NCBI GenBank assembly: GCA_003223645.1
Contig: QHVT01000006.1
Coordinates: 340,967 to 404,966 of the forward strand
Length of the DNA stretch: 64,000 nucleotides
Origin: Acidobacteriota bacterium
GTDB taxonomy: Bacteria > Acidobacteriota > Thermoanaerobaculia > Gp7-AA8
Direction: 5' to 3'
In this document: positions 1 through 64,000 of the stretch, piece by piece
Layout of the letters: each line of letters opens with the position of its first letter
How positions within the stretch are numbered: position 1 is the first letter of the stretch
Notes under the pieces: model-generated
What the model saw: only the letters and a program-made list of their open reading frames with translations
Database searches by the model: none
What the model was told of the DNA's origin: nothing
Program-made: the position numbers and the translations under genes

Positions 1-1
1 C

Positions 2-1171
2 GGCAAGTTTCCTTACGAGATCGGCGGCGTGGGCGTGTGGATGAATCCCACGATCGATGTCGCCAACCGGCAGGTGATCTTCGGCACCGGCAATCCGAAT
101 CCCGACTTCCTCGGCGAGCTGCGCGCCGGCGACAACCTCCACAGCTGTTCCGTGGTGGCGCTCGATACCGATACCGGCAAGCTGCGCTGGGCGTTCCAGC
201 AGGTGCGCCACGACATCTGGGACTACGATCAGGCTTCGCCGCCCGTGCTCTTCACATCCACGATCAGCGGCCGGCCGGTGGAAGCCGTCGGCGCCGCGGG
301 GAAGACCGGCTGGTTCTACATCCTCGACCGCAAGACCGGCAAGCCGCTCATCGACATGATGAACCTCGAAGTGCCGCAGGATCCCAAACAGGCCACGGCC
401 AAAACGCAGCCGGTGCCGAAGAACGTCCCGCCATTCGTGACGCACAAGAACATGTGGGCGCCGCCGACGCTGGACGGCGTGCTCGTGTCGCCGGGGCTCA
501 GCGGCGGATCGGAGTGGAGCCCGCTCTCGTTCAACCCGAAGCTCAACTACGTGTATGTGTCGGCCATCGACAAGGAAGTCGTGTTCTGCCGCGTGCCGAC
601 TACCTTGCAGGAATGGAAGACCAAGCCGCCGACGCCGGAAGGTCAGGAGTGCCGCCGCGTCGCCCAGCTGGCCTACCTCGGCTCGAAAATCTCGAAGCTG
701 GACGTAGGAGGATTCGCCATCATTCCGCCGCCGCCGTTCCCTCAGCCGGTCGGCGCCTTCGTGGCCATCGACGTCAACACCGACAAGGTCGTGTGGCGTC
801 ACCCGACCGATCCGCATCCCATCGGCGGCACCCTGTCCACCGCGGGAGGCTTGGTCTTCGCAGGCGAATCGGACGGCTACTTCAACGCGCTCGACGCCAA
901 AACCGGCGCAATGCTGTGGCGTTTTCAGACCGGCTCCGGCGTCAACGCCGCACCCATGACCTACTCGGTCAAAGGGAAGCAATACATCGCCATCTCGGCA
1001 GGAGGCGTCGCCGGACAGAGCCTGCCGAACGCCGCGCAGCCCAAAGACGCAAAACAGGAGGAGAGCCCGTCGTACGTGCAGAACAAGCGGACCAACGTGC
1101 CGGATGATTGGAAGTACTTCCGGCAGGGAGGAACCGTGTTCGTGTTCGCTCTGCCCGATTTGCCGGATTGA
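2..1171 (+). CDS. PQQ-dependent (quinoprotein) dehydrogenase, C-terminal portion (5' end lies outside window)
   Basis: Open in frame from window start; repeated beta-propeller W-motifs (DTDTGKLRWAFQ, ALDAKTGAMLWRFQTGSGVNAAPMTY) typical of PQQ alcohol/glucose dehydrogenases; stop TGA at 1169-1171. Confidence 0.8.
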   Translation, partial: GKFPYEIGGVGVWMNPTIDVANRQVIFGTGNPNPDFLGELRAGDNLHSCSVVALDTDTGKLRWAFQQVRHDIWDYDQASPPVLFTSTISGRPVEAVGAAGKTGWFYILDRKTGKPLIDMMNLEVPQDPKQATAKTQPVPKNVPPFVTHKNMWAPPTLDGVLVSPGLSGGSEWSPLSFNPKLNYVYVSAIDKEVVFCRVPTTLQEWKTKPPTPEGQECRRVAQLAYLGSKISKLDVGGFAIIPPPPFPQPVGAFVAIDVNTDKVVWRHPTDPHPIGGTLSTAGGLVFAGESDGYFNALDAKTGAMLWRFQTGSGVNAAPMTYSVKGKQYIAISAGGVAGQSLPNAAQPKDAKQEESPSYVQNKRTNVPDDWKYFRQGGTVFVFALPDLPD

Positions 1172-1178
1172 GAATCAT

Positions 1179-1256
1179 TGGTGACCCCGAGAGGATTCGA
1201 ACCTCCGACCAAGAGTTTAGGAAACTCCTGCTCTATCCGTGCTGAGCTACGGGGTC
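1179..1256 (-). tRNA. tRNA-Arg (anticodon CCT)
   Basis: Reverse complement folds as cloverleaf: acceptor GACCCCG/CGGGGTC, D-arm GCTC..GAGC, anticodon stem GGAGT/ACTCT with loop TTCCTAA (anticodon CCT), T-arm GGAGG TTCGAAT CCTCT, encoded CCA. Confidence 0.85.
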
Positions 1257-1384
1257 ACGAATCTACGTTAACACGTCCACTGTTTCGCGCGATTTCAAGT
1301 GGAGCGGCGGGCTTTGCGGATGGGGGTGACGAGTCGTTTTGACGACAGCGGCGAGGACGCCGCCGGGCCTCCTCGCCGCTTCGC

Positions 1385-2884
1385 CTAATCGCGCACTTTC
1401 GCGGTGCCGTCGAAATATGCCTGGTACTTCGGCCAGCTCCACACCGCGATCTCGCGTCCGACTTTCAATCCGACGTTGTTGTCGACGGGGATGTGATAGC
1501 CGCCCATCGCGCGCGAGAGGGCGGCCATGTCGGCGGTCGCGGTCCACGTCGGCAAATCGAGCGTCATCTCTTCACCCGGATTGTCCTCGGTCAGCTCACA
1601 GTGTTTGCGCTTCTCGCAGTAGCCGTACTTGTCCGTGCCGGTGAAGAGCTCGAGGGTCTTCGAGCACGCGCCGCTGACGGTCGCATGTCCGCTCGTGTAG
1701 CCGGGGAACGGCGGCGTGACGAATGACTCCGGTGAATACGGATGCCACTCCTCGGCCGGCATGTCGCGCACGCCGCCCTTCACGCCCGCCCAGCCCTTGA
1801 CCGTCTGGCCTTTGAAGAAATAGTGGACGAGCGTCCACGGCCGCGACGAGTCGTAGTAGCGCTTCGTCTCCCAGCAGGAGATGAACGCGTCGAACGCGAC
1901 GTTCGCGACGGCGAAGTACATCTTCACGTCGGTGTCGAGATCGTGATTGTCGCGGCGCGAGACGTCCTGCGAGAAGCGCAGCCAGTGCCCGCTCTGTCCC
2001 GTCGAGCGCGGGCCGTCGCGCATGAACTCGACGATTGCTTTTTGTTCATGCGTCAGCGAGTTGTTGTACGTCAGGACCTGCGCCGCTTCTTTCTTCAGCG
2101 CGTCGGCGTCGGTCGTCGTCTTCGGCGGAGGCGGCGGGCGGAACTGCGAGCTGCTCTCCATCACGAACGGCTTCACGCGATACCAAAACGGGGTGAGAAA
2201 TCCCGGCGTGATCTGGCGGCCGTCTTTCAGTTTGAACGTGATCGGCTGCCAGCGATCGGGATCGATGATCTTGTCGGGCGGATTCACCGGCACGTAGTAC
2301 GTGTAGTCCGCGTACGGCTTGCCGTTGCCGCCCGCTTCGTCGCCGAGCTGATTTGCGCCGTCGTGCCGGCGGTAGTCGATCACCGCCTGCGCCGCGAGAT
2401 TGCCGATGCCTTCCGGCGTCGCGGGATCGACCGACTCGTTCGCCGGGTCGTATCCCATCTTCTTCATCTCGCCGTCGAGATACGCCTTCGCTTCGGGATA
2501 GACGAACAGCAGCGACTTGTACGACGCGTAGCTGATCGCCTTCTTCTTGTTCTCCAGCGTCCGCTCGTTTTCGGGGCGGCGCAGTTTGCCGCCGAGCCGC
2601 GATCCCACCGCTTTCGCGTCGTATGCGGCCCACGCATCGAACATCGCCGTCGCCCAGATCGCGAGCGTGCGCGAGACGATCGTCGGCCGCGCGCCGTTCG
2701 CATCCACCTCGCGCGCCGTCGCCTCTTCGGCGATGTCGAGCCAGACGTAGGCGAGCGAGACGTGCGATTTGTCCTCGATCGGGAGGAAATGATGCAGCGG
2801 CTTCTCCTGCGCGCACAGCGGCGCGGCGAGGAGAACGACAGCTATCGCGAGAACCAGGGCCCGATGCATGACGAAGCGGATCAA
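1385..2884 (-). CDS. PAP2 superfamily / vanadium-dependent haloperoxidase-like secreted protein
   Basis: N-terminal signal peptide; PAP2/haloperoxidase motifs KRYYDSSRP, GYTSGHAT and SRAMGGYHIPVD (K..RP / PSGH / SR..H..D) in a 499 aa protein. Confidence 0.6.
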   Translation of the reverse strand: MIRFVMHRALVLAIAVVLLAAPLCAQEKPLHHFLPIEDKSHVSLAYVWLDIAEEATAREVDANGARPTIVSRTLAIWATAMFDAWAAYDAKAVGSRLGGKLRRPENERTLENKKKAISYASYKSLLFVYPEAKAYLDGEMKKMGYDPANESVDPATPEGIGNLAAQAVIDYRRHDGANQLGDEAGGNGKPYADYTYYVPVNPPDKIIDPDRWQPITFKLKDGRQITPGFLTPFWYRVKPFVMESSSQFRPPPPPKTTTDADALKKEAAQVLTYNNSLTHEQKAIVEFMRDGPRSTGQSGHWLRFSQDVSRRDNHDLDTDVKMYFAVANVAFDAFISCWETKRYYDSSRPWTLVHYFFKGQTVKGWAGVKGGVRDMPAEEWHPYSPESFVTPPFPGYTSGHATVSGACSKTLELFTGTDKYGYCEKRKHCELTEDNPGEEMTLDLPTWTATADMAALSRAMGGYHIPVDNNVGLKVGREIAVWSWPKYQAYFDGTAKVRD

Positions 2885-2898
2885 GGAAAGTTTAGCAT

Positions 2899-2988
2899 GT
2901 GGCGACCGCTGCCCTCAGCGGTCGCGCGGTGCGAAGCGCCGCCGGCCGGCAAAGCCGGCGGTGCCGCTGAGGGCAGCGGCACCCACAA
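2899..2988. repeat. REP-like double-hairpin palindromic element (GTGGCGACCGCTGCCCTCAGCGGTCGCG ... GTGCCGCTGAGGGCAGCGGCACCCACAA), copy 1
   Basis: Two mutually reverse-complementary arms, each itself a stem-loop; same arms recur at 8380, 17228 and 63342. Confidence 0.8.
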
Positions 2989-3006
2989 AGTCGACGGCGG
3001 CAAGTG

Positions 3007-3507
3007 CTACGCCTTCGGCTTCGGCAACGGGAACTCTTCGCGCGTCGGTCCGAACATGCCGGCCGGTTTTCCGCCCGACTGGCGAATCATCATCGTGAGC
3101 TGGCCGCGGTGATGCGCGCCGTGGAGCACGATGAAGTCCCACAGGTGATCGCGCATCGGCACGTCTCCGCCGAACGTTTTGATCGGGCGGTCGAGATCTT
3201 CGGCCGTGTATCCGCTCAAACGCTCGCGCGCTTCGCGATGCACGCGCTCGTACTCCGGCGCAAGCGCTTCGACAGACTTCGGACGTTGCATTCCCGGCGG
3301 GCGCTCGTCCATCGCGTACGCGCCTTTGGCAGCGAAGAACGAGCCGTACGCCTCCCCTTCCGCGAGGTGCCAGGCCATCTCTCCGATCGACCGTCCCTCG
3401 GGGTCGGGGCGATAGTCGTATTGGTCCTTCGGAATCGTCTGCAGCAGTTTCACGGTCTTCGCGGCCTCACGGTCCCACACGTCGATGAATCGTTCGAGCT
3501 CGTTCAT
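3007..3507 (-). CDS. DinB/YfiT-like (DinB_2) metal-dependent hydrolase family protein
   Basis: 166 aa from MNELERF; HxxxH-type motif HGAHHRGQ; GGAAGGAG RBS 8 nt upstream; ATGA start/stop overlap with upstream gene. Long N-terminal extension of the 480-aa ORF is Arg-rich and rejected. Confidence 0.7.
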   Translation of the reverse strand: MNELERFIDVWDREAAKTVKLLQTIPKDQYDYRPDPEGRSIGEMAWHLAEGEAYGSFFAAKGAYAMDERPPGMQRPKSVEALAPEYERVHREARERLSGYTAEDLDRPIKTFGGDVPMRDHLWDFIVLHGAHHRGQLTMMIRQSGGKPAGMFGPTREEFPLPKPKA

Positions 3508-6479
3508 TTGCCAGCAATCTCCTTCCATGCATTCAGTGCGCGCTCGACTTCCGGCTTCAGTTTCGCGAAGCCTTCGCGCGCGTCGGGGCTCGGTGCTGCA
3601 TCCGCTCCGTCGACCGCGTCGAGCACGTTCTCGATCGCGGCGAGATAGAAGCGGAGGTTTTTCGGCGGCGGTGCGTTCGGCATGCTCGTCGATCCGAACG
3701 TGGCACTGAGACCGGCGACTTCTTCGATCCGTTTCCGCATCGGCTCGCCGGTCGTCTTCTTGTACAGCGACTCGGACTCGGTGACCGCCGCGTCGAGAGC
3801 GAAGCGCAACACGTCGATCTGCTTCGCGAGCGCGAACTGTTCGGCATACGCGGACATCGGCACTTTCACGCGCGGATCGGGATCGATGCGCAGCGGCTGT
3901 TCGAGCTTGCGATCGCCGACCGTGAGGACGACGCGATAGTCGCCCGGCGGCGCCCAGATGCCGGGGCTCCACACGCCGCGGGTTCCGGCGAGACGGATCG
4001 GCCAGACGAAGCGATGCATCCCCGGCGTCGCCGGCAGCATTACCGGCATCGGAAACCACTCCGGCGCGGTGCGCAGCTTCGCGGGATCGATCTCCGGCGG
4101 CGCGTCGGCGCTGCTGTAACGGCGCACGAGCGCGTTCTGCGCGTCGAAGATTTCGAGCGTGACCGGCGTCGCCGCGTCGAGCACATAGTCGATGTACGCG
4201 CCGGCCGGCGGATTCGACGCGAGAGGCTCGTCCTTCGGCATCGGCGTGCCGGTGAATCCCGCGAAACGGAGTCTCACTACGGCCGCCGGCGTGAAAAGGT
4301 ACGGACGTTGACCAACGCGCTGCCGCAGCGGCGTGACGTCGTCCATGATCCAGAAGCCGCGCCCATGCGTCGCGATCACGAGATCGTTGCCGTGCACGTC
4401 GATGTCGCGCACCGACGTCACCGGCAGATTCATCTGCAGCGGCTGCCACGCTTCGCCGTCATCGAACGAGACGAAAATCCCGCGCTCCGTTCCGGCGTAC
4501 AGCAAGCCTTTCACCGCGCTGTCCTCGCGGACGACATTCACCGCGTGATTCGCAGGAATGCCGTTCACGATCAGCTTCCACGACTTGCCGCCGTCGTGCG
4601 TGCGGTAGATGTACGGGTGAAAATCGTCGAGGCGATGGCGGTCGACCGCGGCGTACGCGGTCTCCGCGTCGAAGTGCGACGCGTCGATGATGCCGATCTT
4701 CGACCACGGCGTCAGCGCCGCCGGCGTGACGTTCTGCCAGTGCGCGCCTTCGTCGTGCGTGCGCCAGATCAAACCGTCATCCGTGCCGGCCCAGAGGTCG
4801 TGATCGGCGACGCGCGACGGCGCGATCGCGTAGATCACGCCGCGTCGCGGACCGGTCTGCTGATGCAGCGCCGCCGTCGCCGCGTCGAGATTCGGCGGAA
4901 CGCCGGGATCCTCGCGCGTGAGATCGGGACTGATGATCGTCCACCGATTCCCGCCATCCTCGGTGCGATACAAACGCTGGTTCGCGAAATAGAGCACGCG
5001 CGGATCGCGCACGGAAAAGACGAGAGGCAGCGTCCACGTGCGGCGCTCGTTGCCTTCGAAATGCGCGAGTGTCGGATCGACCGAGCGCGTCTGCTGCGTG
5101 CGCAGGTCGAGACGATCGACGCGGCCGCCGTAGATGATGTGATCGTCTTTCGGATCGGGCGCGATGTTGTCGCTCTCCCCTCCCGCGGTCGTCTCGCGGA
5201 AGTTCATCATCGTGATGCCGTCGATCGTGTTCGTGCGGCTCGGCAGACTCACCGCGCCGGAGTCCTGCTGCGCGCCGTAGACCTTGTACGGGAAGCTCGT
5301 GTCGGTGCTGACGTGATAGAGCTGCGCGGTCGGCTGGTTGTACCAGCTGGTCCACGTTAGGCCGCCGTTGACGGACACGACCGCGCCCTGGTCTACGCCG
5401 AGGATGCGGCGCGCGGGAAACTGCGGATCGATCCAGAGCGTGTGATAGTCGTCGCCTCCCGGCGCGCCTTTCACCGGCACGAACACTTTGCCGCCGTCGT
5501 CCGAGCGAAAGAGATTCACGTTGCACGAGTAGACGACGTCGGCGTTCTCCGGCTCGACGGTGATCTCGCCGAAATACCAGCCGCGGCTCCAAACGCGCGT
5601 GTCGCTCGACGTGCGCGTCCAATGCGCGCCCGCGTCGTCGGAGCGATACATCCCGCCTTCTTTCGCATCGACGATCGCGTACACGCGTTGCGGATTCGAC
5701 TGCGCGACGGCGAGGCCGATGCGGCCTGTATTCTCCGGAAACCCGTTGCCGCGAATCTCCGTCCAGTGGTCGCCGCCGTCCGTCGACTTGAACAAGCCGC
5801 CGTCCGGTCCGTTCGATGGCGGATAGACACTCCACGGCGGGCGGCGCGTTTCCCACAGCGCGGCGTACACCACGTTCGGATTGCCCGGCTCGAACGCGAG
5901 ATCGATCGCGCCGGCGTCGAAGCGGCTGAGGATGCGCGTCCACGTCGCGCCGCCATCGCGCGAGCGAAACACGCCGCGCTCGGTGTTCGAACCGTAGGGG
6001 TGTCCGAGGGCGCAGACGTAGACGAGATTCGGATCGGAGGGATGCACGCGGATGCGCGCGATCTGCTGCGAGTCGGCGAGGCCGATGTGCGACCACGTTT
6101 TGCCGCCGTCGGTCGAGCGATACATCCCGTTGCCCTGCGCGATGTCCGAGCGCATGTCCGATTCGCCGCTGCCGACGTAGATCACTTTCGGATTCGAAGG
6201 CGCCACCGCGATCGCGCCGATGGAACCGATCGGCTGACTGTCGAAGATCGGCTGCCACGTTCGTCCGGCGTCGCGCGTCTCCCACACGCCGCCGTTCACA
6301 CTGCCGAAGTAGAAATGCTCCGGCTCGTTCGGAACGCCGGTGACCGCGAGCACGCGTCCGCCGCGAAACGGACCGATCAAACGCCAGCGCAGATCCTGGA
6401 ACAGCGACGGATCGACGGTCGCCGCGTGGGCGAAGGCGGTGACGATGAGAAGAAGGGAGAGAAGGACTCGCTTCGACAT
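3504..6479 (-). CDS. BNR/Asp-box repeat glycosyl hydrolase-like protein (sortilin/Vps10- or GH74-like), secreted
   Basis: Signal peptide MSKRVLLSLLLIVTAFAHA; many S-x-D-x-G-x-T-W Asp-box repeats (RSTDGGKTW, RSRDGGATW, KSTDGGDHW, RSDDAGAHW, RTEDGGNRW, RTHDGGKSW). Confidence 0.65.
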   Translation of the reverse strand: MSKRVLLSLLLIVTAFAHAATVDPSLFQDLRWRLIGPFRGGRVLAVTGVPNEPEHFYFGSVNGGVWETRDAGRTWQPIFDSQPIGSIGAIAVAPSNPKVIYVGSGESDMRSDIAQGNGMYRSTDGGKTWSHIGLADSQQIARIRVHPSDPNLVYVCALGHPYGSNTERGVFRSRDGGATWTRILSRFDAGAIDLAFEPGNPNVVYAALWETRRPPWSVYPPSNGPDGGLFKSTDGGDHWTEIRGNGFPENTGRIGLAVAQSNPQRVYAIVDAKEGGMYRSDDAGAHWTRTSSDTRVWSRGWYFGEITVEPENADVVYSCNVNLFRSDDGGKVFVPVKGAPGGDDYHTLWIDPQFPARRILGVDQGAVVSVNGGLTWTSWYNQPTAQLYHVSTDTSFPYKVYGAQQDSGAVSLPSRTNTIDGITMMNFRETTAGGESDNIAPDPKDDHIIYGGRVDRLDLRTQQTRSVDPTLAHFEGNERRTWTLPLVFSVRDPRVLYFANQRLYRTEDGGNRWTIISPDLTREDPGVPPNLDAATAALHQQTGPRRGVIYAIAPSRVADHDLWAGTDDGLIWRTHDEGAHWQNVTPAALTPWSKIGIIDASHFDAETAYAAVDRHRLDDFHPYIYRTHDGGKSWKLIVNGIPANHAVNVVREDSAVKGLLYAGTERGIFVSFDDGEAWQPLQMNLPVTSVRDIDVHGNDLVIATHGRGFWIMDDVTPLRQRVGQRPYLFTPAAVVRLRFAGFTGTPMPKDEPLASNPPAGAYIDYVLDAATPVTLEIFDAQNALVRRYSSADAPPEIDPAKLRTAPEWFPMPVMLPATPGMHRFVWPIRLAGTRGVWSPGIWAPPGDYRVVLTVGDRKLEQPLRIDPDPRVKVPMSAYAEQFALAKQIDVLRFALDAAVTESESLYKKTTGEPMRKRIEEVAGLSATFGSTSMPNAPPPKNLRFYLAAIENVLDAVDGADAAPSPDAREGFAKLKPEVERALNAWKEIAGK

Positions 6480-6526
6480 CGCGCGACATCATAGTCGCGC
6501 GATGTCTTCTTCCCGTTACGAATCGG

Positions 6527-7021
6527 TTATGCGGTGACGGGCTCGTGCCGGCGCAGCGCGAGGTTCGCGAAGCCGCCGAGAGCGGCTGCGGTGAGGATCG
6601 CGGCGTTCAACGCAAGCGAAGTGTCGATGCGCAGCAGCGCGTCGAGCGAAAGCGCGCCGGGGCCGGTGAGGCCGATCGCGATCGCCGCGGCGGCGTAGAG
6701 CAGCGGCAGCTCGATGCCGTTGGAGTTCGCGAAGAGGCCGCCTTTCCAATGGACGGTGATCGCGGCGACGATCATCGTCGCGAGGACGAGCGCCGGACCG
6801 ATCGGGCCGAAGAGGCCGATCGCAACGAGCAGGCCGCCCGCGAATTCGCTCGCGCCGGCGGCGAAGGCGAAGAAGCGGCCGGGGCGGAAGCCGAGGGACT
6901 CGAAGTAGCCGCCGGTGCCGTTGAGACCGTATCCGCCGAACCAGCCGAAGAGCTTCTGCGCGCCGTGCGCGGCCATGACGATGCCGAAGATGAGCCGCAG
7001 AACCAGTAATCCTTGTGCCAT
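6527..7021 (-). CDS. DoxX family membrane protein
   Basis: Four hydrophobic segments; MAQGLLVLRLIFGIVMAAHGAQKLFG N-terminus typical of DoxX. Confidence 0.7.
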   Translation of the reverse strand: MAQGLLVLRLIFGIVMAAHGAQKLFGWFGGYGLNGTGGYFESLGFRPGRFFAFAAGASEFAGGLLVAIGLFGPIGPALVLATMIVAAITVHWKGGLFANSNGIELPLLYAAAAIAIGLTGPGALSLDALLRIDTSLALNAAILTAAALGGFANLALRRHEPVTA

Positions 7022-7135
7022 GTGACCTCCTATTTCGTAGTGACTATACTTTAGTTAGCGACTATAAGCCAGTCAGCCGCATTGGAATTCCCAGCGCCTT
7101 ACGGCTATTCTGGAAAGCGCTACGTTGGAAAAACT

Positions 7136-7492
7136 ATGGAAGCGAAAGCCCCCGAGCTCTGCGCGCAGTTCCACCAGGCGATCGAGCTGATCGGCAAGCG
7201 CTGGACCGGCGCGATCGTCTACCTCCTCCTCCGCTCCTCCTGCCGCTTCGCCACGCTCCGGGACGCGATCCCCGACATCACCGACCGCATGCTCAGCGAG
7301 CGGCTGCAGGAGCTCGAGCAGAACGGCATCGTCAGCCGCACGGTCGTGCCGGAGACGCCGGTGCGGGTCGAATACGCGCTCACGAAAAAAGGACGCGCGC
7401 TCGCCGCCGCGCTCGACGCGATCGGCGAATGGGCGCACGCGTGGGGCGCGAAGGGCGCGCGATCGAAGTCACGAAAACGGGCGCGCGCCTGA
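7136..7492 (+). CDS. HxlR-family winged-helix transcriptional regulator
   Basis: CAQFHQAIELIGKRWTGAIVYLL matches HxlR/DUF24 signature (C...IG.KW...I...L); ATG at 7136 preferred over upstream alternative start; divergent from DoxX gene. Confidence 0.75.
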   Translation: MEAKAPELCAQFHQAIELIGKRWTGAIVYLLLRSSCRFATLRDAIPDITDRMLSERLQELEQNGIVSRTVVPETPVRVEYALTKKGRALAAALDAIGEWAHAWGAKGARSKSRKRARA

Positions 7493-7530
7493 CCTGTACT
7501 ATTCTTTCCGTAAGCAGAAAGGTGGGCCCG

Positions 7531-8103
7531 ATGCTCCGTCGAGTCGCTCCCCTCCTCGTCGTCCTCTCGTTTGCGTGCGCCACCAAGCCGCCGCAGCTCG
7601 CGTACTGTCCGCCGGCGCCGTTCGCCAATTGCACCGAGGCGAAGTGCGCGCTGCAATCGGACGGCAATTACACCTGCTGGTGCGTCGAGGACACGCGCTA
7701 CTCGGCGACCTTATGGGCGGGATCGCAAGCGGCGTCCTGCAAGGACGCGACGGCGACGTATCTTCAATCGCGCTACCACCCGACCACTGCCTATCAGGTA
7801 TGCGACTCTACCGCGGCCAATCAAACGTGGGCCTGGTGCCTCGGCGTCAGCTGCAAACCATCCACGAACCCGAACGACCCGAACAGCAAGGAGAACATCG
7901 CCTGCACGTGCATCCCCGTTCCATCGGGCGTGCAGGCGGTTCCGTACATCGTTACGACGAACACCTGGTCCGCGGAGAACTGCGCGTTCAAGTATTGGTC
8001 GTCTGCGACACCCGCCGACGTCGCGCAGGCCACTTCGTTTTTGCAGAAGCAGCCCGGACTCGCCAACCTGAAGCCGCCCACCCTCCTCCAGCCGCCGAAA
8101 TGA
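7531..8103 (+). CDS. Secreted cysteine-rich hypothetical protein (lipoprotein-like signal, about 14 Cys)
   Basis: ATG at 7531 with AAAGGTGGG RBS; MLRRVAPLLVVLSFACAT signal then Cys-rich mature region (CPPAPFANCTEAKCAL, CWCVED, CTCIP); good GC3 codon bias. Confidence 0.55.
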   Translation: MLRRVAPLLVVLSFACATKPPQLAYCPPAPFANCTEAKCALQSDGNYTCWCVEDTRYSATLWAGSQAASCKDATATYLQSRYHPTTAYQVCDSTAANQTWAWCLGVSCKPSTNPNDPNSKENIACTCIPVPSGVQAVPYIVTTNTWSAENCAFKYWSSATPADVAQATSFLQKQPGLANLKPPTLLQPPK

Positions 8104-8119
8104 GCGCGATCACCGAGGC

Positions 8120-8335
8120 GCGAAGACGCCGAAGGATCTCGAAATGTGCGGAGATGTGCGTATTCAAACACATCGCAAGAGCAGTGAACGATGAAGGATG
8201 ATCGATGAAAGATGATCGATGAAGGATCCGAAATGTCATTCATCCTTCATCGTTAACGTACTCGCGGAGATCGTCGGATCTTGGCTTTTGGAATTTCGAG
8301 ATCCTTCGCCGTCTTCGCGGCTCAGGATGACGGTG
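8120..8335. repeat. Degenerate MITE-like element related to the GTCATCCTGAG family, with internal GATGAAGGATGATCGATGAAAG sub-repeats
   Basis: Contains CGAAGGATCTCGAAATG and GAGATCCTTCGCCGTCTTCGCGGCTCAGGATGAC, matching the ends of the compact element at 37639-37732. Confidence 0.5.
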
Positions 8336-8379
8336 ATTTTTTCACATCCTCAGAGGCTGTGAAAATTTCCAAGAGCTTT

Positions 8380-8475
8380 GTGGCGACCGCTGCCCTCAGC
8401 GGTCGCGGCGGCGCTACGCGCCGCTGGCGCCGCCGTGAGGCGGCGCTGTGACCGCTGAGGGCAGCGGTCACCACA
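8380..8475. repeat. REP-like double-hairpin palindromic element, copy 2
   Basis: GTGGCGACCGCTGCCCTCAGCGGTCGCGG ... CTGTGACCGCTGAGGGCAGCGGTCACCACA between convergent genes. Confidence 0.8.
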
Positions 8476-8566
8476 TCCTCATCAGGACGACGGAACTTCT
8501 GTATCGTCGAATTAGCGAATGGAGCACCAATGGAAGCGAGACGCCGGCGTTCCGATGGTCAATGGC

Positions 8567-11500
8567 TCAATGCCGCGCGGAGCGGCGCTTCCCCGTGGGC
8601 GGCGGCGGCTGCCCCGCGTCGCCGGAGAGGATGATCGCCGGCGACTGCGTCCACGTCGTCCGATTGCCGGCGATGTCTTCGATCTCGATCCGCAAGTCGA
8701 CGGAATCCGCGCCCGCGCGGGTGACCGCTGCGAGATCGGTGCGATACATCTCGCCCGCGGGGAAGCGGCGTAACTGCGCGACGTCGCCGAGGTCGGAGCC
8801 TTGATGGACGGCGGTCAGCGGGGTCCAAGTGGCGGATCCGTGTGCGCGATAGAACACCTTGGTCGCCTCGCGTTTCAACTCGCGCGTCGAGCCGAGCTTG
8901 CTGCGCTGGTCGGCGGGCGGATAGAAGTAGTCGCCCGCGGCGAAGAAGAGTGACGCGTTGCTGTTCTTCTCCAGCTTCTCGGCGAGTCGCCCCTGCGCGT
9001 TCAACACGCGCAGCGCGGTGAGCGTGGGCGCGTCGAGGTCGTTCGGATCGCTGCCGAAGCGCACCTCCACCTCGCCGCGCGACGGCTGTCCGGCGATGTT
9101 CATGTCGTCGCGCGCGGCCACGTAGCGGCCGCCCGTCTGCGGCGCGGGACCGGGATCGCATGGACCTTCATCGCAGGTCGTGAGATTCGTGTATGTGCCG
9201 GCGGCGACTTGCGCGTTCGCGGCGTTGTAGCTGACCCACGGCGTGTCCTGCGTGACGTAGCGATACCACTCGCCGAGCGGCCCGACGAACCCCGGGACCA
9301 GTCCGATGTAGCGATTCGGCGCGGTGCCGAAGAACGAGAATGCGTAGAGCGGTGAGGTACCGAGCGTGAGCTCTTCGCCGTCCGAGATGCGATAGGCGGC
9401 GGGCGACGCATACACCCACGGCACGGAAACGATCGCGCCGTCGATGCCGCGCAGCTTTCCGATCGCCGTACTTCCCATGTCGAAGTCGATGCCCGACGTT
9501 CCGACGCCCGACTCCATCGTCGTGAAGTAATCGAGGATCATCTGCGGCCCGAGCTCGACCGGCGAACAATCGCTCAGGCTCTCCGTGACGATGGACGGCG
9601 TTCGCACCCCGGTCGTGAGGCATGCGAACACGGCGTTCGGTCCCTGCTTCGGTTGCGGGAAGCGAACGCGCACATGTTTGTACGTCGCCGGTCCCGCGCT
9701 CATCGTCGCCGACTGCGCGACGCCGGCGAGCGGCGGATACTGCACGTTGTACGCGCGGCCGTGCGTCACATCGAAGTACGCGTCGAACAAATGGAACGTA
9801 AACGTCGGCGAGACCGGAGAGAAAAACAGCTTCGGAACGGTGGCAGGAATTTGAAGCGTGACGGCGACCGCCGGCAGCTTCGCGTAGACGAAGCGAAGCG
9901 TGCGGATGTGATTGATCTGCGCCGGCAATTGATCGAATGCGGTGCCGAATTGGTCGCGCGCGTCGAGGACGACTTCCGCCGATGTGTCGGCGCGATGCAG
10001 CGCCACTTCGCTGTCGCCGGATGCGGTGCGATTTTCCGCGAATGCAATGCGCGCCGCGTACGGCACCGCGCTCGTGTCATACGCCAGCATCAGAAAATCC
10101 CACCGCGTGTCCGGCTGCGTGAAGAGCTCGGCCTTCCCCTCGTCGTAGAGGAACACGACCTTCGCCGTGCTCTCCGAAAGCGCGAGCGCGCTCACCGCGG
10201 GCTGATCGTAGGAGATCGTCACGCGCGCGGCGCGCGCGACGAACCACGGCAGCGCGAACGGCGCGGCGCCGCGAAACTCAATGTTTCCGTCGATGAAGGA
10301 CGCCGCCGGAAACGCAACGGTGCTGTTGTTGATGACGAGCCGCAAATCGACCGACTTCGACTCACCCGCCGCGAGCTGCAGCGTTGCCGGCGTGGCGGTG
10401 AACGTTGCTCCCGCCGGAACATTCGTCGCGACGACGTCGAACGTGCGCGCGTCCGCCGCGCGATTCGTGAGCGTGACGCTGCGCGTCGCCTCGAACGTGC
10501 CGCCCTTCCCGCTGGCGAGTCCGAAGCTGATGCCGGCGCCGTCGACGAACGTCGTCGCCGTGTCCGCGCGTGCGACATCGATGCGTCCCGCTGCGCGCGC
10601 AAGCGCCGCGTCGTCGACAGCCATCGCCGTCGTCACGAGCGCGCTCTTGATCTCCGCCGGCGTCCATGCCGGATGCAGTTTGCGCAGCAGCGCCGCCGCT
10701 CCGGTGACGTGCGGAGCTGCCATCGATGTTCCGTCCATCGCGACAATGAGACCGCTGAGGTAGGTCGATTGAATCGCGACGCCGGGCGCCATCACGTCCG
10801 GCTTGAATCCGAGGAGCGCGGGCGACGGACCGCGCGAGCTGAACGTCGCGACCGTTCCGAACGACGTCACCGCGCCGACGGTGATCGCGGTGCGCGCCGT
10901 GCCCGGGCTGCCGATCGAGTCCGGCCGGCCCGCGTTGCCCGCCGCCACCACGACGATCACGCCCGCGGCCGTTGCGTTGTCGACGGCATGCGACACGAGA
11001 TCGTCGGCGGTGCCGGGACCGCCGAGGCTGAGATTGATCACGTCGAGGTGATCGGAAGGATTGCCGTCCTGATTCGGATCGATGCTGCGCTCGATCGCCG
11101 CGATGACGTTCGACTGCAATCCGCTTCCCTGCGCGCTCAAGACTTTGTACGCGTACAGCGTTGCTCCCGGCGCGACGCCGGCGATCTCGGGCGAGTCGGC
11201 CGCGATGATGCCGGCGACGTGCGTGCCGTGACCGGCGTCGTCTTTCGGATCGCCGTCGTTATTCGCGAAGTCCCATCCGCCCGCGACCTTGTGTCCCGGG
11301 CCGAATGCGCCGCCGAGGGCGGGATGCGTGTAGTCGATGCCGGTGTCGATCACGCCGATGCGGATTCCGTCGCCGCGCGTCGCGAGCGAGCTCGCATTCA
11401 CGCGAGCGGCGGCGTCGATCGCCGCGGCCGTGGGTTTCGCATCGCCGGCCGCATACGCGGTGACCACGCGATCGGGAACCACCGCTTTCACGTACGGAAG

Positions 11501-11800
11501 GCGGCGAATCGCATCGAGCGACTCGCGCGGCACATCGATCGCCGCGCCGAAGATCGCCTGCACGTATTCGTAGCGGATCACCGGCGTCGCCGTTTGTTCG
11601 TGCGGATGCCGCTCGACCGTGCTCATCACGTCGCCGCGAAATCGCGCGAACGTCGCCGCGGCCGTCGTCCCGGGAATCCGCTGAAACTCCACGATGGCCG
11701 CGCCGCTCGGCAGCGGCTGCGCACGCAGCTCGATGTCATTCGATTGGGCGTGGAGTGTGGTCGCGGCAAGCAGAAGGGAGAGGACAAGGATCCGAGGCAT
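8567..11800 (-). CDS. S8 family serine peptidase (subtilisin-like) with long C-terminal extension, secreted
   Basis: Start at [18 protein letters not shown] signal peptide (ATG 11800); catalytic motifs [24 protein letters not shown]. Confidence 0.85.
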
Positions 11801-11996
11801 GCACCGTAGGGTACAGGGCAAATCGAAAGTGGAAGTGACGGAACGGTGGAGGCTTCCGCTCGCACTGTCATGTTCTTGCGTGAAAGCGGCGCGTGCACTC
11901 GATGAATAGGAATTCGCGCAAAAGTGGCCTGGCAGAAAGGTGGTACGACAAGAAGGGACCACGTCAGATCTGCCTCATGAGCCATAAAATAACGGC

Positions 11997-12677
11997 ATGT
12001 CAACGAACGATGCGGCAGATCACGAGACCGCGCAAAAGTGGCTGAAGACACTATCCGGGCAAGTGCTGCGACTGAGAATGGATTACCGCATCTGGGACGA
12101 GACCCAGGCGATCATTCGGGCTAATCCAAAATTACATCGCTCCAGTGAATTCTATCGCTGGATGAGAGAAATGTTTGTGTCCGGCGTCGCAATGTCGGTA
12201 CGCCGCTTAACCGACAGCGACACCCGCGCTATTTCGTTCTTCCGTTTCCTGAAGCTCGTGAAGGGCAATGCATCTCTCGTGTCGCGTCAGCGATACCGTA
12301 AGTTGTATAGAGACGACGACGTCTTTTCGCAGCAGCTTCGGGAATTGGGAATCATGACGGATCACGTGAAGGCGGAATACGAGATGCTGGTTGGACCCGG
12401 GAAGGAGCAGCCGAGTCCTGACGATATTCAGCGCGAACTTGACGCGATGCAGCAGTTAACTTCGAAGATCGTTGCGCTGGCAGACTCCTCGATCGCTCAT
12501 CACGAAGAAAAGAAGCCGGAGGATCTCCCAACCTTTGCCGACGTTGACAAGGCGATCAGCTTTTTCGAAGAGCTTCTAAAACGATATCGGTTGCTGTTCG
12601 ATGCCACGAGCATGTCTACGGATATTACGTTCCAGTACGATTGGAAAGCGATCTTCCGCGTGCCTTGGATTCCTTAG
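11997..12677 (+). CDS. Hypothetical alpha-helical protein (accessory, lower GC)
   Basis: 226 aa ORF with protein-like composition in a lower-GC patch; no family recognised by eye. Confidence 0.45.
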   Translation: MSTNDAADHETAQKWLKTLSGQVLRLRMDYRIWDETQAIIRANPKLHRSSEFYRWMREMFVSGVAMSVRRLTDSDTRAISFFRFLKLVKGNASLVSRQRYRKLYRDDDVFSQQLRELGIMTDHVKAEYEMLVGPGKEQPSPDDIQRELDAMQQLTSKIVALADSSIAHHEEKKPEDLPTFADVDKAISFFEELLKRYRLLFDATSMSTDITFQYDWKAIFRVPWIP

Positions 12678-12847
12678 AGGTCGCCCAACGGCTTGAGCCT
12701 AAGCTGCACGGCCAGGGCCTACGTGCCGAAGCCGACGCGGCACGGCGGCCGCAGCGAATGAGTCGAATCCGACGAGTCGCAAACTGCGGCCGGCGTGCCG
12801 CCGCTCATTCTTGTATGTTGACGAGCAGGCTCGGCCGCACGCAGGAG

Positions 12848-13465
12848 TTAGCCGGCCGATCGTAAGACGCTTTCAATGTAACCTACCGCATCCTCAAAAT
12901 TGACAAGGACCTTGCACTGATAGTGAGCGAGTTCATCGTAGATTGCGGGATTGGCGAAACCCTTTCGATCTTGGCTTACAAAGCATTTCGGCCCGACTGG
13001 TGTTGACTTCGCGTGCGCTATCACACTTGCCAGCACAATGGAATCAGGCGGCGAAAGGGAACATCGACGCTCGAGTTCTACGGCAGCTATGAGAACTTCG
13101 GTAGATAGTGGCTCAATTGTGCCATGTTCTTCGATAACAGCAATTGCCTGCTCAAGGCGGCCGCGCGCTTCTTCGCCGCTTGCGACTATTGCGGCGAGGA
13201 GATCTTTCGACGTCTCAGGGAGTGCTTCGAACTGTTGTGAACGAGAGAGCTGCCGTATGAGCGGCTGAAGCTGATCTCGCAACAGAATATTTCTTTCCGA
13301 AAGGCGGATGTCCCAAGTGCTACGTGCTTCTGCGACGGAAAATGCCGGAATCACGAGAGCCACTGAACGGCGTCTTGCCAGCGCGAGGATCGTTTCACAA
13401 CTCTGGCGGCGCTCCTGAAGGTATGCCACCTCAAGGAGGAAGTTAGTTTCCGCGTAGACAATCAC
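12848..13465 (-). CDS. PIN-like domain protein (tentative)
   Basis: N-terminus MIVYAETNFLLE resembles PIN first strand (x-V-x-D/E-T-N-x-L); acidic residues downstream; 4-nt overlap with upstream ORF. Confidence 0.35.
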   Translation of the reverse strand: MIVYAETNFLLEVAYLQERRQSCETILALARRRSVALVIPAFSVAEARSTWDIRLSERNILLRDQLQPLIRQLSRSQQFEALPETSKDLLAAIVASGEEARGRLEQAIAVIEEHGTIEPLSTEVLIAAVELERRCSLSPPDSIVLASVIAHAKSTPVGPKCFVSQDRKGFANPAIYDELAHYQCKVLVNFEDAVGYIESVLRSAG

Positions 13466-13908
13466 GCAGCTTGGGACCTGATGACACCATCACGAATTGA
13501 TTCAATAAGCCCCGAGTCCCGAAGCCATGCAGGTTGTTCGGCTTCCGGCATTCCTGCAACGACGTCACTCAGCCAAGCGTAGATCAGCGCTTCGAAACTG
13601 CGCTCGCTGAGAGTGTCAAGAGAACCATGGAGACGGAGAAGATATGGCCGAAGAGCAACCGCAGTGTCTCCTTCAAACTCGGGCGGCCCAGCCTCACCGC
13701 TTGGATGACGCCACAGATATAGGTGATCCCGAAGGGCTAGCAGGAAGAATGGAGCAGGCGGTATCTGCGCATGCACGAGCAAGTTGCGCAAGAATCTTCC
13801 TGCCCATTCCGGCGATGGAGCAATGGTGTTGTTCGCCTCGACGACGAGCTGTATGGCTCCACCTGGTTTTTCAACCACGAAGTCGGCGGTCGGTCGTCTC
13901 TCTTCCAT
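13462..13908 (-). CDS. Hypothetical protein co-transcribed with PIN-like gene
   Basis: 148 aa ORF, stop overlaps start of 12848-13465 gene. Confidence 0.4.
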   Translation of the reverse strand: MEERRPTADFVVEKPGGAIQLVVEANNTIAPSPEWAGRFLRNLLVHAQIPPAPFFLLALRDHLYLWRHPSGEAGPPEFEGDTAVALRPYLLRLHGSLDTLSERSFEALIYAWLSDVVAGMPEAEQPAWLRDSGLIESIRDGVIRSQAA

Positions 13909-13957
13909 CGCTCGGGTGATTCTATCCGAAACTTCACCCGGTCAGCCCAACTCCGAC

Positions 13958-14482
13958 TTACCGTGTTGCAACCGCGCGCTCGAGTACTGCAAGACGCACA
14001 TCCCTCGGTCCCGCGATCTCGATGATCGCGCAACCGAGCTCGTACCCGCCGATGATCTCGAGCAGCTGGTCATTCATCGCTTCGCGCAGTGCCGGATCCT
14101 CGGACTCCGGTACATCGATGCGATCGGTGTCATTGAGAGGAAGGACGACGAGCAGGTCGACGTGGCGCATGCCGGTGGCGACGAGCTCCAACGCGGGCTC
14201 GATCAGGTCTCGAGCGTCGAGTGCGCGGAGGTACGCGAGAAAATCGACGGGACTGCGCTCCGCGATCACGCGCGCTCCGCGCTCGTGTGTACTGAGCCGC
14301 TCCACGCAAATCTCGAGTTGGCGATAGAAGTCGTCCGCTGCCGGCGGGTCGCTCATTTGATCGAGCCATTCGTACGGCTCGGGCTCGAACGCATAGTCCG
14401 CGTGAGCGGCGAGGAAGTCTTCGATCAGCGTGGTCTTCCCCGAGGCGTGCGTGCCGGAAACGGCGATTCTCACGCGGATCAC
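13958..14482 (-). CDS. Small P-loop NTPase (AAA_28-like ATPase/kinase fold)
   Basis: Walker A GTHASGKTT at residues 9-17; Walker B-like DLLVVLP; 174 aa. Confidence 0.6.
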   Translation of the reverse strand: MIRVRIAVSGTHASGKTTLIEDFLAAHADYAFEPEPYEWLDQMSDPPAADDFYRQLEICVERLSTHERGARVIAERSPVDFLAYLRALDARDLIEPALELVATGMRHVDLLVVLPLNDTDRIDVPESEDPALREAMNDQLLEIIGGYELGCAIIEIAGPRDVRLAVLERAVATR

Positions 14483-14502
14483 GGTATAACAGCGCGAAAT
14501 CG

Positions 14503-15333
14503 ATGAGCGGGCATGCGCGATTTCCGATTCGCGAGTGGCGCCGGGCGGTTGCCGCCGCGGCGCAACGCGTCGGCAGCGAGGCGATTGCGCCGTTCGGGTT
14601 CGAGCTGACCGGATCGGCGAAGTATCTCTCCTCCCACCTCCGATATCTTTTCATCTATCTCCTGCGCACGCCGTCGCCGTTGGGGAACGAGCCGCTGGTG
14701 CGCGAGATCTGTGATGCGCTCGATGGCGCGCTCGCCGACGTCGCGCGCACGATCGAGATCGTCGACTACGACCGCTTCACCGTGCCGACCGGTTTCGACG
14801 CATCGCGAACGCTGATCATTCGCTCGGTCGACGCGGAGCTGCCGCTGCTGCGGACGTGGGCGCGCTACATCGTCGCCGCGGCGCTCGCCGTCAACCGGCC
14901 GCGCATCACCGCCGTCACCGATTTCCATTCCGATCTGATGGCGCAGCGCTACTGCTGTCAGCTGGCGATCATGCACGACGCGCTGTTCGCTGCGCTGCCG
15001 AACATGCCCGCGCTTTCGCTGCGCGACGCGATCGGACGCCATCTCGGCGGGCTGCAGCGCGTCAGTCTCGCCGACCGCTTTCGCTTCGAGCTCGTGGATG
15101 CCGAAGTCGTGCGCGCGATCGGCATCGCCATCGATCGCTTTTACGCGGACGTGAACGTGAAGTGGAGCGACTCCGCGGCGAACATTCGCGTGCCCGACTT
15201 TCACGGCAAGGCGCTGCTCGATTATCCGCGGAGCGACGAGCTCGACCTGCTCGTGGCGATCGCCATCCAGCGATATGAGGAGTACGCGGACGACGCTACG
15301 CCGCGTGCAGCCAGCGCGCAAATGCTGCAATGA
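14503..15333 (+). CDS. Hypothetical protein
   Basis: 276 aa, strong GC3 bias; preferred over the Arg-rich antisense ORF 14479-15360. Confidence 0.45.
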   Translation: MSGHARFPIREWRRAVAAAAQRVGSEAIAPFGFELTGSAKYLSSHLRYLFIYLLRTPSPLGNEPLVREICDALDGALADVARTIEIVDYDRFTVPTGFDASRTLIIRSVDAELPLLRTWARYIVAAALAVNRPRITAVTDFHSDLMAQRYCCQLAIMHDALFAALPNMPALSLRDAIGRHLGGLQRVSLADRFRFELVDAEVVRAIGIAIDRFYADVNVKWSDSAANIRVPDFHGKALLDYPRSDELDLLVAIAIQRYEEYADDATPRAASAQMLQ

Positions 15334-17521
15334 GCGGGTGGACCGGCGCGGACGCGGCACGGCGATGCATCCACGCGTGCACCGTCTTCAGTTGCCGCGC
15401 GACGCGCAGACCGTTCTCTTCGACGGCGCGGCCGGTCTGATACGTGTCGATCGCGCAGTCGATCGCGCCGGTGCGCAGCCACGCTTCGACGCAGCCGGTG
15501 ACCGGCACCACATCGATTGCCGGATCCATCACGTCTCGCGCGACACTCGGCCACGCGGACGCACACGTGCTGCGTGATTCACCATCGCCGATTTCGACGA
15601 GGCGACAGGGATCGACGCCCAGCGGAAAGAGTGCTTCGATCTGGTCGCCGTCCTCGAGTCGCACGTCCTCGCCGAAGATCGCGTAGCCGGCCCATCCGCG
15701 CCGCAACATCGCCGGCAGATCGCGCGATCGCGCGAAGACGACTTGCAGCGCATGCGACGTGATGTTCCACGTCAGCTCGCCGGACTTGAACGGACCGGCG
15801 GCAATGCCGCCGTCATCGAAGAACGCGCGCAACAGCGAGCGCATCACCGCGCTGTTCGGCGCGGCGACGATCACCGGCGTTCGTTCCGCGGACGCAGCGA
15901 GATCCACAGCGTGCATCGCGCAATCGCGACGCGCGATCGCCGCGGCAGCCGCGAGCAACGCGCGCTGCAACATGACGCGCGCTTCGGCGAGCGCGGTGTC
16001 GCCAAGACGGGTCATGCGCGTGCCGGCGCAATTGAGAACGCGCACCGCGTGACGGTCGAGCCATTCGACGACGCGCGCGGCAACGTCGTCGGCAGGAACG
16101 CCGCGCAACTCGAGTACCGGCCGCCCCAGCCACCTCGCCGCTTTCCTCGTCTCCTCCGACCCCTCGGATTGCGCGTAGTCGAGCAGCAGCGTTCCGTCGC
16201 TCGCGAACACGTTCGCCCATGTGCAGAACCGGTAGCTCGGCGTCGCCAGCTCGAGAATCGTTGCGCCGTCGAGACGATCGGGTCCGCCTTCTCCGAGCTC
16301 GCTGCACTCGGTGCGCTTTCCCTCCGGCATGATTGCGAACGCCGTCACACCGAACGTGCGCGCGGTCTGCAGCGCGAGTTGATCGATTCCCGTTTGTCCG
16401 CAGCTCGTGATCACGAGCCCCGGACTGAGGTGCAATCGCGTCGCGAACGACGCCTCGGTCGTGCTGGAACTGCGCCGCTCGATGTGCGCGGGAAAAATCT
16501 CATTCAGGTCGTCGCTGCGCGGGACGTGCGACGACGGCGACTGCATCGCCGCGCGCGCCTGCGCCTGCGCCATGGCATGCGCATCGTCGACGCTCGCACC
16601 GTCGATGCGGCAGGCGAGAAACGCGCCGGCGTACGCGTCGCCGGCGCCGAGGACGTGCACTGCCGATGGAGCACTCTCGAGCGGCAAATGAATCGCGTCG
16701 CGTGCCCCGCGCTCTTTCCAGACCACGGGGCGCGAGCCGTCGGTGCCGATGCATTCGACGTTCGCGACGACGGATGCGAAGCGCAGCGAGCTCTCGTCCT
16801 GCAATGCCAGCTCCACGAAGTCACGCCGCTGACCGATCAGGAATCGCAGATTTGCAAACTGCTCGAGACGCGCGGGCGATCGCCAATCTGCAATCAACAG
16901 TGCCAGCTGATCGCAGCGATGAATGAAATCGAGCAGCGCATCGTCCGCGGCCAAGGCATCGCACAGCGTCATGACCAACAGATCGCACGGCTGCAAATCG
17001 CGATCGCCCTGCAGTTGCGCATTGTGTTCGTAGATCGCGATCTGCCGCACGTCGCCGGTCGTCTCTTCGATCAGGCAGTAGGCCTCGCGCGTGAATCCCT
17101 TTCGCCACACCGGCTCGAGGGCGACTCCCCACGCGCGCAGATGCGCGAGTCCGGCGTCGCTGAGAATCGCGTCGTCGAATTCGGCGTGGCCGTGCCAGCG
17201 GATCGGACCGGGACGCAGTGCGGCATTGTGGCGACCGCTGCCCTCGGCGGTCGCGGTGCCGCTGCGGGCAGCGGCACCCACAACGCGCGCCGATGCTGCC
17301 GCGCAGAGCGTGTTCGAAACCGTTCCTCCCGGCGTCCATCGCTGCTGCCCTCGCTCCGCCGCGAATCGCCGGTACGCCTCGCGTTCCTCGGAAGAGATCG
17401 CGAGCCGCACGTGGACGTCCGGCGCATGCGTTCGCAGAAACGCGTCGATCTCTCCGGAGGGAGCGATGATGATGTCATCGCGCGTGGCATGCCCGATCCC
17501 CAGTACAACGGCATCAGGCAT
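15296..17521 (-). CDS. Tri-domain fusion: PfkB-family sugar/nucleoside kinase + SLOG (putative molybdenum-carrier-like) domain + HisG-type ATP phosphoribosyltransferase
   Basis: PfkB motifs TPGGTVSNTLCAAASARV and GAGDAYAGAF; SLOG/MoCo-carrier motif ITSCGQTGIDQLALQTA ... SYRFCTWANVFASDGTLLL; HisG motifs DLPAMLRRGWAGYAIFGEDVRLE, LGVDPCRLVE, TGCVEAWLRTGAIDCAIDTYQTGRAVEENGL; ATG overlaps upstream gene stop by 8 nt (ATGCCTGA). Confidence 0.7.
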   Translation of the reverse strand: MPDAVVLGIGHATRDDIIIAPSGEIDAFLRTHAPDVHVRLAISSEEREAYRRFAAERGQQRWTPGGTVSNTLCAAASARVVGAAARSGTATAEGSGRHNAALRPGPIRWHGHAEFDDAILSDAGLAHLRAWGVALEPVWRKGFTREAYCLIEETTGDVRQIAIYEHNAQLQGDRDLQPCDLLVMTLCDALAADDALLDFIHRCDQLALLIADWRSPARLEQFANLRFLIGQRRDFVELALQDESSLRFASVVANVECIGTDGSRPVVWKERGARDAIHLPLESAPSAVHVLGAGDAYAGAFLACRIDGASVDDAHAMAQAQARAAMQSPSSHVPRSDDLNEIFPAHIERRSSSTTEASFATRLHLSPGLVITSCGQTGIDQLALQTARTFGVTAFAIMPEGKRTECSELGEGGPDRLDGATILELATPSYRFCTWANVFASDGTLLLDYAQSEGSEETRKAARWLGRPVLELRGVPADDVAARVVEWLDRHAVRVLNCAGTRMTRLGDTALAEARVMLQRALLAAAAAIARRDCAMHAVDLAASAERTPVIVAAPNSAVMRSLLRAFFDDGGIAAGPFKSGELTWNITSHALQVVFARSRDLPAMLRRGWAGYAIFGEDVRLEDGDQIEALFPLGVDPCRLVEIGDGESRSTCASAWPSVARDVMDPAIDVVPVTGCVEAWLRTGAIDCAIDTYQTGRAVEENGLRVARQLKTVHAWMHRRAASAPVHPLIAAFARWLHAA
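17228..17284. repeat. REP-like double-hairpin element, compact copy 3, inserted in-frame inside the PfkB domain coding region
   Basis: GTGGCGACCGCTGCCCTCGGCGGTCGCGGTGCCGCTGCGGGCAGCGGCACCCACAA; translated on minus strand as VVGAAARSGTATAEGSGRH directly after the PfkB GG..N..A...R motif. Confidence 0.75.
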
Positions 17522-18881
17522 ATTTCGTCACGGCGCCGCCGCAGTCGGTGATCATCTGACTCTCCAACTCTGCGATCTGCGGCGACCTGCGCGACGTCGA
17601 GAATTCGTCGCGCACCCAGGCCTCGAAGTCGGGATCCTGACGCGGCACCATGATGCCGTTCTTGAACTTCAATACGCTCTCTTTGAGCAGACGGATCTTC
17701 GCCTGCGGATGCATCCGGATGTAGCGGTAGGCAGTCACTCGATCGACGACCGCGACATCGCCGGCCGCCGCACTCACGATGCTGAGCGCAGTTCCGATGT
17801 CCGGATTCTGCACCACGATCGTATTGAACGACTCGATGCGGAGCTCGCGCACGGCGTACTCCCAACCGGCCTCCCCTTCCGCGACCGCCCAACGCAGTTG
17901 CATGCCGCGCAGATCGTCGAGCGTCTGGATCTTGCTGTCGTCCGCCACGACGGCGCAGAGGTCGATGCTGTGGAAGTTGCACGTGAAGTCCGCGTAGTCG
18001 CGGCGCTCGGAAGTCTCGAACACCGACAGCACGAGATCGATCGCGCGCGGATCCGCGACCGGCTTCGCGAAGATGTCGCTGGTGAACTCCTGCCATTGAA
18101 TCGGAACGAAGTCCACTTGCAGTCCGGTGCGCGCGGCGACGTCGCGCGCGAGATCGACGTAGTAGCCGCTGAACGTGACTTGCCGGTCATTCGTGAATTG
18201 GTAATCGGCGAGCGGCGGATGTTTCGTGACGCCGCAGCGCAGATGCCGTTTCGACATCACCAGCTCGCGGCGGCTCGGACGAAGGGACGTTGGTGAGAGT
18301 CTCGCGGTCGAGAGCTCCGGCCGCTGGAGCAATTGTCGTAAATGCTGCTCCACCCGTTCAAAGAATCCCTTCTCGCTGCCGCGGACTCCCGAATACGTTC
18401 CGATGATGCCGAGCTTCTCGACTTCCTCGCGAAACTTGAACACGCGCGTCAGCTCTTTCGAGGCCGCGACGGACTTCGGCTGCGGAGGATCATCGTTGAA
18501 ATAGAACAGCATCCACGCCTGCGTCTTCGCGTTCACGTTCTCGAGCGCGTTGCGGAACTCCTTCTCCGTACCCGACGCGCGCTTGCCGCCGCCGCCGAAG
18601 CGGGACGACATGATGCCGAGGTAGATGTCGCAGAGAGGCGTCTGGTCGTCGACGACGTCCTGCGGCGCGAGCCCGAGGCGCGGGATGACGTTGTCCTCCC
18701 ACTTGAACAGCTTGAGCTGACGCCCGGTCAGATTCCCCTCGGTTTCGTTGATGCGCGCGATCACTTCATCGAGGACGTTGCGCTCCGGCTCGCAGTCGCC
18801 GGGCGAAGAGACGAAGATTCGGATGAATGACAATGGAGGCTCCGGCTTTTTGGGATGTCGATGCTTCCCAAAATGATACAC
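17514..18881 (-). CDS. DUF4062-like N-terminal domain fused to cytoplasmic family-3 solute-binding (PBP type II) domain
   Basis: GTG start with GAGG 5 nt upstream; N-terminus FIRIFVSSPGDCEPERNVL matches DUF4062 signature; C-terminal 250 aa match SBP_bac_3 (GYYVDLARDVAARTGLQVDFVPIQWQEF ... LDDLRGMQL ... VDRVTAYRYI); no signal peptide. Confidence 0.65.
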   Translation of the reverse strand: MYHFGKHRHPKKPEPPLSFIRIFVSSPGDCEPERNVLDEVIARINETEGNLTGRQLKLFKWEDNVIPRLGLAPQDVVDDQTPLCDIYLGIMSSRFGGGGKRASGTEKEFRNALENVNAKTQAWMLFYFNDDPPQPKSVAASKELTRVFKFREEVEKLGIIGTYSGVRGSEKGFFERVEQHLRQLLQRPELSTARLSPTSLRPSRRELVMSKRHLRCGVTKHPPLADYQFTNDRQVTFSGYYVDLARDVAARTGLQVDFVPIQWQEFTSDIFAKPVADPRAIDLVLSVFETSERRDYADFTCNFHSIDLCAVVADDSKIQTLDDLRGMQLRWAVAEGEAGWEYAVRELRIESFNTIVVQNPDIGTALSIVSAAAGDVAVVDRVTAYRYIRMHPQAKIRLLKESVLKFKNGIMVPRQDPDFEAWVRDEFSTSRRSPQIAELESQMITDCGGAVTKYA

Positions 18882-19055
18882 GGAGCCTCACTTGCGCGCG
18901 CGGCTCAGCGCGACGCCGAGCGCGAGCATTCCACGGGATCATCCAGTGGTGATTCGTCGCTTCGCCGACTCGTACGCATAGTCGCAGCACTGCGCTGGAC
19001 GTCGTTCTTCTGATTCTTGAGTGATAAATCCCGGCGTGTCGGCGCCGGGGCAATT

Positions 19056-19235
19056 TCACGGAAGCGGTGGTCGCATCCCGTCATCGTCAGGTTGTAGCGT
19101 GAAAACGCTCCTGATAATCCGCGCAATGCGATCGAAGAAGCCGTCATGGCGGTCGCCCGGATCGTTTGAACGCGCGAGTGCGGGTGTGGAGCCAAGAGCA
19201 ATGAGCAGCAAGGCGCCGGAAAAGAGCCTTCGCAT
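19056..19235 (-). CDS. Small secreted peptide (59 aa, signal peptide + about 38 aa)
   Basis: MRRLFSGALLLIALGSTPALARS... ending GMRPPLP; below ORF-track size cutoff; sits between TPR-like genes and DUF4062 gene. Confidence 0.3.
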   Translation of the reverse strand: MRRLFSGALLLIALGSTPALARSNDPGDRHDGFFDRIARIIRSVFTLQPDDDGMRPPLP

Positions 19236-19277
19236 GTGAGACCCCCTTGAACAGGCGGTCCACTCTCGCGGGCGATG

Positions 19278-19931
19278 TTACACGGTCAGCGGTGAGATCG
19301 GCGCCCGGAAGGGGAACGGACGCTGATACGTGATCCGAAAGATGTATCGGCGAACGTCGAATACCACGTCCTCGGTCAGCGCATATTGCTGGGCGAGCTC
19401 GCGCAAGTACGTCATGACTTCAGCAGTGAGCCCGCGCCTGCGCGTCGGCTCATTCCGATCCAACCGGGTCGAGTATTCGGCTAGAGATCGACATATGGAG
19501 ATCGCGGCCTTGTATCGTTCGAGCGCGACCGTTGATGCCACCGCGTCGATTCCCACACGAACGAGCGCATCGTCGTTGTTTAAGAGCTGATACTTCGCCG
19601 TCGCGTCAGCGAACGCATCGAGTGCCGGATCATGTTCGGTCCTCAGCGCAAGGAGCTTTCCACGCAGCCAGTAATCACGCGCGAGGAGAGCGGTTGCGTT
19701 TCGACGCCGGTCATCCACTTCGAGAGCCGCCAGGCATTCATCGATATCGCTGGCGGCGTCTCCATTTTCGATGCGTGCCCACAACAAATTACTGAGCGCA
19801 TCGTGCCAGGCAGCGATGTCGCTCTCAGGAGTTCGAACGAATACCTCATGACAGACCTCAACGGAACGGGGATCGCCGCTCCGATAAAGTAGTAATCCAC
19901 GCGTACTCCGCGCGCGAAGCCATCCACTCAA
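19278..19931 (-). CDS. TPR-like helical repeat protein (possibly C-terminal part of a frameshifted gene)
   Basis: 217 aa, helical repeat character (DYWLRGKLLALRTEHDPALDAFADATAKYQLL); TTG start overlapping upstream ORF stop; lower GC. Confidence 0.45.
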   Translation of the reverse strand: MSGWLRARSTRGLLLYRSGDPRSVEVCHEVFVRTPESDIAAWHDALSNLLWARIENGDAASDIDECLAALEVDDRRRNATALLARDYWLRGKLLALRTEHDPALDAFADATAKYQLLNNDDALVRVGIDAVASTVALERYKAAISICRSLAEYSTRLDRNEPTRRRGLTAEVMTYLRELAQQYALTEDVVFDVRRYIFRITYQRPFPFRAPISPLTV

Positions 19932-20323
19932 TCGCGACGAACATAGATCGGCTCTACGACATCCAAGAGTGCTCTTGCGTCGTCAGGACACCAAATATCG
20001 CGCTCGATGGCCAGCAACGCCCGTGACAATAGAATCGACGCATCTGCCAACTCCACATCCCGAACGTGCATCGCCGCTTCCGTTGCTGCGGCAAGAGCGA
20101 TGCGGCACTCCTCATAGCGTCCCGACTCGCGTAGAAGCGCGGAATGAATCTTCCACGTCTCGAAACGATGAAGGAAGTCGAGCCGACCGCGGGCATGATC
20201 CGCGCCTACACCGCCGCGTGTATCGCAATTACCGATGACGAGACGATCTCGCCGCTCGATCTGTTCGAGCTGCAGCCGGACGCGGAGGAGATCGCGGCGG
20301 CGCGAAGGCGTTACGAGCAGCAT
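19928..20323 (-). CDS. Hypothetical helical protein (possible N-terminal part of the same TPR-like gene)
   Basis: 131 aa; stop overlaps start of 19278-19931 ORF. Confidence 0.4.
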   Translation of the reverse strand: MLLVTPSRRRDLLRVRLQLEQIERRDRLVIGNCDTRGGVGADHARGRLDFLHRFETWKIHSALLRESGRYEECRIALAAATEAAMHVRDVELADASILLSRALLAIERDIWCPDDARALLDVVEPIYVRRD

Positions 20324-20360
20324 CAGAAGGTCGCGAGACGGCGCGCGCGGCGTTGACGCG

Positions 20361-20885
20361 TCATTGAGAACGCGCAGCCGCTGCTTCTGCGCATACGCTC
20401 GTGTCGAATCTGTATCCGTGCCACCAGCGAGCCCACAAGCGCCACAACGGACGAATCAGGCGCCAGTGCCACGCGTGACGGCGTATCTGCCGAAGACGTG
20501 TCTCGCCGAACCTGTCAGACAACTCCGGGGAAAGGCAGCCCTCTAACAGGATTTGTCCGTGCTCGCATCTGGCCTGGACTAAATAGTCTCGTTCCGCAAA
20601 CAAATCACCGCAGGAAGTCTGTACGTGAACGACGATCGATCGCCCGAGCGGTTTGGTGAACCACTGCGTTACCTCGACCGTCGAGACAGGATGGGGGTAA
20701 GGATAACCATCCGTGACCGTCACCTCGCGATTGGTGACATGGCCTGTGAACAGGATCTCGGCACTGAGAAACGTCTGGCGAGCCGGGGGTGGTAGACATT
20801 GGCAGGCGCGGATGCTTCGGGTGCTCGCGAGCGAGAGCGCGATCACGGCGATGCAGACATACCAGCGGTGCTGTGTCACTGGCAT
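20361..20885 (-). CDS. Secreted NTR/TIMP-like (tissue inhibitor of metalloproteinase-like) OB-fold protein
   Basis: Signal peptide MPVTQHRWYVCIAVIALSLAS then mature N-terminus ACQCLPPPARQTFLSAEILFTGHV resembling TIMP N-terminal CxC..P...AF motif; later TSCG. Confidence 0.5.
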   Translation of the reverse strand: MPVTQHRWYVCIAVIALSLASTRSIRACQCLPPPARQTFLSAEILFTGHVTNREVTVTDGYPYPHPVSTVEVTQWFTKPLGRSIVVHVQTSCGDLFAERDYLVQARCEHGQILLEGCLSPELSDRFGETRLRQIRRHAWHWRLIRPLWRLWARWWHGYRFDTSVCAEAAAARSQ

Positions 20886-20895
20886 CGACCAATCG

Positions 20896-21840
20896 TCAGC
20901 GAGCCTTCTTGGCCATTCGATCCAATCCCTCGACGGTGTGCCGCAAGCCCAGTTCCGCTTCGGCGCGAACCGCAATGCTCTTGGTGGCGAGCGCGTCACG
21001 GTAGTAGCTCTGCGCGAACTTGAAGTACTTCACTGCCTCGGTCTCGTCTCCACGCCGCTCTGCTGTCCATGCCTCGTAGCGCCCAGAATCCGCGGCGGCC
21101 TTCAGCAGGTACGGATATGCGGGAGAGGTTTCGAACCTGTCGGCCGCCTCAAGCAGAGCGGGGATAGAATTCCTGTCGCCACGGTGGAGCGCACGAAGCG
21201 CAAGGACATATGGGTAATACCCCGATTCCGGATGGAACTGGCGGATCTCATCGGCGAGCGCCATGCCCGGCTTGGTCGCCTGGAACGAGATGTCTGACCA
21301 CTTGCCATCCGATATGGTCTGCATACGCTTCCAGATTTCCGCGTCGATCCCGACAGGCTCCATAACGGTGATCGCGACCGTTGGCGTGCGGACGGCGCAG
21401 ATCGGGTCAAAAAACTCATCGCCGACGCGCAACTCGAGGGCGATGCCATAGGCTCCGGGACCAGAGAATGACGGATAGATGAACCAACTCGGAATACCGT
21501 GGTCCCAACTCGCCGCCTGCTGCATCGACTGGCCTGGCTGGAGACGGGACGGCAGAAGTGACTGGAGGGTCCACTGATCGTGCGCCTCCGGATCCGGGTT
21601 GTGCATCACCTTCGTTTCACCGCCAGGGAAGGTCACCACCAGGGTGGCCTCGGCCCCGCTGATCGTGACCGGCCGATCCGAAACATTGGTATACGTGACG
21701 ACGATGTCGAACGGGATACCCGGAAGAACGTGATCGTATGGAAGCGTCAGCCTGGCCTCGACCGGCGTCGCTGCCTGGCCCGTCGGCGCCAGGACGGCTG
21801 AGAGGATCACCACCGCGGCTGCAAGCATCGATCTCATCAT
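20896..21840 (-). CDS. Secreted hypothetical protein (Ig-like N-region, TPR-like C-region)
   Basis: Start MMRSMLAAAVVILSAVLAPTGQA at 21840; 314 aa. Confidence 0.55.
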   Translation of the reverse strand: MMRSMLAAAVVILSAVLAPTGQAATPVEARLTLPYDHVLPGIPFDIVVTYTNVSDRPVTISGAEATLVVTFPGGETKVMHNPDPEAHDQWTLQSLLPSRLQPGQSMQQAASWDHGIPSWFIYPSFSGPGAYGIALELRVGDEFFDPICAVRTPTVAITVMEPVGIDAEIWKRMQTISDGKWSDISFQATKPGMALADEIRQFHPESGYYPYVLALRALHRGDRNSIPALLEAADRFETSPAYPYLLKAAADSGRYEAWTAERRGDETEAVKYFKFAQSYYRDALATKSIAVRAEAELGLRHTVEGLDRMAKKAR

Positions 21841-21848
21841 CCCTCCTT

Positions 21849-22793
21849 TTACGGCTCGAACGGGTCGCGCCGCTTGCGAATTTCGAGATATTCCGAGTGG
21901 ATTCCGCCGCCCGGCAAAGTCAGGAAGTGGAAACGAGCGATTCCGTTCATGCGCTGGGAGAAAGTACCGGCGCCCGGATCGGCATATGCAGCGAGCAGGC
22001 AATAGATCTTTGGATCATCCCAGACCTTCGTCGTAGTTGGGCAGTGATCGAACAGATTCCACAGGCCGTTCGTCCTCCATTGGTGAGCAATCTCGTGAGC
22101 TGCCGTTTTCTTGGCCCACAGACTCACGTCGCTCGCATTGTTTCCGCTCAAGGCGTGGTCGATTGTGTCGCAGAATACCCACGACGACGTCCGGGCATCC
22201 ACCTCCGAGATGGTGAGTCCTGCATCGGGTCCAAAGGCGTCGCCCGCGGCTTCATCCGACGCGATGACCAGCAACTGGTGATTCGGCTCGAGCGTACCGG
22301 TCGCGATTGTCGTCCGGCACGCGCTGCGCCTGCGGTACATAGAGCGCGGTGTCTGGAGGATCGGCGACGCGCAGCCAGACGTCCGCTTCCGGACTCGCGG
22401 TATTCGAAGTCACGGCGCCGCGGAATCGGAAGCGCGGCTTCCCTCCGGGCTGGCTCGAAACGATCTGGAACGGCGAGAGATCCGTGTCGCCCGGCTTCGG
22501 GTGAAGAATGAGCTTCTGCGACATCGCCGGCACGAGCACGAACGCGAACTTCCGCGGCTCGGTTCTGAAAATCAGCTCGCCCTTCTCAGCGGAATCCGCA
22601 CCTTCAAGTAGCTCCAGTTCGAGCCCGCGGTGTCCATAAACGCGATGTTTCTCGTTCCCTCGAAGTATCTGCAGCCTTCGGTGCTGATCTGCGGATTCCA
22701 GTCGATGAGGATCGTGTGATCCGTCGCCTGCGCGAAACCTTTGACTGCGAGTAGCAGCGCGAACGCGGCCGCGATGACATTCGACCTTTGCAT
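21849..22793 (-). pseudogene. Secreted zincin-like metallopeptidase (HExxH) disrupted by two frameshifts
   Basis: Signal-peptide ORF 22572-22793 (MQRSNVIAAAFALLLAVKGFAQA) continues in a second frame (22252-22572) and then a third (21849-22340) containing AHEIAHQW zinc-binding motif; the three frames tile without gaps. Confidence 0.45.
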
Positions 22794-23152
22794 TGAAGAC
22801 CTCTCTGCGAGCGAATGTAGGTCGGCCTACTCCCATCCGTCAATATGGAGCAAACATGCGTCACGACGATTGACGGGAGTCTGAAGGGATTGTGCAGCGA
22901 CGACCTTAGGCGCCACCTCACGCGCTTGTGAACAGCGCGTCCACGGGCCGCGATGCCATCGATCTTTGTCATCCCGGGTAATCGCCATCACTGCATACGA
23001 GCGGCACAAGCGAGTGGCGCGGCGGTTGCGGACGACGCGACAACGGGGTTCGCGATGCAAACCGGTGGGCTCGCGAGCTCACGACGTGGGATCGGGTGGG
23101 AGAGACGCGGGTCGCGCGCGCGGACGCGCCGCGCAACCCGCGAAAGGGTTGC

Positions 23153-23485
23153 TTAGAGGTTGCGGTCGATGAAGTTCTGCAGCGCGTTTTTCGGCGCCGC
23201 TCCGACCATGCGGTCGACGAGCTTGCCGTCCTTAAACATCATCAGCGTCGGGATCGAGGTCACGCCGAAACGCTGTGCGATGACGGGGTTGTCGTCGACA
23301 TTCATCTTGCCGATGACGGCCTTGCCGTCGTAGTTCGGCGCGAGCTCTTCGACGACCGGGCCGATCAGCCGGCACGGGCCGCACCACGGCGCCCAGAAGT
23401 CGACGAACACGGGCTTCCCGGCGTTGATGACGCTGTCGAAGTCGCCGTCGGTGAGCTGTTGAATGGATTTGGTTTCAGTCGCCAT
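23153..23485 (-). CDS. trxA: Thioredoxin
   Basis: 110 aa, canonical WCGPC active site ([10 protein letters not shown]). Confidence 0.95.
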
Positions 23486-23655
23486 TTCTGCAAGATCTCC
23501 TAACGATCTCAGTCAAAGCCGAGCCTGTCGCAACATATTCCTAACCGTTTGTGTTTGCGCGTTCGGTGCCGATCCACGTGGGCTTTGCAGCCGATATGCG
23601 GCGGTTTGCCGTCATCGCCCTCGCGCTGTCGCTGCCAGTGCTGCACAGCCATGGC

Positions 23656-23686
23656 GCTGCTGGGTAGTGTCCTAATTTGGACGGCC
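23656..23686. repeat. Left terminal inverted repeat of the 3.3 kb element
   Basis: 18-nt core GGTAGTGTCCTAATTTG identical to right end. Confidence 0.6.
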
Positions 23687-24133
23687 CGGGAAAAAGTACG
23701 CCTCCCGGTATCCCGGCGCAACCTTGTCCATCCGTTCGGCCATCGTTCCGGCGAAGTCAATCAGCTCGCCGTGCAGCGCGGCGTCCAGCGTCATCCGCTG
23801 CTCTCCAGCAACCGTCTCCAGCGCCAGAATGATGAACTCCGGCAGCCGGACGGTGACGGCGCGAAGGGCCAGCAGGGGCGGCAGGACTCGCGCAGCGTCC
23901 GCACCAAGCGCGTCCGCTATCTCCGCAAGCGTCCATCGCTCCATCGCCACGTAAACGGCCTGACGCCACAGGAAGCGCCATCGGCCGCGCACCCTTTCCG
24001 CGTCGCGGTCACCGCCCGCTACCTCCCGCCGCAGCGCGCGGACTGGCGTGTCCGTCAGGCGCGCAACCTCGCCGAGAGTGTACGACTCTGCCGGGTCGAG
24101 AAAGAGCGAACGGATGCGCTGACATCTGTCCAT
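23672..24133 (-). CDS. Helix-turn-helix domain protein (MerR/excisionase-like HTH, tentative)
   Basis: ESYTLGEVARLTDTPVRALRRE HTH-like segment; start at internal M (MDRCQRIRS); C-terminus overlaps left IR. Confidence 0.4.
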   Translation of the reverse strand: MDRCQRIRSLFLDPAESYTLGEVARLTDTPVRALRREVAGGDRDAERVRGRWRFLWRQAVYVAMERWTLAEIADALGADAARVLPPLLALRAVTVRLPEFIILALETVAGEQRMTLDAALHGELIDFAGTMAERMDKVAPGYREAYFFPGRPN

Positions 24134-24195
24134 CGAAGCCTCCCACCTAACTATAGTGGGATGGAGGTTACACCGATCTATGGTTAGGGTAAAGG

Positions 24196-24459
24196 GTGAT
24201 GTCACGTCGGAAGGAACGGAGCCCGGAAGGGCAGCGGTTCGGCGACACGTTGCGCCGACTTCGGAACGAGCGCGACCTGAGTCAGGAACGGCTCGCGGAA
24301 GCGGCGAATCTGACGGCGGATTACGTCGGCTTCGTCGAGCGCGGGGAGAACGTGCCGACGCTGACCGTTCTCCTCAAGCTGGCGAGGGCGCTCAGAGTCG
24401 ATGCGTCGGAGTTACTGAGCGAGTTCACGGTAGCGACGTTGAAGCGCATGAAGTTGTAG
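24196..24459 (+). CDS. XRE-family (Cro/C1-type) HTH transcriptional regulator
   Basis: LRRLRNERDLSQERLAEAANLTADYVGFVERGENVPTLTVLLKLARAL is a classic XRE HTH. Confidence 0.8.
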   Translation: MMSRRKERSPEGQRFGDTLRRLRNERDLSQERLAEAANLTADYVGFVERGENVPTLTVLLKLARALRVDASELLSEFTVATLKRMKL

Positions 24460-24537
24460 GCTACTCCGTCGCTGCCCGCGCAACTGTCGATCCTGGACAA
24501 GTCGAGGGAGGAATTACCCTTGCGGCGGCGTGACAGG

Positions 24538-25536
24538 CTATCGGTATTTCAACTGTGTTTCGTCTGTGTCGTTGTGCTCATTACAGACGTCAAATGTCTT
24601 AAATTGCGGCGACAGGAGATAGCAGAACGTCAGCCAGTGCGGATGGCGGAAAACATCCTTGTACTCTACACGCCCGTGCACCCATACCAACGCGGAACCG
24701 TTGGCAATCTCGTCTATGTAGCTTTGGGTCATGGCGAGCGGGCGGTGCGCTTTGTCCTGAATCGGAAATGTACTGAGGTGATACGGAACCGTAGGCGCGA
24801 TGACGCCGCGACTGTCAAGCACGCCAACAACGATGTCATCGTATTTAAAAGAAGGCTTCTCGGTGGGGCGGGTGACTTCCAGTTTAAAATCAGCATGAAC
24901 GTGCAGTGCTGGAGTCTTGCCTGTATTTCTAATCGATACGTCTGCCTTATACGGCGAACCTACAACCAATTCTCCCTTAATATTATCGACACCAAGCCAC
25001 GCACGTTGATCCAAACGAGAGGCGTTGATACTCGCGTCAAGCGCGGCCCTACCTTGCGCAAGATTGGTTTTCAGCACATTCTGGTTTTCGCCCAGCAGCT
25101 TCGCAAGTTCCTCGCGGTTTTCCTTCAGCGTGTTCTCGATCGCCGCCTTGTTTTGGGCGAGGTTCGTTTTATTGTCGGCAACCATCTGCTTCTGATGGTC
25201 AGAGATGGCGTTAGCGGCGGTAATCAATTTGTCAGTTTGTACGCTCGTGCCGTGCATTTCGGCGAGTTGGGAGCGCATCGTCCACCATTGAAGCGCAGCG
25301 AAAAAAGTGTAGACGGCGGTGACTACCACTACCCCACGCGTCCAGTTAAAGCTACGTCGCTGAATTTCGAGGCCTTGCTGTTGAAGTTTGGCGCTAAGTT
25401 CTTCAAATTTGCTGAGGGCATCGCGTATCTTATCCTCGGGAGTCTTGGGGTTCGTATCGCTGGCTGGAGTTTCGACAGTCGGCGGCATCCTATTAGCGCT
25501 GACTGGAGCCTTCTTGTCGGAGTTCTGACCGTTCAT
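24538..25536 (-). CDS. Hypothetical membrane-anchored protein (AT-rich, likely horizontally acquired)
   Basis: 332 aa, single TM (GVVVVTAVYTFFAALQWW), coiled-coil then beta-rich region; preferred over Arg-rich antisense ORF 24520-25584. Confidence 0.5.
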   Translation of the reverse strand: MNGQNSDKKAPVSANRMPPTVETPASDTNPKTPEDKIRDALSKFEELSAKLQQQGLEIQRRSFNWTRGVVVVTAVYTFFAALQWWTMRSQLAEMHGTSVQTDKLITAANAISDHQKQMVADNKTNLAQNKAAIENTLKENREELAKLLGENQNVLKTNLAQGRAALDASINASRLDQRAWLGVDNIKGELVVGSPYKADVSIRNTGKTPALHVHADFKLEVTRPTEKPSFKYDDIVVGVLDSRGVIAPTVPYHLSTFPIQDKAHRPLAMTQSYIDEIANGSALVWVHGRVEYKDVFRHPHWLTFCYLLSPQFKTFDVCNEHNDTDETQLKYR

Positions 25537-25651
25537 GTCGCGGCTGTCCTACTAGCGTTGAGGGTTGTGGTGCTGTTCGTATGATTCGCTGTTGTTAACT
25601 GTAGCACAAAAACTCTGGACAAACATAGATTGTTGTAATACACTTACTCAT

Positions 25652-26383
25652 ATGGCAAACGTCCTCAACGTCGAGAAGCAAACCGTCATCATCGGCTCAC
25701 TCGCCGAGGGATCAAGCATCCGCTCCATCGAGCGTATGACCGGAGTCCACCGTGACACCATCATGCGTCTCGGTGTGAAGGTCGGAGAGGGATGCGCGAA
25801 GATTCTGGACGCGATCATGCGCGATCTTCCCTGCACGCATTTGCAGATGGATGAGATTTGGGGATACATCGGTAAGAAACAGCGCCACGTTGCGCCGTCT
25901 GATGATCCTTCCATGGGCGATGCGTGGACGTTCTGCGCGATCGATTCCGAAACCAAACTCGTTCCGGCGTTCAAGGTCGGAAAGCGCGATAGCGAGACGG
26001 CAAACGCGTTCGTCGCGGACCTTGCCTCGCGCATGAGCAATCGCGTGCAGCTTTCCTCTGATGGTCTCAAGGCGTACGTTGAAGCCGTGGAGTTGGCGTT
26101 CGGTGCCGACGTCGATTACGCGCAGGTCATTAAGACGTACACGGAAGATCAGTCGAAAACGCCGGAGCGCCGCTACAGCGCCGCGCGCATCCTGACTGTA
26201 GAGAAGCGCGCCGTGCAGGGCGATCCCGACATGAAGGCGGCAAATACCAGTTACGTTGAGCGCCTGAACGCCACGACGCGCCAGCACATGCGCCGACTGA
26301 CCCGGCTCACGCATGCCTTCAGCAAGAAACTGGAGAACTTTGAAGCGGCGGTTGCGCTGCACTTCGCGTATTACAACTCGTGA
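25652..26383 (+). CDS. IS1-family transposase (fused InsA-InsB type)
   Basis: N-terminal HTH (SIRSIERMTGVHRDTIMR) and C-terminal DDE region with YVERLNATTRQHMRRLTRLTHAFSKKLENFEAAVALHFAYYN resembling IS1 InsB IERHNLNLRQHLARL...FSKS motif. Confidence 0.7.
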   Translation: MANVLNVEKQTVIIGSLAEGSSIRSIERMTGVHRDTIMRLGVKVGEGCAKILDAIMRDLPCTHLQMDEIWGYIGKKQRHVAPSDDPSMGDAWTFCAIDSETKLVPAFKVGKRDSETANAFVADLASRMSNRVQLSSDGLKAYVEAVELAFGADVDYAQVIKTYTEDQSKTPERRYSAARILTVEKRAVQGDPDMKAANTSYVERLNATTRQHMRRLTRLTHAFSKKLENFEAAVALHFAYYNS

Positions 26384-26477
26384 AGCGCCACGAAACGATT
26401 CGCTGCACTCCCGCGATGGCTGCCGAGGTTGTATCGTCGCCGTGGACGGTGCGTCAGTTAGTGGAGATCGCGCTCGC

Positions 26478-26774
26478 ATGACCTACCTCGATGAACTGAG
26501 GGACGTGATCCGACGCCTTCACGGCGCGGACGCGGCGCATGTCGAGAGCGTGCCGGTCAAAGAGGTGTTCAAAGGGAAAACGGTTTGGGAGGGAGTCGTG
26601 GAGGTATTCGATCTGCACGGACATCCAACGGCCAGCCGCGTCTACGCATGGGCGCACGATACCGACGATCCCGCAGCGCCACGGCGACACGTCACGGTGT
26701 TGCACAGCCATCCAATCGAATCAGCACGGCAGGCGGTGCGAGCCGCTATCGTGCAGGAGTTCAGAGAACAGTGA
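26478..26774 (+). CDS. Hypothetical protein (first gene of RHH two-gene module)
   Basis: 98 aa from MTYLDELRD; stop overlaps GTG start of next gene (GTGA). Confidence 0.45.
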   Translation: MTYLDELRDVIRRLHGADAAHVESVPVKEVFKGKTVWEGVVEVFDLHGHPTASRVYAWAHDTDDPAAPRRHVTVLHSHPIESARQAVRAAIVQEFREQ

Positions 26775-26953
26775 GTCAACCGAAGCCTAAGAAACCGGGC
26801 CGTCCGAAGTTGGCGAAGGGTCACGCGAAGGCGCACATCGTTCCGGTGCGGTTCAATCCTGACTTGCTCCGACGAGTCGAGAAGGCGGCGAAGGCGAGCG
26901 GTAAGAACGTTTCCGAATGGATCAGGAGCACCCTCGATGCCGCAACGAACTGA
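26771..26953 (+). CDS. Ribbon-helix-helix (CopG-like) DNA-binding protein, antitoxin-like
   Basis: 60 aa; HIVPVRFNPDLLRRVEKAAKASGKNVSEWIRSTLD is a typical RHH fold signature. Confidence 0.55.
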   Translation: MSQPKPKKPGRPKLAKGHAKAHIVPVRFNPDLLRRVEKAAKASGKNVSEWIRSTLDAATN

Positions 26954-26985
26954 GCCGGTCAAATTAGGACACTACCCGCTGCTGC
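26952..26985. repeat. Right terminal inverted repeat of the 3.3 kb element
   Basis: Reverse complement carries core GGGTAGTGTCCTAATTTG. Confidence 0.6.
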
Positions 26986-26997
26986 GAGTGGTTGCTT

Positions 26998-27609
26998 TCA
27001 GGAGGGCGATGGCGTAGCCACCGCCCTTCGGAATTTCCGCACGGCTTCGGTTTGGTCTTCGTAGTCGAGGAAGCCTTCGATGAAGGAAGGCGTGAGCCCG
27101 GGCATCACGACGCTCTTCGAGATTTCGACGTACGCATCACCGCGCAGCTCGTACGCCTTTAGCTTTTCCTTTTTCCAGATCCAAACCTCTCTCACTCCGA
27201 GACCGCGATAGACGTCGAGCTTATCGAGTCCTCCGCGTGTCCAAATCACTTCCACCGCGAGATCAGGATTTTCCTTCTCCGCTCCGACGACGTAACACTC
27301 GTCCGGCTCGATTCCCCGCAACTTGGGAGCGTTGCGCATGGTGAGGGAACCGTAACCATTGAAAAATATCCCGTTCTCCTCCGCATAGGTTTCGAGAAGG
27401 CGACCGATCAACGTCTTGTAAAACTCGTGGCTTCGCGATGGACTCATGATCTCGAGTTGTCCCTCCAGGTAGGTCACCCGTACTCCGGCACGATCGCCGC
27501 GGATTGCGAGGAAGGTTTCGAACTGCCACCAGTCGATGTCCTGCAGAATCACGCGCTGATCGGGGTCTAGCGACCTGTCCGGAGGCGCGAGAACGGGTGC
27601 GGTGGACAT
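26998..27609 (-). CDS. Uma2-family (DUF820) PD-(D/E)xK endonuclease
   Basis: 203 aa from MSTAPVLAP; motifs ILQDIDWWQFE, YLEGQLEIMSP, PDLAVEV typical of Uma2 family. Confidence 0.7.
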   Translation of the reverse strand: MSTAPVLAPPDRSLDPDQRVILQDIDWWQFETFLAIRGDRAGVRVTYLEGQLEIMSPSRSHEFYKTLIGRLLETYAEENGIFFNGYGSLTMRNAPKLRGIEPDECYVVGAEKENPDLAVEVIWTRGGLDKLDVYRGLGVREVWIWKKEKLKAYELRGDAYVEISKSVVMPGLTPSFIEGFLDYEDQTEAVRKFRRAVATPSPS

Positions 27610-27673
27610 GAATCGAATATAACACCATATTCCTGAAAATCTTGGCACGCCGCTCGCGATAGAAACCACCCAG

Positions 27674-28366
27674 ATGCGGCGCGTTTCCGTTAGGCCCGGA
27701 GCGCCGGAGAGGCGGTCGTTTCCTCGTCCCCCGCTCTGGCTGAACCTGCTCGTACTTCTCCTCGGCATTGCAGGATTTCTGTACGCGCGCTACGACCGCG
27801 AGCGCGTGTCGACGAAGTTCGCGGGAGTGCTCGCCGAGGAGGCGCGGACGCCGGCGGATACGGCGCGGATGAAAGACGAGCTCGCGAAGCTCGCTCTCAC
27901 GCGCAACGATCTGCAGCATGAGCTCGAAGGGCGGATGAAGTTCGTCGCGAGTCTGAAGTCGGAAGACTTTTACCTTTCGATCGACTCGCGTTCGCATCGC
28001 CTGCGCTTCTACTACGGCGGCACGATCCTGCGCGAAGACGACGTCGCGATCGGCGAGTCGAAGACGATCAACGCGAACGGACACACGTGGACGTTCATCC
28101 CGCTGAAAGGCGCGTTCCCCGTCGAAGCGAAGATCGTCGACTACGCGTGGCGCGTGCCGGAGTGGCTCGATCCCGCGCGTCCGACGATCGCGGACGGTCT
28201 CGGAAAGTACGTGCTGTTTTTACCGAACGGCTACGTGATTCACACGCCGCCGTCGCAAGCGAGTCCGCTGCACGGGCCGAAGCCGGGCTCGTACATGGTC
28301 TCGGAGGAAGCGCTCGCCGCGATCTGGGAGCGCATTCACAAAGGAACCCCGGTGTACATCTATTGA
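27674..28366 (+). CDS. L,D-transpeptidase (YkuD) domain paralog lacking the catalytic Cys motif
   Basis: N-terminal TM; YkuD-like region NGHTWTFIPLKG ... NGYVIHTPP ... GPKPGSYMV ... GTPVYIY but SHGC(V/I)R motif replaced by GSYMVS. Confidence 0.55.
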   Translation: MRRVSVRPGAPERRSFPRPPLWLNLLVLLLGIAGFLYARYDRERVSTKFAGVLAEEARTPADTARMKDELAKLALTRNDLQHELEGRMKFVASLKSEDFYLSIDSRSHRLRFYYGGTILREDDVAIGESKTINANGHTWTFIPLKGAFPVEAKIVDYAWRVPEWLDPARPTIADGLGKYVLFLPNGYVIHTPPSQASPLHGPKPGSYMVSEEALAAIWERIHKGTPVYIY

Positions 28367-28370
28367 AACG

Positions 28371-28449
28371 GTCGCTCGGTTGCGCAGTCGCGCGGTTACG
28401 CAGCAGATCCTCGCTGCGCAACCGCGTGACCGCGTAACGGCGCAACCGG
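28371..28449. repeat. Tandem-unit palindrome (CGGTTGCGC-type units, then their reverse complements)
   Basis: GGTCGCTCGGTTGCGCAGTCGCGCGGTTACGCAGC ... GCTGCGCAACCGCGTGACCGCGTAACGGCGCAACCG between the two YkuD genes. Confidence 0.7.
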
Positions 28450-28458
28450 AGGACAGAA

Positions 28459-29295
28459 ATGCGAAGGTGGATCGGACTGCTGGGATCGTGGGCGCTCTTG
28501 GTGCTGGCCCTCGGGATCCTCGGATACGCGGCGGCGACGCAGGCGATCACGCTCGCCGACGCGCGCAAGCTGCGGCGCTACGAAGCCGTCGACGAGGCGA
28601 TCGAAGGCGAAGTGAAACGGCAAGTGCAGCAGATGCAGGAGACGATGTCGAAGCGCTCGACGCAGGTCACCGCGCTGCAATCGGAGGTCACGTCGGCCGA
28701 GAAACAGATCGAAGATCTGCGCGACACGAATCTCGTCATCACCGTGTCGACGAAAGAGAACCACGTCTACGCGCGTCGAAACGGACAGCTCGTGTTCGAC
28801 GCCGTCTGTTCGACGGGCAAAGGAACGACGCTGCGCAGCGGCAGCGAGACGATCATCTTCCGCACGCCGGTCGGACGCTTTCGCATTCAATCGAAAGAAG
28901 AGCATCCGATGTGGGTGCCGCCGGACTGGCACTTCATCGAGCAGGCACGCGAGAACGGACTCGACGTCGTGCATCTCTCGCGCGGCCAGCGACTCGGCGA
29001 CTTGTACGTCAGCGACCACGACGTGATGTCGAATGGCTCGCCGCTGCCGGGCGGAGAGTTGATCGTGCGCGGCGGCGCGATCGTGATCCCTCCGGTCGGC
29101 ACGCACCAGCGCGAGTTCCCCGACGTTCTCGGCGACTACCGCCTCAACCTCGGCGACGGCTACGCGCTGCACGGCACGCAAGCCGTCTCGCAGCTCGGCC
29201 GCAGCGTGTCGCACGGCTGCGTGCGACTGAGCAACGAAGACATCGCGCGCCTCTACGCGATCGCGAACGTCGGTGATGAAGTAGTGATCTACTAG
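28459..29295 (+). CDS. L,D-transpeptidase (YkuD family)
   Basis: N-terminal TM and coiled coil; catalytic motif HGTQAVSQLGRSVSHGCVRL. Confidence 0.75.
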   Translation: MRRWIGLLGSWALLVLALGILGYAAATQAITLADARKLRRYEAVDEAIEGEVKRQVQQMQETMSKRSTQVTALQSEVTSAEKQIEDLRDTNLVITVSTKENHVYARRNGQLVFDAVCSTGKGTTLRSGSETIIFRTPVGRFRIQSKEEHPMWVPPDWHFIEQARENGLDVVHLSRGQRLGDLYVSDHDVMSNGSPLPGGELIVRGGAIVIPPVGTHQREFPDVLGDYRLNLGDGYALHGTQAVSQLGRSVSHGCVRLSNEDIARLYAIANVGDEVVIY

Positions 29296-29377
29296 TCGCG
29301 GTTGCGCGGTTGCTCGGTCGCGCAGTTGCTCGGCAACAGCTCAAAGCCGCAAAACCGCGTAACCGCGTAACCGCGGC
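29296..29377. repeat. Tandem-unit palindrome (GCGGTTGC-type)
   Basis: TCGCGGTTGCGCGGTTGCTCGGTCGCGCAGTTGCTCGG ... CCGCAAAACCGCGTAACCGCGTAACCGCGG. Confidence 0.7.
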
Positions 29378-29395
29378 GAGACTACAATCCTCCCC

Positions 29396-29854
29396 ATGAA
29401 GCGTGCCGCGGTCGTGGTCCTAATCATGGGCGGCGCGTTCCTCGCCTATCGCCAGTTCGGATCGCATGGACCGGCAAAGCGCTATCAGCAGTTCGCTGAC
29501 GAGATTCTCAAGCGCAATTACGCTGCTGCCGCGCGCATGAGCGATGGTCTTTCGGAGCAGCAGGTCGCAACGATGGGAACGCAGGAGCGGATCGGCGCGG
29601 GACCGGCGATGTTCCAGACGCTGTTCCCTTCGCGCTACAACGTCGAGTCGGAAGACAAAGCGAGCGACGGAACCGTCACGCTGCACGCGATTCAGACGGT
29701 GCTCTTCAATCCGCCCGGCGTCGAGTCCGCGCTGCGACCCGCGATGTACGCGAAGCTGCGGCAGACCGTGCAGCTGAAGAAGCGCGACGGCGAGTGGAAG
29801 GTCACGTCCTTCGAGAACAAATTTCAGGAAATGGATTCCTTGTCGTCGAAATGA
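29396..29854 (+). CDS. Hypothetical membrane-anchored/secreted protein
   Basis: 152 aa; N-terminal hydrophobic segment MKRAAVVVLIMGGAFLAY; stop overlaps next start (ATGA). Confidence 0.5.
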   Translation: MKRAAVVVLIMGGAFLAYRQFGSHGPAKRYQQFADEILKRNYAAAARMSDGLSEQQVATMGTQERIGAGPAMFQTLFPSRYNVESEDKASDGTVTLHAIQTVLFNPPGVESALRPAMYAKLRQTVQLKKRDGEWKVTSFENKFQEMDSLSSK

Positions 29855-30453
29855 ATCCGTGGCGTGATCGGCTCCATCGCTGGTTCGAGCCGCTCGCGCG
29901 GCACTGTCCGCTCTCGCCCAACGCAATCACGCTGCTCGCGCTGGCGATCAATATCGGCGCGGCGTATTTGCTGTATCGACGATTCTTTCTGCTCGCGATC
30001 GTGCTGGTGTCGATCGGCGGATTCGCGGACGCGTTCGACGGAATGGTCGCGCGCGTGCAGCAGAAGACGTCGCGCTACGGCGATTTTCTCGATCATTTCG
30101 CCGATCGCGTGAGCGACACGGTGCTGCTCAGCGGCTGGCTCCTCGGGAACGAGGTGCGCGTCGAGATCGCGCTTGCCGCGATGATCGCGGTCACGCTCAA
30201 CGGCTACATCGGCACGCAGCTGGAGGCGACGTGGCGCGAGCGCGACTACGGGAGCGTCGGCCGCGGCGAGTTCGTTCTCGGACTGATCGTCTATCCCGCG
30301 GTGTCGACCATCCTGTACGACAACGATTGGTCGGCGATCGCGTTCGGCGGATTGCGCATCGTCGAGTGGATGTCGCTGGCGATCATCATCTTCGCACTCC
30401 TCGGCGTCGCGCAGCGTATTGCCATCGCCAACAAGATGGAGCGCTCGCAGTGA
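29851..30453 (+). CDS. CDP-alcohol phosphatidyltransferase family protein
   Basis: Signature DAFDGMVARVQQKTSRYGDFLDHFADRVSD (D-G-x2-A-R-x8-G-x3-D-x3-D); multiple TM segments. Confidence 0.75.
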   Translation: MNPWRDRLHRWFEPLARHCPLSPNAITLLALAINIGAAYLLYRRFFLLAIVLVSIGGFADAFDGMVARVQQKTSRYGDFLDHFADRVSDTVLLSGWLLGNEVRVEIALAAMIAVTLNGYIGTQLEATWRERDYGSVGRGEFVLGLIVYPAVSTILYDNDWSAIAFGGLRIVEWMSLAIIIFALLGVAQRIAIANKMERSQ

Positions 30454-31247
30454 CGTCGGTGCGGCGCAATCCGTTGACCGGCGATCCGATTTTGTTCGCG
30501 CCGGAGCGCGCCGCGCGTCCGCACGCGTTCGGCGATGAAGAGGACGACGCGCGCTGTCCGTTCTGCGCGGGACACGAAGAAGACACGCCGCCGGAGATTT
30601 TGCGCGTCGGCAATCCGTGGCGCGTGCGGGTCGTGCCGAACAAGTACCCGCCGATCGCAGGCGCGGAAGTCATCATCGAGTCGCCGCGGCATGACGCGCA
30701 GTTCGACAATCCCGAGATTGTGCACGTGTACGCGCAGCGCCATCGCGCGCACGCCGACGCGGCGTACGTCGCGCTGTTCAAGAACGAAGGAGCGCGCGCG
30801 GGATCATCGATCGCGCACGTGCATTCGCAGCTCATCCCGTTGCCGTTCGTGCCGCCACGCATCGAGCATGAGCGCGCGGCGTTTGCGAACGCATGTCCGC
30901 TGTGCGAGGCGCAGCCGAACGTCATCCGCGAGACGCGCGCGTTCACGTGGTTCGCGCCGCATGCGTCGTCGATGGCCTATCAGCAGTGGATCGTGCCGAA
31001 GCGACACGCCGCGTCGATCGGCGAGCTGCACGATGCGGAGCTCGACGAGCTGGCAACGTTGCTGCGTGATGCCTCGCGGGCGATGCGCAGTCTCAGCGAT
31101 GCCTACAACTGGATGTTCGTGAACACGCCGCACTTTTACATCGATCTGTTTCCGCGCATGACGACCCTCGCCGGACTCGAGCTCGGCACCGGCACGTTCG
31201 TCGAGATCATCGATCCCGCCGCGGCCGCGGAGCGCTTTCGCTCATGA
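30450..31247 (+). CDS. Galactose-1-phosphate uridylyltransferase-like HIT-family nucleotidyltransferase
   Basis: GTG start overlapping upstream stop; Zn/active-site motifs CPFCAGHE and IAHVHSQL (GalT-type H-x-H-x-Q). Confidence 0.6.
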   Translation: MTSVRRNPLTGDPILFAPERAARPHAFGDEEDDARCPFCAGHEEDTPPEILRVGNPWRVRVVPNKYPPIAGAEVIIESPRHDAQFDNPEIVHVYAQRHRAHADAAYVALFKNEGARAGSSIAHVHSQLIPLPFVPPRIEHERAAFANACPLCEAQPNVIRETRAFTWFAPHASSMAYQQWIVPKRHAASIGELHDAELDELATLLRDASRAMRSLSDAYNWMFVNTPHFYIDLFPRMTTLAGLELGTGTFVEIIDPAAAAERFRS

Positions 31248-31951
31248 TTCCGCTGCGCGACGACAATCCCCGCCGCACGTTTCCGATCGTCAACTACTTG
31301 CTCATCGCCGCGAACATTCTCGGCTTCCTGTGGGAGCTGCGCCTCGGTCCGTATCTCGACAACGAGATCATGCGCGTCGCATTCATCCCGAAGCGCTTCT
31401 GGGTTCCCGGTTACTGGACCGCCGATGTTTACTCGATCGTGATCTCGATGTTCCTGCACGGCGGCTTCCTGCACATCGCATCGAACATGCTCTACCTCTG
31501 GATCTTCGGCGACAACGTCGAAGACCGCCTCGGCCACTTCCGCTATCTGCTCTTCTATTTCCTCTGCGGCTTCGGCGCGACGTTCGCGCATGCGGTCTTC
31601 AGTCCCGCATCGCAACTCCCCGCGATCGGCGCGTCCGGCGCGATCGCCGGCGTCCTCGGCGCGTATCTGCTGCTCTGGCCGCATGCGCGCGTGCTCACGC
31701 TGATCCCGATCATCTTCTTCATCACGGTTCGCGAGCTGCCGGCCGTGTTCATCCTCGGCCTCTGGTTCGTGCTGCAGTTTTTCAGCGGAATCGGATCGCT
31801 CGGCGTGCCCGACGCGCAGAACGCCGGCGGCGTCGCCTACTTCGCGCACATCGGCGGCTTCGTGTCAGGAATCCTGCTCGTGTTTTTGTTCGGCGGATTT
31901 AGGCGGCCGCGCCGTCGCGAGCCGCCTCTCCCATGGTGGGCGCAGAGTTAG
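31244..31951 (+). CDS. Rhomboid-family intramembrane serine protease
   Basis: Catalytic motifs GASGAIAGV (Ser) and AHIGGFVSG (His); 6-7 TM; ATGA overlap with upstream gene. Confidence 0.8.
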   Translation: MIPLRDDNPRRTFPIVNYLLIAANILGFLWELRLGPYLDNEIMRVAFIPKRFWVPGYWTADVYSIVISMFLHGGFLHIASNMLYLWIFGDNVEDRLGHFRYLLFYFLCGFGATFAHAVFSPASQLPAIGASGAIAGVLGAYLLLWPHARVLTLIPIIFFITVRELPAVFILGLWFVLQFFSGIGSLGVPDAQNAGGVAYFAHIGGFVSGILLVFLFGGFRRPRRREPPLPWWAQS

Positions 31952-31953
31952 GG

Positions 31954-32012
31954 TTTCGCGGTTACGCGGTCTCGCGGTGGGTTCTGCCGCGCAACTGCGC
32001 GACCGCACAACC
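31954..32012. repeat. Short tandem-unit palindrome (GCGGTTAC/GCGGTCTC units)
   Basis: GTTTCGCGGTTACGCGGTCTCGCGGTGGG ... CCGCGCAACTGCGCGACCGCACAACCCC between convergent genes. Confidence 0.55.
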
Positions 32013-32013
32013 C

Positions 32014-32772
32014 CTACGAGACTTTCCCGAAATACTTCTCGAGATGATCGTACGCGTTGCGCACGTTCTCGCTCGGGTTGCGCACCTCGGCGAATGCATC
32101 GCGCCACGTCAGGCCGACGCGCTGGACGTTGCGCTCGCGCAGTCCGAAGAGCACTTCGCGCAGCGCCTCCGACTCGGGCCCGGAGAGGTCGGCGCGCATG
32201 ATCTCTTTCTCGAGCGCGACCTGCGCCGCGAGCAGATGCTGCTCTTCCGTCGGCGTTCCGGGATTCGTCACCGCCGGAACTTTCAGCGTCGTGGGACGCA
32301 CGTTCTCGGAGATCTCGCGCGGCTGGCTGCCGCCGCTCATGTCGACGGCGCCGGGGAGCTCTTTCAGCTGCGGGCTGAACTTGCCCATCATGAAGAAGAG
32401 CTCTTTCTCGTTCGCGAAGTTGCCGACGAGACGCGCCGACTTCGCGAGCTCGAGGTGCTCGGACTCCTGCAGCATGATGAACGCGCGCGCGCGATCTTCG
32501 AGCGTGATCTTCTTCGCGTGCACTTTCCACGCGGTCAGCGTGCCCTGGATGAAGCAGGCCTGCCCCGCGCGGATGCTTACCGCTTCGACCGTCACGTTTT
32601 CTTCGATGCGGATCGATCCGTTCGTCGATTCAATCTCTGAATAGACGCCGGAGTTCTGGATCACCAGGTTTCCCGGCGTTTTGATGGACAGCTGTCCGTG
32701 CGTGTTCACACGGATCTCCGTCCCGCGCGGGATGATCATCGTCGGAAAATTGGCCTCGCCGGCTGTACTCAT
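32014..32772 (-). CDS. Bactofilin-like beta-helical repeat protein (polymer-forming cytoskeletal-like, tentative)
   Basis: N-terminal 85 aa show bactofilin-like G-x-V/I repeats (GTEIRVNTHGQLSIKTPGNLVIQNSGVYSEIESTNGSIRIEENVTVEAVSIRAG); remainder helical; immediately follows M23 peptidase gene with no gap. Confidence 0.35.
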   Translation of the reverse strand: MSTAGEANFPTMIIPRGTEIRVNTHGQLSIKTPGNLVIQNSGVYSEIESTNGSIRIEENVTVEAVSIRAGQACFIQGTLTAWKVHAKKITLEDRARAFIMLQESEHLELAKSARLVGNFANEKELFFMMGKFSPQLKELPGAVDMSGGSQPREISENVRPTTLKVPAVTNPGTPTEEQHLLAAQVALEKEIMRADLSGPESEALREVLFGLRERNVQRVGLTWRDAFAEVRNPSENVRNAYDHLEKYFGKVS

Positions 32773-33807
32773 TCACGACCTCCTCTTCCCAGAGCCGGTA
32801 AACGCTGTCGGTAGCGGATCGAAGTTGCGGTACTCCTTGATGGCACGCGCGCGCATGAGCAGCAGCGCCTCGTTGCTCCATTGATAGTTGAGGATGTAGA
32901 TGCGCGGATCGATCGGATCGAAGCGATCGGCGAGCTCGAGATCGGTGCGCACTTCGTAGTGCAGATGCGAGTTCGTGCTCCAGCCCGTCGAGCCGACGGT
33001 GGCGATCGTGTCGCCCTGCCGCACTTCCTGGCCGGTGCGCACCTTCACGGTGTCGCAGTGGCCGTAGATGGTGATGAAGCGATCGGAGTGTTTGATCGTG
33101 ACGACGTTGCCGAAGCGCCACCAGTTCACGCTCGTGCCGAGGGGGACGCGGCCGGCGAAGGTGACGACGCCGTCGGCGGTGGCGTAAATCGAAGTGCCGG
33201 TCGGCGCGGAGAGATCGAGTCCTTTGTGAAAGTCGGCCGCGCGCGTGAACGGCGAGACGCGATTGCCGAACGGCGATGTGAGCACGAACTGATCGGCGGG
33301 CAGCGGAAGGATCGACGGCGTGTGGCGGACGATGTCGGCGTTCTCGGCTTCGTAGCGCGCGACGACGTCGAGCTGCTGCTGCAGACGGCGCATCGCGGTC
33401 TGCAGTGAGATCTCGCGTCGGCGCCCGTCATCGAGCGGCTCGTCGGCGACGTGCCCGCGCATCGGAGTCGAGAAACCGCCCTGTCCGAGGGAACGGTCGA
33501 GGCCGTAGACCGTCATCAACTTCTCGACGCGGATGCGCTGATCTTCGAGGCTTCGCTCGAGACTCGACATCTGCACGACGTTCTCGCGCAATCGCTCGCG
33601 CTGAATGTCGCGCTCCTCGCGCTGCTCCTTGAGAAAATTCACCTTGTACACGCGGCGGATGACGGTCGGCGCCGCGGCCATCGAGCCGATCAGGCCCGCG
33701 AGCACGATCGAAAGCACGACGATTCCGGTGACGACACGACGGCGGTCGAGGAAGAAGTACCTCACGCGCCGGCGGATGTCGCTCGGGTGGATCTGGATTT
33801 CGATCAT
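32773..33807 (-). CDS. M23 family (LytM) peptidoglycan DD-endopeptidase
   Basis: N-terminal TM and coiled coil; M23 motifs HKGLDLSAP and NSHLHYEV. Confidence 0.8.
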   Translation of the reverse strand: MIEIQIHPSDIRRRVRYFFLDRRRVVTGIVVLSIVLAGLIGSMAAAPTVIRRVYKVNFLKEQREERDIQRERLRENVVQMSSLERSLEDQRIRVEKLMTVYGLDRSLGQGGFSTPMRGHVADEPLDDGRRREISLQTAMRRLQQQLDVVARYEAENADIVRHTPSILPLPADQFVLTSPFGNRVSPFTRAADFHKGLDLSAPTGTSIYATADGVVTFAGRVPLGTSVNWWRFGNVVTIKHSDRFITIYGHCDTVKVRTGQEVRQGDTIATVGSTGWSTNSHLHYEVRTDLELADRFDPIDPRIYILNYQWSNEALLLMRARAIKEYRNFDPLPTAFTGSGKRRS

Positions 33808-33868
33808 GGCGCAATCACGCGCTGGACAACGCGCGGGTCAGTCAGTGTAGCACAGGGGGTTGTGCGGG

Positions 33869-34555
33869 TTACTGCACAAGATCGGATGCAGTGGCGGACC
33901 GCTTCGTGAGCCGCTTCACCAGCATCGGCAACAACATGATCGTCAACATCAACCCGCACACGATTAGCAGTCGCGTCACCACTTCTCCCTCGCTCATCGA
34001 GCCGTTGAAGACGGCGTCGGCGCAGTAGGTGAAGACGAGAAGAGACGGCGTGATGCCGATGAGCGTCGACGGGAGGAAGTCGCGCATGCGCACACCCGCG
34101 ACGCCGGCGCCGTAGTTGAGGACGGCGAACGGGATGCCGGGGATGTTGCGCAGGATGAGGAGCGATTTGAATCCGGCGTGGTCGACCTGTTTCGCGACCA
34201 TGCGTCCGACTCTGCCGAAGCGATCGAGGACGCCCGTGCCGAGGAAGCGGCCGACGTAGAAGGATGCGACGGCGCCGAGCGTGGCGCCGATGATCGAGTA
34301 GATCGTGCCGAAGACCCACCCCCAGATGAAGCCGGCGGCGACGACGAAGAGCGACGCGGGAATCGCGAAGACGCAGCCGACGGCGAACGCGAGGATGAAT
34401 GCGATCGGTCCATACCAGAGTCCGCGCAGATGCTCGACGAAGACGCGGATGTGGTCGCGCGTGAGCTGCGCGCGCAGCGGCGAGAACCAGATCGCGACGA
34501 ACGCGGCGACGAGGAGGACGAGCACTGCGATCCGGAAGATCGTGCGCTTCGTCAT
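33869..34555 (-). CDS. TVP38/TMEM64 (DedA-like, SNARE-associated) family membrane protein
   Basis: 228 aa from MTKRTIF; multi-TM with GFIWGWVFGTIYSIIGATLGAVASFYVGR motif. Confidence 0.7.
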   Translation of the reverse strand: MTKRTIFRIAVLVLLVAAFVAIWFSPLRAQLTRDHIRVFVEHLRGLWYGPIAFILAFAVGCVFAIPASLFVVAAGFIWGWVFGTIYSIIGATLGAVASFYVGRFLGTGVLDRFGRVGRMVAKQVDHAGFKSLLILRNIPGIPFAVLNYGAGVAGVRMRDFLPSTLIGITPSLLVFTYCADAVFNGSMSEGEVVTRLLIVCGLMLTIMLLPMLVKRLTKRSATASDLVQ

Positions 34556-34887
34556 CGCGACGGGCTCACTCTCAGAACGGAGTTCTCGATCGGCGCAGCG
34601 GCGAGGCTGAACGTGTGGAAGACGACTGTGAACGCCGTCTCGCACGGAACGTCGCGCAGATAGAAGGTCGCGGATGATGCGGGGACTTCTTTGTCGATGA
34701 TCATATTTTTGACCGCACACTGCGCTTTCAGCGACTGCAGGACGTCGCGCACGTCGGCGTCTTTGACGTCGAGCGTGACTTTGGACTGCGGCGCCTTCGG
34801 CGCCGCTTTCAAAAGCGGCGGCGCAGCCGCGGCGGTCCAAAGAAGCAAGCCGACCAGAAGAGTTCTCACGAGCGCGAATCTAAACAC
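34552..34887 (-). CDS. Secreted hypothetical protein
   Basis: GTG start; signal peptide FRFALVRTLLVGLLLWTAAAA; 111 aa. Confidence 0.45.
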   Translation of the reverse strand: MFRFALVRTLLVGLLLWTAAAAPPLLKAAPKAPQSKVTLDVKDADVRDVLQSLKAQCAVKNMIIDKEVPASSATFYLRDVPCETAFTVVFHTFSLAAAPIENSVLRVSPSR

Positions 34888-36052
34888 GCTCGACGATCAT
34901 GGCAATCCCCTGCCCCCCGCCGATGCAGGCTGAAGCGAGACCGTAACGCTTTTGCCGGCGACGCAACTCGTACAAAACAGTGAGCAGGAGCCGCGTGCCG
35001 GACGCGCCGAGCGGATGTCCGAGCGCGATCGCGCCGCCGTTGACGTTCAGCTTTTCCTTGTCGATGTCGAGCTCTTTGGCGACGGCGAGGATCTGTCCGG
35101 CGAACGCTTCGTTGATCTCGATGAGATCGATGTCGTCGAGCTTCATCCCGGCGCGCTTGAGCGCGATCTGCGTCGCGGGCACGGGACCGATGCCCATGAT
35201 CTCCGGATCGCAGCCGGCGATGCCCCACGAGACGATGCGTCCGAGGGGCTGCGCGTTTTTCTCTTTCGCTTTGTCTGCAGTCGTGACGACGAGCATCGCT
35301 GCTCCATCGACGATTCCCGATGCGTTGCCGGCCGTGACGAAGCCGTCTTTCGCGAATGCAGGCTTGAGCTTGGCGAGTCCTTCGATCGTCGTGTCAGGGC
35401 GGAGGTGATCGTCGCTCGTGATCGTCTCGCCTTTGCGTCCGACCGGAACCGGCACGATCTCTTCCTGCAGCCGTCCCGCATTCGCGGCTTCGGTCGCGCA
35501 CTTCTGGCTGCGCAGCGCGTACTCGTCCTGCGCTTCGCGCGAGATGTTGTGCTTGCGCGCGAGATTGTCGGACGTCTGCGCCATGTAGAGGCCGGCGTAG
35601 GTGTCGAGGAGCGCGACCATCAGCGAGTCTTCCATAGACGACTGGCCGAACTTCAATCCTTTGCGCGCGCCGCGAATCACGTGCGGCGCCTGGGTCATGT
35701 TCTCCATGCCGCCGGCGAGCACGCTCGTCGCCTCGCCGAGCTCGATCTGCTCGGCCGCGCTGATGACGGACTGGATGCCGGAGCCGCAGAGCCGATTGAG
35801 GGTGAGCGCGGGAACGTGTTTCGGAACTCCCGCTTTCAATCCGACATGGCGCGCGCCGTAGATCGCGTCGCCGGAAGTCTGCAGCGCATTGCCGACGATG
35901 ACGTGGTCCATGTCCTCAGGAGCGAAGCCGCTGCGCGTGAGCGCTTCCTTCGCGGCGATGACGCCGAGATCGATCGCGCTGATGTCGGAGAAGTGTCCGT
36001 TGTATTCGGCCATCGGCGTGCGTGCGCCGTTGACGATGAGAATGTCTTTCAA
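34880..36052 (-). CDS. Acetyl-CoA C-acetyltransferase (thiolase)
   Basis: TTG start at 36052 preceded by GAAGGAG RBS (9 nt spacing); thiolase motifs NRLCGSGIQ (Cys), GGGQGIAMIVE; longer ORF-track version reads through hairpin repeat and is rejected. Confidence 0.85.
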   Translation of the reverse strand: MKDILIVNGARTPMAEYNGHFSDISAIDLGVIAAKEALTRSGFAPEDMDHVIVGNALQTSGDAIYGARHVGLKAGVPKHVPALTLNRLCGSGIQSVISAAEQIELGEATSVLAGGMENMTQAPHVIRGARKGLKFGQSSMEDSLMVALLDTYAGLYMAQTSDNLARKHNISREAQDEYALRSQKCATEAANAGRLQEEIVPVPVGRKGETITSDDHLRPDTTIEGLAKLKPAFAKDGFVTAGNASGIVDGAAMLVVTTADKAKEKNAQPLGRIVSWGIAGCDPEIMGIGPVPATQIALKRAGMKLDDIDLIEINEAFAGQILAVAKELDIDKEKLNVNGGAIALGHPLGASGTRLLLTVLYELRRRQKRYGLASACIGGGQGIAMIVERV

Positions 36053-36080
36053 GTGATGAAGCTCCTTCGAAAACAGATGA

Positions 36081-36177
36081 CTGCAGAATGCAGAATGCAG
36101 AATGCAGAATTGAGAATTCAGAATTTCGCCTACCCCGATTTCTTCATTCTCGATTCTGCATTCGGCATTCTGCATTC
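36081..36177. repeat. Tandem-heptamer hairpin repeat (GCAGAAT units then reverse complements)
   Basis: CTGCAGAATGCAGAATGCAGAATGCAGAATTGAGAATTCAGAAT ... ATTCTCGATTCTGCATTCGGCATTCTGCATTC. Confidence 0.85.
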
Positions 36178-36890
36178 ATCTTCCAAAGCACCACAATCGC
36201 AACGATCTCGACCGCCGTCATCCAGACGCTCCCTTCCATCCCGAACCGCCCGCCCGTCATCCACCACGCGCCGCCGCCGCGCTCGATGAACACGCTCGCC
36301 TCGCCGGTGAAGCCGCTCACTTCGTCTCCGAGAATCGGTCCGCTCGTCAAATTCCACGCGAGGTGGAGGCCGATCGGAAACCAGAGATGTCCGTAACGCT
36401 CGTAGGCGAGGCCGAGGAGGATGCCGCCGAGGAAGACGTTCGTGAGGGCGAGGAGCGTGACGCCGCGGTTGCCGGCGTGCAGCAGGGCGAAGATCAGCGC
36501 GACGAAGATGTACGCGAACGGACGATTCCCGCGCAGCAGTTTCTGAAATGGATAGCCGCGGAAGAGCATCTCTTCATGCAGCACCGCGGGAATGAAGAGC
36601 GTGATGAGCTCGCGCCACGGAAATCCACGCCCCGGCGCGTGCCGTACCTCAGTCGAGAGTGTGATCAGCAGTGCGCCGCCAACGATGAGAAGAACGCCCC
36701 ACGCGATTCCGATCGCGAATTCGCGCGCGGCAGCGCGCGGCGGGATGAACAAGCCGAGGGGCCACTGTCGGCGATCCCAGATCGTGATGGTCAGCGTGGT
36801 CGCGACGGTGACGGCGATGAGACCCGCGAGCTGAAACGCAAGCCACCGGAACAGGAACAATGTGGCAACATAGAAACAAACGAACAACAA
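36144..36890 (-). CDS. CPBP-family (CAAX protease-like) intramembrane metalloprotease
   Basis: Motifs EEMLFRGYPF, FALLH, HLAWN; start uncertain (TTG at 36890 chosen to avoid overlap with DoxX gene); last about 10 codons (KMNAECRMQNRE) are encoded by the hairpin repeat. Confidence 0.55.
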   Translation of the reverse strand: MLFVCFYVATLFLFRWLAFQLAGLIAVTVATTLTITIWDRRQWPLGLFIPPRAAAREFAIGIAWGVLLIVGGALLITLSTEVRHAPGRGFPWRELITLFIPAVLHEEMLFRGYPFQKLLRGNRPFAYIFVALIFALLHAGNRGVTLLALTNVFLGGILLGLAYERYGHLWFPIGLHLAWNLTSGPILGDEVSGFTGEASVFIERGGGAWWMTGGRFGMEGSVWMTAVEIVAIVVLWKMNAECRMQNRE

Positions 36891-36956
36891 GAGCGGACCG
36901 AGATAGCCATCGAGGGCGATCGCCTTTCGACGGACCGCGCCGAGCCCGGAGGTCGC

Positions 36957-37403
36957 ATGAGGAAGTTCGCCCCTGACATCGCGGCGCTGGTCCTGCGGCT
37001 CGCCGCCGGACTGATCTTCATTCCCCACGGCTGGTCGAAGATCAGCGGCAAGGGCGCCGGCGCGTTCGCCGCCGACATCGCCGCCAACTATCACATCCCC
37101 TCGATCCTCGGGCACCTCGCCGCCTGGTCCGAGTTCCTCGGCGCGGTCCTGCTGATCGTCGGACTTCTCACCCGTCTCGATGCCTTCCTCCTCGCCGCGA
37201 CGATGTTCGTGGCCGCATTCATCGTGCAGCTTCCCGATGCGTTGTACGAGGTTCCCCCCGGATCAATCAAGATCTTCGTTGCGCTGCACGGGATCGAGCT
37301 GCCGCTGGCGCTGTTCGCGATCTGCCTCTCGCTGCTCCTCACGGGCGGCGGGAAGTTCTCGCTCGACGCGATCGTGTTCCGCCGATTCCGGCGCAAGTCG
37401 TGA
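36957..37403 (+). CDS. DoxX family membrane protein
   Basis: 148 aa from MRKFAPDIAALVLRLAAGLIFIPHGWSKI; upstream part of the 346-aa ORF is Glu/Arg-rich and rejected. Confidence 0.7.
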   Translation: MRKFAPDIAALVLRLAAGLIFIPHGWSKISGKGAGAFAADIAANYHIPSILGHLAAWSEFLGAVLLIVGLLTRLDAFLLAATMFVAAFIVQLPDALYEVPPGSIKIFVALHGIELPLALFAICLSLLLTGGGKFSLDAIVFRRFRRKS

Positions 37404-37648
37404 TCCGCATCGTCGCGCGCGTCGTCGCGATCGCGCTCGTCGCGCTGCCTGTTACGTTCGTCGTGACGTTTCTGCTGATGCCGCTCTGGTCGTGGATCGA
37501 GTCGCGATTCCACATCGAGTCGGTCGGGCACTCCGGTCCTGCGAACTGGTGCTTCTTCATCGTGTACGCCACGCTGGTCGTGATCGGACTGGCGCTTCAA
37601 TATCGAAGAATGCGCTCCAGCGGCCCTCTATACAAATCGTCATCCTGA
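37400..37648 (+). CDS. Small membrane protein (two TM)
   Basis: GTG start overlapping DoxX stop (GTGA); C-terminal codons lie in MITE-like element so 3' end may be disrupted. Confidence 0.4.
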   Translation: MIRIVARVVAIALVALPVTFVVTFLLMPLWSWIESRFHIESVGHSGPANWCFFIVYATLVVIGLALQYRRMRSSGPLYKSSS

Positions 37649-37732
37649 GTCGGCGAAGCGCAACGAAGGATCTCGAAATGCGAAGAGCCTGCAATTTAGA
37701 GATCCTTCGCCGTCTACGCGGCTCAGGATGAC
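37639..37732. repeat. MITE-like nested palindrome with terminal inverted repeats GTCATCCTGAG...CTCAGGATGAC
   Basis: GTCATCCTGAGTCGGCGAAGCGCAACGAAGGATCTCGAAATGCGAAGAGCCTGCAATTTAGAGATCCTTCGCCGTCTACGCGGCTCAGGATGAC; inner IR CGAAGGATCTC/GAGATCCTTCG; degenerate relative at 8120-8335. Confidence 0.75.
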
Positions 37733-37797
37733 GAGCAACACAACGCTCAGAGCGGTCCTGGTTGCTTTGGACCTTGGTAACTTGTTACCATGGTCCC

Positions 37798-38055
37798 ATG
37801 GCAACAAAAACAATCGAGCGCCAGCAGATCGGCGTCCGCATCGAAAAGCGGCTCATGAAGGTGCTCAAGGGACTGGCCGAGTATCACGACATCTCTCTGG
37901 GTGACCTTCTCGAAGGAATCGTGTTGCACACCTTCGAAGGGAAGGCGCCGTTCGGGAAGGAATCGATCCGCAAGATCGGAGAGCTGAAGAAGGTCTACGG
38001 ACTCGATCTCACCAGCGCGGACGCGCACAAGCTCGTGGAGAAGAAGCAGCGATGA
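37798..38055 (+). CDS. Small DNA-binding-like protein (RHH/Arc-like, antitoxin-like), first gene of two-gene module
   Basis: 85 aa from MATKTIERQQIGVRIEKRLMKVLKGLAEYHDISLGDLLEGIV; stop overlaps next start (ATGA). Confidence 0.45.
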   Translation: MATKTIERQQIGVRIEKRLMKVLKGLAEYHDISLGDLLEGIVLHTFEGKAPFGKESIRKIGELKKVYGLDLTSADAHKLVEKKQR

Positions 38056-38450
38056 ATGAGCTCGTCACGCGTTTCGAGGACCTCACCCTCCCCGCCTCCG
38101 AGTTCCATCACCCGCAGCACGTGCAGGTGGCGTGGGAGTATCTGCGCGAGGAGGCGTCGCCGGCGGACGCGCTGCGCCGCTTCGTCGACAACCTTCGCCG
38201 CTTCGCGTCGCACAACGGATCGCCGCAGCTCTATCACGAGACCATCACCTGGGCGTACCTCGTGCTGATCCGCGAGCGGATGGCGCTCGCGTCGCACGAT
38301 GATTGGGCGTCGTTCGCGCGCGACAACGCGGATCTGCTGACGTGGAAGCCGTCGATTCTGGAGCGGTACTACACGAGCGAGGTGCTGTATTCGGATCTGG
38401 CGCGGCGGGTGTTCGTGTTGCCGGATCTTTCCAATTTATCCCGCGCGTAG
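38052..38450 (+). CDS. Hypothetical protein, second gene of module
   Basis: 132 aa; last 5 codons and TAG stop lie in the TTTATCCCGCGCG hairpin element. Confidence 0.45.
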   Translation: MNELVTRFEDLTLPASEFHHPQHVQVAWEYLREEASPADALRRFVDNLRRFASHNGSPQLYHETITWAYLVLIRERMALASHDDWASFARDNADLLTWKPSILERYYTSEVLYSDLARRVFVLPDLSNLSRA

Positions 38451-38462
38451 ACGCGGGATCTC
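38435..38462. repeat. Hairpin element TTTATCCCGCGCGTAGACGCGGGATCT (single copy of a family also at 42898 and 60141)
   Basis: Perfect stem ATCCCGCGCG/CGCGGGAT with 4-nt loop. Confidence 0.7.
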
Positions 38463-38604
38463 CGGCTGTCCCGCGCTGAATGAAACCGACGCGCGGCGAC
38501 TTGTGGAGCGGCGCCCGCCCTCGGGCGCCGACTCTCGCGAGAATCCGGCGGCCGAGGGCGGCCGCCGCTCCACAGGAACGTTGCGAGTGGCATCGTTCGC
38601 GGCC

Positions 38605-38640
38605 GGACAAAAACAAAACGGCGGGCTGAAAGCCCGCCGC
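38605..38640 (-). terminator. Rho-independent terminator for the exbD-containing operon
   Basis: On minus strand GGCGGGCTTTCAGCCCGCC hairpin followed by GTTTTGTTTTTGT, 25 nt downstream of exbD stop. Confidence 0.7.
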
Positions 38641-38663
38641 TCACTTTCAAACTGAAATATGCG

Positions 38664-39092
38664 CTATTGCGGAATCGTCGCTGAGGCCGTCGGGTCCTCG
38701 ACGATGATACCGATGTTCTTCGCGCCGGATTGACGGGCGAGGTCGAGGAACTTCAACGTGCTGTCGTAGTCGACGTCGCGCGCGCCGGAGAAAAACACCA
38801 TCTTGGCCGGGTTCCCGCGCATGATCTCGCGGATCCGGTTCGGGAACTGGTCGATGCCCATCTCTTCCTTGTTGATCAGAACGCGGTTGTTTTGGCCGAG
38901 CCGGAGAACGATCTGGTCCTGCACCGCGGACGGAGGGAGGTTCGCGGGTGCTTTGGGCGGGACCTTGACCAGATAGCCCATCTGCACGACCGGCGTGAGA
39001 ACCATGAAGATGATCAGAAGCACGAGCACAACGTCCACGAGAGGCGTGACGTTGATGTCCGACTTTACGTTACCGCTGCCGCCGACTTGCAT
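38664..39092 (-). CDS. exbD: ExbD/TolR biopolymer transport protein
   Basis: INVTPLVDVVLVLLIIFMV N-terminal TM motif. Confidence 0.85.
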   Translation of the reverse strand: MQVGGSGNVKSDINVTPLVDVVLVLLIIFMVLTPVVQMGYLVKVPPKAPANLPPSAVQDQIVLRLGQNNRVLINKEEMGIDQFPNRIREIMRGNPAKMVFFSGARDVDYDSTLKFLDLARQSGAKNIGIIVEDPTASATIPQ

Positions 39093-39093
39093 G

Positions 39094-39546
39094 TTAAGTA
39101 GCTCCTCCGGCAGAAACGGAGTCCTTCGGTTGCGCGATCAGACCGACGTCATTGAAACCGACCTCGCGGCAGGCCTTCAACACGTCGAGCACGTCGCCGT
39201 ACTTCACCAGCTTGTCGCCCTTCACCGCGATCTCGCGATCGGGCGTATGCTGATAAATCTCCTTGAGCGACGACTCCACTTCGTCCTTCCGGATGACGTT
39301 CGGTCCCAGATAGACCGAGCCGTCCGCCTTCACGGAAATCTGCAGCTGCTTTTCCGTATCCGGAGTCTTCTCCGGTTGCGTAGTGACCGGAAGATTCACG
39401 GCTACACCCTTTTGCAGCATGGGAGTGACGACCATGAAGATGATCAGCAGCACCAGACAGACGTCGACCAGCGGCGTGACGTTGATGTCGGCGTTCAGAT
39501 TGGTCTTCTGAAACTTGCCGACCGAGCTATGCCACCGATTTTTCAT
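39094..39546 (-). CDS. exbD: ExbD/TolR biopolymer transport protein (second copy)
   Basis: INVTPLVDVCLVLLIIFMV motif. Confidence 0.85.
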   Translation of the reverse strand: MKNRWHSSVGKFQKTNLNADINVTPLVDVCLVLLIIFMVVTPMLQKGVAVNLPVTTQPEKTPDTEKQLQISVKADGSVYLGPNVIRKDEVESSLKEIYQHTPDREIAVKGDKLVKYGDVLDVLKACREVGFNDVGLIAQPKDSVSAGGAT

Positions 39547-40216
39547 TTCCGCCAGTTTCCTTCAGGAAGTAGATCGCCATCTCCGAGCCGGAATTCGACA
39601 TCTCGACGGTGAAGCGATCGATGCGGTTCTGGAAGTAGTTGTAGGCCCACACCGCGGGAATGGCAACGCCGAGTCCGAACGCGGTAGTGATGAGGGCCTC
39701 GGCGATACCGGCCGAAACCGACGCGATACCACCGCCCGAGGTGGCCATCTTCTCGAAGGCGTGGATGATGCCGATGACGGTGCCGAGCAGGCCGACGAAC
39801 GGCGCGGTCGCGCCGATGGTGGCGAGCACGCCGAGGTTCTCTTTCAGCTCGGCGACGGTGATCATGGCGGTGCGGTCCATGCCCTGGCGCGCGGCTTCCA
39901 CGGCGACTTCCGTGTCGGCGGTGCGCTTGTCGCGGCGCGAGGCCTCGAACTCCAGCAGGCCGGCGGCGATGACCTTGGCCAGGTGCGAGTTCTTGTACTT
40001 CTTGGTCACCTCGATGGCCTGACCGTACTCGCTGCGAGTGAGCAGGTTCGTGAGCGCGCCGAGCAGCTTGAGCGACTGGGTCTTCGCTTTCTGGAAGACG
40101 ATGAAGCGCTCGATCATGACCCACAGGGAGTAGATCGACATGATAGCCATGATGATGACGATGCCCTTGGCGATGGGCGACATCGAAACCCAGAGCGAGC
40201 TGAGACTCATATCCAT
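39527..40216 (-). CDS. exbB: MotA/TolQ/ExbB proton channel
   Basis: Three TM; LGVLATIGATAPFVGLLGTVIGIIHAF signature. Confidence 0.85.
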   Translation of the reverse strand: MDMSLSSLWVSMSPIAKGIVIIMAIMSIYSLWVMIERFIVFQKAKTQSLKLLGALTNLLTRSEYGQAIEVTKKYKNSHLAKVIAAGLLEFEASRRDKRTADTEVAVEAARQGMDRTAMITVAELKENLGVLATIGATAPFVGLLGTVIGIIHAFEKMATSGGGIASVSAGIAEALITTAFGLGVAIPAVWAYNYFQNRIDRFTVEMSNSGSEMAIYFLKETGGNEKSVA

Positions 40217-40273
40217 AAAGCAGTTCCCTCCGTTACGCGTCCGGCACCTCGACGAGGTGCCGGATCGAAATTT

Positions 40274-41017
40274 TTAGTTCAGTTTGAAGTTGACGGTGAG
40301 GTTGAAGATGACGTCGACCGGCTGTCCGTTGAGCGTGCCCGGTTTGAATTTCCACTTCTCCACGGCTTCGGCCGCGGCCTGATCGAGACCGAACGGCAGC
40401 GGCTTGAGTACTTTCACGTCGCGCACGTTGCCGTTCTTGTCGATGACACACTCGACGATCACGATGCCGGAGATGCGCGCCTTGCGCGCGACTTCCGGAT
40501 AGTGCGGCTCGACGCGGTTGATGACGACCGGCGCCTTGACGTCGCCGCCGACGCGCAACGGTGCGGTCTGCACCGGTGGCGGCGCGGTATCGGTCACGAT
40601 GCCGCCGACGACTCCGCCGACCACACCACCGACGACGCCGCCTTCGACGCCGCCTTCGACACCACCTTCAACACCTGCTTCGGTCGATGCCGTCTCGACC
40701 GGCTTCACTGCATCAGGGACGACTGTGGGTGCGAGGTTCTGGAGATCTCTCGGGATTTCGACCGGCTTCACTTCGACCGGCTTCACCGACGCAGCTTTGG
40801 GCGGCGGCGGTGGAGGAGGCGGAGGCGGAGGCGCGGCCGCGACGGAGTACTGCGCGACCTGCGCGGGAGAGTTCGTCGGGAACTCGACGTTCCAGACCGC
40901 GCCGAAAATCAATCCGGCGACGACGACGACGTGCAGCCCCAGCGACACCGGAAGAGTCAGATACTTTTGAATTCCGACTTTCTGTTTTTTCGATTCGACG
41001 ACTGTAGATTCGAACAT
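40274..41017 (-). CDS. tonB: TonB family energy transducer
   Basis: N-terminal TM, proline-rich spacer (PPPPPPPPPPPP), C-terminal TonB domain (PHYPEVARKARISGIVIVECVIDKNGNV). Confidence 0.8.
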   Translation of the reverse strand: MFESTVVESKKQKVGIQKYLTLPVSLGLHVVVVAGLIFGAVWNVEFPTNSPAQVAQYSVAAAPPPPPPPPPPPKAASVKPVEVKPVEIPRDLQNLAPTVVPDAVKPVETASTEAGVEGGVEGGVEGGVVGGVVGGVVGGIVTDTAPPPVQTAPLRVGGDVKAPVVINRVEPHYPEVARKARISGIVIVECVIDKNGNVRDVKVLKPLPFGLDQAAAEAVEKWKFKPGTLNGQPVDVIFNLTVNFKLN

Positions 41018-41038
41018 GTTCGTCTCTCGCTTGGGTAC

Positions 41039-41869
41039 TTAACCCTGTTTGCCTGCGGCCGCGGTGGCCTCGGCTTTCTTCTTGCGGACGATCGCGATGG
41101 CCTCGTCGCGAATGCGGTTCGCTTCGGCGACGAGCTGCTGCTGTTTCACCGGATCGGTCTCGAGCGGAGCCTGCTGACGGAACAGCAGACTGTAATAGAC
41201 CATCGCCTCGAAGTAGTCCGCCTTGAGTTGAATCGCGCGTTGCAGCGCGACCTTGCCTTTTTCGATGATGGCCAGCCGCTCGCCGATGTCGGCGGGCGGA
41301 TTCTTGGCGACTTTCTCGTAGCAAACGACGCCGTAGGTGTAGAACGCCTCGGGATTCTTGGCGTCGAGCATCGTGATCTTCGCGTACCAGTTCAGCGACT
41401 GGTTGAAGTCACCCTGCTTCGCATAGAGCGTCGCGACCGAGCGCACGGCTTCGAGATCGTTGGGGTGGGTCTTGATCCACTCCTGGAAGTAACCGATCGC
41501 ATCGGTGATGCGGTCGGCGTTGAGATAGAGATTGATGAGCGCCTCGCGCGCGATGCGATCCTCGGGTTGTTTCGCGAGGTACTGCCGCAGTTTGACGACC
41601 GCCGCGTCGGCGTTCTTCACGTTCGCCGCCGACTTGTCTTCCGGAACGTACAAACCGATCAGGGAGTAGCCGATCATGCGATCGAGCTCGGGGAAGCTGT
41701 TGTCCAGCTCTTCCGCCTTGCGGTAGTGCTGGAGAGCCGTCGCCCATTCTTCGCGCGTGTACGCGTCGTTGGCGTCGCGGATCTCCATCCGGGCTTGGAC
41801 CTTCCGGCATCCGCCCAGAGTTAATAGGGAAAGAGAAAGTGCCATCAAAAGGCACAGCTTCTTTTTCAT
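41039..41869 (-). CDS. TPR-repeat lipoprotein (first gene of the TonB-ExbB-ExbD operon)
   Basis: Lipoprotein signal LLTLGGC; TPR-like repeats. Confidence 0.7.
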   Translation of the reverse strand: MKKKLCLLMALSLSLLTLGGCRKVQARMEIRDANDAYTREEWATALQHYRKAEELDNSFPELDRMIGYSLIGLYVPEDKSAANVKNADAAVVKLRQYLAKQPEDRIAREALINLYLNADRITDAIGYFQEWIKTHPNDLEAVRSVATLYAKQGDFNQSLNWYAKITMLDAKNPEAFYTYGVVCYEKVAKNPPADIGERLAIIEKGKVALQRAIQLKADYFEAMVYYSLLFRQQAPLETDPVKQQQLVAEANRIRDEAIAIVRKKKAEATAAAGKQG

Positions 41870-42173
41870 TTGATTCCGAACTCCCTGATAGGTGATCGCA
41901 GACTTCTGCAGGGGGCGCTGTCAGGCTGCTTCCCGGCCTGCGCCAGGCAATGGTGAGCGAATATACAGATCGACCTGTTCACCGTCAACCCAATTGGTAA
42001 TACCTGAAACCGAAAGTTTTAGCCAAGAAACGTCACTCCCAAAAACACATTTTTTATGGCGGCCTGACCGTGCGCACAACGTCCCCCTCGAACGTTCGAC
42101 ACACGGTCATCGAGAAAGGAAACCATGCGTGATACGGACCAGACTGTGCGACCGGATTCAGGCGACGGCGTCA

Positions 42174-42875
42174 TCAGTAACTCGGCTTGTGCTCCATCGT
42201 CAGCTCGCTGATCGCGGACCACAACTCCGGGAACTGCGGCTCGCGCGTGCCCGCGTCGAGCTGCGCGGCAGGAACGCCTTTCAACGAAAGGACCCTGTCG
42301 CCGATGATCCGGAACGCGAGGCGCATGTGCGAGAAGCGCCATTTGATGAAGGACTCGTCGTAGTCCATCATCGCCTGCAGCAACCGGAACGCCGCGTAGT
42401 GTTTGCGCGGCTCGCGCTCGATCTCGATCACGCTGATCGATCTGCGCGCGATCGCCTCGCGAAAGCGCGGCCAGATCCGCTTGCCGACATCGAGCAGGCG
42501 ATTGAATCCCGGCGACTCCTGACCGCTTCCGCGTCCCAGGGATGTCGTGCGGATCTGGTGATAGTCGACCGGCGCCATCGTCTCGAGGATGAGGATCTGT
42601 TCGCGAAGCAGATCGACGATCAACCGGCAGCGGTTCAACAGATCGGCGGCGAGCTCGATCTCATCCGCATCGATCGCCGCCGCCGCGCGATTCACTTCGT
42701 AGTCGATGTGATGCAGCCAGAGCTCCGCGGTTTGATGCGTGACCTGGAAGAGGCGCTCTTCCGGATTCGACAGTTTGTCGATCGGTTTCTGCAGGTCGAG
42801 CAGCTCGGGGACGCGGACGTATCGCTCGTAGTCGGAGTCGCCGCGGCCTTCTAAAATCGGACCGGTGTGGGACAT
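42174..42875 (-). CDS. kynA: Tryptophan 2,3-dioxygenase
   Basis: 233 aa; YERYVRVPELLDLQ, QTAELWLH, RIWPRFREA motifs typical of bacterial TDO. Confidence 0.75.
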   Translation of the reverse strand: MSHTGPILEGRGDSDYERYVRVPELLDLQKPIDKLSNPEERLFQVTHQTAELWLHHIDYEVNRAAAAIDADEIELAADLLNRCRLIVDLLREQILILETMAPVDYHQIRTTSLGRGSGQESPGFNRLLDVGKRIWPRFREAIARRSISVIEIEREPRKHYAAFRLLQAMMDYDESFIKWRFSHMRLAFRIIGDRVLSLKGVPAAQLDAGTREPQFPELWSAISELTMEHKPSY

Positions 42876-42897
42876 GCGGCGCGGATCATACCCTCAG

Positions 42898-43005
42898 TTT
42901 ATCCCGCGCGAAGACGCGGGATCTTCGGTGGCACCGCGCGGCTCGCTTTGTTCGGATTGATCGTACCGGTATGACGAGAGATCCCGCATCTGCGCGCGGG
43001 ATAAA
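42898..43005. repeat. Paired inverted copies of the TTTATCCCGCGCG hairpin element flanking a 50-nt spacer
   Basis: TTTATCCCGCGCGAAGACGCGGGATCTT ... GAGATCCCGCATCTGCGCGCGGGATAAACT. Confidence 0.75.
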
Positions 43006-43007
43006 CT

Positions 43008-44210
43008 TCAGACCAGTTCGAGAATGTGGCCCAGCTTCTTCTTCTTCGCTTCGAGATACTTTCGCGTCGTCTGCGACGGCGCGATCTCGAGCGGCACGCG
43101 CTCGACGATCTCGAGGCCAAAGCCTTCGATGGCGACGAACTTCGCGGGGTTGTTCGTCATCAGGCGAATCTTGCGAACGCCGAGGTCGCGGAGAATTTGC
43201 GAGCCGGTGCCGTAGTCGCGGATGTCGGGGGCGAAGCCGAGCTTCGCGTTCGCCTCGATCGTGTCGGCGCCCTGGTCCTGCAGCTCGTACGCGCGCAGCT
43301 TGTTCACGAGTCCGATGCCGCGCCCTTCCTGCAAGAGGTAAAGGACGACGCCTTTGCCTTCCTTCTCGATGAGCGCGAACGCGCGGTCGAGCTGATCGCC
43401 GCAGTCGCAGCGCGTCGAATGAAAGACGTCGCCGGTGAGGCACGACGAGTGGACGCGCACCAGCACGTCGTCGTCTTCCCTGATCTCGCCTTTCACCAGC
43501 GCGACATGCTCTTCGCCGGTGATGTCGCTCTTGTACGCGTACACGCGGAAGTCGCCGTAATCGGTCGGCAGCGTCGGCGACGCGAGGCAGTGGACGTGCC
43601 GCTCCGTCTGCATCCGATATTTGATGATGTCGGCAACGGAGATGATCTTGAGGCCATGCTGAATCGCGAACTCGCGGAGGTCCGGGAGCCGCGCCATCGT
43701 GCCGTCTTCATTCATGATCTCGCAGATCACCGCGGCCGGATTCATGCCCGCGATTTCCGCGAGGTCGACCGACGCCTCGGTCTGCCCTGCCCGTTTGAGC
43801 ACGCCGCCTTTGCGCGCGCGCAGGGGGAACACGTGACCGGGACGCGCGAGATCGTGCGGACGCGTCTTCGCATCGATCGCCACGCGCACCGTCTCCGAAC
43901 GATCGGCCGCGGAGATGCCGGTGGTCACGCGTCCGCGCGCTTCGATCGAGACCGTGAACGCCGTGCCGAAGTTGGTCGTGTTGTTCTCGACCATCAGCGG
44001 CAGATCCAGCTCGTTGCAACGCTCCTCGGTCAACGCGAGGCAAATCAGTCCGCGGCCGTTCTTGGCCATGAAGTTGATCGCCGCGGGCGTGACCTTCTCC
44101 GCGGCTATGCAGAGATCTCCCTCGTTCTCGCGGTCTTCGTCATCGACGATGATGACGAACTCTCCGCGGCGGTAGATCTCGGCGGCTTCCTGGACGTTGG
44201 CAAAGGGCAT
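43008..44210 (-). CDS. ribBA: Bifunctional 3,4-dihydroxy-2-butanone-4-phosphate synthase / GTP cyclohydrolase II
   Basis: N-terminal DHBP synthase ([15 protein letters not shown]) and C-terminal GCHII (CDCG, EGRGIGL) motifs. Confidence 0.9.
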
Positions 44211-44224
44211 CGGACGATTGTACG

Positions 44225-45733
44225 TTACTGGACTACTTTGAACGTCTCCTTGAGGGAGTACGAGCTCTTCTTCACCGTGTCGATGACCTTGACGGTGAAC
44301 GTGTAGTCGCCGGGCTTGAACGTCTGCAGCGGAATCGCGCTGCCGATCGCGAAGTGATTCGGCACGCCCTTCACCGGTGTCGCCGCGACTTCCGACGGCG
44401 GCGCCGTCATCTTCGTTTTCTTACCCGTCGCGTCGGTGCCTTCGACGTCGAGCTTCACCTGCACCTTCGGTTCCGTCTCGCCTTCGGCGATGCCGGGATT
44501 GCGCAGCTCGACGAAGTACCAGAGGTCATCCGTGGGACGGAACGTGCGGTCGCCCTTCGGCACGACTTTCAGTCCGCCGAACGCATACGGATCGGTCGGC
44601 GCCTGCGCGGCGCTGAGCGGATAAATATTGTTGGCGAGGATGAGCTGCGACGACGACGTCGCGTCCTTCGCGAGTCCGGTCAGCTCCATGTCGGCCGCGA
44701 CGAGCGAGACCTTGCCGGCGTCGGAGACGCCGAAGTAGCCGCGATATTTTCCGGGAGGAAGCGTGAGCGACTTGTCGAGGAAGAAGTCGTCCTTCGTCGC
44801 GACCGGCTTCGCCGGCTCTTCGAAGGCGGCGACGTTCTTGCCGCTCGCGTCTTCGACGACGCCGAAGAACGTCGCGCCTGTTGCAGGCGCGGACCCTTGC
44901 GGGATGTAGAGGAGCACCGGCGCAAAGTCGATGCCTTCGCCGGTCAGATATTCGCCGGTCGTCGCGTAGATCGGCTTTGCACTCTTGCCGCTCTTTTTAA
45001 ATTCGGCGACGGCGGTTTTCAACGCGTCCGTCGTCAGCTCCGTCGGCGCGGGAGGATTCGGAACGACCTGCGCGATCGGCACAGGTGCCGGCTGCGCTGT
45101 CGGGGCCGCGAACGTCGGGACTTCGGTGAGGTTCGGCTGCTTGATCGCCGCCGCGATCGCGCGCTGCTGCGAGCCGCCGATGTCGAGCGAGCGCTCGATG
45201 CGAAACTCGTGACGTCCGAGGCGGTCGATGAAGCGGAGCTGCGTGCGCGGCGCGGTGAAGATCGACTTGGTCGCGTCGCCTTCATAGGTCCAGATGTACA
45301 TCTCCGCGCCCTGCTTCTCGTCCTCGACATCGCTCGCGGTCGTGCCGGTGTGCGGCGCGACGAGATTGGCGCCGCTGTGCTCGAGCTTCGACGGCTGGCC
45401 GTAGAGGATCAGCGCCTTGCCGCGGTCGGTCAGCGACCCTTTGGTTTTTCCTTCCGTGAAATTCGCGTCCGCAGCCGCGACGCGCGCGTCGAAGTCTTCA
45501 TGAAATTCGTTGCGCGGCGTGGACGGCGTCGGATCGCGGCGCGCCCAGAACAGCGCGATGAACTTCTCCGCGGCGTCGTCCGTCGAGACCGCCTTCCACT
45601 GCGCGATCTCTTCCTTCGTCATCAGCACCGCCGCCGGTCCCTTGCCGAATGCGGCGTGCTCGGGTGTGAGCGCGGAGGCGCTGACTGCTACGGCCGCGGC
45701 CGCCGCCGCGAGAACGATGTTGCGGATGTTCAT
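44225..45733 (-). CDS. GWxTD-domain secreted protein
   Basis: Signal peptide; FIALFWARRDP ... GSLTDRGKALILYGQP matches GWxTD-type motif (W replaced by S). Confidence 0.55.
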   Translation of the reverse strand: MNIRNIVLAAAAAAVAVSASALTPEHAAFGKGPAAVLMTKEEIAQWKAVSTDDAAEKFIALFWARRDPTPSTPRNEFHEDFDARVAAADANFTEGKTKGSLTDRGKALILYGQPSKLEHSGANLVAPHTGTTASDVEDEKQGAEMYIWTYEGDATKSIFTAPRTQLRFIDRLGRHEFRIERSLDIGGSQQRAIAAAIKQPNLTEVPTFAAPTAQPAPVPIAQVVPNPPAPTELTTDALKTAVAEFKKSGKSAKPIYATTGEYLTGEGIDFAPVLLYIPQGSAPATGATFFGVVEDASGKNVAAFEEPAKPVATKDDFFLDKSLTLPPGKYRGYFGVSDAGKVSLVAADMELTGLAKDATSSSQLILANNIYPLSAAQAPTDPYAFGGLKVVPKGDRTFRPTDDLWYFVELRNPGIAEGETEPKVQVKLDVEGTDATGKKTKMTAPPSEVAATPVKGVPNHFAIGSAIPLQTFKPGDYTFTVKVIDTVKKSSYSLKETFKVVQ

Positions 45734-45770
45734 TCGGTCTCCAGTACGTGCTAGTCGCGAGCGGAAACGG

Positions 45771-45965
45771 TCACTGCTGCTCGAAATCTTCCATCTCGTC
45801 GTAGAGGCGGTCCATCTCGGCGTCGATCTCTTCCTGCTTGAGAATGCCTTTGCGGACGAGAAGCGCGGCGAGGCTGTGCAGCAGGATGCCGTTCTCGATG
45901 ATCATCTGCTCGATCTGTTCGTCTTCATCTTCAAAGTCGCCGTCGGTGCGTTCGATATCGTCCAT
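45771..45965 (-). CDS. Small acidic hypothetical protein (64 aa)
   Basis: AAGGAGAG RBS 6 nt upstream of ATG; highly acidic. Confidence 0.45.
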   Translation of the reverse strand: MDDIERTDGDFEDEDEQIEQMIIENGILLHSLAALLVRKGILKQEEIDAEMDRLYDEMEDFEQQ

Positions 45966-46000
45966 GGCCTTCTCTCCTTGGGCGAGCGGTGTATCACAGG

Positions 46001-46100
46001 AAAGCAGAAAGCAGAAAGCAGAAGGCAGAAAGCAAAAACGGTGGCTTTGACAGGCATTGGCGGTGTTCTTTCTGCTTTCTGCTTTTTGCTTTCTGCTTTC
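46001..46100. repeat. Tandem-heptamer hairpin repeat (GCAGAAA/GCAGAAG units)
   Basis: AAAGCAGAAAGCAGAAAGCAGAAGGCAGAAAGC ... GTTCTTTCTGCTTTCTGCTTTTTGCTTTCTGCTTTC in divergent intergenic region. Confidence 0.85.
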
Positions 46101-46116
46101 AATACAATCCGCCGCG

Positions 46117-47112
46117 ATGAAACGAACTCTTCTTGTTTGTGTCTTGTTTGCAGTTTTCTCCTGTCAGCAGCGGGAGACCGCGGCTCCTTCTGCCGCTGCG
46201 CCGGCTCCCGCTGCGAAGCCGTTCAAAGCGGGCCTCCTCACGCCGGGATCGATCAACGACGGCGGATGGAACGCGATCGCATACGAAGGTTTGCAGCGCA
46301 TCAAAAACGAGCTCGGCGCCGAGGTCTCGAATCAGGAGACGAAGACGCCGCCGGAGATGCTCGACGGCTTCCGCTCCTACGGTGCGAAGGGTTTCGACAT
46401 CGCGTTCGGCCACGGCTTCGAGTACCAGGAGCCGGCGAAGCAGGCCGCCGCCGAGTATCCGAACACGATCTTCATCACCAGCTCCGGCAACACGGTGACG
46501 AACAACGTCTCACCGATGCGCTTTCAAATCGAAGAATCGACCTATCTCCTCGGCGTGATCGCCGCGCGCGAGTCGAAGACTGGCAAGGCCGGACTCGTCG
46601 GCGGCATCAATCTCCCGTCGATCGACTCCAGCTTCGTCGCCTTCAAAGCGGGCGCGCAGTCGGTGAATCCGAAATTCGAGGTGAAGACGATCTACACCGG
46701 CAACTTCGACGACGTCGGCGCGGCGAAAGTCGCGACGCTGTCGCTCATCAACGCCGGATGCGATTTCATTTTCCATCAGGCCAACGAAGCGGGGCGCGGC
46801 GTGTTCCAGGCTTGCACCGAGCGCAAAGTGCGCTGCTTCGGATCCAACAAAAACCAGACCGACATGGCGCCCGACTACGTCGTCGCCTCGGCAGTCGTCG
46901 ACGTGCCCGCGGCGTTCGTGGAGATGGCGAAGATCGTGAAGGAAAAGCGATTCAAGCCCGGCGAGCAGCACTTCGGCTTCAACAACAACATCGTGCGGCT
47001 GGAGTGGAACGACAAACTGAAAGCGTCGATCTCGCCGCAGACGATCGCCGAAGTAGATCGGCTGACGAACGAGATCAAAGCCGGGACGCTGAAACCGCCG
47101 GCTGGTTTTTGA
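46117..47112 (+). CDS. BMP-family (PnrA/Med-like) ABC transporter substrate-binding lipoprotein
   Basis: Lipoprotein signal LFAVFSC; BMP motifs GFDIAFGHGF, GGINLPS. Confidence 0.8.
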   Translation: MKRTLLVCVLFAVFSCQQRETAAPSAAAPAPAAKPFKAGLLTPGSINDGGWNAIAYEGLQRIKNELGAEVSNQETKTPPEMLDGFRSYGAKGFDIAFGHGFEYQEPAKQAAAEYPNTIFITSSGNTVTNNVSPMRFQIEESTYLLGVIAARESKTGKAGLVGGINLPSIDSSFVAFKAGAQSVNPKFEVKTIYTGNFDDVGAAKVATLSLINAGCDFIFHQANEAGRGVFQACTERKVRCFGSNKNQTDMAPDYVVASAVVDVPAAFVEMAKIVKEKRFKPGEQHFGFNNNIVRLEWNDKLKASISPQTIAEVDRLTNEIKAGTLKPPAGF

Positions 47113-47184
47113 TGGCAGATGGCTGACGGCAGATGGCGGAAACGCGCCGATCGCCTGCCATCCGCCATCTGCCATCTGCCATCC
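47113..47184. repeat. Tandem-heptamer hairpin repeat (GGCAGAT units / GCCATCT)
   Basis: TGGCAGATGGCTGACGGCAGATGGCGG ... CCTGCCATCCGCCATCTGCCATCTGCCATCC fills the whole gap between SBP and ATPase genes. Confidence 0.85.
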
Positions 47185-47186
47185 AC

Positions 47187-48440
47187 ATGATCCACCTCTC
47201 CCACATCACCAAAACATTGGGCGCCACGCGCGCCGTCGATGATGTTTCGCTCGACGTGCGCAACGGAGAGATCGTCGCGCTGGCCGGCGAGAACGGCGCG
47301 GGCAAGACGACGCTGATGCGCATCGCCGCGGGCGAGATCGACGCCGACGGCGGCAGCGTGAATCGCGAAGGACGCGCGGAGCTCGTGCATCAGCACTTCC
47401 TCCTCGTCGACGCGCTGTCGATCGCGGAAAACCTCGCGCTCACCCATCGCGGCTTTCGTTTCACCACGCGGCGGATCATCGAGCGTGAAGCGTCGGCGAT
47501 CATCGAGAGCACAGGCATCGAGTTGCGCGATGGATCGCGACTCGTCGCGGAGCTTTCGGTCGGCGAGCGATCGAAGCTCGAGCTGATCAAAGCGATTGCA
47601 CGCAAGCCTTCGACGCTGATCCTCGATGAGCCGACGTCTGTCCTCACGCCAAACGAGACCACGGAATTGTTTCGCGTCATGCGACGCATCGCAGCCGAAG
47701 GCGCGGCGGTCGTGTTCATCAGCCACAAACTTCCCGAAGTTCTCGAAGTGGCGGACCGGATCGTCGTGATGCGCGGCGGGCGGGTGATTGCGGAGAGCGC
47801 GGCACGCGACACGAACGTGCGGGACCTCGCCAACGCGATGGTCGGCCGCATAACCGAGCAACCGAGCGACCGCGCAACCGCGGGAAGGATCACAGCGATT
47901 GTCGGAGTCGCAGGAAACGGACAAGCCGAGCTCGCGGCGAAGTTGCGCGATGAGGAACGCGACGCCGGGCACATTCCGGAAGATCGCACGCGCGACGGGA
48001 TCGTCGCGGAGATGACGATCGCGGAGAACCTGGCGTTGAAAGCGAAGCGCTGGAACGCGCGCGAAGCGGCGAGGCACGCGGAGCGGATGATCGCGCTATA
48101 TTCGATTCGCGCGAGCGGTCCGCTGCAGCGCGCCGGCGATCTGTCGGGCGGCAATCAACAGAAGGTGATCCTCGCGCGCGAGCTCGATCGCAAGCCGAAG
48201 CGCATCGTCGCCGCGGAGCCGACGCGCGGACTCGACATCGAGGCGACGCGCTTCGTGCACGAGCAGCTTCGCTCCGCGGCAGTCGAAGGCGCGTCCATTC
48301 TCCTCATCACGTCCGACCTCGACGAGGCGTTCGCACTCGCCGACACGATCCAGGTGATCTATCGCGGACGTCTCTCCGATCCGCTCACGCCGTCGGAAGC
48401 CGCGACGCGCGTGGCCTCACTCATGGCGGGAGTCGCGTGA
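47187..48440 (+). CDS. ABC transporter ATP-binding protein (two ABC domains, second degenerate)
   Basis: Walker A GENGAGKTT, signature LSVGERSKL, Walker B ILDEPT; second half LSGGNQQKV. Confidence 0.8.
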   Translation: MIHLSHITKTLGATRAVDDVSLDVRNGEIVALAGENGAGKTTLMRIAAGEIDADGGSVNREGRAELVHQHFLLVDALSIAENLALTHRGFRFTTRRIIEREASAIIESTGIELRDGSRLVAELSVGERSKLELIKAIARKPSTLILDEPTSVLTPNETTELFRVMRRIAAEGAAVVFISHKLPEVLEVADRIVVMRGGRVIAESAARDTNVRDLANAMVGRITEQPSDRATAGRITAIVGVAGNGQAELAAKLRDEERDAGHIPEDRTRDGIVAEMTIAENLALKAKRWNAREAARHAERMIALYSIRASGPLQRAGDLSGGNQQKVILARELDRKPKRIVAAEPTRGLDIEATRFVHEQLRSAAVEGASILLITSDLDEAFALADTIQVIYRGRLSDPLTPSEAATRVASLMAGVA

Positions 48441-49399
48441 GGCGCTTCGCGGTCGCCGTCATCGCTGCGGCCGCGGCGATCGTGCTCCTCGCCTTCTCCG
48501 GCGCGCTGTTCGGCCACTCGCCGTGGTCGCTGCTCTCGATCGTCGCGAGCGGCTCGGTCGGATCGCGCTTCGCGCTCGCCAGTACGCTGCTGAAGTCCGT
48601 TCCGCTTCTCTTGACGGGACTCAGCGTCGCGATCGCCTTTCGCGCCGGCGTGTGGAACATCGGCGGCGAAGGACAGTTCATCGTCGGCGGACTCGCGGCG
48701 CTCGTCGCCTCACGCTTCGGCATCGTCGCATCGCTCGCGGCGGCGATGCTCGCCGGCGCGGCGTGGGCATCGATCGCATCCGCGATGCGTCTCTGGCGCA
48801 ACGCGCCGGAAGTGCTGACAACGATCCTGCTGAACTTCACCGCGATTCATTTGCTCGGATGGAGCGTGAACGGACCGCTGCGCGAGCACGCGGGGCAATA
48901 TCCGCAAACCGATCTCGCGCACGTCGCGCTGCCGGAAATCGGCGGCGTGCACTTCGGCATCGTCATCGCGCTCGCCGCAAGTGTGTTCGCATGGTGGCTG
49001 CTGTATCGCACCGCGGCAGGACTGCGATTGCGCGCGACGGGACTCAATCCCAACGCCGCGCGATGGGCGGGCATCCGGGTCGGTGCGCAACTCGCACGCG
49101 CGATGGCCATCTCCGGCGCCGCCGCCGGTCTCGCCGGCGGCATCGAGCTCCTCGGCGTCACGCACCGTCTCTTCGAGCGCTTCGCCGCCGGCTACGGCTA
49201 CTCCGGAATCGCCGTCGCGCTGCTCGCGCAGTTGCATCCGCTCGCGACGATCGCGTCGTCGCTCTTCTTCGGCGCGCTCGTCACCGGCGCGGGCGAGCTG
49301 CAACGCGCCGCCGGCATCTCCGCCGGCGTCGCGACATTCGGACAGGCCGTCGTCATTCTCACGCTGATTGTTTTCGAACATGTACGAGCTGATCGCTAA
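48437..49399 (+). CDS. ABC transporter permease (BMP family)
   Basis: GTG start overlapping ATPase stop; about 8 TM. Confidence 0.75.
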   Translation: MRRFAVAVIAAAAAIVLLAFSGALFGHSPWSLLSIVASGSVGSRFALASTLLKSVPLLLTGLSVAIAFRAGVWNIGGEGQFIVGGLAALVASRFGIVASLAAAMLAGAAWASIASAMRLWRNAPEVLTTILLNFTAIHLLGWSVNGPLREHAGQYPQTDLAHVALPEIGGVHFGIVIALAASVFAWWLLYRTAAGLRLRATGLNPNAARWAGIRVGAQLARAMAISGAAAGLAGGIELLGVTHRLFERFAAGYGYSGIAVALLAQLHPLATIASSLFFGALVTGAGELQRAAGISAGVATFGQAVVILTLIVFEHVRADR

Positions 49400-50225
49400 C
49401 TCGATTCCGATCGCGATCGTCGCGTCGATCCCGCTGCTGCTCGCGGTCGAAGGCGAGCTCCTCGTCCAACGCGGCGGCATCATCAACCTCGGCATCGAAG
49501 GAATGATGCTCACCGCCGCGATGACCGCGGCATTCGCGGCGCAGACGACCGGCAGCGTGACGATCGGATTCCTCGGCGGCATCGCCGGCGCGATGGTCAT
49601 CACCGCGATCTTCGGCGTCTTCGCGATCGCGCTGCGCGCCGATCAAATCGTGACCGGCACCGCCATCAATCTCCTCGCCCTCGGCGGCACGAGCTTCGTC
49701 TACCGCGAAGTCGCCGCATTCCAGCGACCGATCCCGCAACTCCACACCGACATCGTCTCCGCGCTGTCATGGATCGTCGCTCCGCTCATCCTCGGCGCGA
49801 TTCTCTGGAACACATCCTTCGGCCTGCGCCTCCGCGCATGCGGCGAAAATCCCGAAGCGCTTGCCGCGACCGGCCGCTCCGTCCGTATGCATCGATGGGC
49901 CGCGCTGATGATCGAAGCACTCCTCGTCGGCATCGGCGGCGCATACCTGTCGCTCGCGCTCTCCAGCGGCTTCGCCGAAAACATGACCGCCGGCCGCGGT
50001 TTCATCGCACTCTCGATCGTGATCTTTGGACGCTGGAAGATAAAAGGCGCCCTCCTCGGCACCGCCATCTTCGGCCTCGCCGCCGCCTTGCAGTACGCGC
50101 TGCAGGCCGCGAACCGCGGCATCCCGTTCCACATCCTGCTCGCCGTCCCGTACGTCGTCACGCTGCTGATTCTGTGCGGGGTGGCGGGGCGGGTGCGTTC
50201 GCCGGAGAGTCTCGGACGTCCCTAG
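49380..50225 (+). CDS. ABC transporter permease (BMP family, second)
   Basis: Start at MYELIANS (49380) overlapping upstream permease; multi-TM. Confidence 0.7.
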   Translation: MYELIANSIPIAIVASIPLLLAVEGELLVQRGGIINLGIEGMMLTAAMTAAFAAQTTGSVTIGFLGGIAGAMVITAIFGVFAIALRADQIVTGTAINLLALGGTSFVYREVAAFQRPIPQLHTDIVSALSWIVAPLILGAILWNTSFGLRLRACGENPEALAATGRSVRMHRWAALMIEALLVGIGGAYLSLALSSGFAENMTAGRGFIALSIVIFGRWKIKGALLGTAIFGLAAALQYALQAANRGIPFHILLAVPYVVTLLILCGVAGRVRSPESLGRP

Positions 50226-50341
50226 CCGCCACGGGCGGCTGCGTGGATTGCTCCGCCTTGCGGCCTGCTTGCCGCCACGTCACGAATGCGGCTTCGAGCG
50301 GCGCAACGCGCCTGAGATCGTCGTTTCTGGCGCGCAAATTC

Positions 50342-51550
50342 CTAACCCGAGCAACGAAATGCAGCGACGTCCGTCCGCGACTGGAACTGTGCTCCGTGCG
50401 CGTTCGAGATCGTCCGCTCCGCGCCGGTCTGCATGTCGCGGATTTGCAGTGACGCTCCGAGCTCCGTCAGGCCGGAGCTGAAGAGCCAGTACGATCCGTT
50501 GGCTGCACATCCATCGAGCACCTTGACGAACAGTTCGGGGTTGCTGCTCGAGAAGAAAGAAAACGCGCCGCCTTCGAAGCTCAGGAGACGCGCCTTCGGC
50601 GTTCCGAATCGAGCGAGCAGCGCCTGCTCTTCGAGCGAGGCGCGTACGCGAAATCTGCCGCCGCGCAAACAGAGCGTGTCGGAGTCCGGTACACAAATTT
50701 CTGCCGGCGGATCGGTTCGCGGATTGACCGTGAACTCCACCTCGCCGTCGAGCGTGCCCGCGTTTTCCACGGCGCGTGCTTTGTACGCGCCGGCGGGCAA
50801 TGCGCCGAGGGGTACGCGCGCGGTGAACGCGGCGGGCGCATCGAAACATTCGGTGGGACGAACGACGGTCGCGGCTCCGGCGGCAAGCTCCGCGGCCGAG
50901 TACGAGGCCCGGCACGCTTCGCCGGAGACGATCATCGTGAGGTTTTCACCTGCTGCAGCAGGCTGCGGCTCAACGCGAACGTCGAACGGCAACGTCGTCG
51001 TGATGGTGCCGGTGACCTGGAACACTCCCGTCGGCTGCGCCGGCGGATAGGGATCGAACGTCACCGAGATCACGCCCGTGCCGCGCGTCTGCGAAAGCAC
51101 TTCGGTGTGAAACGGATGACCGGTCGCGCTGTTGAGATGCTCGCGGGAGCGCGACTGCGCCCGGTTGGTGACGACGTTGCCCGTCGAGATCCAGGAAGCG
51201 TCCGACGTATGCGCGATCAGACCTCCGTTCACGAAGAATTCGCTGGTGTGAGACACGCCCGGATCGGGAGCAAGCACCACCACGAAGTCGCCCGCCTGCG
51301 GATTGAAATTCATGCTGGCCGTTCTCACGTGGAACTTGAACGTGAACATCGACGGAGCGATCCCCTGCAGCGACGTGAAGCCGGTGATGCCGGTCGCGGT
51401 CCCGACGCCATCGATGACGTGAAAAATGCCTTGCGCGTCCACGGCCGACGCCGTGAGAGTCGCGACGAAGCGGATCTGTCCGGCGTGGATGTTCCAGGAC
51501 AGCAGACAAGCGACGACGAGCAACGAAAGACGAACGCGCACACGCGACAT
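50342..51550 (-). CDS. Secreted hypothetical protein with Ig-like beta-rich domains
   Basis: Signal peptide MSRVRVRLSLLVVACLLSWNIHAG from ATG 51550; 402 aa. Confidence 0.5.
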   Translation of the reverse strand: MSRVRVRLSLLVVACLLSWNIHAGQIRFVATLTASAVDAQGIFHVIDGVGTATGITGFTSLQGIAPSMFTFKFHVRTASMNFNPQAGDFVVVLAPDPGVSHTSEFFVNGGLIAHTSDASWISTGNVVTNRAQSRSREHLNSATGHPFHTEVLSQTRGTGVISVTFDPYPPAQPTGVFQVTGTITTTLPFDVRVEPQPAAAGENLTMIVSGEACRASYSAAELAAGAATVVRPTECFDAPAAFTARVPLGALPAGAYKARAVENAGTLDGEVEFTVNPRTDPPAEICVPDSDTLCLRGGRFRVRASLEEQALLARFGTPKARLLSFEGGAFSFFSSSNPELFVKVLDGCAANGSYWLFSSGLTELGASLQIRDMQTGAERTISNAHGAQFQSRTDVAAFRCSG

Positions 51551-51608
51551 AAGTAAGAACCTCCCTCTTGCCATATATAGTAAGCAAAACGGAAGCCGGA
51601 GAAAACGC

Positions 51609-53063
51609 TCAGCGTCCCCACGCGCCGACCGTGTTCCACACGTCGCTCACGCGGCGCTGCGCGCCGGTTGCGATCGCGCGCGGCGCGCTCGCGATGGCGG
51701 CGGCGATGAGCGGCGCGGCCTCGCTCGCCTGCGGCTGGAGCGAGTCGCCGTGTTCTTCGAAGAAGCGCGTGCTCACGAGGCCTTCGCGGAAAGCGGGATG
51801 CGTGACGACGCGGCGAAGCCAGGAGACGTTTGTCTTCGTGCCGAGGATCGTGTACTCCCGGAGGGCGCGGGCGATGCGGTCGATGCAGGCGTCGCGGGTT
51901 TCGGCGAAGCAGATGAGTTTTGCGAGCATGGGATCGAAGCGGAGTCCGATCTCGCTGCCGCGGGTGACGCCGGCGTCGACGCGCACGCCGGGGCCGGACG
52001 GCTCGCTGTAGTACGCGATGGTGCCGCTTTGCGGGAGGAAGCGATCGTCGGGGTCTTCGGCGTAGACGCGCACCTCGATCGCGTGTCCGCGCTGTTGCAG
52101 GTCGCTCTGCTTCCACGGCAGCGGTTGGCCGGATGCGACTGCAAGTTGCGCGCGCACGAGATCGACGTCGGTGACGAGCTCCGTGATCGGATGCTCGACC
52201 TGCAGGCGCGTGTTCATTTCGAGGAAGTAGAAGTCGTTGTCCGGCGTGACGATGAATTCGACGGTGCCGGCGTTGCGATAGTCGACGCCTGCGGCTGCCG
52301 CGATCGCGGCCTTCGCCATCCGCTGGCGCAGCTCGTCGCTGTAGCGCGGCGCGGGTGTTTCTTCGACGACCTTCTGATGCCTGCGCTGCAGCGAGCAGTC
52401 GCGCTCGAAGAGATGGACGATGTTGCCGTGCGCGTCGCCGAAGATCTGGAACTCGACGTGGCGCGGCTCTTCGATGTAGCGCTCGAGCAGCAGGCGATCG
52501 TCGCCGAAGGCCTTCATTGCCTCACGCTGCGCGGACTCGATCGCGGCGCGCAGCTCATTTGACGCGCGTACGATCTTCATCCCCTTCCCGCCCCCGCCCG
52601 CCGATGCTTTCACGAGCAGCGGAAATCCGACGCTCTCTCCTTCGCGCAGGAGCGCGTCCATCGACTGCTCGTCTCCGTCGTAGCCCGGCACGACGGGGAC
52701 GCCAAGCTTTTGCATGAGATGACGCGACTGCGCCTTCGATCCCATCGCGGCGATCGACGTCGCCTTCGGTCCGACGAACACGATGCCGGCGTCCTCGCAC
52801 GCGGCGGCGAGCTCCGCGCGCTCGGAGAGAAACCCGTAGCCGGGATGAAGCGCGTCCGCGCCGCACGCACGCGCGGCGTCGATGACGCGGTTCACGTCGA
52901 GATAAGAGTTGCCGAGGGAGACGGCGTCGTCGAAGAAACGCTGCGTGAAGCGGATGTCATCACCTTCGGCGTAGCCGAGAACGGAGGCGATGCCGAGCTC
53001 GCGGCAGGCGCGCGCGATGCGCACGGCGATCTCGCCGCGATTGGGGACGATGAGCTTAATCAT
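51609..53063 (-). CDS. Biotin carboxylase (AccC-like; no biotin-carrier domain)
   Basis: ATP-grasp biotin carboxylase motifs EGDDIRF, GYGFLSE, FPLLVKASAGGGGKGM, EMNTRLQVEH. Confidence 0.8.
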   Translation of the reverse strand: MIKLIVPNRGEIAVRIARACRELGIASVLGYAEGDDIRFTQRFFDDAVSLGNSYLDVNRVIDAARACGADALHPGYGFLSERAELAAACEDAGIVFVGPKATSIAAMGSKAQSRHLMQKLGVPVVPGYDGDEQSMDALLREGESVGFPLLVKASAGGGGKGMKIVRASNELRAAIESAQREAMKAFGDDRLLLERYIEEPRHVEFQIFGDAHGNIVHLFERDCSLQRRHQKVVEETPAPRYSDELRQRMAKAAIAAAAGVDYRNAGTVEFIVTPDNDFYFLEMNTRLQVEHPITELVTDVDLVRAQLAVASGQPLPWKQSDLQQRGHAIEVRVYAEDPDDRFLPQSGTIAYYSEPSGPGVRVDAGVTRGSEIGLRFDPMLAKLICFAETRDACIDRIARALREYTILGTKTNVSWLRRVVTHPAFREGLVSTRFFEEHGDSLQPQASEAAPLIAAAIASAPRAIATGAQRRVSDVWNTVGAWGR

Positions 53064-53065
53064 GG

Positions 53066-53187
53066 TTGCTCGGTTACTCGGTCGCGCGGTTGCGCTGCTT
53101 TCGGTTGCGCGGTTGCTCGGTCACGCGGTTGCGCGGCGGGTGGGTGGCAATTTGCCGCGCAACCGAGCGACCGAGTGACCGCGCAAC
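53066..53187. repeat. Large tandem-unit palindrome (CGGTTGC/CGGTTAC units)
   Basis: GGTTGCTCGGTTACTCGGTCGCGCGGTTGCGCTGC ... GCCGCGCAACCGAGCGACCGAGTGACCGCGCAACC fills entire 122-nt gap between two co-directional genes. Confidence 0.8.
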
Positions 53188-54000
53188 CTAATTCACGATC
53201 CACGACGCCAGCCTCTTTTCGAGAAACGCCTTCATGCCTTCCTGTCCTTCTTCCGACACGCGCCGCTCGGCGATCGCCTCGATCGTGTACGGAATTGCAT
53301 CGACGAGCTCGTGCGATACGACGTGTGCGATCAGCTTCTTGCACTCGCGCACGGCTTCCGGTCCCGCGGTCTTGAGCTGCGTGACCGTTTCGTAGACCGC
53401 AGCGTCGAGCTCTTCGATCGTGTCGACGGTGCGATGCACGAGTCCGATGCGCAGCGCGCGCTCCGCTTCGAAGCGCTCGCCGGTGAGGAAGAGCGCGCGC
53501 GCGTGCGTCTCGCCGATCTTCGCGATCACGTACGGTGAGATCAGCGCGGGGAGGATGCCGAGCTTCACTTCGGAGAGTCCGAACTTCGCGTCGCTCATCG
53601 CGATCGCGATGTCGCAGACCGCGGCGAGTCCGACGCCTCCGCCGATCGCGGCGCCCTGAATACGTCCGACGATCGGCAGCGGACAGGAATTCATCAGCGC
53701 GAACAGCTTCGCGACGTGCGAGGAGTCGCGCACGTTTTCGTCGCGCGTGTACGCGACCATGCGCGACATCCAATTCAGGTCCGCGCCCGCGCAGAACGTT
53801 TTGCCCGCGCCCTTGATCACGATCGCGCGAGCCGCATCGGTGTCGACATGTTCGAACAAGTCGACCGCCTCCGCGATCAGTTCATCGTTGAACGCGTTGT
53901 GCACCTCGGGGCGGTTGAGAGTGACGGTGAGAACTCCGTCGGCAAGCTCGACGAGGAGTGTGTTGTACGCCATACGACGCGGATTGTAGTGGAGCTGCAT
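53188..54000 (-). CDS. Enoyl-CoA hydratase/isomerase family (methylglutaconyl-CoA hydratase-like)
   Basis: Crotonase fold motifs KTFCAGADL, GAAIGGGVGLAAVCD; start may be the second Met (53973). Confidence 0.75.
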   Translation of the reverse strand: MQLHYNPRRMAYNTLLVELADGVLTVTLNRPEVHNAFNDELIAEAVDLFEHVDTDAARAIVIKGAGKTFCAGADLNWMSRMVAYTRDENVRDSSHVAKLFALMNSCPLPIVGRIQGAAIGGGVGLAAVCDIAIAMSDAKFGLSEVKLGILPALISPYVIAKIGETHARALFLTGERFEAERALRIGLVHRTVDTIEELDAAVYETVTQLKTAGPEAVRECKKLIAHVVSHELVDAIPYTIEAIAERRVSEEGQEGMKAFLEKRLASWIVN

Positions 54001-54038
54001 GTGGTGACCGCTGCCTCAGCGGTCATCACATGAGCAAT

Positions 54039-56261
54039 CTAATGTCGCACGCTGCGAGCGCGCGGCGGAGTTGCCTGTCCGAAGAATGCCTGGAACCAGT
54101 AGTCGGGCTCGACGCCCAGTGTCCCGTTGGGCTCGATCTTCAACGTGATCGTCGTTCCCGGCACTTTGCTTCCGAGCGGAACCGCGCCCGTCGAGTACGG
54201 CGGCACGTCGACGATGGCGAACTGACCGCCGCCCGTGAGCGTTGCGCGCAGAGGCGTGTCGCCGGTGTTGTGGATGTCGACGAGCGTCGTGCTGTTCAAC
54301 GTCAACTGGAACTTGTAGAAGTCGACGTCGCCGGCCGTGCAGAAGCCGCCGTAGATCTTCGCGTTGTCGACGATGTTGCCCCATGCGGTCGCGCTCGTGT
54401 CGTTCGGCTCCTGCACGTCGGCGCACGGACGCGCGCCGCGCGCGGTCGTGACGATCGTCGCGCTCTGCGGTCCCTGTGGAACATTCGTGCCGGTGACGAC
54501 GATGCGATACGCGCCGGGAGCGGCGTTCGCGATCTCGACCATCTCGGTGTTGTCGATGGTGTTCACGCCGCGTGTGGCGACGGCGTCGACGTGATTCTTG
54601 TCGAGGACGTACGGCAAGTACGTGGTGCCGGTCGGTCCGATGATCTTGAGATCGAGATCATTCACCAGCGCCGGTGCAGTCGAGACCTGATTTTCAGGAA
54701 GAAACTTCGGCGGATCGGGCCACTGCAACACGACGCGCAGGTTCTGCGTCGATTGCACGACCACCGGCATCTCGAATTGCTGTTTGTCCGCGAGCGTGAT
54801 CGAGCGGATGCGATTGTGAGCGCCGTGATCGGCGACGATGAGATCGACCGAGTCCTTCGCGTTCACCATGCCGAAGCCGTAGGTGTAATCGGGACCGGGA
54901 TTGCCGAGGTCATTGGTGCCGGCGATGATCAGCGCCTTCAGCTCTTCCGGCTTCGGATTGGTCGCAAACGTGCGGCGCCACTGCTCGGTCACGAGCGCAG
55001 CCACTCCCGTGACCACCGGCGCTGCCATCGAAGTACCAGACAGACTGCCATAGGAATTGGTAGGAAAACTGGAAAAGACGCTGGCACCGCGCGCCACGAC
55101 TTCCGGCTTGATGCGTCCGTCTTTCGCTGGACCGCGCGAGCTGAGGCCGAGGATCTCGACGTTTGTGCTGACGGCACCGACGGTGAGGACGTTCTTGGCG
55201 GAACCGGAAACCGAGATCGTGTCGAACGGCTGCGCCGCGTGATGCTTCGTCGTCTCGCAGCTCGTGCACGGCAACGGGCAGTCGCTGCCGCTGCTGTTCT
55301 TCGAGTAGCAGAAGACCTGATCGGTGATCACGGCGTTGGTTGACGCGTTGCGATGACGATGCTCGTTCCATGTTCCGCCGGGGCCGTCATCCGCTTCGTT
55401 GCCGGATGAATGAACGAAAAGCACTCCCTTGTCGCGCGAGATCTGATCGAGCGGCGCGGAGTATTCATAGTCGTACGCACCGAAGTACTCGGAGTTGTTG
55501 TCCCACACCGGATAGCCGCCGACGGGCGCGCTCCAGCCGATGACGAATCCCCAGGAGTTGTTGTCGGCGACGACGCCGCGCGACGCGAGCTCGTTGGTCT
55601 TCGTCGCGTTGTAGAGCGCCTCGCCGTTCGGTCCGAGCTCCGCCTTGAACTGATAGATCGTCGCGTTCGGCGCCATTCCTTTCGCGGAGGGATTCAAGCC
55701 CGACGCGGCGATCGTGCCGGCGACGTGCGTCGCGTGCGCCTGATCGCCCGTCGCGCCGCCCGTCGTCATCACGTTGAAGCGTCCGCCGAACTCGATGTGC
55801 GACGACTGCCCTGCCGCGAGCTCGAACTGCGAGACGACGACACCCGCGCCCGACAATCCATACGGCGCGGCCTGCAACTCCGTCACGTGTGCGAGCGACG
55901 CGGACACGGCGTTGTGAGTTTTCAACTGGAAGTGACGCGAGCCGCCGATCATCCGCACGCGCTCATCGTTCGCGAGCGCGTTCAAGGACGGCGGCGCGAT
56001 CTTCGCCGTGATCTCGCGCGTCGATCCGAAGTCGGTCGCGAAGATGTCGTCGAGCGCGCCGCCGGCGGCGAGAATCGCCGCGCGCGCGTCGTCGAACGAC
56101 ACATTGTCCTTGAAGTAGACGTTGACGCGCGCGAATGCTTCGGCGCGCGCGGCCGCGCGGTACGCGGAGGGCTGGATCTTGTCCTCAGTGAAGCGGTCGG
56201 CGGCCGGAGCGGCCGCCGCTCCACTGAGGGAGACGACTAACGCGAAAACGAGGACGCGCAT
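54039..56261 (-). CDS. S8-like subtilase with C-terminal pre-peptidase-type domain, secreted; catalytic Asp position non-canonical
   Basis: Signal peptide; His motif HATHVAGTIAA, oxyanion SSGNEADDG, Ser motif GTSMAAPVVTG; expected V-x-V-I-D-T/S-G replaced by VVVSQFE. Confidence 0.7.
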   Translation of the reverse strand: MRVLVFALVVSLSGAAAAPAADRFTEDKIQPSAYRAAARAEAFARVNVYFKDNVSFDDARAAILAAGGALDDIFATDFGSTREITAKIAPPSLNALANDERVRMIGGSRHFQLKTHNAVSASLAHVTELQAAPYGLSGAGVVVSQFELAAGQSSHIEFGGRFNVMTTGGATGDQAHATHVAGTIAASGLNPSAKGMAPNATIYQFKAELGPNGEALYNATKTNELASRGVVADNNSWGFVIGWSAPVGGYPVWDNNSEYFGAYDYEYSAPLDQISRDKGVLFVHSSGNEADDGPGGTWNEHRHRNASTNAVITDQVFCYSKNSSGSDCPLPCTSCETTKHHAAQPFDTISVSGSAKNVLTVGAVSTNVEILGLSSRGPAKDGRIKPEVVARGASVFSSFPTNSYGSLSGTSMAAPVVTGVAALVTEQWRRTFATNPKPEELKALIIAGTNDLGNPGPDYTYGFGMVNAKDSVDLIVADHGAHNRIRSITLADKQQFEMPVVVQSTQNLRVVLQWPDPPKFLPENQVSTAPALVNDLDLKIIGPTGTTYLPYVLDKNHVDAVATRGVNTIDNTEMVEIANAAPGAYRIVVTGTNVPQGPQSATIVTTARGARPCADVQEPNDTSATAWGNIVDNAKIYGGFCTAGDVDFYKFQLTLNSTTLVDIHNTGDTPLRATLTGGGQFAIVDVPPYSTGAVPLGSKVPGTTITLKIEPNGTLGVEPDYWFQAFFGQATPPRARSVRH

Positions 56262-56265
56262 GTCG

Positions 56266-58695
56266 TTAGTGATGGCTCGCGCGATGCTTCGTTCCTGCGA
56301 ACTGGCCGAATGCGAGCGTCAGCTTGTACGTCGGGTTCGAGCCGATCGCCGCCGTGGCCTCGATCTTCAGCGTCACGTTGAATGCCGGCGCCTGCGCGCT
56401 GCCGCTGCCGTACTGCAGGCTGACCGTCTTCGTCTGTCCCGCCGGAATGTCGACGCTGGAGGTCGAGCCGTCCTGTCCGGACAGCGTCGCTTTCAGCGGC
56501 GTGTCGCCGGCCTGAATCGTCGCGGTGATCGGACCGAACTTCGTCGCCTGGAACTTGAAGAAGTCGACGTCGCCCGCGCTGCAGATTGCGCCGCTGAGCG
56601 TTCCCGGCGGCACGTTGCCCCACGCGCTCTCGGCCGAATTGTTCGGCTCCTGCAGGTCGCTGCACGGCGTGACGGAAGCGGCTTTCGCGTTCGTGATCAC
56701 GACCGCGGTCTGCGGACCCTGATTCACTCTCGAGCCGGTGACGATGACGCGGTAGACGCCGGGAGTCGCATTCGCGATCTCGACCAGCTCCGTGTTGTCG
56801 GTGTTGTTCACGCCCTTCGTCGCGGGATTCTCGTAGTTCACTTTGTCGAGCACGTACGGCAGGTAGGTCGTGCCGTCCGGTCCGATGACCTGCACGTCGA
56901 GATCGTTCACAAGGGCCTTGGCCTGGAACGAATCGTTGCCGAGAAGCACGACCGTCGGATCGGCCCACGTCACGAGCACTTTCAACTTCTGCGTCGCGGT
57001 GACGGTGACGGCGCGCTCGACGCGCGTGCCCTGCGAGATGTTCACGTTCGCGATCTGGCCGCGCGTGCCGCCGTCGCCGATGATGAGGTCCGCCGACGCC
57101 TTCGCGTTGATGAGACCGAAGCCGTAGATGTAATCGGGACCGGTGTTGCCGAGGTCGTCGGCGCCGGCGAGGATGACGCCGCGGAGCTCCGCGACTGTCG
57201 CCTTGCCGTTGAATGTCTTCTGCCACTGCTCGCCGAGAAGCGCGGAGATGCCGGTGACGACCGGCGAGGCCATCGATGTGCCGCTCAGCGTCTGGTACGT
57301 GCTGCCCGGCCACGTCGACAGGAGATTGCGTCCGCGCGCGGTAATGTCGGGCTTCACGCGTCCGTCTTTCGCCGGACCGCGCGAGCTGAACGATGCGATC
57401 GACGGCGGATTGGTCGTCGTCTGCAGCGCTCCGACGGCGAGCACGTTCTTCGCGGCGCCGGTGACCGTCATCGTGTCCCACGGCGTCTGGTTGTGATGCA
57501 TCACCAGCTCGCATCCGGCATTGCACGGGACGGCCGGGCAATCGGTGCCGCTGCCGTTGAGCGTCACGCAGAATTCCTTCGTCGTATCGGCGTCGCCATT
57601 GTCGTCGGCGTGATAGTGCTCGCGCCATCCGCTCTGAAATTGTGGGAACTGTCCGTCATTGCCGGCGGAGAAAACGAGCAGCGTTCCGTACGTCGCGGTG
57701 ATGTCGTCGTACACGAGCGTCGCGCCCGGATCGTACGCACCGTAGTACACATCTTGATCGAGCCACAGCGGGATGTCGGTGTCGCACTGGTCGCACCAGC
57801 CGAGTGGGAATCCGAGGGAGGTGTTGTTGGCGACGGGATGGAGCGCGGCCAGGTTCGTATTGAGCGCGTGGAGATGGCTGCCGATCGATCCGCCGACGTT
57901 GAACTCGCGGATCTGAACGTTCGGCGCCATTCCCTTCGCCAGGGGATTCACGCCCGACGCGCCGATCGTGCCGGAGACGTGCGTCGAGTGTTGTCCGTTT
58001 TGCGCGGTTCCGCCTGCGACGAGGCGTCCGCCGAATTCGGGGTGCGTGCTCTGTGCGTCGCTGAGCTCCGACACCATGACGATCTGTCCCGCTCCGCTGA
58101 GGTTGTACGGCGCCGCATAAACGTCGGTCACATGCGACAGCTGCGCGGCGATCGCGTTGTCTTCGACGAAGTGCGAGCGAATGCGTCCGGAGATCGCGAG
58201 CACGTTCTCATCGGCGGCGAGCGCGTTGAGCGACGACGGCGCGATGCGCGCGTTGACGACGTGCGACGGCCCGTAGTTCGACGTGAAGAAGTCGTCGAGC
58301 GTGGCGCCGGCGGCGAGCACCGACTTGCGAGCGTCGTCGAGTGCGACGTCCTGATGGAAGATGACGGTGACGTCGCCCGCGCGGCGCGCGGAGCCGTAAA
58401 TCTTGTGCTCCGCCGTCATTGGTTCGACGGACGCAATCCGCGCATCCTCAGCGAATCGAGCCGAAGGCGCGACGCGCGCGATGTAGCGCCCGCCGGTGAG
58501 CGGCCGCTGGATCTCGATTCCTTCCGCGAGCAGATCGGCGCGGTCCTGTTCGGTCAGCGGTGCGGCGGGACTGAGGATCATGTGCCGCGCGCGATCGAAG
58601 TCGCGGTTCAGCTGCGGATCCGTTTCATTTTTCGTCGCCGCGAACGCGGTGGTGGCGATGAGGGAGGCGAACAGCAGAGTCGAGAGTCGGCGCAT
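56266..58695 (-). CDS. S8-like subtilase paralog (tandem duplicate), secreted
   Basis: Start MRRLSTLLFASLIATTAFA (ATG 58695); HSTHVSGTIGA, SAGNDG, GTSMASPVVTG; Asp region reads IVMVSELSD. Confidence 0.7.
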   Translation of the reverse strand: MRRLSTLLFASLIATTAFAATKNETDPQLNRDFDRARHMILSPAAPLTEQDRADLLAEGIEIQRPLTGGRYIARVAPSARFAEDARIASVEPMTAEHKIYGSARRAGDVTVIFHQDVALDDARKSVLAAGATLDDFFTSNYGPSHVVNARIAPSSLNALAADENVLAISGRIRSHFVEDNAIAAQLSHVTDVYAAPYNLSGAGQIVMVSELSDAQSTHPEFGGRLVAGGTAQNGQHSTHVSGTIGASGVNPLAKGMAPNVQIREFNVGGSIGSHLHALNTNLAALHPVANNTSLGFPLGWCDQCDTDIPLWLDQDVYYGAYDPGATLVYDDITATYGTLLVFSAGNDGQFPQFQSGWREHYHADDNGDADTTKEFCVTLNGSGTDCPAVPCNAGCELVMHHNQTPWDTMTVTGAAKNVLAVGALQTTTNPPSIASFSSRGPAKDGRVKPDITARGRNLLSTWPGSTYQTLSGTSMASPVVTGISALLGEQWQKTFNGKATVAELRGVILAGADDLGNTGPDYIYGFGLINAKASADLIIGDGGTRGQIANVNISQGTRVERAVTVTATQKLKVLVTWADPTVVLLGNDSFQAKALVNDLDVQVIGPDGTTYLPYVLDKVNYENPATKGVNNTDNTELVEIANATPGVYRVIVTGSRVNQGPQTAVVITNAKAASVTPCSDLQEPNNSAESAWGNVPPGTLSGAICSAGDVDFFKFQATKFGPITATIQAGDTPLKATLSGQDGSTSSVDIPAGQTKTVSLQYGSGSAQAPAFNVTLKIEATAAIGSNPTYKLTLAFGQFAGTKHRASHH

Positions 58696-58724
58696 AGTTG
58701 TTTTGTCGATCGATCGAGAATTCG

Positions 58725-58810
58725 TGGTGCCCGAGGCCGGACTCGAACCGGCACGGCCTTGCAACCGGAGGTTTTTGAGACCTCTGCGTCTACCATTCCG
58801 CCACTCGGGC
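58725..58810 (-). tRNA. tRNA-Leu (anticodon CAA), type II with long variable arm
   Basis: Reverse complement GCCCGAGTGGCGGAATGGTAGACGCAGAGGTCTCAAAAACCTCCGGTTGCAAGGCCGTGCCGGTTCGAGTCCGGCCTCGGGCACCA; anticodon stem GAGGT/ACCTC, loop CTCAAAA. Confidence 0.85.
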
Positions 58811-58816
58811 ATTGTT

Positions 58817-58895
58817 GGATGGCGGATGGCGGATGGCGGATGGCAAGTCTTACGACTCGCTTTTCGCCATCTGCCATCTGCCATCTGCCATCTGC
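58817..58895. repeat. Tandem-heptamer hairpin repeat (GGATGGC x4 ... GCCATCT x4)
   Basis: GGATGGCGGATGGCGGATGGCGGATGGCAAGTCTTACGACTCGCTTTTCGCCATCTGCCATCTGCCATCTGCCATCTGC; right arm encodes last 14 codons (QMADGRWQMAKSES) and stop of upstream gene. Confidence 0.85.
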
Positions 58896-60133
58896 TTCTC
58901 CTTCCATCGCTCCGCGGTCGAGCGGATCTCATCATCCGTCAATACGCGGTTCGTGGACTTTGCAAGTTGGAAAATATCCTTTGCGAGCTCTTCTTCCTGC
59001 GGGTAACCGTGCGCGGCCAGCCAATAGATCACGTTGGAGAGCCCACACATGGGCCCGACTTCGATGACCTGCTGCAGACCGAACATTCCCGCCGGAACTC
59101 CGCTGTAAACACGGTCGGCGAGCCACTCGCTTCCCTTCTTTTTCGCTTTGATGATCGCCGCGGCGTGAACGCCGGTCCCTGTGCGGAACGCATCGCGCCC
59201 AAATACCGGATAACGATCGTCCAACGGCACGCGCGTCACCTGTGACACGAAGTTCACGTATTCGGGCAATGCGGTGAGATCGTTGTCGATCCACCCCATC
59301 AGTTTGAGGTTGACCATCAGGAGATCGATCGGCGTGTTGCCGACGCGCTCGCCAATGCCGGCCGCGCATCCGTGCACGCGGTCCGCGCCGGCCTCGAGCG
59401 CAGCGATGCAGTTGATGATGCCCATCGCGCGATCCTGATGTCCGTGCCAGTCGACTTTCACGTTCGGGTTCAAGCGGTCCACTAATTGACGAACGAAACG
59501 TACGACGTTGCGCGTGCCCCACGGCGTCGCGTGACCGACGGTGTCGGCGATGCAGATGCGCACCGCGCCCGCGTCGATCGCGGCGCTGTAAAGCTTCTCG
59601 ATCGCTTCCGGTGTCGCACGCGTCGTGTCTTCTGTTACGTACATCACCGGGATGCCGTTGTCGGTCGCGAAGCGGACGGCCTTCGCCGACTGCGCGATGA
59701 TCCAGTCGAGGTCCCACTCTTCCGCGAACTGGCGGATCGGTGACGAGCCGATGAAAAGATCGGCCTCGATGGCGATGCCGACGCGCTGCGAGATGTCGAT
59801 GATCGGCTTGATGTCGTTCTCGTGCGTGCGGCCGGCGGCGCTCGGATAGACGGAGAGTTTCTGATCGACGATCTCGCGCGCGATCCGCTCGACCGTGCGC
59901 TGCACGTGCGGTCCCGCGCCGGGCAGACCGATGTCGGCGTTGTCGACGCCGATCGCGTGCATGAAGTGGATGATGCGGAGCTTGTCCTCGATCGACGGAT
60001 CGGTGACGGACGGCGACTGCAGCCCGTCGCGCAGGGTCTCGTCGTCAAACTCGACCTTGCGCGCAGGCTTCGCGGGTTGCTCGCCTTGCACGTTCCAGTC
60101 GTAGATCAGGTGCTCGAGGGTTTCCATCGTCAC
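58850..60133 (-). CDS. LeuA/NifV/CimA-family DRE-TIM metallolyase (2-isopropylmalate / homocitrate / citramalate synthase-like)
   Basis: LRDGLQ, HFHND-like HGHQD, DTVG motifs; GTG start at 60133 (ATG 2 codons later). Confidence 0.7.
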   Translation of the reverse strand: MTMETLEHLIYDWNVQGEQPAKPARKVEFDDETLRDGLQSPSVTDPSIEDKLRIIHFMHAIGVDNADIGLPGAGPHVQRTVERIAREIVDQKLSVYPSAAGRTHENDIKPIIDISQRVGIAIEADLFIGSSPIRQFAEEWDLDWIIAQSAKAVRFATDNGIPVMYVTEDTTRATPEAIEKLYSAAIDAGAVRICIADTVGHATPWGTRNVVRFVRQLVDRLNPNVKVDWHGHQDRAMGIINCIAALEAGADRVHGCAAGIGERVGNTPIDLLMVNLKLMGWIDNDLTALPEYVNFVSQVTRVPLDDRYPVFGRDAFRTGTGVHAAAIIKAKKKGSEWLADRVYSGVPAGMFGLQQVIEVGPMCGLSNVIYWLAAHGYPQEEELAKDIFQLAKSTNRVLTDDEIRSTAERWKEKQMADGRWQMAKSES

Positions 60134-60140
60134 TCTTCAC

Positions 60141-60236
60141 AGTTTATCCCGCGCGCAGGCGCGGGATCTCGAGATCAACCCGACAGGCGAGTGTCGCGCG
60201 GTGCTACCGGAGATCCCGCGTCTGCGCGCGGGATCA
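60141..60236. repeat. Paired inverted copies of the TTTATCCCGCGCG hairpin element
   Basis: AGTTTATCCCGCGCGCAGGCGCGGGATCTCGAG ... GAGATCCCGCGTCTGCGCGCGGGATCAAGTAAAC. Confidence 0.75.
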
Positions 60237-60243
60237 AGTAAAC

Positions 60244-61020
60244 CTACGCGCCTTTGAACTGCGCCGCCCGCTTCTCGATGAACGCCTTCATCCCTTCTTT
60301 CGTGTCTTCTGTCGCGCAGAGCAACCCAAACAGTGTCGCTTCAAGGAACTGTCCCTCTTCAAACGGCATTTCACTGCCGCTCATGACGGCCTCGATCGCG
60401 GCGGTGACGGCGAGCGGTCCCCGAGACATGATTCGACGCGCCAGCTCCTCGCACGTTTGCATCAGCTGATCGAGCGGGACGACTTTGTTCACCAGTCCGA
60501 TGCGCTCCGCTTCGCTCGCATCGATGCGGTCGCCGCTCAGAATCAACTCCAGCGCTTTCCCTTTTCCGAGAAGCCGCGCCATCCGCTGCGTTCCGCCGTA
60601 TCCCGGAATGATCCCGAGCGTGACTTCCGGCAGCCCGAGCTTCGCGTTCTCCGACGCGATGCGAATGTGACACGCGAGCGCGAGCTCGCATCCCCCGCCG
60701 AGAGCGAAGCCGTTGACGGCGGCGATGACCGGCTTCGGGAAGCGCTCGATCGCGATGAAAATGCGCTGCCCTTTTTCGGCTGTCGTCTTTCCGGTGATCG
60801 CGTTGCACTGCGCGAGCTCGTTGATGTCCGCGCCGGCGACGAAGGCTTTTTCCCCGGCGCCGGTGAGGATGACGGCCTTGACCGCTTCATCAAAACGCGC
60901 CACATGAAACGCCTCCCCGATTTCAGCGATTGTCTGCGCATTGAGCGCGTTGAGAACTTTGGGGCGATCAACTGTGATGATCAGGATGCCGTCTTTGTTT
61001 TCTGTTTTTATGTTTTCCAT
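60244..61020 (-). CDS. Enoyl-CoA hydratase (crotonase family; crt-like)
   Basis: 258 aa from MENIKTENKDG; KAFVAGADI, GFALGGGCELALACHIRIAS motifs. Confidence 0.8.
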   Translation of the reverse strand: MENIKTENKDGILIITVDRPKVLNALNAQTIAEIGEAFHVARFDEAVKAVILTGAGEKAFVAGADINELAQCNAITGKTTAEKGQRIFIAIERFPKPVIAAVNGFALGGGCELALACHIRIASENAKLGLPEVTLGIIPGYGGTQRMARLLGKGKALELILSGDRIDASEAERIGLVNKVVPLDQLMQTCEELARRIMSRGPLAVTAAIEAVMSGSEMPFEEGQFLEATLFGLLCATEDTKEGMKAFIEKRAAQFKGA

Positions 61021-61037
61021 TTGCTGTGCACTCTCTT

Positions 61038-61143
61038 CCCGTGCCCGCGCCCGTGCCCGCTCCCGCGCCCGGGGCGGGTGGCGAGCGAAGCGACTTCGTG
61101 CCCCCACCCCGAGCGCGGAAGCGGGCACGGGCTCGGGCGCGGG
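61038..61143. repeat. GC-rich tandem-unit palindrome (CCCGTGCCCGCGC-type units and reverse complements)
   Basis: CCCGTGCCCGCGCCCGTGCCCGCTCCCGCGCCCGGGGCGGG ... CCCCGAGCGCGGAAGCGGGCACGGGCTCGGGCGCGGGAG between hbd and crt genes. Confidence 0.75.
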
Positions 61144-61147
61144 AGAA

Positions 61148-62032
61148 TCAAAGACCTGAGAAAGAACCGATTACTTTTCCGTCCGCGTAGTCATAAAAAC
61201 CCGCATTGGTTTTGCGGCCGTAGCGGCCGGCCAGAACCATGCGTTTGAGCAGCGGCGGCGACGCGAAGCGCTTTTCCTGATACTCCTCGTACATCACGTG
61301 GGTGATGTAGTACGTCGTGTCGAGGCCGACGAAGTCGAGGAGTTGGAAGGGGCCCATCGGGTAGTTGCAGCCGAGGACCATGGCCTTGTCGATGTCTTCG
61401 ATCGAGCCGACGCCTTCTTCGTACGCGCGGATGGCGTCGAGGATGTAGGGAACGAGCAGGCGATTGACGATGAAGCCGGAGTTGTCGCGGCACGAGACCG
61501 GGTCTTTGCCGAGGCTCTTCGCAAATTCGTAGGCGGTGTTGAAGGATTCGTCGGTCGTGAGAATCGTGCGCACGACTTCGACGAGTTTCATGAGCGGCAC
61601 GGGATTGAAGAAATGCAGGCCGACGAACTGCTTCGGACGCGCGGTCGCCATGGAGAGCTCGGTGATCGTCAGCGACGACGTGTTGGACGCGAAGATCGCC
61701 TCCGGCTTCACGATCTTGTCGAGCTCCGCGTACGTCTCGCGTTTGAGCTTCGCGTTCTCGATGATCGCCTCGATCACGATGTCGCAGTCGGCGAGCGCCT
61801 CGAGGCTCGTGCTTCCCTGGAGGCGCAACAGCGTCGCGTCCATGTCGGCCTGCGCCATCTTCCCCTTCTCGACGAACTTGCCGAGGGATTTCTGGATGCC
61901 GCCGAGTCCCTTGTCGATGAACTTCTGCTCCACTTCGCGGACGACGACGTCATATCCCGCCTGCGCCGCGACTTGAGCGATGCCCGAGCCCATGAGGCCG
62001 CAGCCGAGCACGCCCACCTTTTTGATTGCCAT
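61148..62032 (-). CDS. hbd: 3-hydroxybutyryl-CoA dehydrogenase
   Basis: NAD-binding VGVLGCGLMGSGIAQV; 3-hydroxyacyl-CoA DH motifs FFNPVPLMKLVEV, GFIVNRLL. Confidence 0.85.
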   Translation of the reverse strand: MAIKKVGVLGCGLMGSGIAQVAAQAGYDVVVREVEQKFIDKGLGGIQKSLGKFVEKGKMAQADMDATLLRLQGSTSLEALADCDIVIEAIIENAKLKRETYAELDKIVKPEAIFASNTSSLTITELSMATARPKQFVGLHFFNPVPLMKLVEVVRTILTTDESFNTAYEFAKSLGKDPVSCRDNSGFIVNRLLVPYILDAIRAYEEGVGSIEDIDKAMVLGCNYPMGPFQLLDFVGLDTTYYITHVMYEEYQEKRFASPPLLKRMVLAGRYGRKTNAGFYDYADGKVIGSFSGL

Positions 62033-62080
62033 GTCAGAACTCCTGTTCGGAAAGTCGGGCGCATTCTAAGCGAAGGATGA

Positions 62081-62162
62081 AAGCAGAAGGCAGAAGGCAG
62101 AAGTGAGAAGTTAGCCGTTCTCATTTCTTACTTCTGCCTTCTGCCCTCTGCCTTCTGCCTTC
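62081..62162. repeat. Tandem-heptamer hairpin repeat (GCAGAAG units)
   Basis: AAGCAGAAGGCAGAAGGCAGAAGTGAGAAGTTAGCCGTTCTCATTTCTTACTTCTGCCTTCTGCCCTCTGCCTTCTGCCTTC in divergent intergenic region. Confidence 0.85.
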
Positions 62163-62181
62163 ATTCGCTATCCTTGCACCC

Positions 62182-63336
62182 GTGTCGCAACGGAAGTTAA
62201 AACCCCAGGTCCTCCTCTTCGGCCTCGTCTCGCTCCTCAACGACTCCGCGAGCGAGATGATTTATCCGCTCCTCCCCGTCTTCCTCACGTCGACCCTCGG
62301 CGCGTCGCCGGCGGTCATCGGGCTGATCGAGGGCGCAGCCGACGGGCTCGCGTCGATTCTCAAATACTTCGCCGGCTCGTGGTCGGATCGACTGCAGCGC
62401 CGCAAGCCGCTCGTCGTGTGGGGATACGCGCTCGCGGCGGCGTCGCGCGCGCTCATCGCGGCGGCGACGATGTGGCCGGTGGTGTTGACCGCGCGTCTCA
62501 TCGATCGCACGGGCAAAGGCATCCGCTCTGCTCCGCGCGACGCGATGATCTCGGACGTCACGCCGCGCGAAGAGCGCGGACGTGCGTTCGGATTTCAGCG
62601 CGCGCTCGACCACACCGGCGCGGTCATCGGTCCGCTGATGGCCATGCTGGTGATGAGCGGAATCGGCTTGTCGCTGCGCACGACGATCTATCTCGCGGTG
62701 ATTCCGGGCGCGATCGGGGTGCTGTTGCTGCTCGTGTTCCTGCGCGAAGAGCCGCGCGAGCCGCGCACGACGCCGAGCAGCGAATCGTCAACGCGTTTAC
62801 CTTCGACGTTCACGCACGCCATCTTCGCAATCGCGCTCTTCTCCCTCGCGAACTCGAGCGACGCGTTCCTGCTGCTGCAGGCGCACGCGATGGGCGTCAC
62901 GACCGCGCTGCTGCCGCTGCTGTGGGCCGCGCATCACGTGATCAAGTCGCTCTTCACCACCGCCGCGGGCGGACTCTCCGATCGCGTCGACCGCCGCTGG
63001 CTGCTCGTCGCGGGATGGACGTCGTACGCGATCATCTACGCCGCGTTTCCCTACGCGCGCACGCTCACCGCGTTCTTCGTCCTCTTCATCGTCTACGCGA
63101 TCCCATTCACGCTCGCCGAAGGCGCGGAGCGCGCGTGGATCGCCGATCTCGTTCCCGCCGACGCGCGCGGAAAATCCTTCGGCATCTACTACCTCGCCAA
63201 CGGAATGTGCGTCCTCGCGGGAACGGCGATCTTCGGCGTGATGTATCAGGAGATCTCGCCGCGCGCGGCGTTCTCCACGGGAGCTGCGCTGGCGATCGCG
63301 GCAGTCGTCGCGGTGCTGGCCACGCGTCGTCGCTGA
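62182..63336 (+). CDS. MFS transporter
   Basis: GTG start; 12 predicted TM; DRLQRRKP motif after TM2. Confidence 0.75.
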   Translation: MSQRKLKPQVLLFGLVSLLNDSASEMIYPLLPVFLTSTLGASPAVIGLIEGAADGLASILKYFAGSWSDRLQRRKPLVVWGYALAAASRALIAAATMWPVVLTARLIDRTGKGIRSAPRDAMISDVTPREERGRAFGFQRALDHTGAVIGPLMAMLVMSGIGLSLRTTIYLAVIPGAIGVLLLLVFLREEPREPRTTPSSESSTRLPSTFTHAIFAIALFSLANSSDAFLLLQAHAMGVTTALLPLLWAAHHVIKSLFTTAAGGLSDRVDRRWLLVAGWTSYAIIYAAFPYARTLTAFFVLFIVYAIPFTLAEGAERAWIADLVPADARGKSFGIYYLANGMCVLAGTAIFGVMYQEISPRAAFSTGAALAIAAVVAVLATRRR

Positions 63337-63341
63337 ACTAT

Positions 63342-63438
63342 GTGGCGACCGCTGCCCTCAGCGGTCGCGGCGGCGCACCGCGCCGCTGGGCGCCGCCATT
63401 CGGCGGCGCTGTGACCGCTGAGGGCACGGTCACCACAA
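63342..63438. repeat. REP-like double-hairpin palindromic element, copy 4
   Basis: GTGGCGACCGCTGCCCTCAGCGGTCGCGG ... CTGTGACCGCTGAGGGCACGGTCACCACAA between convergent genes. Confidence 0.8.
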
Positions 63439-63465
63439 CCCAAAGCCTGAGAATGCCGTGCCGGG

Positions 63466-64000
63466 CTAAGCGGTTTCCATCATCTCCGCGGGGATGTCGA
63501 AGTTTGACCAGACGTTCTGGGTGTCGTCGTGGTCGTCGAGCATCTCCAGGAGACGCATGACCGACTTCGATTTCGCTTCGTCGAGCGAGACGTAATTCGC
63601 GGGGATCATTCCGAGCTTCGCTTCGACGGTCGGGATCTTGTTCGTCTCGAGCGCCAGGCGCACCGGCTCGAAGTTGTCGGGCGTCGTGTAGATCTCGAAC
63701 ACCTCGGCGTCTTCGCTCTGCAGGTCGTCGGCGCCCGCTTCGAGCGCGACTTCCATCAGCTTGTCTTCGCTGGCGGCGCTCTTCTCGACGGCGAAGTAGC
63801 CCTTCTTCTCGAACTGAAACTTCACCGAGCCCGGTGTGCCGAGGTTGCCGCCGTGTTTCTCGAACATGTGGCGGATCTCGGGGGTGGTGCGATTGGTGTT
63901 GTCGGTCAGCGCCTCGACGATGATCGCGACGCCGCCCGGACCATAACCCTCGTACGTGATCTCCTCGTACGTCGCGCCTTCGAGCTCGCCGGTGCCGCGT
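63466..64000 (-). CDS. YebC/PmpR-family transcriptional regulator (N-terminus beyond window end)
   Basis: Open in frame to window end (…YEGYGPGGVAIIVEALTDNTNRTTPEIRHMFEKHGG…); C-terminal region matches YebC family. Confidence 0.75.
   Translation of the reverse strand, partial: RGTGELEGATYEEITYEGYGPGGVAIIVEALTDNTNRTTPEIRHMFEKHGGNLGTPGSVKFQFEKKGYFAVEKSAASEDKLMEVALEAGADDLQSEDAEVFEIYTTPDNFEPVRLALETNKIPTVEAKLGMIPANYVSLDEAKSKSVMRLLEMLDDHDDTQNVWSNFDIPAEMMETA

Follow-up and report, generated by a model that had tools for sequence, protein, structure and literature searches.

Tissue inhibitors of metalloproteinases (TIMPs) are regarded as regulators of the animal extracellular matrix, and their classical targets carry the metzincin motif HExxHxxGxxH; NTR modules that belong to other proteins do not act as inhibitors. 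The serralysin inhibitors Inh/AprI (MEROPS I38) are periplasmic proteins encoded beside aprA/prtA, whose N-terminal residue is free and extends to the catalytic zinc. They share the logic of an inhibitor encoded beside a secreted zinc protease with the A–C pair proposed below, but differ from it in their unrelated eight-stranded beta-barrel, in the lack of N-terminal cysteines and in their target, a type I-secreted serralysin. Bacterial TIMP homologues are present in databases but are, to our knowledge, essentially unstudied, with Listeria as the one published case. TIMPs have been called an ancient eukaryotic family (PMC4860685). In Listeria monocytogenes, the secreted HExxH metzincin Mtz is encoded directly upstream of the signal-peptide-bearing TIMP-like protein Tim in one operon (Boichis et al., 2021, PMC8235301). 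As a lipoprotein, Tim carries the lipobox LTAC. It is cleaved by Mtz, its likeness to TIMPs comes from structure prediction alone (about 60% confidence), and the mtz-tim locus is of phage origin and controlled by a CI/Cro switch (PMC8235301). The locus described here differs from the Listeria pair by a predicted signal peptidase I site in the TIMP-like protein, by a further gene between those for the putative protease and the TIMP-like protein, by an unrelated putative protease family of about 660 aa and by its host, a member of the Acidobacteriota. Bacterial proteins recognised by the TIMP model PF00965, from Bacillaceae, Paenibacillus and related genera, are unreviewed entries, some of which carry the UniRef name 'Tissue inhibitor of metalloproteinase'. 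They are related to our TIMP-like protein at the profile level (E = 1e-14 to 1e-21) and likewise have a signal peptide, the sequence A/CSC (slashes mark predicted signal peptide cuts throughout), the same cysteines and a C-terminal anchor, but they are about 185 aa long, end in a hydrophobic or LPXTG-type C-terminus instead of an RRAWWWRL tail and have neither the partner genes described below nor a recognisable protease beside them.

The window, a stretch of 64,000 nucleotides from contig QHVT01000006.1 of a soil bacterium of the Acidobacteriota, contains three consecutive minus-strand genes, A, B and C, which are separated by gaps of 8–10 nt (Table 1). The original prediction of three such genes with signal peptides, the second encoding a 314-aa secreted hypothetical protein, was borne out by the ORFs, and the motifs AHEIAHQW, ACQCLPPP and TSCG on which it had relied are all present. 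All three genes start with a signal-peptide-like N-terminus that was read from the sequence and is conserved in homologues: MQR-SNVIAAAFALLLAV-KGFAQA/T for gene A, MMRS-MLAAAVVILSAVLA-PTGQA/A for gene B and MPVTQHR-WYVCIAVIALSLA-STRSIRA/CQC for gene C. The gene B protein is 68% identical to its counterpart in L001, a locus of a close relative, with a dN/dS of 0.24. It had no significant match in Pfam, NCBIfam or the PDB, and profile searches yielded chance-level matches only (DUF4232 at 0.01 and a TPR-like stretch). Transcription of genes B and C could perhaps still be driven from the promoter-like site upstream of gene A, although a scan for promoters and terminators found such sites not above chance (promoter consensus: 2 versus 1.4 expected).

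Table 1. Features of the three-gene locus, with positions counted from the first nucleotide of the window
Feature	Position	Strand	Description and basis
Gene C	20361..20885	-	ATG at 20885, stop at 20361; 174 aa; ORF intact
Gene C, signal peptide	20805..20885	-	Codons 1-27; predicted SPase I site IRA/C, read from sequence
Gene C, NTR/N-TIMP-like domain	20514..20804	-	Codons 28-124; hmmalign with TIMP-2 and TIMP-3, PDB profile, Foldseek
Gene C, Arg/Trp-rich tail	20406..20513	-	Codons 125-160; family alignment, composition, AF2 helix 125-156
Gene B	20896..21840	-	ATG at 21840, stop at 20896; 314 aa; secreted
Gene B, Shine-Dalgarno sequence	21842-21848	-	AAGGAGG, gene B's own; within the 8 nt after the gene A stop codon
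Gene A remnant	21849..22793	-	Pieces in three reading frames
Gene A, piece 1	22587..22793	-	Signal peptide and residues ~1-69; blastx against P0003 (64% identity), tblastn
Gene A, piece 2	22300..22599	-	Different frame; residues ~142-243; blastx and tblastx-type alignments
Gene A, piece 3	21849..22299	-	C-terminal putative catalytic domain; ~residues 510-659 of the L001 A protein; tblastn
Promoter-like site	22814..22843	-	TTGACG-18-TACATT, ~20 nt upstream of the gene A start; weak candidate

Gene C encodes a secreted protein of the TIMP/NTR fold and family (PF00965, PF01759), as had been suggested from its mature N-terminus. The protein had no match in Pfam at E-values up to 10 and thus does not reach the gathering score of PF00965, a PDB search with the single sequence found no TIMP, and NCBIfam returned nothing. 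Because the protein itself falls below the Pfam threshold, its membership rests on transitive and profile evidence. A word-indexed homology search yielded one relative only, and an exhaustive phmmer search yielded 10, all of 137–209 aa and with a signal peptide followed by A/CxC. When a profile of 11 relatives was compared with the PDB, TIMP chains were the sole matches (TIMP-3, E = 6.9e-9; TIMP-2, 7.5e-7; TIMP-1, 2.9e-4), with alignments that begin at the mature Cys1, and the family profiles matched TIMPs better than other NTR families. Two relatives score above the PF00965 gathering threshold of 23.1 bits, P0073 with 23.8 and P0083 with 31.6 bits, so the profile search that the original prediction had called for came out in its favour. 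An AlphaFold (AF2) model (pLDDT 83.8) predicts an OB-type NTR fold, with a five-stranded beta-barrel and flanking helices, and its best Foldseek matches in the PDB were TIMP-1/2/3 and the NTR-type modules of PCOLCE, meteorin and agrin (NtA), with E-values of 3e-4 to 2e-3 and TM scores of 0.52–0.65 normalised by target length. An earlier model built from a two-sequence alignment was discarded (pLDDT 33). The viral fold library BFVD contained no significant match, only generic OB folds, and thus gave no sign of a phage origin of gene C.

Like the N-domain of the animal TIMP-1 to TIMP-4 (PF00965; MEROPS I35), the gene C protein is secreted and combines a predicted mature Cys1 in a C-x-C motif with the cysteines equivalent to two TIMP disulfides and an OB-type NTR fold. 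The predicted signal peptidase I cut (A/V/I-x-A pattern) would leave Cys28 as the mature N-terminus, which aligns with residue 1 of mature TIMPs, and family conservation of Ala27, Cys28 and Cys30 is 90% or higher. A lipoprotein was considered and rejected, since positions -3 to -1 read I-R-A or A-x-A across the family and do not form a lipobox. Cys28, Cys30, Cys92 and Cys117 align with TIMP Cys1, Cys3, Cys68/72 and Cys9x/101, and Cys92 and Cys117, likewise at least 90% conserved, are the predicted partners in bonds corresponding to the TIMP disulfides Cys1-Cys70 and Cys3-Cys99; position 92 is Arg in P0001, the nearest relative. Apart from its bacterial origin, the protein differs from animal TIMPs by an identity of only about 19%, by a sequence that reaches no Pfam threshold, by the absence of the third N-domain disulfide (TIMP Cys13-Cys124, with Leu at the Cys13 position) and by an Arg/Trp-rich helix in place of the six-cysteine C-terminal domain, the alignment stopping after the N-domain. 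The 36-residue tail contains 10 Arg and 6 Trp, is predicted to form a long helix and carries the subfamily motif R-R-A-W-W-W-R-L, which recurs in the loci L058, L096 and L099. Over the domain, dN/dS relative to L001 was 0.32. Gene C is missing from the public gene calls for contigs of identical sequence (L132/L133), and its exact sequence was absent from the protein collection that we searched.

Gene A belongs to a family of 66 homologues of 620–720 aa that is almost confined to Acidobacteriota. Across 30 homologues with identities as low as 23%, the His, Glu and His of an HExxH motif within the C-terminal 150 or so residues do not vary, and we therefore regard the protein as a putative zinc metallopeptidase from a family not yet curated. 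In the window, the HEIAH of this motif lies at 22083–22097. Further invariant elements are HC, C, FH and SEY..R. The family motif is HE[LI]AHQWxxN, the next invariant His follows 13 residues past the second His, and the metzincin pattern HExxHxxGxxH was not found in the homologue alignment, so that by its motif gene A differs from the targets of animal TIMPs. The original designation as a zincin-type metallopeptidase holds for the HExxH motif but does not extend to membership in a curated peptidase family. No significant match was found in Pfam, where the best hits were Peptidase_M1 and Reprolysin_5 (both E = 0.02, the latter over about 100 residues of the P0028 subgroup), NCBIfam had no entry that matched, the five ORF pieces of the locus and the intact proteins from L001 likewise had no useful match when scanned directly against Pfam, and whole-length and C-terminal-domain profiles matched PDB entries at E-values of at least 0.5, confined to the zincin active-site helix. 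All of these weak Pfam and PDB matches are to zinc peptidases and fall on that helix. The HE[LI]AHQW helix matches the active-site helix of M1 peptidases (HExxHxW), but the GxMEN motif and the distal Glu of that family are missing. A downstream C-x-[M/L] sits where adamalysins have their CIM Met-turn, and its last position is Met or Leu, so there is no strict Met-turn. All matches to M1, Reprolysin_5 and M12B-like proteins are non-significant (E = 0.02 to 1), and the family differs from known zincins by large N-terminal and central domains with the unique motifs DPPD.APY, AGDNYQIEAS and TAWKRV.E.

Homologues of A, B and C occur in the same order on other contigs, which makes the arrangement more than a chance neighbourhood. 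In seven independent loci beyond the window (L001, L019, L048, L058, L059, L096 and L099), a TIMP-like gene follows directly after gene B on the same strand, and except for L001 (92%) the A proteins of these loci are only 26–37% identical to the reference P0002; L048 carries two TIMP-like domains in tandem. The A-B-C gene order is thus recurrent, and a functional link between the three genes is well supported. Within the cassette, the TIMP-like gene is a facultative third component: about 12–16% of the A-B loci whose downstream sequence is long enough carry it (5 of 32 metagenome loci and 2 genome loci), and about 950 kb of A-family loci contained no further TIMP-like matches. The constant partner of gene A is instead gene B, which follows it directly in 41 of the 53 metagenome loci that extend far enough downstream. 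Among the nearest relatives that retain an intact gene A, L004 has lost gene C and L001 has an altered copy, in which Arg replaces Cys92 and the tail motif contains a compensated frameshift, so that A does not need C. The proposal of a cognate protease-inhibitor pair is therefore partly supported: the seven further loci favour it, and the absence of C from most A-B loci and its loss in L004 speak against it. An obligatory toxin-immunity tie between A and C can be discarded, since most A-B loci lack C and L004 kept A after losing it.

Our preferred explanation, to which we assign roughly even odds (a probability of about 0.5), is that the window contains a decayed copy of a secreted A-B-C cassette in which C would inhibit the putative protease A in the manner of TIMPs. 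Cassettes of this kind are characteristic of Acidobacteriota, chiefly of members of the class Thermoanaerobaculia. Signal peptidase I would cut after Ala27 of C, exposing Cys28 as a free N-terminus, and the predicted disulfides Cys28-Cys92 and Cys30-Cys117 would lend rigidity to an N-terminal wedge of the TIMP kind. The amino and carbonyl groups of this first cysteine could then chelate the catalytic zinc of A, and we infer that inhibition would proceed by this N-terminal cysteine mechanism. C would restrain A within the cell envelope, and the basic and aromatic tail of C may serve as its tether there. In the window, A has been inactivated, and B and C are intact and may still be transcribed from the cassette promoter. 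Against this explanation speak that A matches no peptidase family significantly and has no metzincin motif, that C is found in a minority of A-B loci and some of its relatives do not lie beside A, that C has neither a third disulfide of the N-TIMP type nor a C-terminal domain like that of TIMPs, that NTR modules outside the TIMPs do not inhibit, and that Listeria Tim serves its protease as a substrate.

C might also belong to the cassette without inhibiting A, either as a substrate or released effector of A or as an NTR module that docks A or B to a component of the envelope or matrix. The Listeria precedent favours this idea, because Tim is cleaved and released by Mtz and inhibition was not shown (PMC8235301). 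Moreover, the non-inhibitory modules of PCOLCE, meteorin and agrin NtA are among the best Foldseek matches of C, A is not a canonical metzincin, and the tandem TIMP-like domains of L048 fit a non-inhibitory role as well. We nevertheless consider it a rather unlikely alternative that deserves to be taken seriously, since the family retains the features that inhibition of the TIMP type needs, namely the predicted cut before Cys1, the CxC motif and the two partner cysteines (at least 90%), and its sequence profiles fit TIMPs better than other NTR families.

Alternatively, C could act independently of A, as an envelope-tethered inhibitor of foreign metalloproteases or as an immunity-like protein against metallopeptidase toxins. 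This would explain why C survives intact in the window, where A is destroyed. The closest relative outside the cassette, P0068, lies after an RHS/YD-repeat gene at the end of its locus, and an RHS C-terminus encoded upstream in this locus contains an HExxH sequence (AHELNH), which is compatible with a toxin target; the TIMP-like genes of Bacillaceae and other relatives have no recognisable protease neighbour. An independent function is improbable in our view, because the TIMP-like gene sits precisely after gene B in eight independent cassettes (the seven mentioned above and the window) with very divergent A proteins. The persistence of C may also simply reflect that the deletions in A are too recent for C to have decayed, as none of the remaining pieces of A has yet acquired a stop codon in its own frame.

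Under the preferred explanation of a decayed inhibitor cassette, gene A of the window is the decayed component, and it is indeed a remnant of a secreted protein of about 660 aa, of which about half was lost through two internal out-of-frame deletions. Aligned to intact homologues of 659–665 aa, its three pieces cover only residues 1–69, 142–243 and about 510–663. At the first junction (22587–22599), about 72 codons (~216 nt) are gone, and at the second (22299/22300), about 274 codons (~822 nt), with DNA homology to L001 beginning at 22299. The frame of piece 1 reaches a stop codon at 22572, and its 73-aa ORF was called separately on about nine contigs. The broken form, represented by a 163-aa ORF, was found on 18 contigs, the identical broken sequence was assembled from several runs by different pipelines (NCBI MAGs, ENA, Logan, JGI), and three independently assembled copies that were aligned in full (ENA or Logan) were 100% identical to the window. 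The alignments to intact homologues and the recurrence of the same broken sequence in independent assemblies establish that the deletions are real. It had been proposed that the frame is broken twice, that the three segments tile perfectly and that the gene is either a pseudogene or affected by sequencing errors. The two breaks, the overlap of the ORFs and the pseudogene are confirmed; the breaks are, however, large deletions from a gene of about 660 codons and not simple frameshifts in one of about 315, the pieces represent only part of the gene, and errors do not account for hundreds of missing bases that are absent from independent assemblies as well. Programmed frameshifting is ruled out by the loss of about 1 kb of coding sequence.

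A residual function of the remnant would require that the 163-aa ORF (22340–21849) acts as a minimal zincin consisting of the catalytic domain alone. It has an ATG start, contains the whole conserved C-terminal domain and shares 88% identity with its counterpart in L001 at a dN/dS of 0.29, but this low ratio mainly records the history before the deletions. All members of the family are secreted, but this ORF has no signal peptide; it also has no obvious ribosome-binding site, and the most conserved central motifs AGDNYQIEAS and TAWKRV.E are lost, which makes a functional remnant very unlikely. That gene A is intact in the organism and its breaks are sequencing or assembly artefacts is hardly credible, although the window stems from a metagenome-assembled genome and some other metagenomic A genes are split too, because the ~216 and ~822 nt are missing relative to every homologue, unlike 1-nt indels, and the broken form recurs on the 18 contigs, across runs and pipelines and in three identical copies.

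Taken to its full extent, the preferred explanation would describe a previously undescribed acidobacterial secreted protease system of A and B with an optional prokaryotic TIMP that inhibits A through a zinc-chelating wedge with an N-terminal cysteine, and from which protease and inhibitor were lost reciprocally within one lineage. We put this forward tentatively, as a possibility well short of even odds. If it is true, A and C would represent the first cognate bacterial protease-TIMP pair backed by gene order conserved across deep divergence, the TIMP mechanism would work on a zinc protease that is not a metzincin, and the deletion of A in the window would find its counterpart in the deletion or damage of C in relatives that keep A.

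The locus adds a divergent subfamily of bacterial TIMP-like proteins that escapes standard annotation, its gene being absent even from the public gene calls for this genome, and provides this subfamily with a genomic partner from a widespread family of acidobacterial proteins that is uncharacterised and carries a zinc-site motif. With natural knock-outs of either A or C at hand, it offers a testable system for the TIMP mechanism in bacteria, for the substrates of A and B in soil and for the decay of protease-inhibitor pairs.

In the ORF reading of the window, three closely packed units occupy the minus strand from 22793 to 20361: gene A for an HExxH protein, gene B for its partner and gene C for a protein resembling tissue inhibitors of metalloproteinases (TIMP; Pfam PF00965). 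All three had been predicted to start with signal peptides, and an n-h-c pattern ending in A-x-A or I-x-A can indeed be read at each N-terminus; the motifs AHEIAHQW, ACQCLPPP and TSCG quoted along with that prediction were all found in the window. A strong Shine-Dalgarno sequence (AAGGAGG) of gene B is located 8 nt past the stop codon of the preceding unit. Direct scanning of the cassette ORF pieces against Pfam yielded zero matches. The window originates from a soil metagenome-assembled genome (MAG) labelled Acidobacteriota bacterium (proteins PYQ30055-30062, on a 469-kb contig), and identical proteins are also present in a MAG labelled Gemmatimonadaceae. The same gene order was observed on L001, a contig reached via the sole close relative of gene C, there with an intact gene A ORF of 659 aa.

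Features of the window, with coordinates counted within it
Feature	Coordinates	Strand	Description
Gene A	22793-21849	minus	legible solely as three pieces in differing frames
A piece 1	22793-22587	minus	residues 1-69 of intact homologues
A piece 2	22599-22300	minus, other frame	residues 142-243 of intact homologues
A piece 3	22299-21852	minus	residues ~510-659 of intact homologues
Gene B	21840-20896	minus	ORF, 314 aa
Gene C	20885-20361	minus	ORF, 174 aa
ORF, 131 aa	19928-20323	minus	no Pfam match; overlaps 217-aa ORF
ORF, 217 aa	19278-19931	minus	no Pfam match; in ~1-kb stretch downstream of gene C
DUF4062/SBP_bac_3 protein	17514-18881	minus	455 aa
XRE-type HTH gene	24196-24459	plus	divergent
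Low-G+C stretches	12001-14000; 24001-26000		G+C ~0.55
~38-bp sequence	8298-8335; 37696-37733		two copies

A word-indexed homology search with gene C returned one relative, and AlphaFold reached a pLDDT of only 33 on a two-sequence alignment. With phmmer, 10 proteins were detected among 1.8 billion representatives at E<=1e-3, all of them 137-209 aa long and starting with a signal peptide ahead of A|C-x-C; common to these proteins are an S-C-G motif and a Cys further on, often together with a tail of the RRAWWWRL type at the C-terminus. A profile of 11 C-family sequences matched exclusively TIMPs in the PDB (N-TIMP-3, E=6.9e-9; TIMP-2, 7.5e-7; TIMP-1, 2.9e-4), and every alignment opened with TIMP mature residue 1 paired with Cys28 of gene C. 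In an explicit alignment (~19% identity), Cys28, Cys30, Cys92 and Cys117 corresponded to TIMP Cys1, Cys3, Cys68/72 and Cys9x/101. The Pfam TIMP model was matched by 5 of the 11 relatives, and its gathering score was exceeded by P0073 and by P0083 from Bacillaceae. A profile search of a 5.8-billion-protein set linked ~60 further bacterial proteins to the family, several of which are called 'Tissue inhibitor of metalloproteinase' in UniRef or carry a precomputed PF00965 assignment. On a 65-sequence alignment, the AlphaFold model attained a pLDDT of 83.8, and its best Foldseek E-values in the PDB all belonged to netrin-like (NTR) folds (TIMP-1/2/3, PCOLCE, meteorin, agrin NtA; TM-scores 0.52-0.65, target-length normalised). 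Profile, Pfam and fold evidence together support the originally proposed TIMP/NTR resemblance of this protein. In contrast to animal TIMPs, gene C has neither the TIMP C-terminal domain nor the third disulfide of N-TIMP; residues 125-156 are predicted to form a single long, Arg/Trp-rich helix. The cleavage-site residues are of the A/V/I-x-A type throughout the family and do not form a lipobox, which makes a free Cys1 N-terminus on the mature protein, the key element of inhibition by TIMPs, plausible. Independent assemblies carry the C ORF in intact and identical form (window, 20361-20885; L132, 3956-4477; L133, 2514-3035), but no gene is called at these positions in public annotations, and the exact protein was absent from a 15-billion-protein collection with four plausible start codons tried.

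Searching with the intact A protein of L001 retrieved 66 homologues of ~620-720 aa, mainly from Thermoanaerobaculia or other Acidobacteriota MAGs and metagenomes, none of which contained a Pfam domain. In an alignment of 30 of these, the last 150 residues contained the invariant elements H-E-x-x-H, H-C 13 residues further on, another Cys, F-H and S-E-Y..R, and the central motifs DPPD.APY, AGDNYQIEAS and TAWKRV.E were strongly conserved. The weak, statistically non-significant PDB matches (E 0.5-2) fell every time on the zincin active-site helix, in M1 aminopeptidases, LTA4 hydrolase and a 'predicted zincin-like metalloprotease', and one subgroup gave a likewise non-significant match to Reprolysin_5 over ~100 residues (E=0.02). 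The metzincin motif HExxHxxGxxH is absent from the family, and no NCBIfam model covers it. Based on the invariant HExxH and these matches, gene A represents an uncurated family of putative zinc metallopeptidases, and the data reach no further than that.

Since the pieces of gene A in the window match only three separate stretches of intact homologues, the gene is broken by two internal deletions (~72 and ~274 codons), each of which shifts the frame; half of the protein has gone with them, the best-conserved central region included. Single-base errors are thereby ruled out as cause. The A remnants, called separately as ORFs of 73 and 163 aa, occur on many contigs of NCBI, JGI, ENA and Logan assemblies. 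The broken form was found on 18 contigs, and three independently assembled copies were 100% identical to the window in full alignments across 2.4-5 kb, demonstrating that the pseudogene is real; a fourth copy was 99.7% identical. Of the two causes originally considered, pseudogene or sequencing errors, the former holds, but the breaks proved to be large deletions. So far, the pieces contain no in-frame stop codons. In a noticeable share of metagenomic loci (L021, L053, L054, L056, L058, L061, L065, L073, L109, L127), the A-family gene is divided among two or more ORFs, which could reflect frequent pseudogenisation or low-coverage assembly errors.

Searches with gene B against Pfam, NCBIfam and the PDB produced nothing significant; B shares 68% identity with the corresponding gene product of L001 (dN/dS 0.24). 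Among the 53 independent metagenome loci that extend >=900 bp past A, 41 have a B homologue directly after A on the same strand, and a scan of named genomes agreed with this; the constant partner of A is B and not C. Tandem arrays of two or three B paralogues after A were observed on L005 (7172-9887), L006 (6887-10108), L019 (2743-4842), L029, L103 and L108. When ~950 kb of A-family loci were scanned with a TIMP-like HMM, each match came immediately after B and on its strand (L001, L019, L048, L058, L059, which is identical to L060, and L096 and L099, both contigs of named MAGs). Measured against the reference A protein P0002, the accompanying A proteins are just 26-37% identical, except for that of L001 with 92%, indicating that the arrangement is old or repeatedly selected and strongly supporting a functional link of C to A-B. 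The link is facultative, with C present in 5 of 32 metagenome A-B loci having enough downstream sequence. On L048 (4387-5625), two TIMP-like domains are arranged in tandem in one 413-aa ORF, and on L059 (5236-5804; L060, 8364-8932) the TIMP-like gene is split over two frames by a frameshift or an assembly error.

In L001, gene C (3405-3896) carries a Cys92 to Arg exchange and a compensated -2/-1 frameshift that destroys the AWxWRL tail motif. On L004, which encodes P0002, C is deleted except for ~56 nt of the 5' end and ~30 nt of the 3' end (4428-4565). The closest relatives with intact A thus have a damaged or lost C, whereas in the window A is broken and C intact, which looks like reciprocal loss, in three loci only. 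Synonymous divergence between window and L001 is strongly mosaic, being saturated in A pieces 1 and 2, 0.23 in piece 3, 0.92 in B and 0.13-0.18 in C, and suggests that the locus recombined between diverged alleles. In the N-terminal pieces of A, identity to the intact homologue P0003 (56-64%) exceeds that to L001 (37-47%; window 21849-22793 versus L001 452-2431).

The best-supported reading is that A-B would form a secreted proteolytic module, that C would be tethered to the envelope and serve as an optional inhibitor of A of the TIMP type, and that the window genome would retain this module without its enzyme. Judging from the conserved features and by analogy to TIMPs, the amino and carbonyl groups of Cys1 would chelate the zinc, while two disulfides would stiffen the inhibitory wedge. 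As main alternative, C could be a substrate, effector or docking module; in the one published bacterial pair of a metzincin and a TIMP-like protein, Listeria Mtz-Tim, Tim is cleaved by Mtz (PMC8235301). Secondly, C might be directed against foreign proteases, which would account for its survival in the window genome. Outside the cassette, the closest C relative, P0068 (38% identity), ends an RHS/YD-repeat locus (L007, 73-816, 1965-3986, 4855-5316), in which an upstream RHS C-terminal domain bears an HExxH motif (AIAHELNHL), a hint that certain TIMP-like proteins may act as immunity proteins against metallopeptidase toxins. Further non-cassette relatives have no recognisable protease neighbour.

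In the remainder of the window, ~1 kb downstream of gene C (19181-20176) is missing from L001, to which homology resumes at 19030-19180 of the window. The 455-aa protein has an unusual architecture, an N-terminal DUF4062 fused to a family-3 solute-binding domain. The ~38-bp sequence matches L001 8394-8480 in both orientations with ~90-95% identity and could represent a short palindromic repeat common to related genomes. Both low-G+C stretches (~0.60-0.68 elsewhere), the second just past the XRE-type HTH gene and a 332-aa ORF with no hits, may be foreign-DNA islands.

Bacterial PF00965 proteins are already in databases, and our literature search on bacterial TIMP-like proteins retrieved nothing beyond the Listeria pair. 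New are a divergent subfamily of TIMP-like proteins from Acidobacteriota, which has an R/W-rich tail and is overlooked by annotation pipelines, the recurrent placement of its gene after a pair of an uncharacterised HExxH protein and its partner, and the natural loss of either component, A or C.

Follow-up and report, generated by a model that had tools for sequence, protein, structure and literature searches.

Hairpins with short tandem-repeat arms at gene boundaries of an Acidobacteriota genome and its relatives: candidate REP-like dispersed palindromes

At the end of a CPBP protease gene of an Acidobacteriota bacterium, copies of the heptamer GCAGAAT stand in tandem, give way to a short loop and are then followed by the same number of reverse complements. 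What is such a structure, how does it come to lie between two genes, and does it matter as DNA or as RNA? The question is posed several times over by the window, the whole 64,000-nt stretch of DNA that was analysed. A preliminary description made from its letters had listed five hairpins of this design, and all five were recovered where it placed them by Tandem Repeats Finder and by an inverted-repeat finder, with the claimed order of direct units, spacer and inverted units and in the claimed gene contexts (Table 1). Each of the five is real, although the list itself was incomplete, as at least five further elements of the same build, with units of 6, 7 or 8 bases, lie in the same DNA.

Table 1. 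Repeat-armed hairpins and related arrays in the window, with the period-7 arrays reported by Tandem Repeats Finder
Element	Coordinates	Strand	Unit and build	Period-7 arrays	Gene context
E1	36081..36177		(GCAGAAT)n, loop, (ATTCTGC)n hairpin	36082-36124 and 36140-36177	CPBP protease stop / thiolase start, both genes on the - strand
E2	46000..46100		(GCAGAAA/G)n hairpin	46000-46038 and 46068-46100	fills the divergent gap between a small - strand ORF (start 45965) and the Bmp binding-protein gene
E3	47111..47184		(GATGGCA)n hairpin	47111-47137 and 47157-47184	Bmp stop (47110-47112) / ABC ATPase start (47187)
E4	58817..58895		(GGATGGC)4, loop, (GCCATCT)4	58817-58844 and 58866-58895, both 100% matches	LeuA-like (HMGL/LeuA-like) gene / tRNA-Leu(CAA) 58725-58810
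E5	62077..62164		(GCAGAAG)n hairpin	62079-62103 and 62131-62162	divergent gap, 3-hydroxyacyl-CoA dehydrogenase / MFS genes
7/14-mer element	8185..8256		(TGAWSGA)6, then a short reverse-complement arm (ATTCATCCTTCATCGTT); GGATGAA/CGATGAA family		
8-mer hairpin	29297..29375		CGCGGTTG type		between two + strand genes
8-mer hairpin	31951..32012		GGTTWCGC type		between convergent genes
8-mer hairpin	53064..53191		GGTTGCGC		enoyl-CoA hydratase stop to biotin carboxylase start codon, both on the - strand
6-mer hairpin	61037..61144		CCCGYG		dehydrogenase stop / enoyl-CoA hydratase start
Solo 8-mer array	47852..47880	+	C-rich, AACCGAGC type		in frame within the ABC ATPase coding sequence (NRATERPRNRGK)

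The arrays of E1 to E5 hold 3.6-6.1 copies of their units. Their arms are 27-45 nt long, 84-94% complementary and 5-35 nt apart, and the folded RNAs reach -48 to -63 kcal/mol (z -6.9 to -10.6), a stability attained by none of 200 shuffled sequences. A purpose-written detector of long inverted repeats in which each of the two arms is periodic found seven such structures in the window, whereas 20 dinucleotide-preserving shuffles gave none. Altogether about ten elements occupy the 64 kb, roughly one per 6-7 kb, and they belong to at least four unrelated unit families. The three 8-mer hairpins group as one GGTTGCGC type, while the element at 8185-8256 is nested within a larger inverted repeat (8115-8323). 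The elements are not CRISPR arrays, as had been stated, given that their units are 6-8 nt long and contiguous, while CRISPR repeats measure 23-50 nt and alternate with unique spacers of similar length.

Palindromic chimeras can arise from short-read assemblers and from some amplification methods, and the hairpins might in principle be fold-back artefacts of this sort. This is practically ruled out. Three independent metagenome assemblies from other samples match the window at 100% identity along stretches of 10-15 kb that span four elements, elements of the same kind occur in 80 metagenome-assembled genomes (MAGs) from many studies, complete chromosomes among them, and orthologous copies diverge in step with their flanking sequence. 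The elements also lie within long contigs, between intact genes.

The preliminary description spoke of a family, and similar elements do occur elsewhere. A scan limited to one genome per species yielded 80 orthologous loci, almost all labelled Thermoanaerobaculia. The same class is indicated for the window by its LeuA-like protein, which is 100% identical to one from an Acidobacteria MAG and has close homologues bearing the Thermoanaerobaculia name. The census covered the window and the loci of 84 relatives, 1.22 Mb in all with at most 20 kb per relative, and contained 315 long inverted-repeat loci, 94 of them with periodic arms. The period is 7 in 76 of these hairpins, 8 in 16 and 9 in two. 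The median arms hold 4.4 and 4.3 units, and the median loop measures 18-21 nt. The lengths of the two arms are correlated (Spearman 0.37, p 2.6e-4), and they differ by one unit or less in 66 of the 94 pairs against 53 +/- 4 expected from random pairing. Pairing is itself the rule, since about three quarters of the heptamer arrays stand in hairpins (about 150 arrays in 76 hairpins) and 27 are true solo arrays.

The two arms are not interchangeable. The 5' arm is G-rich in 86 of the 94 elements, C-rich in four and balanced in four, with a composition of G 37%, C 12%, A 25% and T 26%. Because the elements are palindromes, this polarity holds on whichever strand they are read. It persists in every gene context, with G-rich-5' to C-rich-5' ratios of 49:2 in tandem, 19:1 in divergent and 11:0 in convergent gaps, and it recurs in independent metagenome contigs at 26:5 for hairpin families that lie outside the search pattern used to retrieve them. 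In an unbiased set of sequences, the GCAGA[AT]N arrays are G-first in 25 cases and C-first in none.

A second regularity concerns the ends of the arrays. Hairpins of the GCAGAAN family, retrieved with a pattern of three units, a gap of 5-35 nt and three complementary units, are present in at least 119 metagenome contigs and, among the matches listed, in more than 100 different gene neighbourhoods. The 270 proteins encoded beside the listed matches fall into 220 clusters, of which the largest, an ABC ATPase, has five members. Among these same matches, 199 of 266 arms begin at GAAN or AAN (chi-square p 7e-66) and 230 of 266 end after GCAGAA(N) (chi-square p 4e-47), a phase rule also obeyed by E1, E2, E3 and E5 of the window. 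The first and last units of an array match the consensus equally well, and no gradient runs along the arrays. A core, GCAGA, is common to all five window heptamers. The preliminary description had argued that varied units on a constant architecture spoke for structural rather than sequence-level selection; this part of it is not supported, since the shared core, the limited number of unit families, the polarity and the phase-locked ends are all rules at the level of sequence.

Outside the arrays the copies share nothing. The loops have no 7-mers in common above noise, and no motif or position-specific bias was found beyond the array boundaries in 499 arms. A CGAA/GCGAA motif that looked promising by eye is not enriched there (17 against 14 of 499 arms). 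Directional growth of the arrays was likewise rejected, as the residual similarity outside the outer and inner boundaries is 0.25 and 0.31, respectively (p 0.11).

Comparison of orthologous gaps, proposed beforehand as a check on presence or absence, shows that the elements come and go between relatives that are still about 90% identical in DNA. E1 is absent in the relative L082, where the CPBP stop codon overlaps the thiolase start. E5, the 6-mer hairpin and a palindrome at 60143-60237 are also missing in relatives at this distance, in which the corresponding gaps measure 48, 0 and 0 nt; L089 lacks both E5, with its 48-nt gap, and the 6-mer hairpin. The gaps orthologous to that of E2 are 21-38 nt long in L001, L009 and L021 and hold no element. 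At the E3 junction, seven of nine relatives carry other hairpins and two, L001 and L017, carry none. E4 is retained in L081, L083, L084 and L089, where each arm has its own unit variants, and L089 has a second, diverged copy of the hairpin beside the first. In L081 the arms of E5 count about 7 and 5-6 units, against about 5 and 4 in the window, and its loop is longer as well. In relatives the LeuA-like gene is mostly preceded by a gap of 1-40 nt without a hairpin. The idea of a structural slot that is always filled was accordingly rejected, most orthologous gaps being short and empty. In their DNA-level behaviour the elements thus resemble REP/BIME or REPIN sequences: gene boundaries acquire them, lose them or exchange one for another within about 10% nucleotide divergence, above all directly after stop codons.

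What fills a given site depends on the genome. About 28 MAGs have no element at the junction between the hydratase and biotin carboxylase genes (window 53064-53191), where their gaps measure -9 to +18 nt. Other MAGs have at this junction GGTTGCGC, GCAGAAT, GAAAATT, GTCCTGA, GGGAGTC, GGGGTGT or ATTTTGG hairpins, or non-periodic palindromes. The LeuA-like/tRNA-Leu and MFS/dehydrogenase gaps are likewise empty or filled by differing families. The unit found at a site is the one used elsewhere in the same MAG, as in L026, which has five ATTTTGG hairpins in 11 kb. Of 103 pairs of elements within one sequence, 24 (23%) belong to a common unit family, compared with 203 of 4268 pairs (4.8%) between sequences, a difference reached in none of 5000 permutations. 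Judged from the unit sequences, and with the small samples of at most 20 kb per relative on which "genome-specific" rests, the unit family evidently belongs to the genome rather than to the site.

The preferred reading, to which a probability of about 0.5 is assigned, is that the elements are dispensable, dispersed intergenic palindromes of a REP/REPIN-like kind, found throughout Thermoanaerobaculia, whose arms are short tandem arrays. Each arm would consist of about four units, mostly of 7 nt and sometimes of 8 or 9, with the G-rich array 5' and its complement 3' around a loop that is unrelated between copies. The families would spread by copying of existing copies, whether through an enzyme, template switching or gene conversion between hairpins. 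Replication slippage would then reshape the arrays locally, with some coupling of the two arms. That arrays are copied rather than independently born is suggested by the sharing of units within genomes, the many unrelated sites, the phase-locked ends and the single polarity, while the changes in copy number and the arm-wise spread of variants point to slippage acting afterwards.

A purely local origin would dispense with copying between loci altogether: a chance proto-repeat would be extended by slippage and then duplicated in inverted orientation by template switching. Some observations suit it well. In many bacteria no long simple repeat is commoner than the heptamer (Mrazek 2007, cited through PMC4679880 and PMC4692102), copy number differs among relatives, and variants spread inside single arms. 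At the LeuA-like site, L065 and L066 have an array of GAGTGAA, a family seen only in these two, where the "empty" site of L055 and L060 reads GGAGTGAAGTGAA; in L056 and L064 the related units AAGGCAG and AAGGATG are mixed in one array. To judge by these sequences, some units may indeed have been locally seeded. As a general account, however, local birth is quite unlikely, because unrelated loci of one genome share unit families, the GCAGAAN family recurs in so many neighbourhoods, and phase-locked ends are not expected of independent births from random seeds. The 86:4 polarity, divergent gaps included, and the gain of at least 100 nt of new DNA at junctions where stop and start codons had overlapped also speak against it.

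The reading of the elements as dispersed palindromes invites comparison with REP sequences and their relatives. Like REP, BIME and REPIN, the hairpins are abundant, high-copy intergenic palindromes with a genome-specific sequence type and a patchy distribution over orthologous sites. In a REPIN, two inverted copies flank a short, conserved spacer and together form a long hairpin (PMC3116915, PMC3733652); the inverted doublet is present here, and the spacers share nothing between copies. The differences are nonetheless clear. A REP or REPIN is built on one imperfect palindrome of 20-40 nt, whereas the arms here are tandem arrays of 7-8-nt units. They also lack the GTAG or CGTC end tag (Di Nocera 2013), and no RAYT gene was found in the window or, among the matches listed, in the 270 neighbours of GCAGAAN hairpins.

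Nor do the elements conform to a classical mobile element. They share with MITEs their small size, lack of coding capacity, terminal inverted repeats, intergenic location and insertion polymorphism between relatives. Unlike MITEs, they have no conserved interior, their "terminal repeats" make up the whole, internally periodic element, and no consistent target-site duplication was seen. In 11 close pairs of filled and empty sites the junctions were too diverged to reveal one, apart from a possible TAG at E5. No mobilising gene was found: no transposase recurs among the 270 listed neighbours, and the window has only an IS1-like transposase. The low-GC island at 12-27 kb was rejected as a source of an enzyme, as it holds only this IS1-like transposase, an AbiU2-like HEPN protein and a Uma2 nuclease. 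The absence of a conserved interior, of a proven target duplication and of an enzyme all disfavour a classical mobile element.

The closest precedent is the set of convergent GGGAATC pairs in Xanthomonas. These are tandem heptamers, mostly of about four units, with 70-75 convergent, close-set array pairs per genome (Rehm et al. 2015, PMC4692102). About 90% of the repeats are intergenic and lie much nearer the upstream than the downstream ORF; their lengths vary between related species, and the single or paired type is usually kept (PMC4692102). The hairpins described here are likewise convergent heptamer arrays, with the G-rich strand inward, that are intergenic and close to the upstream ORF. 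In contrast to the one unit of Xanthomonas, there are many unit families here, most of them devoid of G-tracts (GCAGAAT, AATGTTG, ATTTTGG), as well as 8-mers. The phylum differs too, and the under-representation of Xanthomonas repeats in divergent gaps, where 7-8% of them lie (PMC4692102), has no counterpart.

This comparison bears on what the structures are. The G-tract unit of Xanthomonas was interpreted as forming G-quadruplexes (PMC4692102). The window heptamers GCAGAAT/A/G and GCAGATG have no GGG run and do not fit the corresponding pattern, GGGANTN, and GGG-bearing units are confined to the GGGAGTC and GGGGTGT families of some relatives. Since most units are without G-tracts, G-quadruplexes are not the common denominator. 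Three rules emerge instead: the G-rich arm is almost always 5', the array ends are phase-locked, and the units are genome-specific at shared hot spots. Together these rules speak for the hairpin pair, rather than the G-quadruplex, as the shared feature, and for copying of the arrays by some agent.

A third known group, the direct heptamer repeats, comprises the STRR of cyanobacteria and the TAACTGA repeats of Beggiatoaceae and cyanobacteria. These occur in 2-6 copies, are overwhelmingly intergenic and lie upstream of start codons, and one of 170 sets is inverted in the Guaymas genome (PMC4679880). The elements resemble them in heptamer units, intergenic location, a lineage-specific unit and arrays that are sometimes read into the ends of ORFs; unlike these direct arrays, they are predominantly paired into hairpins. 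No papers on such repeats in Acidobacteriota were found.

The position of the elements relative to genes raises the possibility that they are selected as RNA, as terminators without a U-tract, stabilisers of 3' ends, RNase III sites, or coupling stems that hide start codons. In E. coli, a REP sequence lies at the malE-malF junction, between the binding-protein and membrane-component genes of the ABC operon, and acts as a 3'-end stabiliser in malEFG. E3 lies at a binding-protein junction as well, and the analogy drawn between the two positions in the preliminary description is plausible. A hairpin of one type or another occupies this binding-protein/ATPase junction in most of the relatives compared. 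The stems are very stable, and stop codons crowd their edges: among 214 adjacent gene ends, 63 have the stop codon within 3 nt of the element edge and 77 have it 4-20 nt before that edge, so that in 140 it falls between 20 nt before and 3 nt inside the edge. Start codons lie farther from the edges than stop codons, although the arms abut the next start codon at E3 and at the 53064 element.

These features are offset by several results that leave RNA function as the main force without support and make selection of this kind an unlikely explanation overall. In elements between co-oriented genes, the sense strand has 23 G.U against 37 A.C stem mismatches, an A.C mismatch there being a G.U pair on the antisense strand; selection at the RNA level was rejected on this lack of a G.U excess. 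The right arm of E4, in which CCATCTG and CCATCCG alternate in relatives, is all CCATCCG in the window, so that each unit of the sense RNA contains an A.C mismatch. A terminator scan of 45000-64000 found no site with a stem spanning any of the nine hairpins and no T-tail after the long stems; the only sites inside elements are two chance 5-pair stems at 46059-46076 (E2) and 53086-98 (the 8-mer element). Intrinsic, Rho-independent terminators were thus rejected, for want of a T-run, with stems of 27-45 nt and about 49% G+C, and with 23 elements in divergent gaps. In the window, Rfam covariance models at the gathering score matched two tRNAs and no element, and no sigma-70 promoters were found at the elements.

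The distribution over gaps points the same way. With gene contexts taken from a purpose-written, crude gene caller that erred at least once, at the CPBP gene, 52 elements lie between co-oriented genes, 23 in divergent gaps and 11 in convergent gaps, and three of the 94 lie inside genes. There are 332 gaps of 60 nt or more between co-oriented genes, 104 between divergent and 78 between convergent ones; elements are carried by 23 of the 104 divergent gaps versus 11 of the 78 convergent ones and so are no rarer between divergent genes than in other gaps. A terminator-like pattern is seen instead for ordinary, non-periodic palindromes of this DNA, with 13 in divergent and 36 in convergent gaps. 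Most orthologous junctions, moreover, do without a hairpin. Effects on RNA are nevertheless likely, given the stems of 28-40 bp that would necessarily form in transcripts across operon junctions, some of them over start codons. Such stems could block 3' exonucleases, be cut by RNase III, or serve within operons for coupling or attenuation.

The presence of elements in divergent promoter gaps also brings to mind iterons, arrays of heptad or octad repeats bound cooperatively as duplex by a small DNA-binding protein. Examples are the omega repressor of plasmid pSM19035, whose sites are 7-bp heptads, and MetJ, which recognises 8-bp met boxes. Periods of 7 and 8, about four units per arm, genome-specific units and a fixed phase at the array ends would all suit such binding. 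A genome, however, uses several unrelated unit families, at least four in the window alone, the flanking genes are unrelated housekeeping genes, and the elements are missing from most orthologous sites. No candidate protein was found, and binding arrays are a very improbable explanation.

More speculative, and distinctly improbable, is an undescribed way of making or moving DNA in which a factor encoded by the genome would dictate the unit, the array phase and the G-rich-5' polarity, the loop not being carried along. In one version, a sequence-specific enzyme would copy only the arrays between hairpin-prone gene boundaries. In another, G-rich units would be added from a template to both 3' ends of a break, which would then be joined; addition to both 3' ends followed by joining would yield exactly the head-to-head polarity that is observed. 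If true, such a process would define a new class of non-autonomous element and might also account for the Xanthomonas pairs.

Whichever agent is responsible, the clade lends itself to comparison. It has many unit families and hundreds of related genomes, and a given junction may be empty or differently filled, a natural experiment that Xanthomonas with its single unit does not provide. What makes the elements valuable is the set of rules drawn from this comparison, together with the question of which agent copies the arrays. The elements also mark sites of rearrangement and duplication, and they will mislead gene callers and assemblers working on Acidobacteriota MAGs.

The elements leave traces in proteins as well. 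The upstream stop codon lies inside the element at 38 of the 214 adjacent gene ends, and tails of 10-15 residues are added to about one sixth of adjacent proteins. Two such tails had been attributed to hairpins in the preliminary description, and orthologues without the element do have other ends, indicating that the hairpins wrote them. The CPBP stop at 36144 falls inside E1, and the protein ends ...WKMNAECRMQNRE, while its orthologue in L082, which lacks E1, ends ...WRKVRGARLE. The LeuA-like gene, on the - strand, is read through one arm of E4 to a stop in the loop. Its orthologues share a common sequence up to ...RRWQ[DE] and then diverge into short, unrelated tails, many with a 7-residue period (QMADGRWQMA, SAEGRGQRAEE, TQHSALSTQH, AVGSRQ), as expected of a heptamer array read in three frames. 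QMADGRWQMA itself is confined to close relatives that share the hairpin, which speaks against an origin in which the coding sequence came first. The tails would then be side effects of elements having inserted into a gene's last codons.

One element of the window stands apart. The 6-mer hairpin at 61037-61144 has its C-rich arm 5', the reverse of the heptamer and octamer elements, and because of this opposite polarity it may be of a different kind. In L081 and L082 its left arm is swapped for a REP-like palindrome.

The window carries a family of REP-like palindromes (TGTGGCGACCGCTGCCCTCAGCGG... / TGTGGAGCGGCGCCCGCCCTCGGGCGCCG...) that is separate from the tandem-array hairpins, the intergenic palindromes in which each arm is a tandem array of short units. 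In L081 and L082, two of the related loci compared with the window, the 6-mer hairpin (CCCGYG units; window 61037-61144) has lost its left arm and loop, and a copy of this family stands in their place. In L082 the equivalents of window positions ~38.5 kb and ~61.1 kb are also joined, precisely at the REP-like palindrome: either two copies have taken part in an inversion or rearrangement, or the assembly is chimeric. L081 contains a tandem duplication of ~270 nt that spans the 3' end of the hydratase gene, the 8-mer hairpin and the first biotin carboxylase codons, so that the hairpin is present twice. This duplication is either real and bounded by repeats or an assembly error. L086 is a strain otherwise near-identical to the window (99.8%), but its enoyl-CoA hydratase has 250 residues versus 258 through an in-frame 24-nt deletion somewhere within the gene (window ~60244-61020).

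A 28-nt sequence, GTTTATCCCGCGCGAAGACGCGGGATCT, resembles a type I CRISPR repeat and occurs in inverted pairs that are solitary and form no array. The 60143 copy is missing from the related locus L089, where the two flanking genes overlap. Elsewhere, G+C is lower (0.55-0.62) and coding scores are weak across window positions 12000-27600, which include the genes for an AbiU2-like HEPN protein, an IS1-like transposase and a Uma2-family nuclease as well as several ORFs that lack a Pfam match; this stretch is probably an acquired island.

Positions of repeats, genes and arrays in the window and in related loci (L handles)
Feature	Locus	Position
REP-like palindrome	window	2898-2987
REP-like palindrome	window	8379-8475
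REP-like palindrome	window	17223-17286
REP-like palindrome	window	38502-38574
REP-like palindrome	L081 and L082	8975-9050
AbiU2-like HEPN protein	window	12171-12677
IS1-like transposase	window	25652-26383
Uma2-family nuclease	window	26998-27552
28-nt inverted pair	window	42896-43007
28-nt inverted pair	window	60143-60237
28-nt inverted pair	L002	upstream of LeuA-like gene
Solo 8-mer array	window	47852-47880
LeuA-like gene end/tRNA-Leu(CAA)	window	58725-58850
LeuA-like gene end/tRNA-Leu(CAA)	L001-L080	around 11160-11350
31-nt inverted repeat	window	8115-8323
~270-nt tandem duplication	L081	17050-17480
Solo heptamer array	L062	7771-7978

Arrays are also found within coding sequence. The ABC ATPase gene contains, in frame, a solo 8-mer array from the GGTTGCGC family, and the peptide that this array encodes, NRATERPRNRGK, is positioned between the ABC-domain matches. 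The histidine kinase of L176 (gene left of position 2388) has TADSGQR four times between its domains, the translation of a heptamer array through all three frames, which shows that arrays can persist as linkers within coding sequence. Class-wide, tRNA-Leu(CAA) directly follows the LeuA-like gene, and in several MAGs the LeuA-like ORF continues into this tRNA gene, so that the protein ends in a tail like ARVAER or SPSGEMADAADSKSAGV.

Non-periodic long intergenic palindromes at all loci also tend to have a G-rich 5' arm (64:22 in tandem, 12:1 in divergent and 21:10 in convergent gaps), while those within genes show no such tendency (25:31). The polarity rule of the periodic elements, a G-rich 5' arm followed by its complement, may extend beyond them.

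The heptamer element at window position 8185 is enclosed by a 31-nt inverted repeat, GAGGCGCGAAGACGCCGAAGGATCTCGAAAT, and a similar palindrome (...GGCGAAGGATCTC...) fills the LeuA-like/tRNA gap of L053. Finally, a divergent gap of L062 holds a solo AACCTCC/AACCTCT array of ~200 nt, which lacks an inverted partner and, at ~29 units, is far above the usual four.
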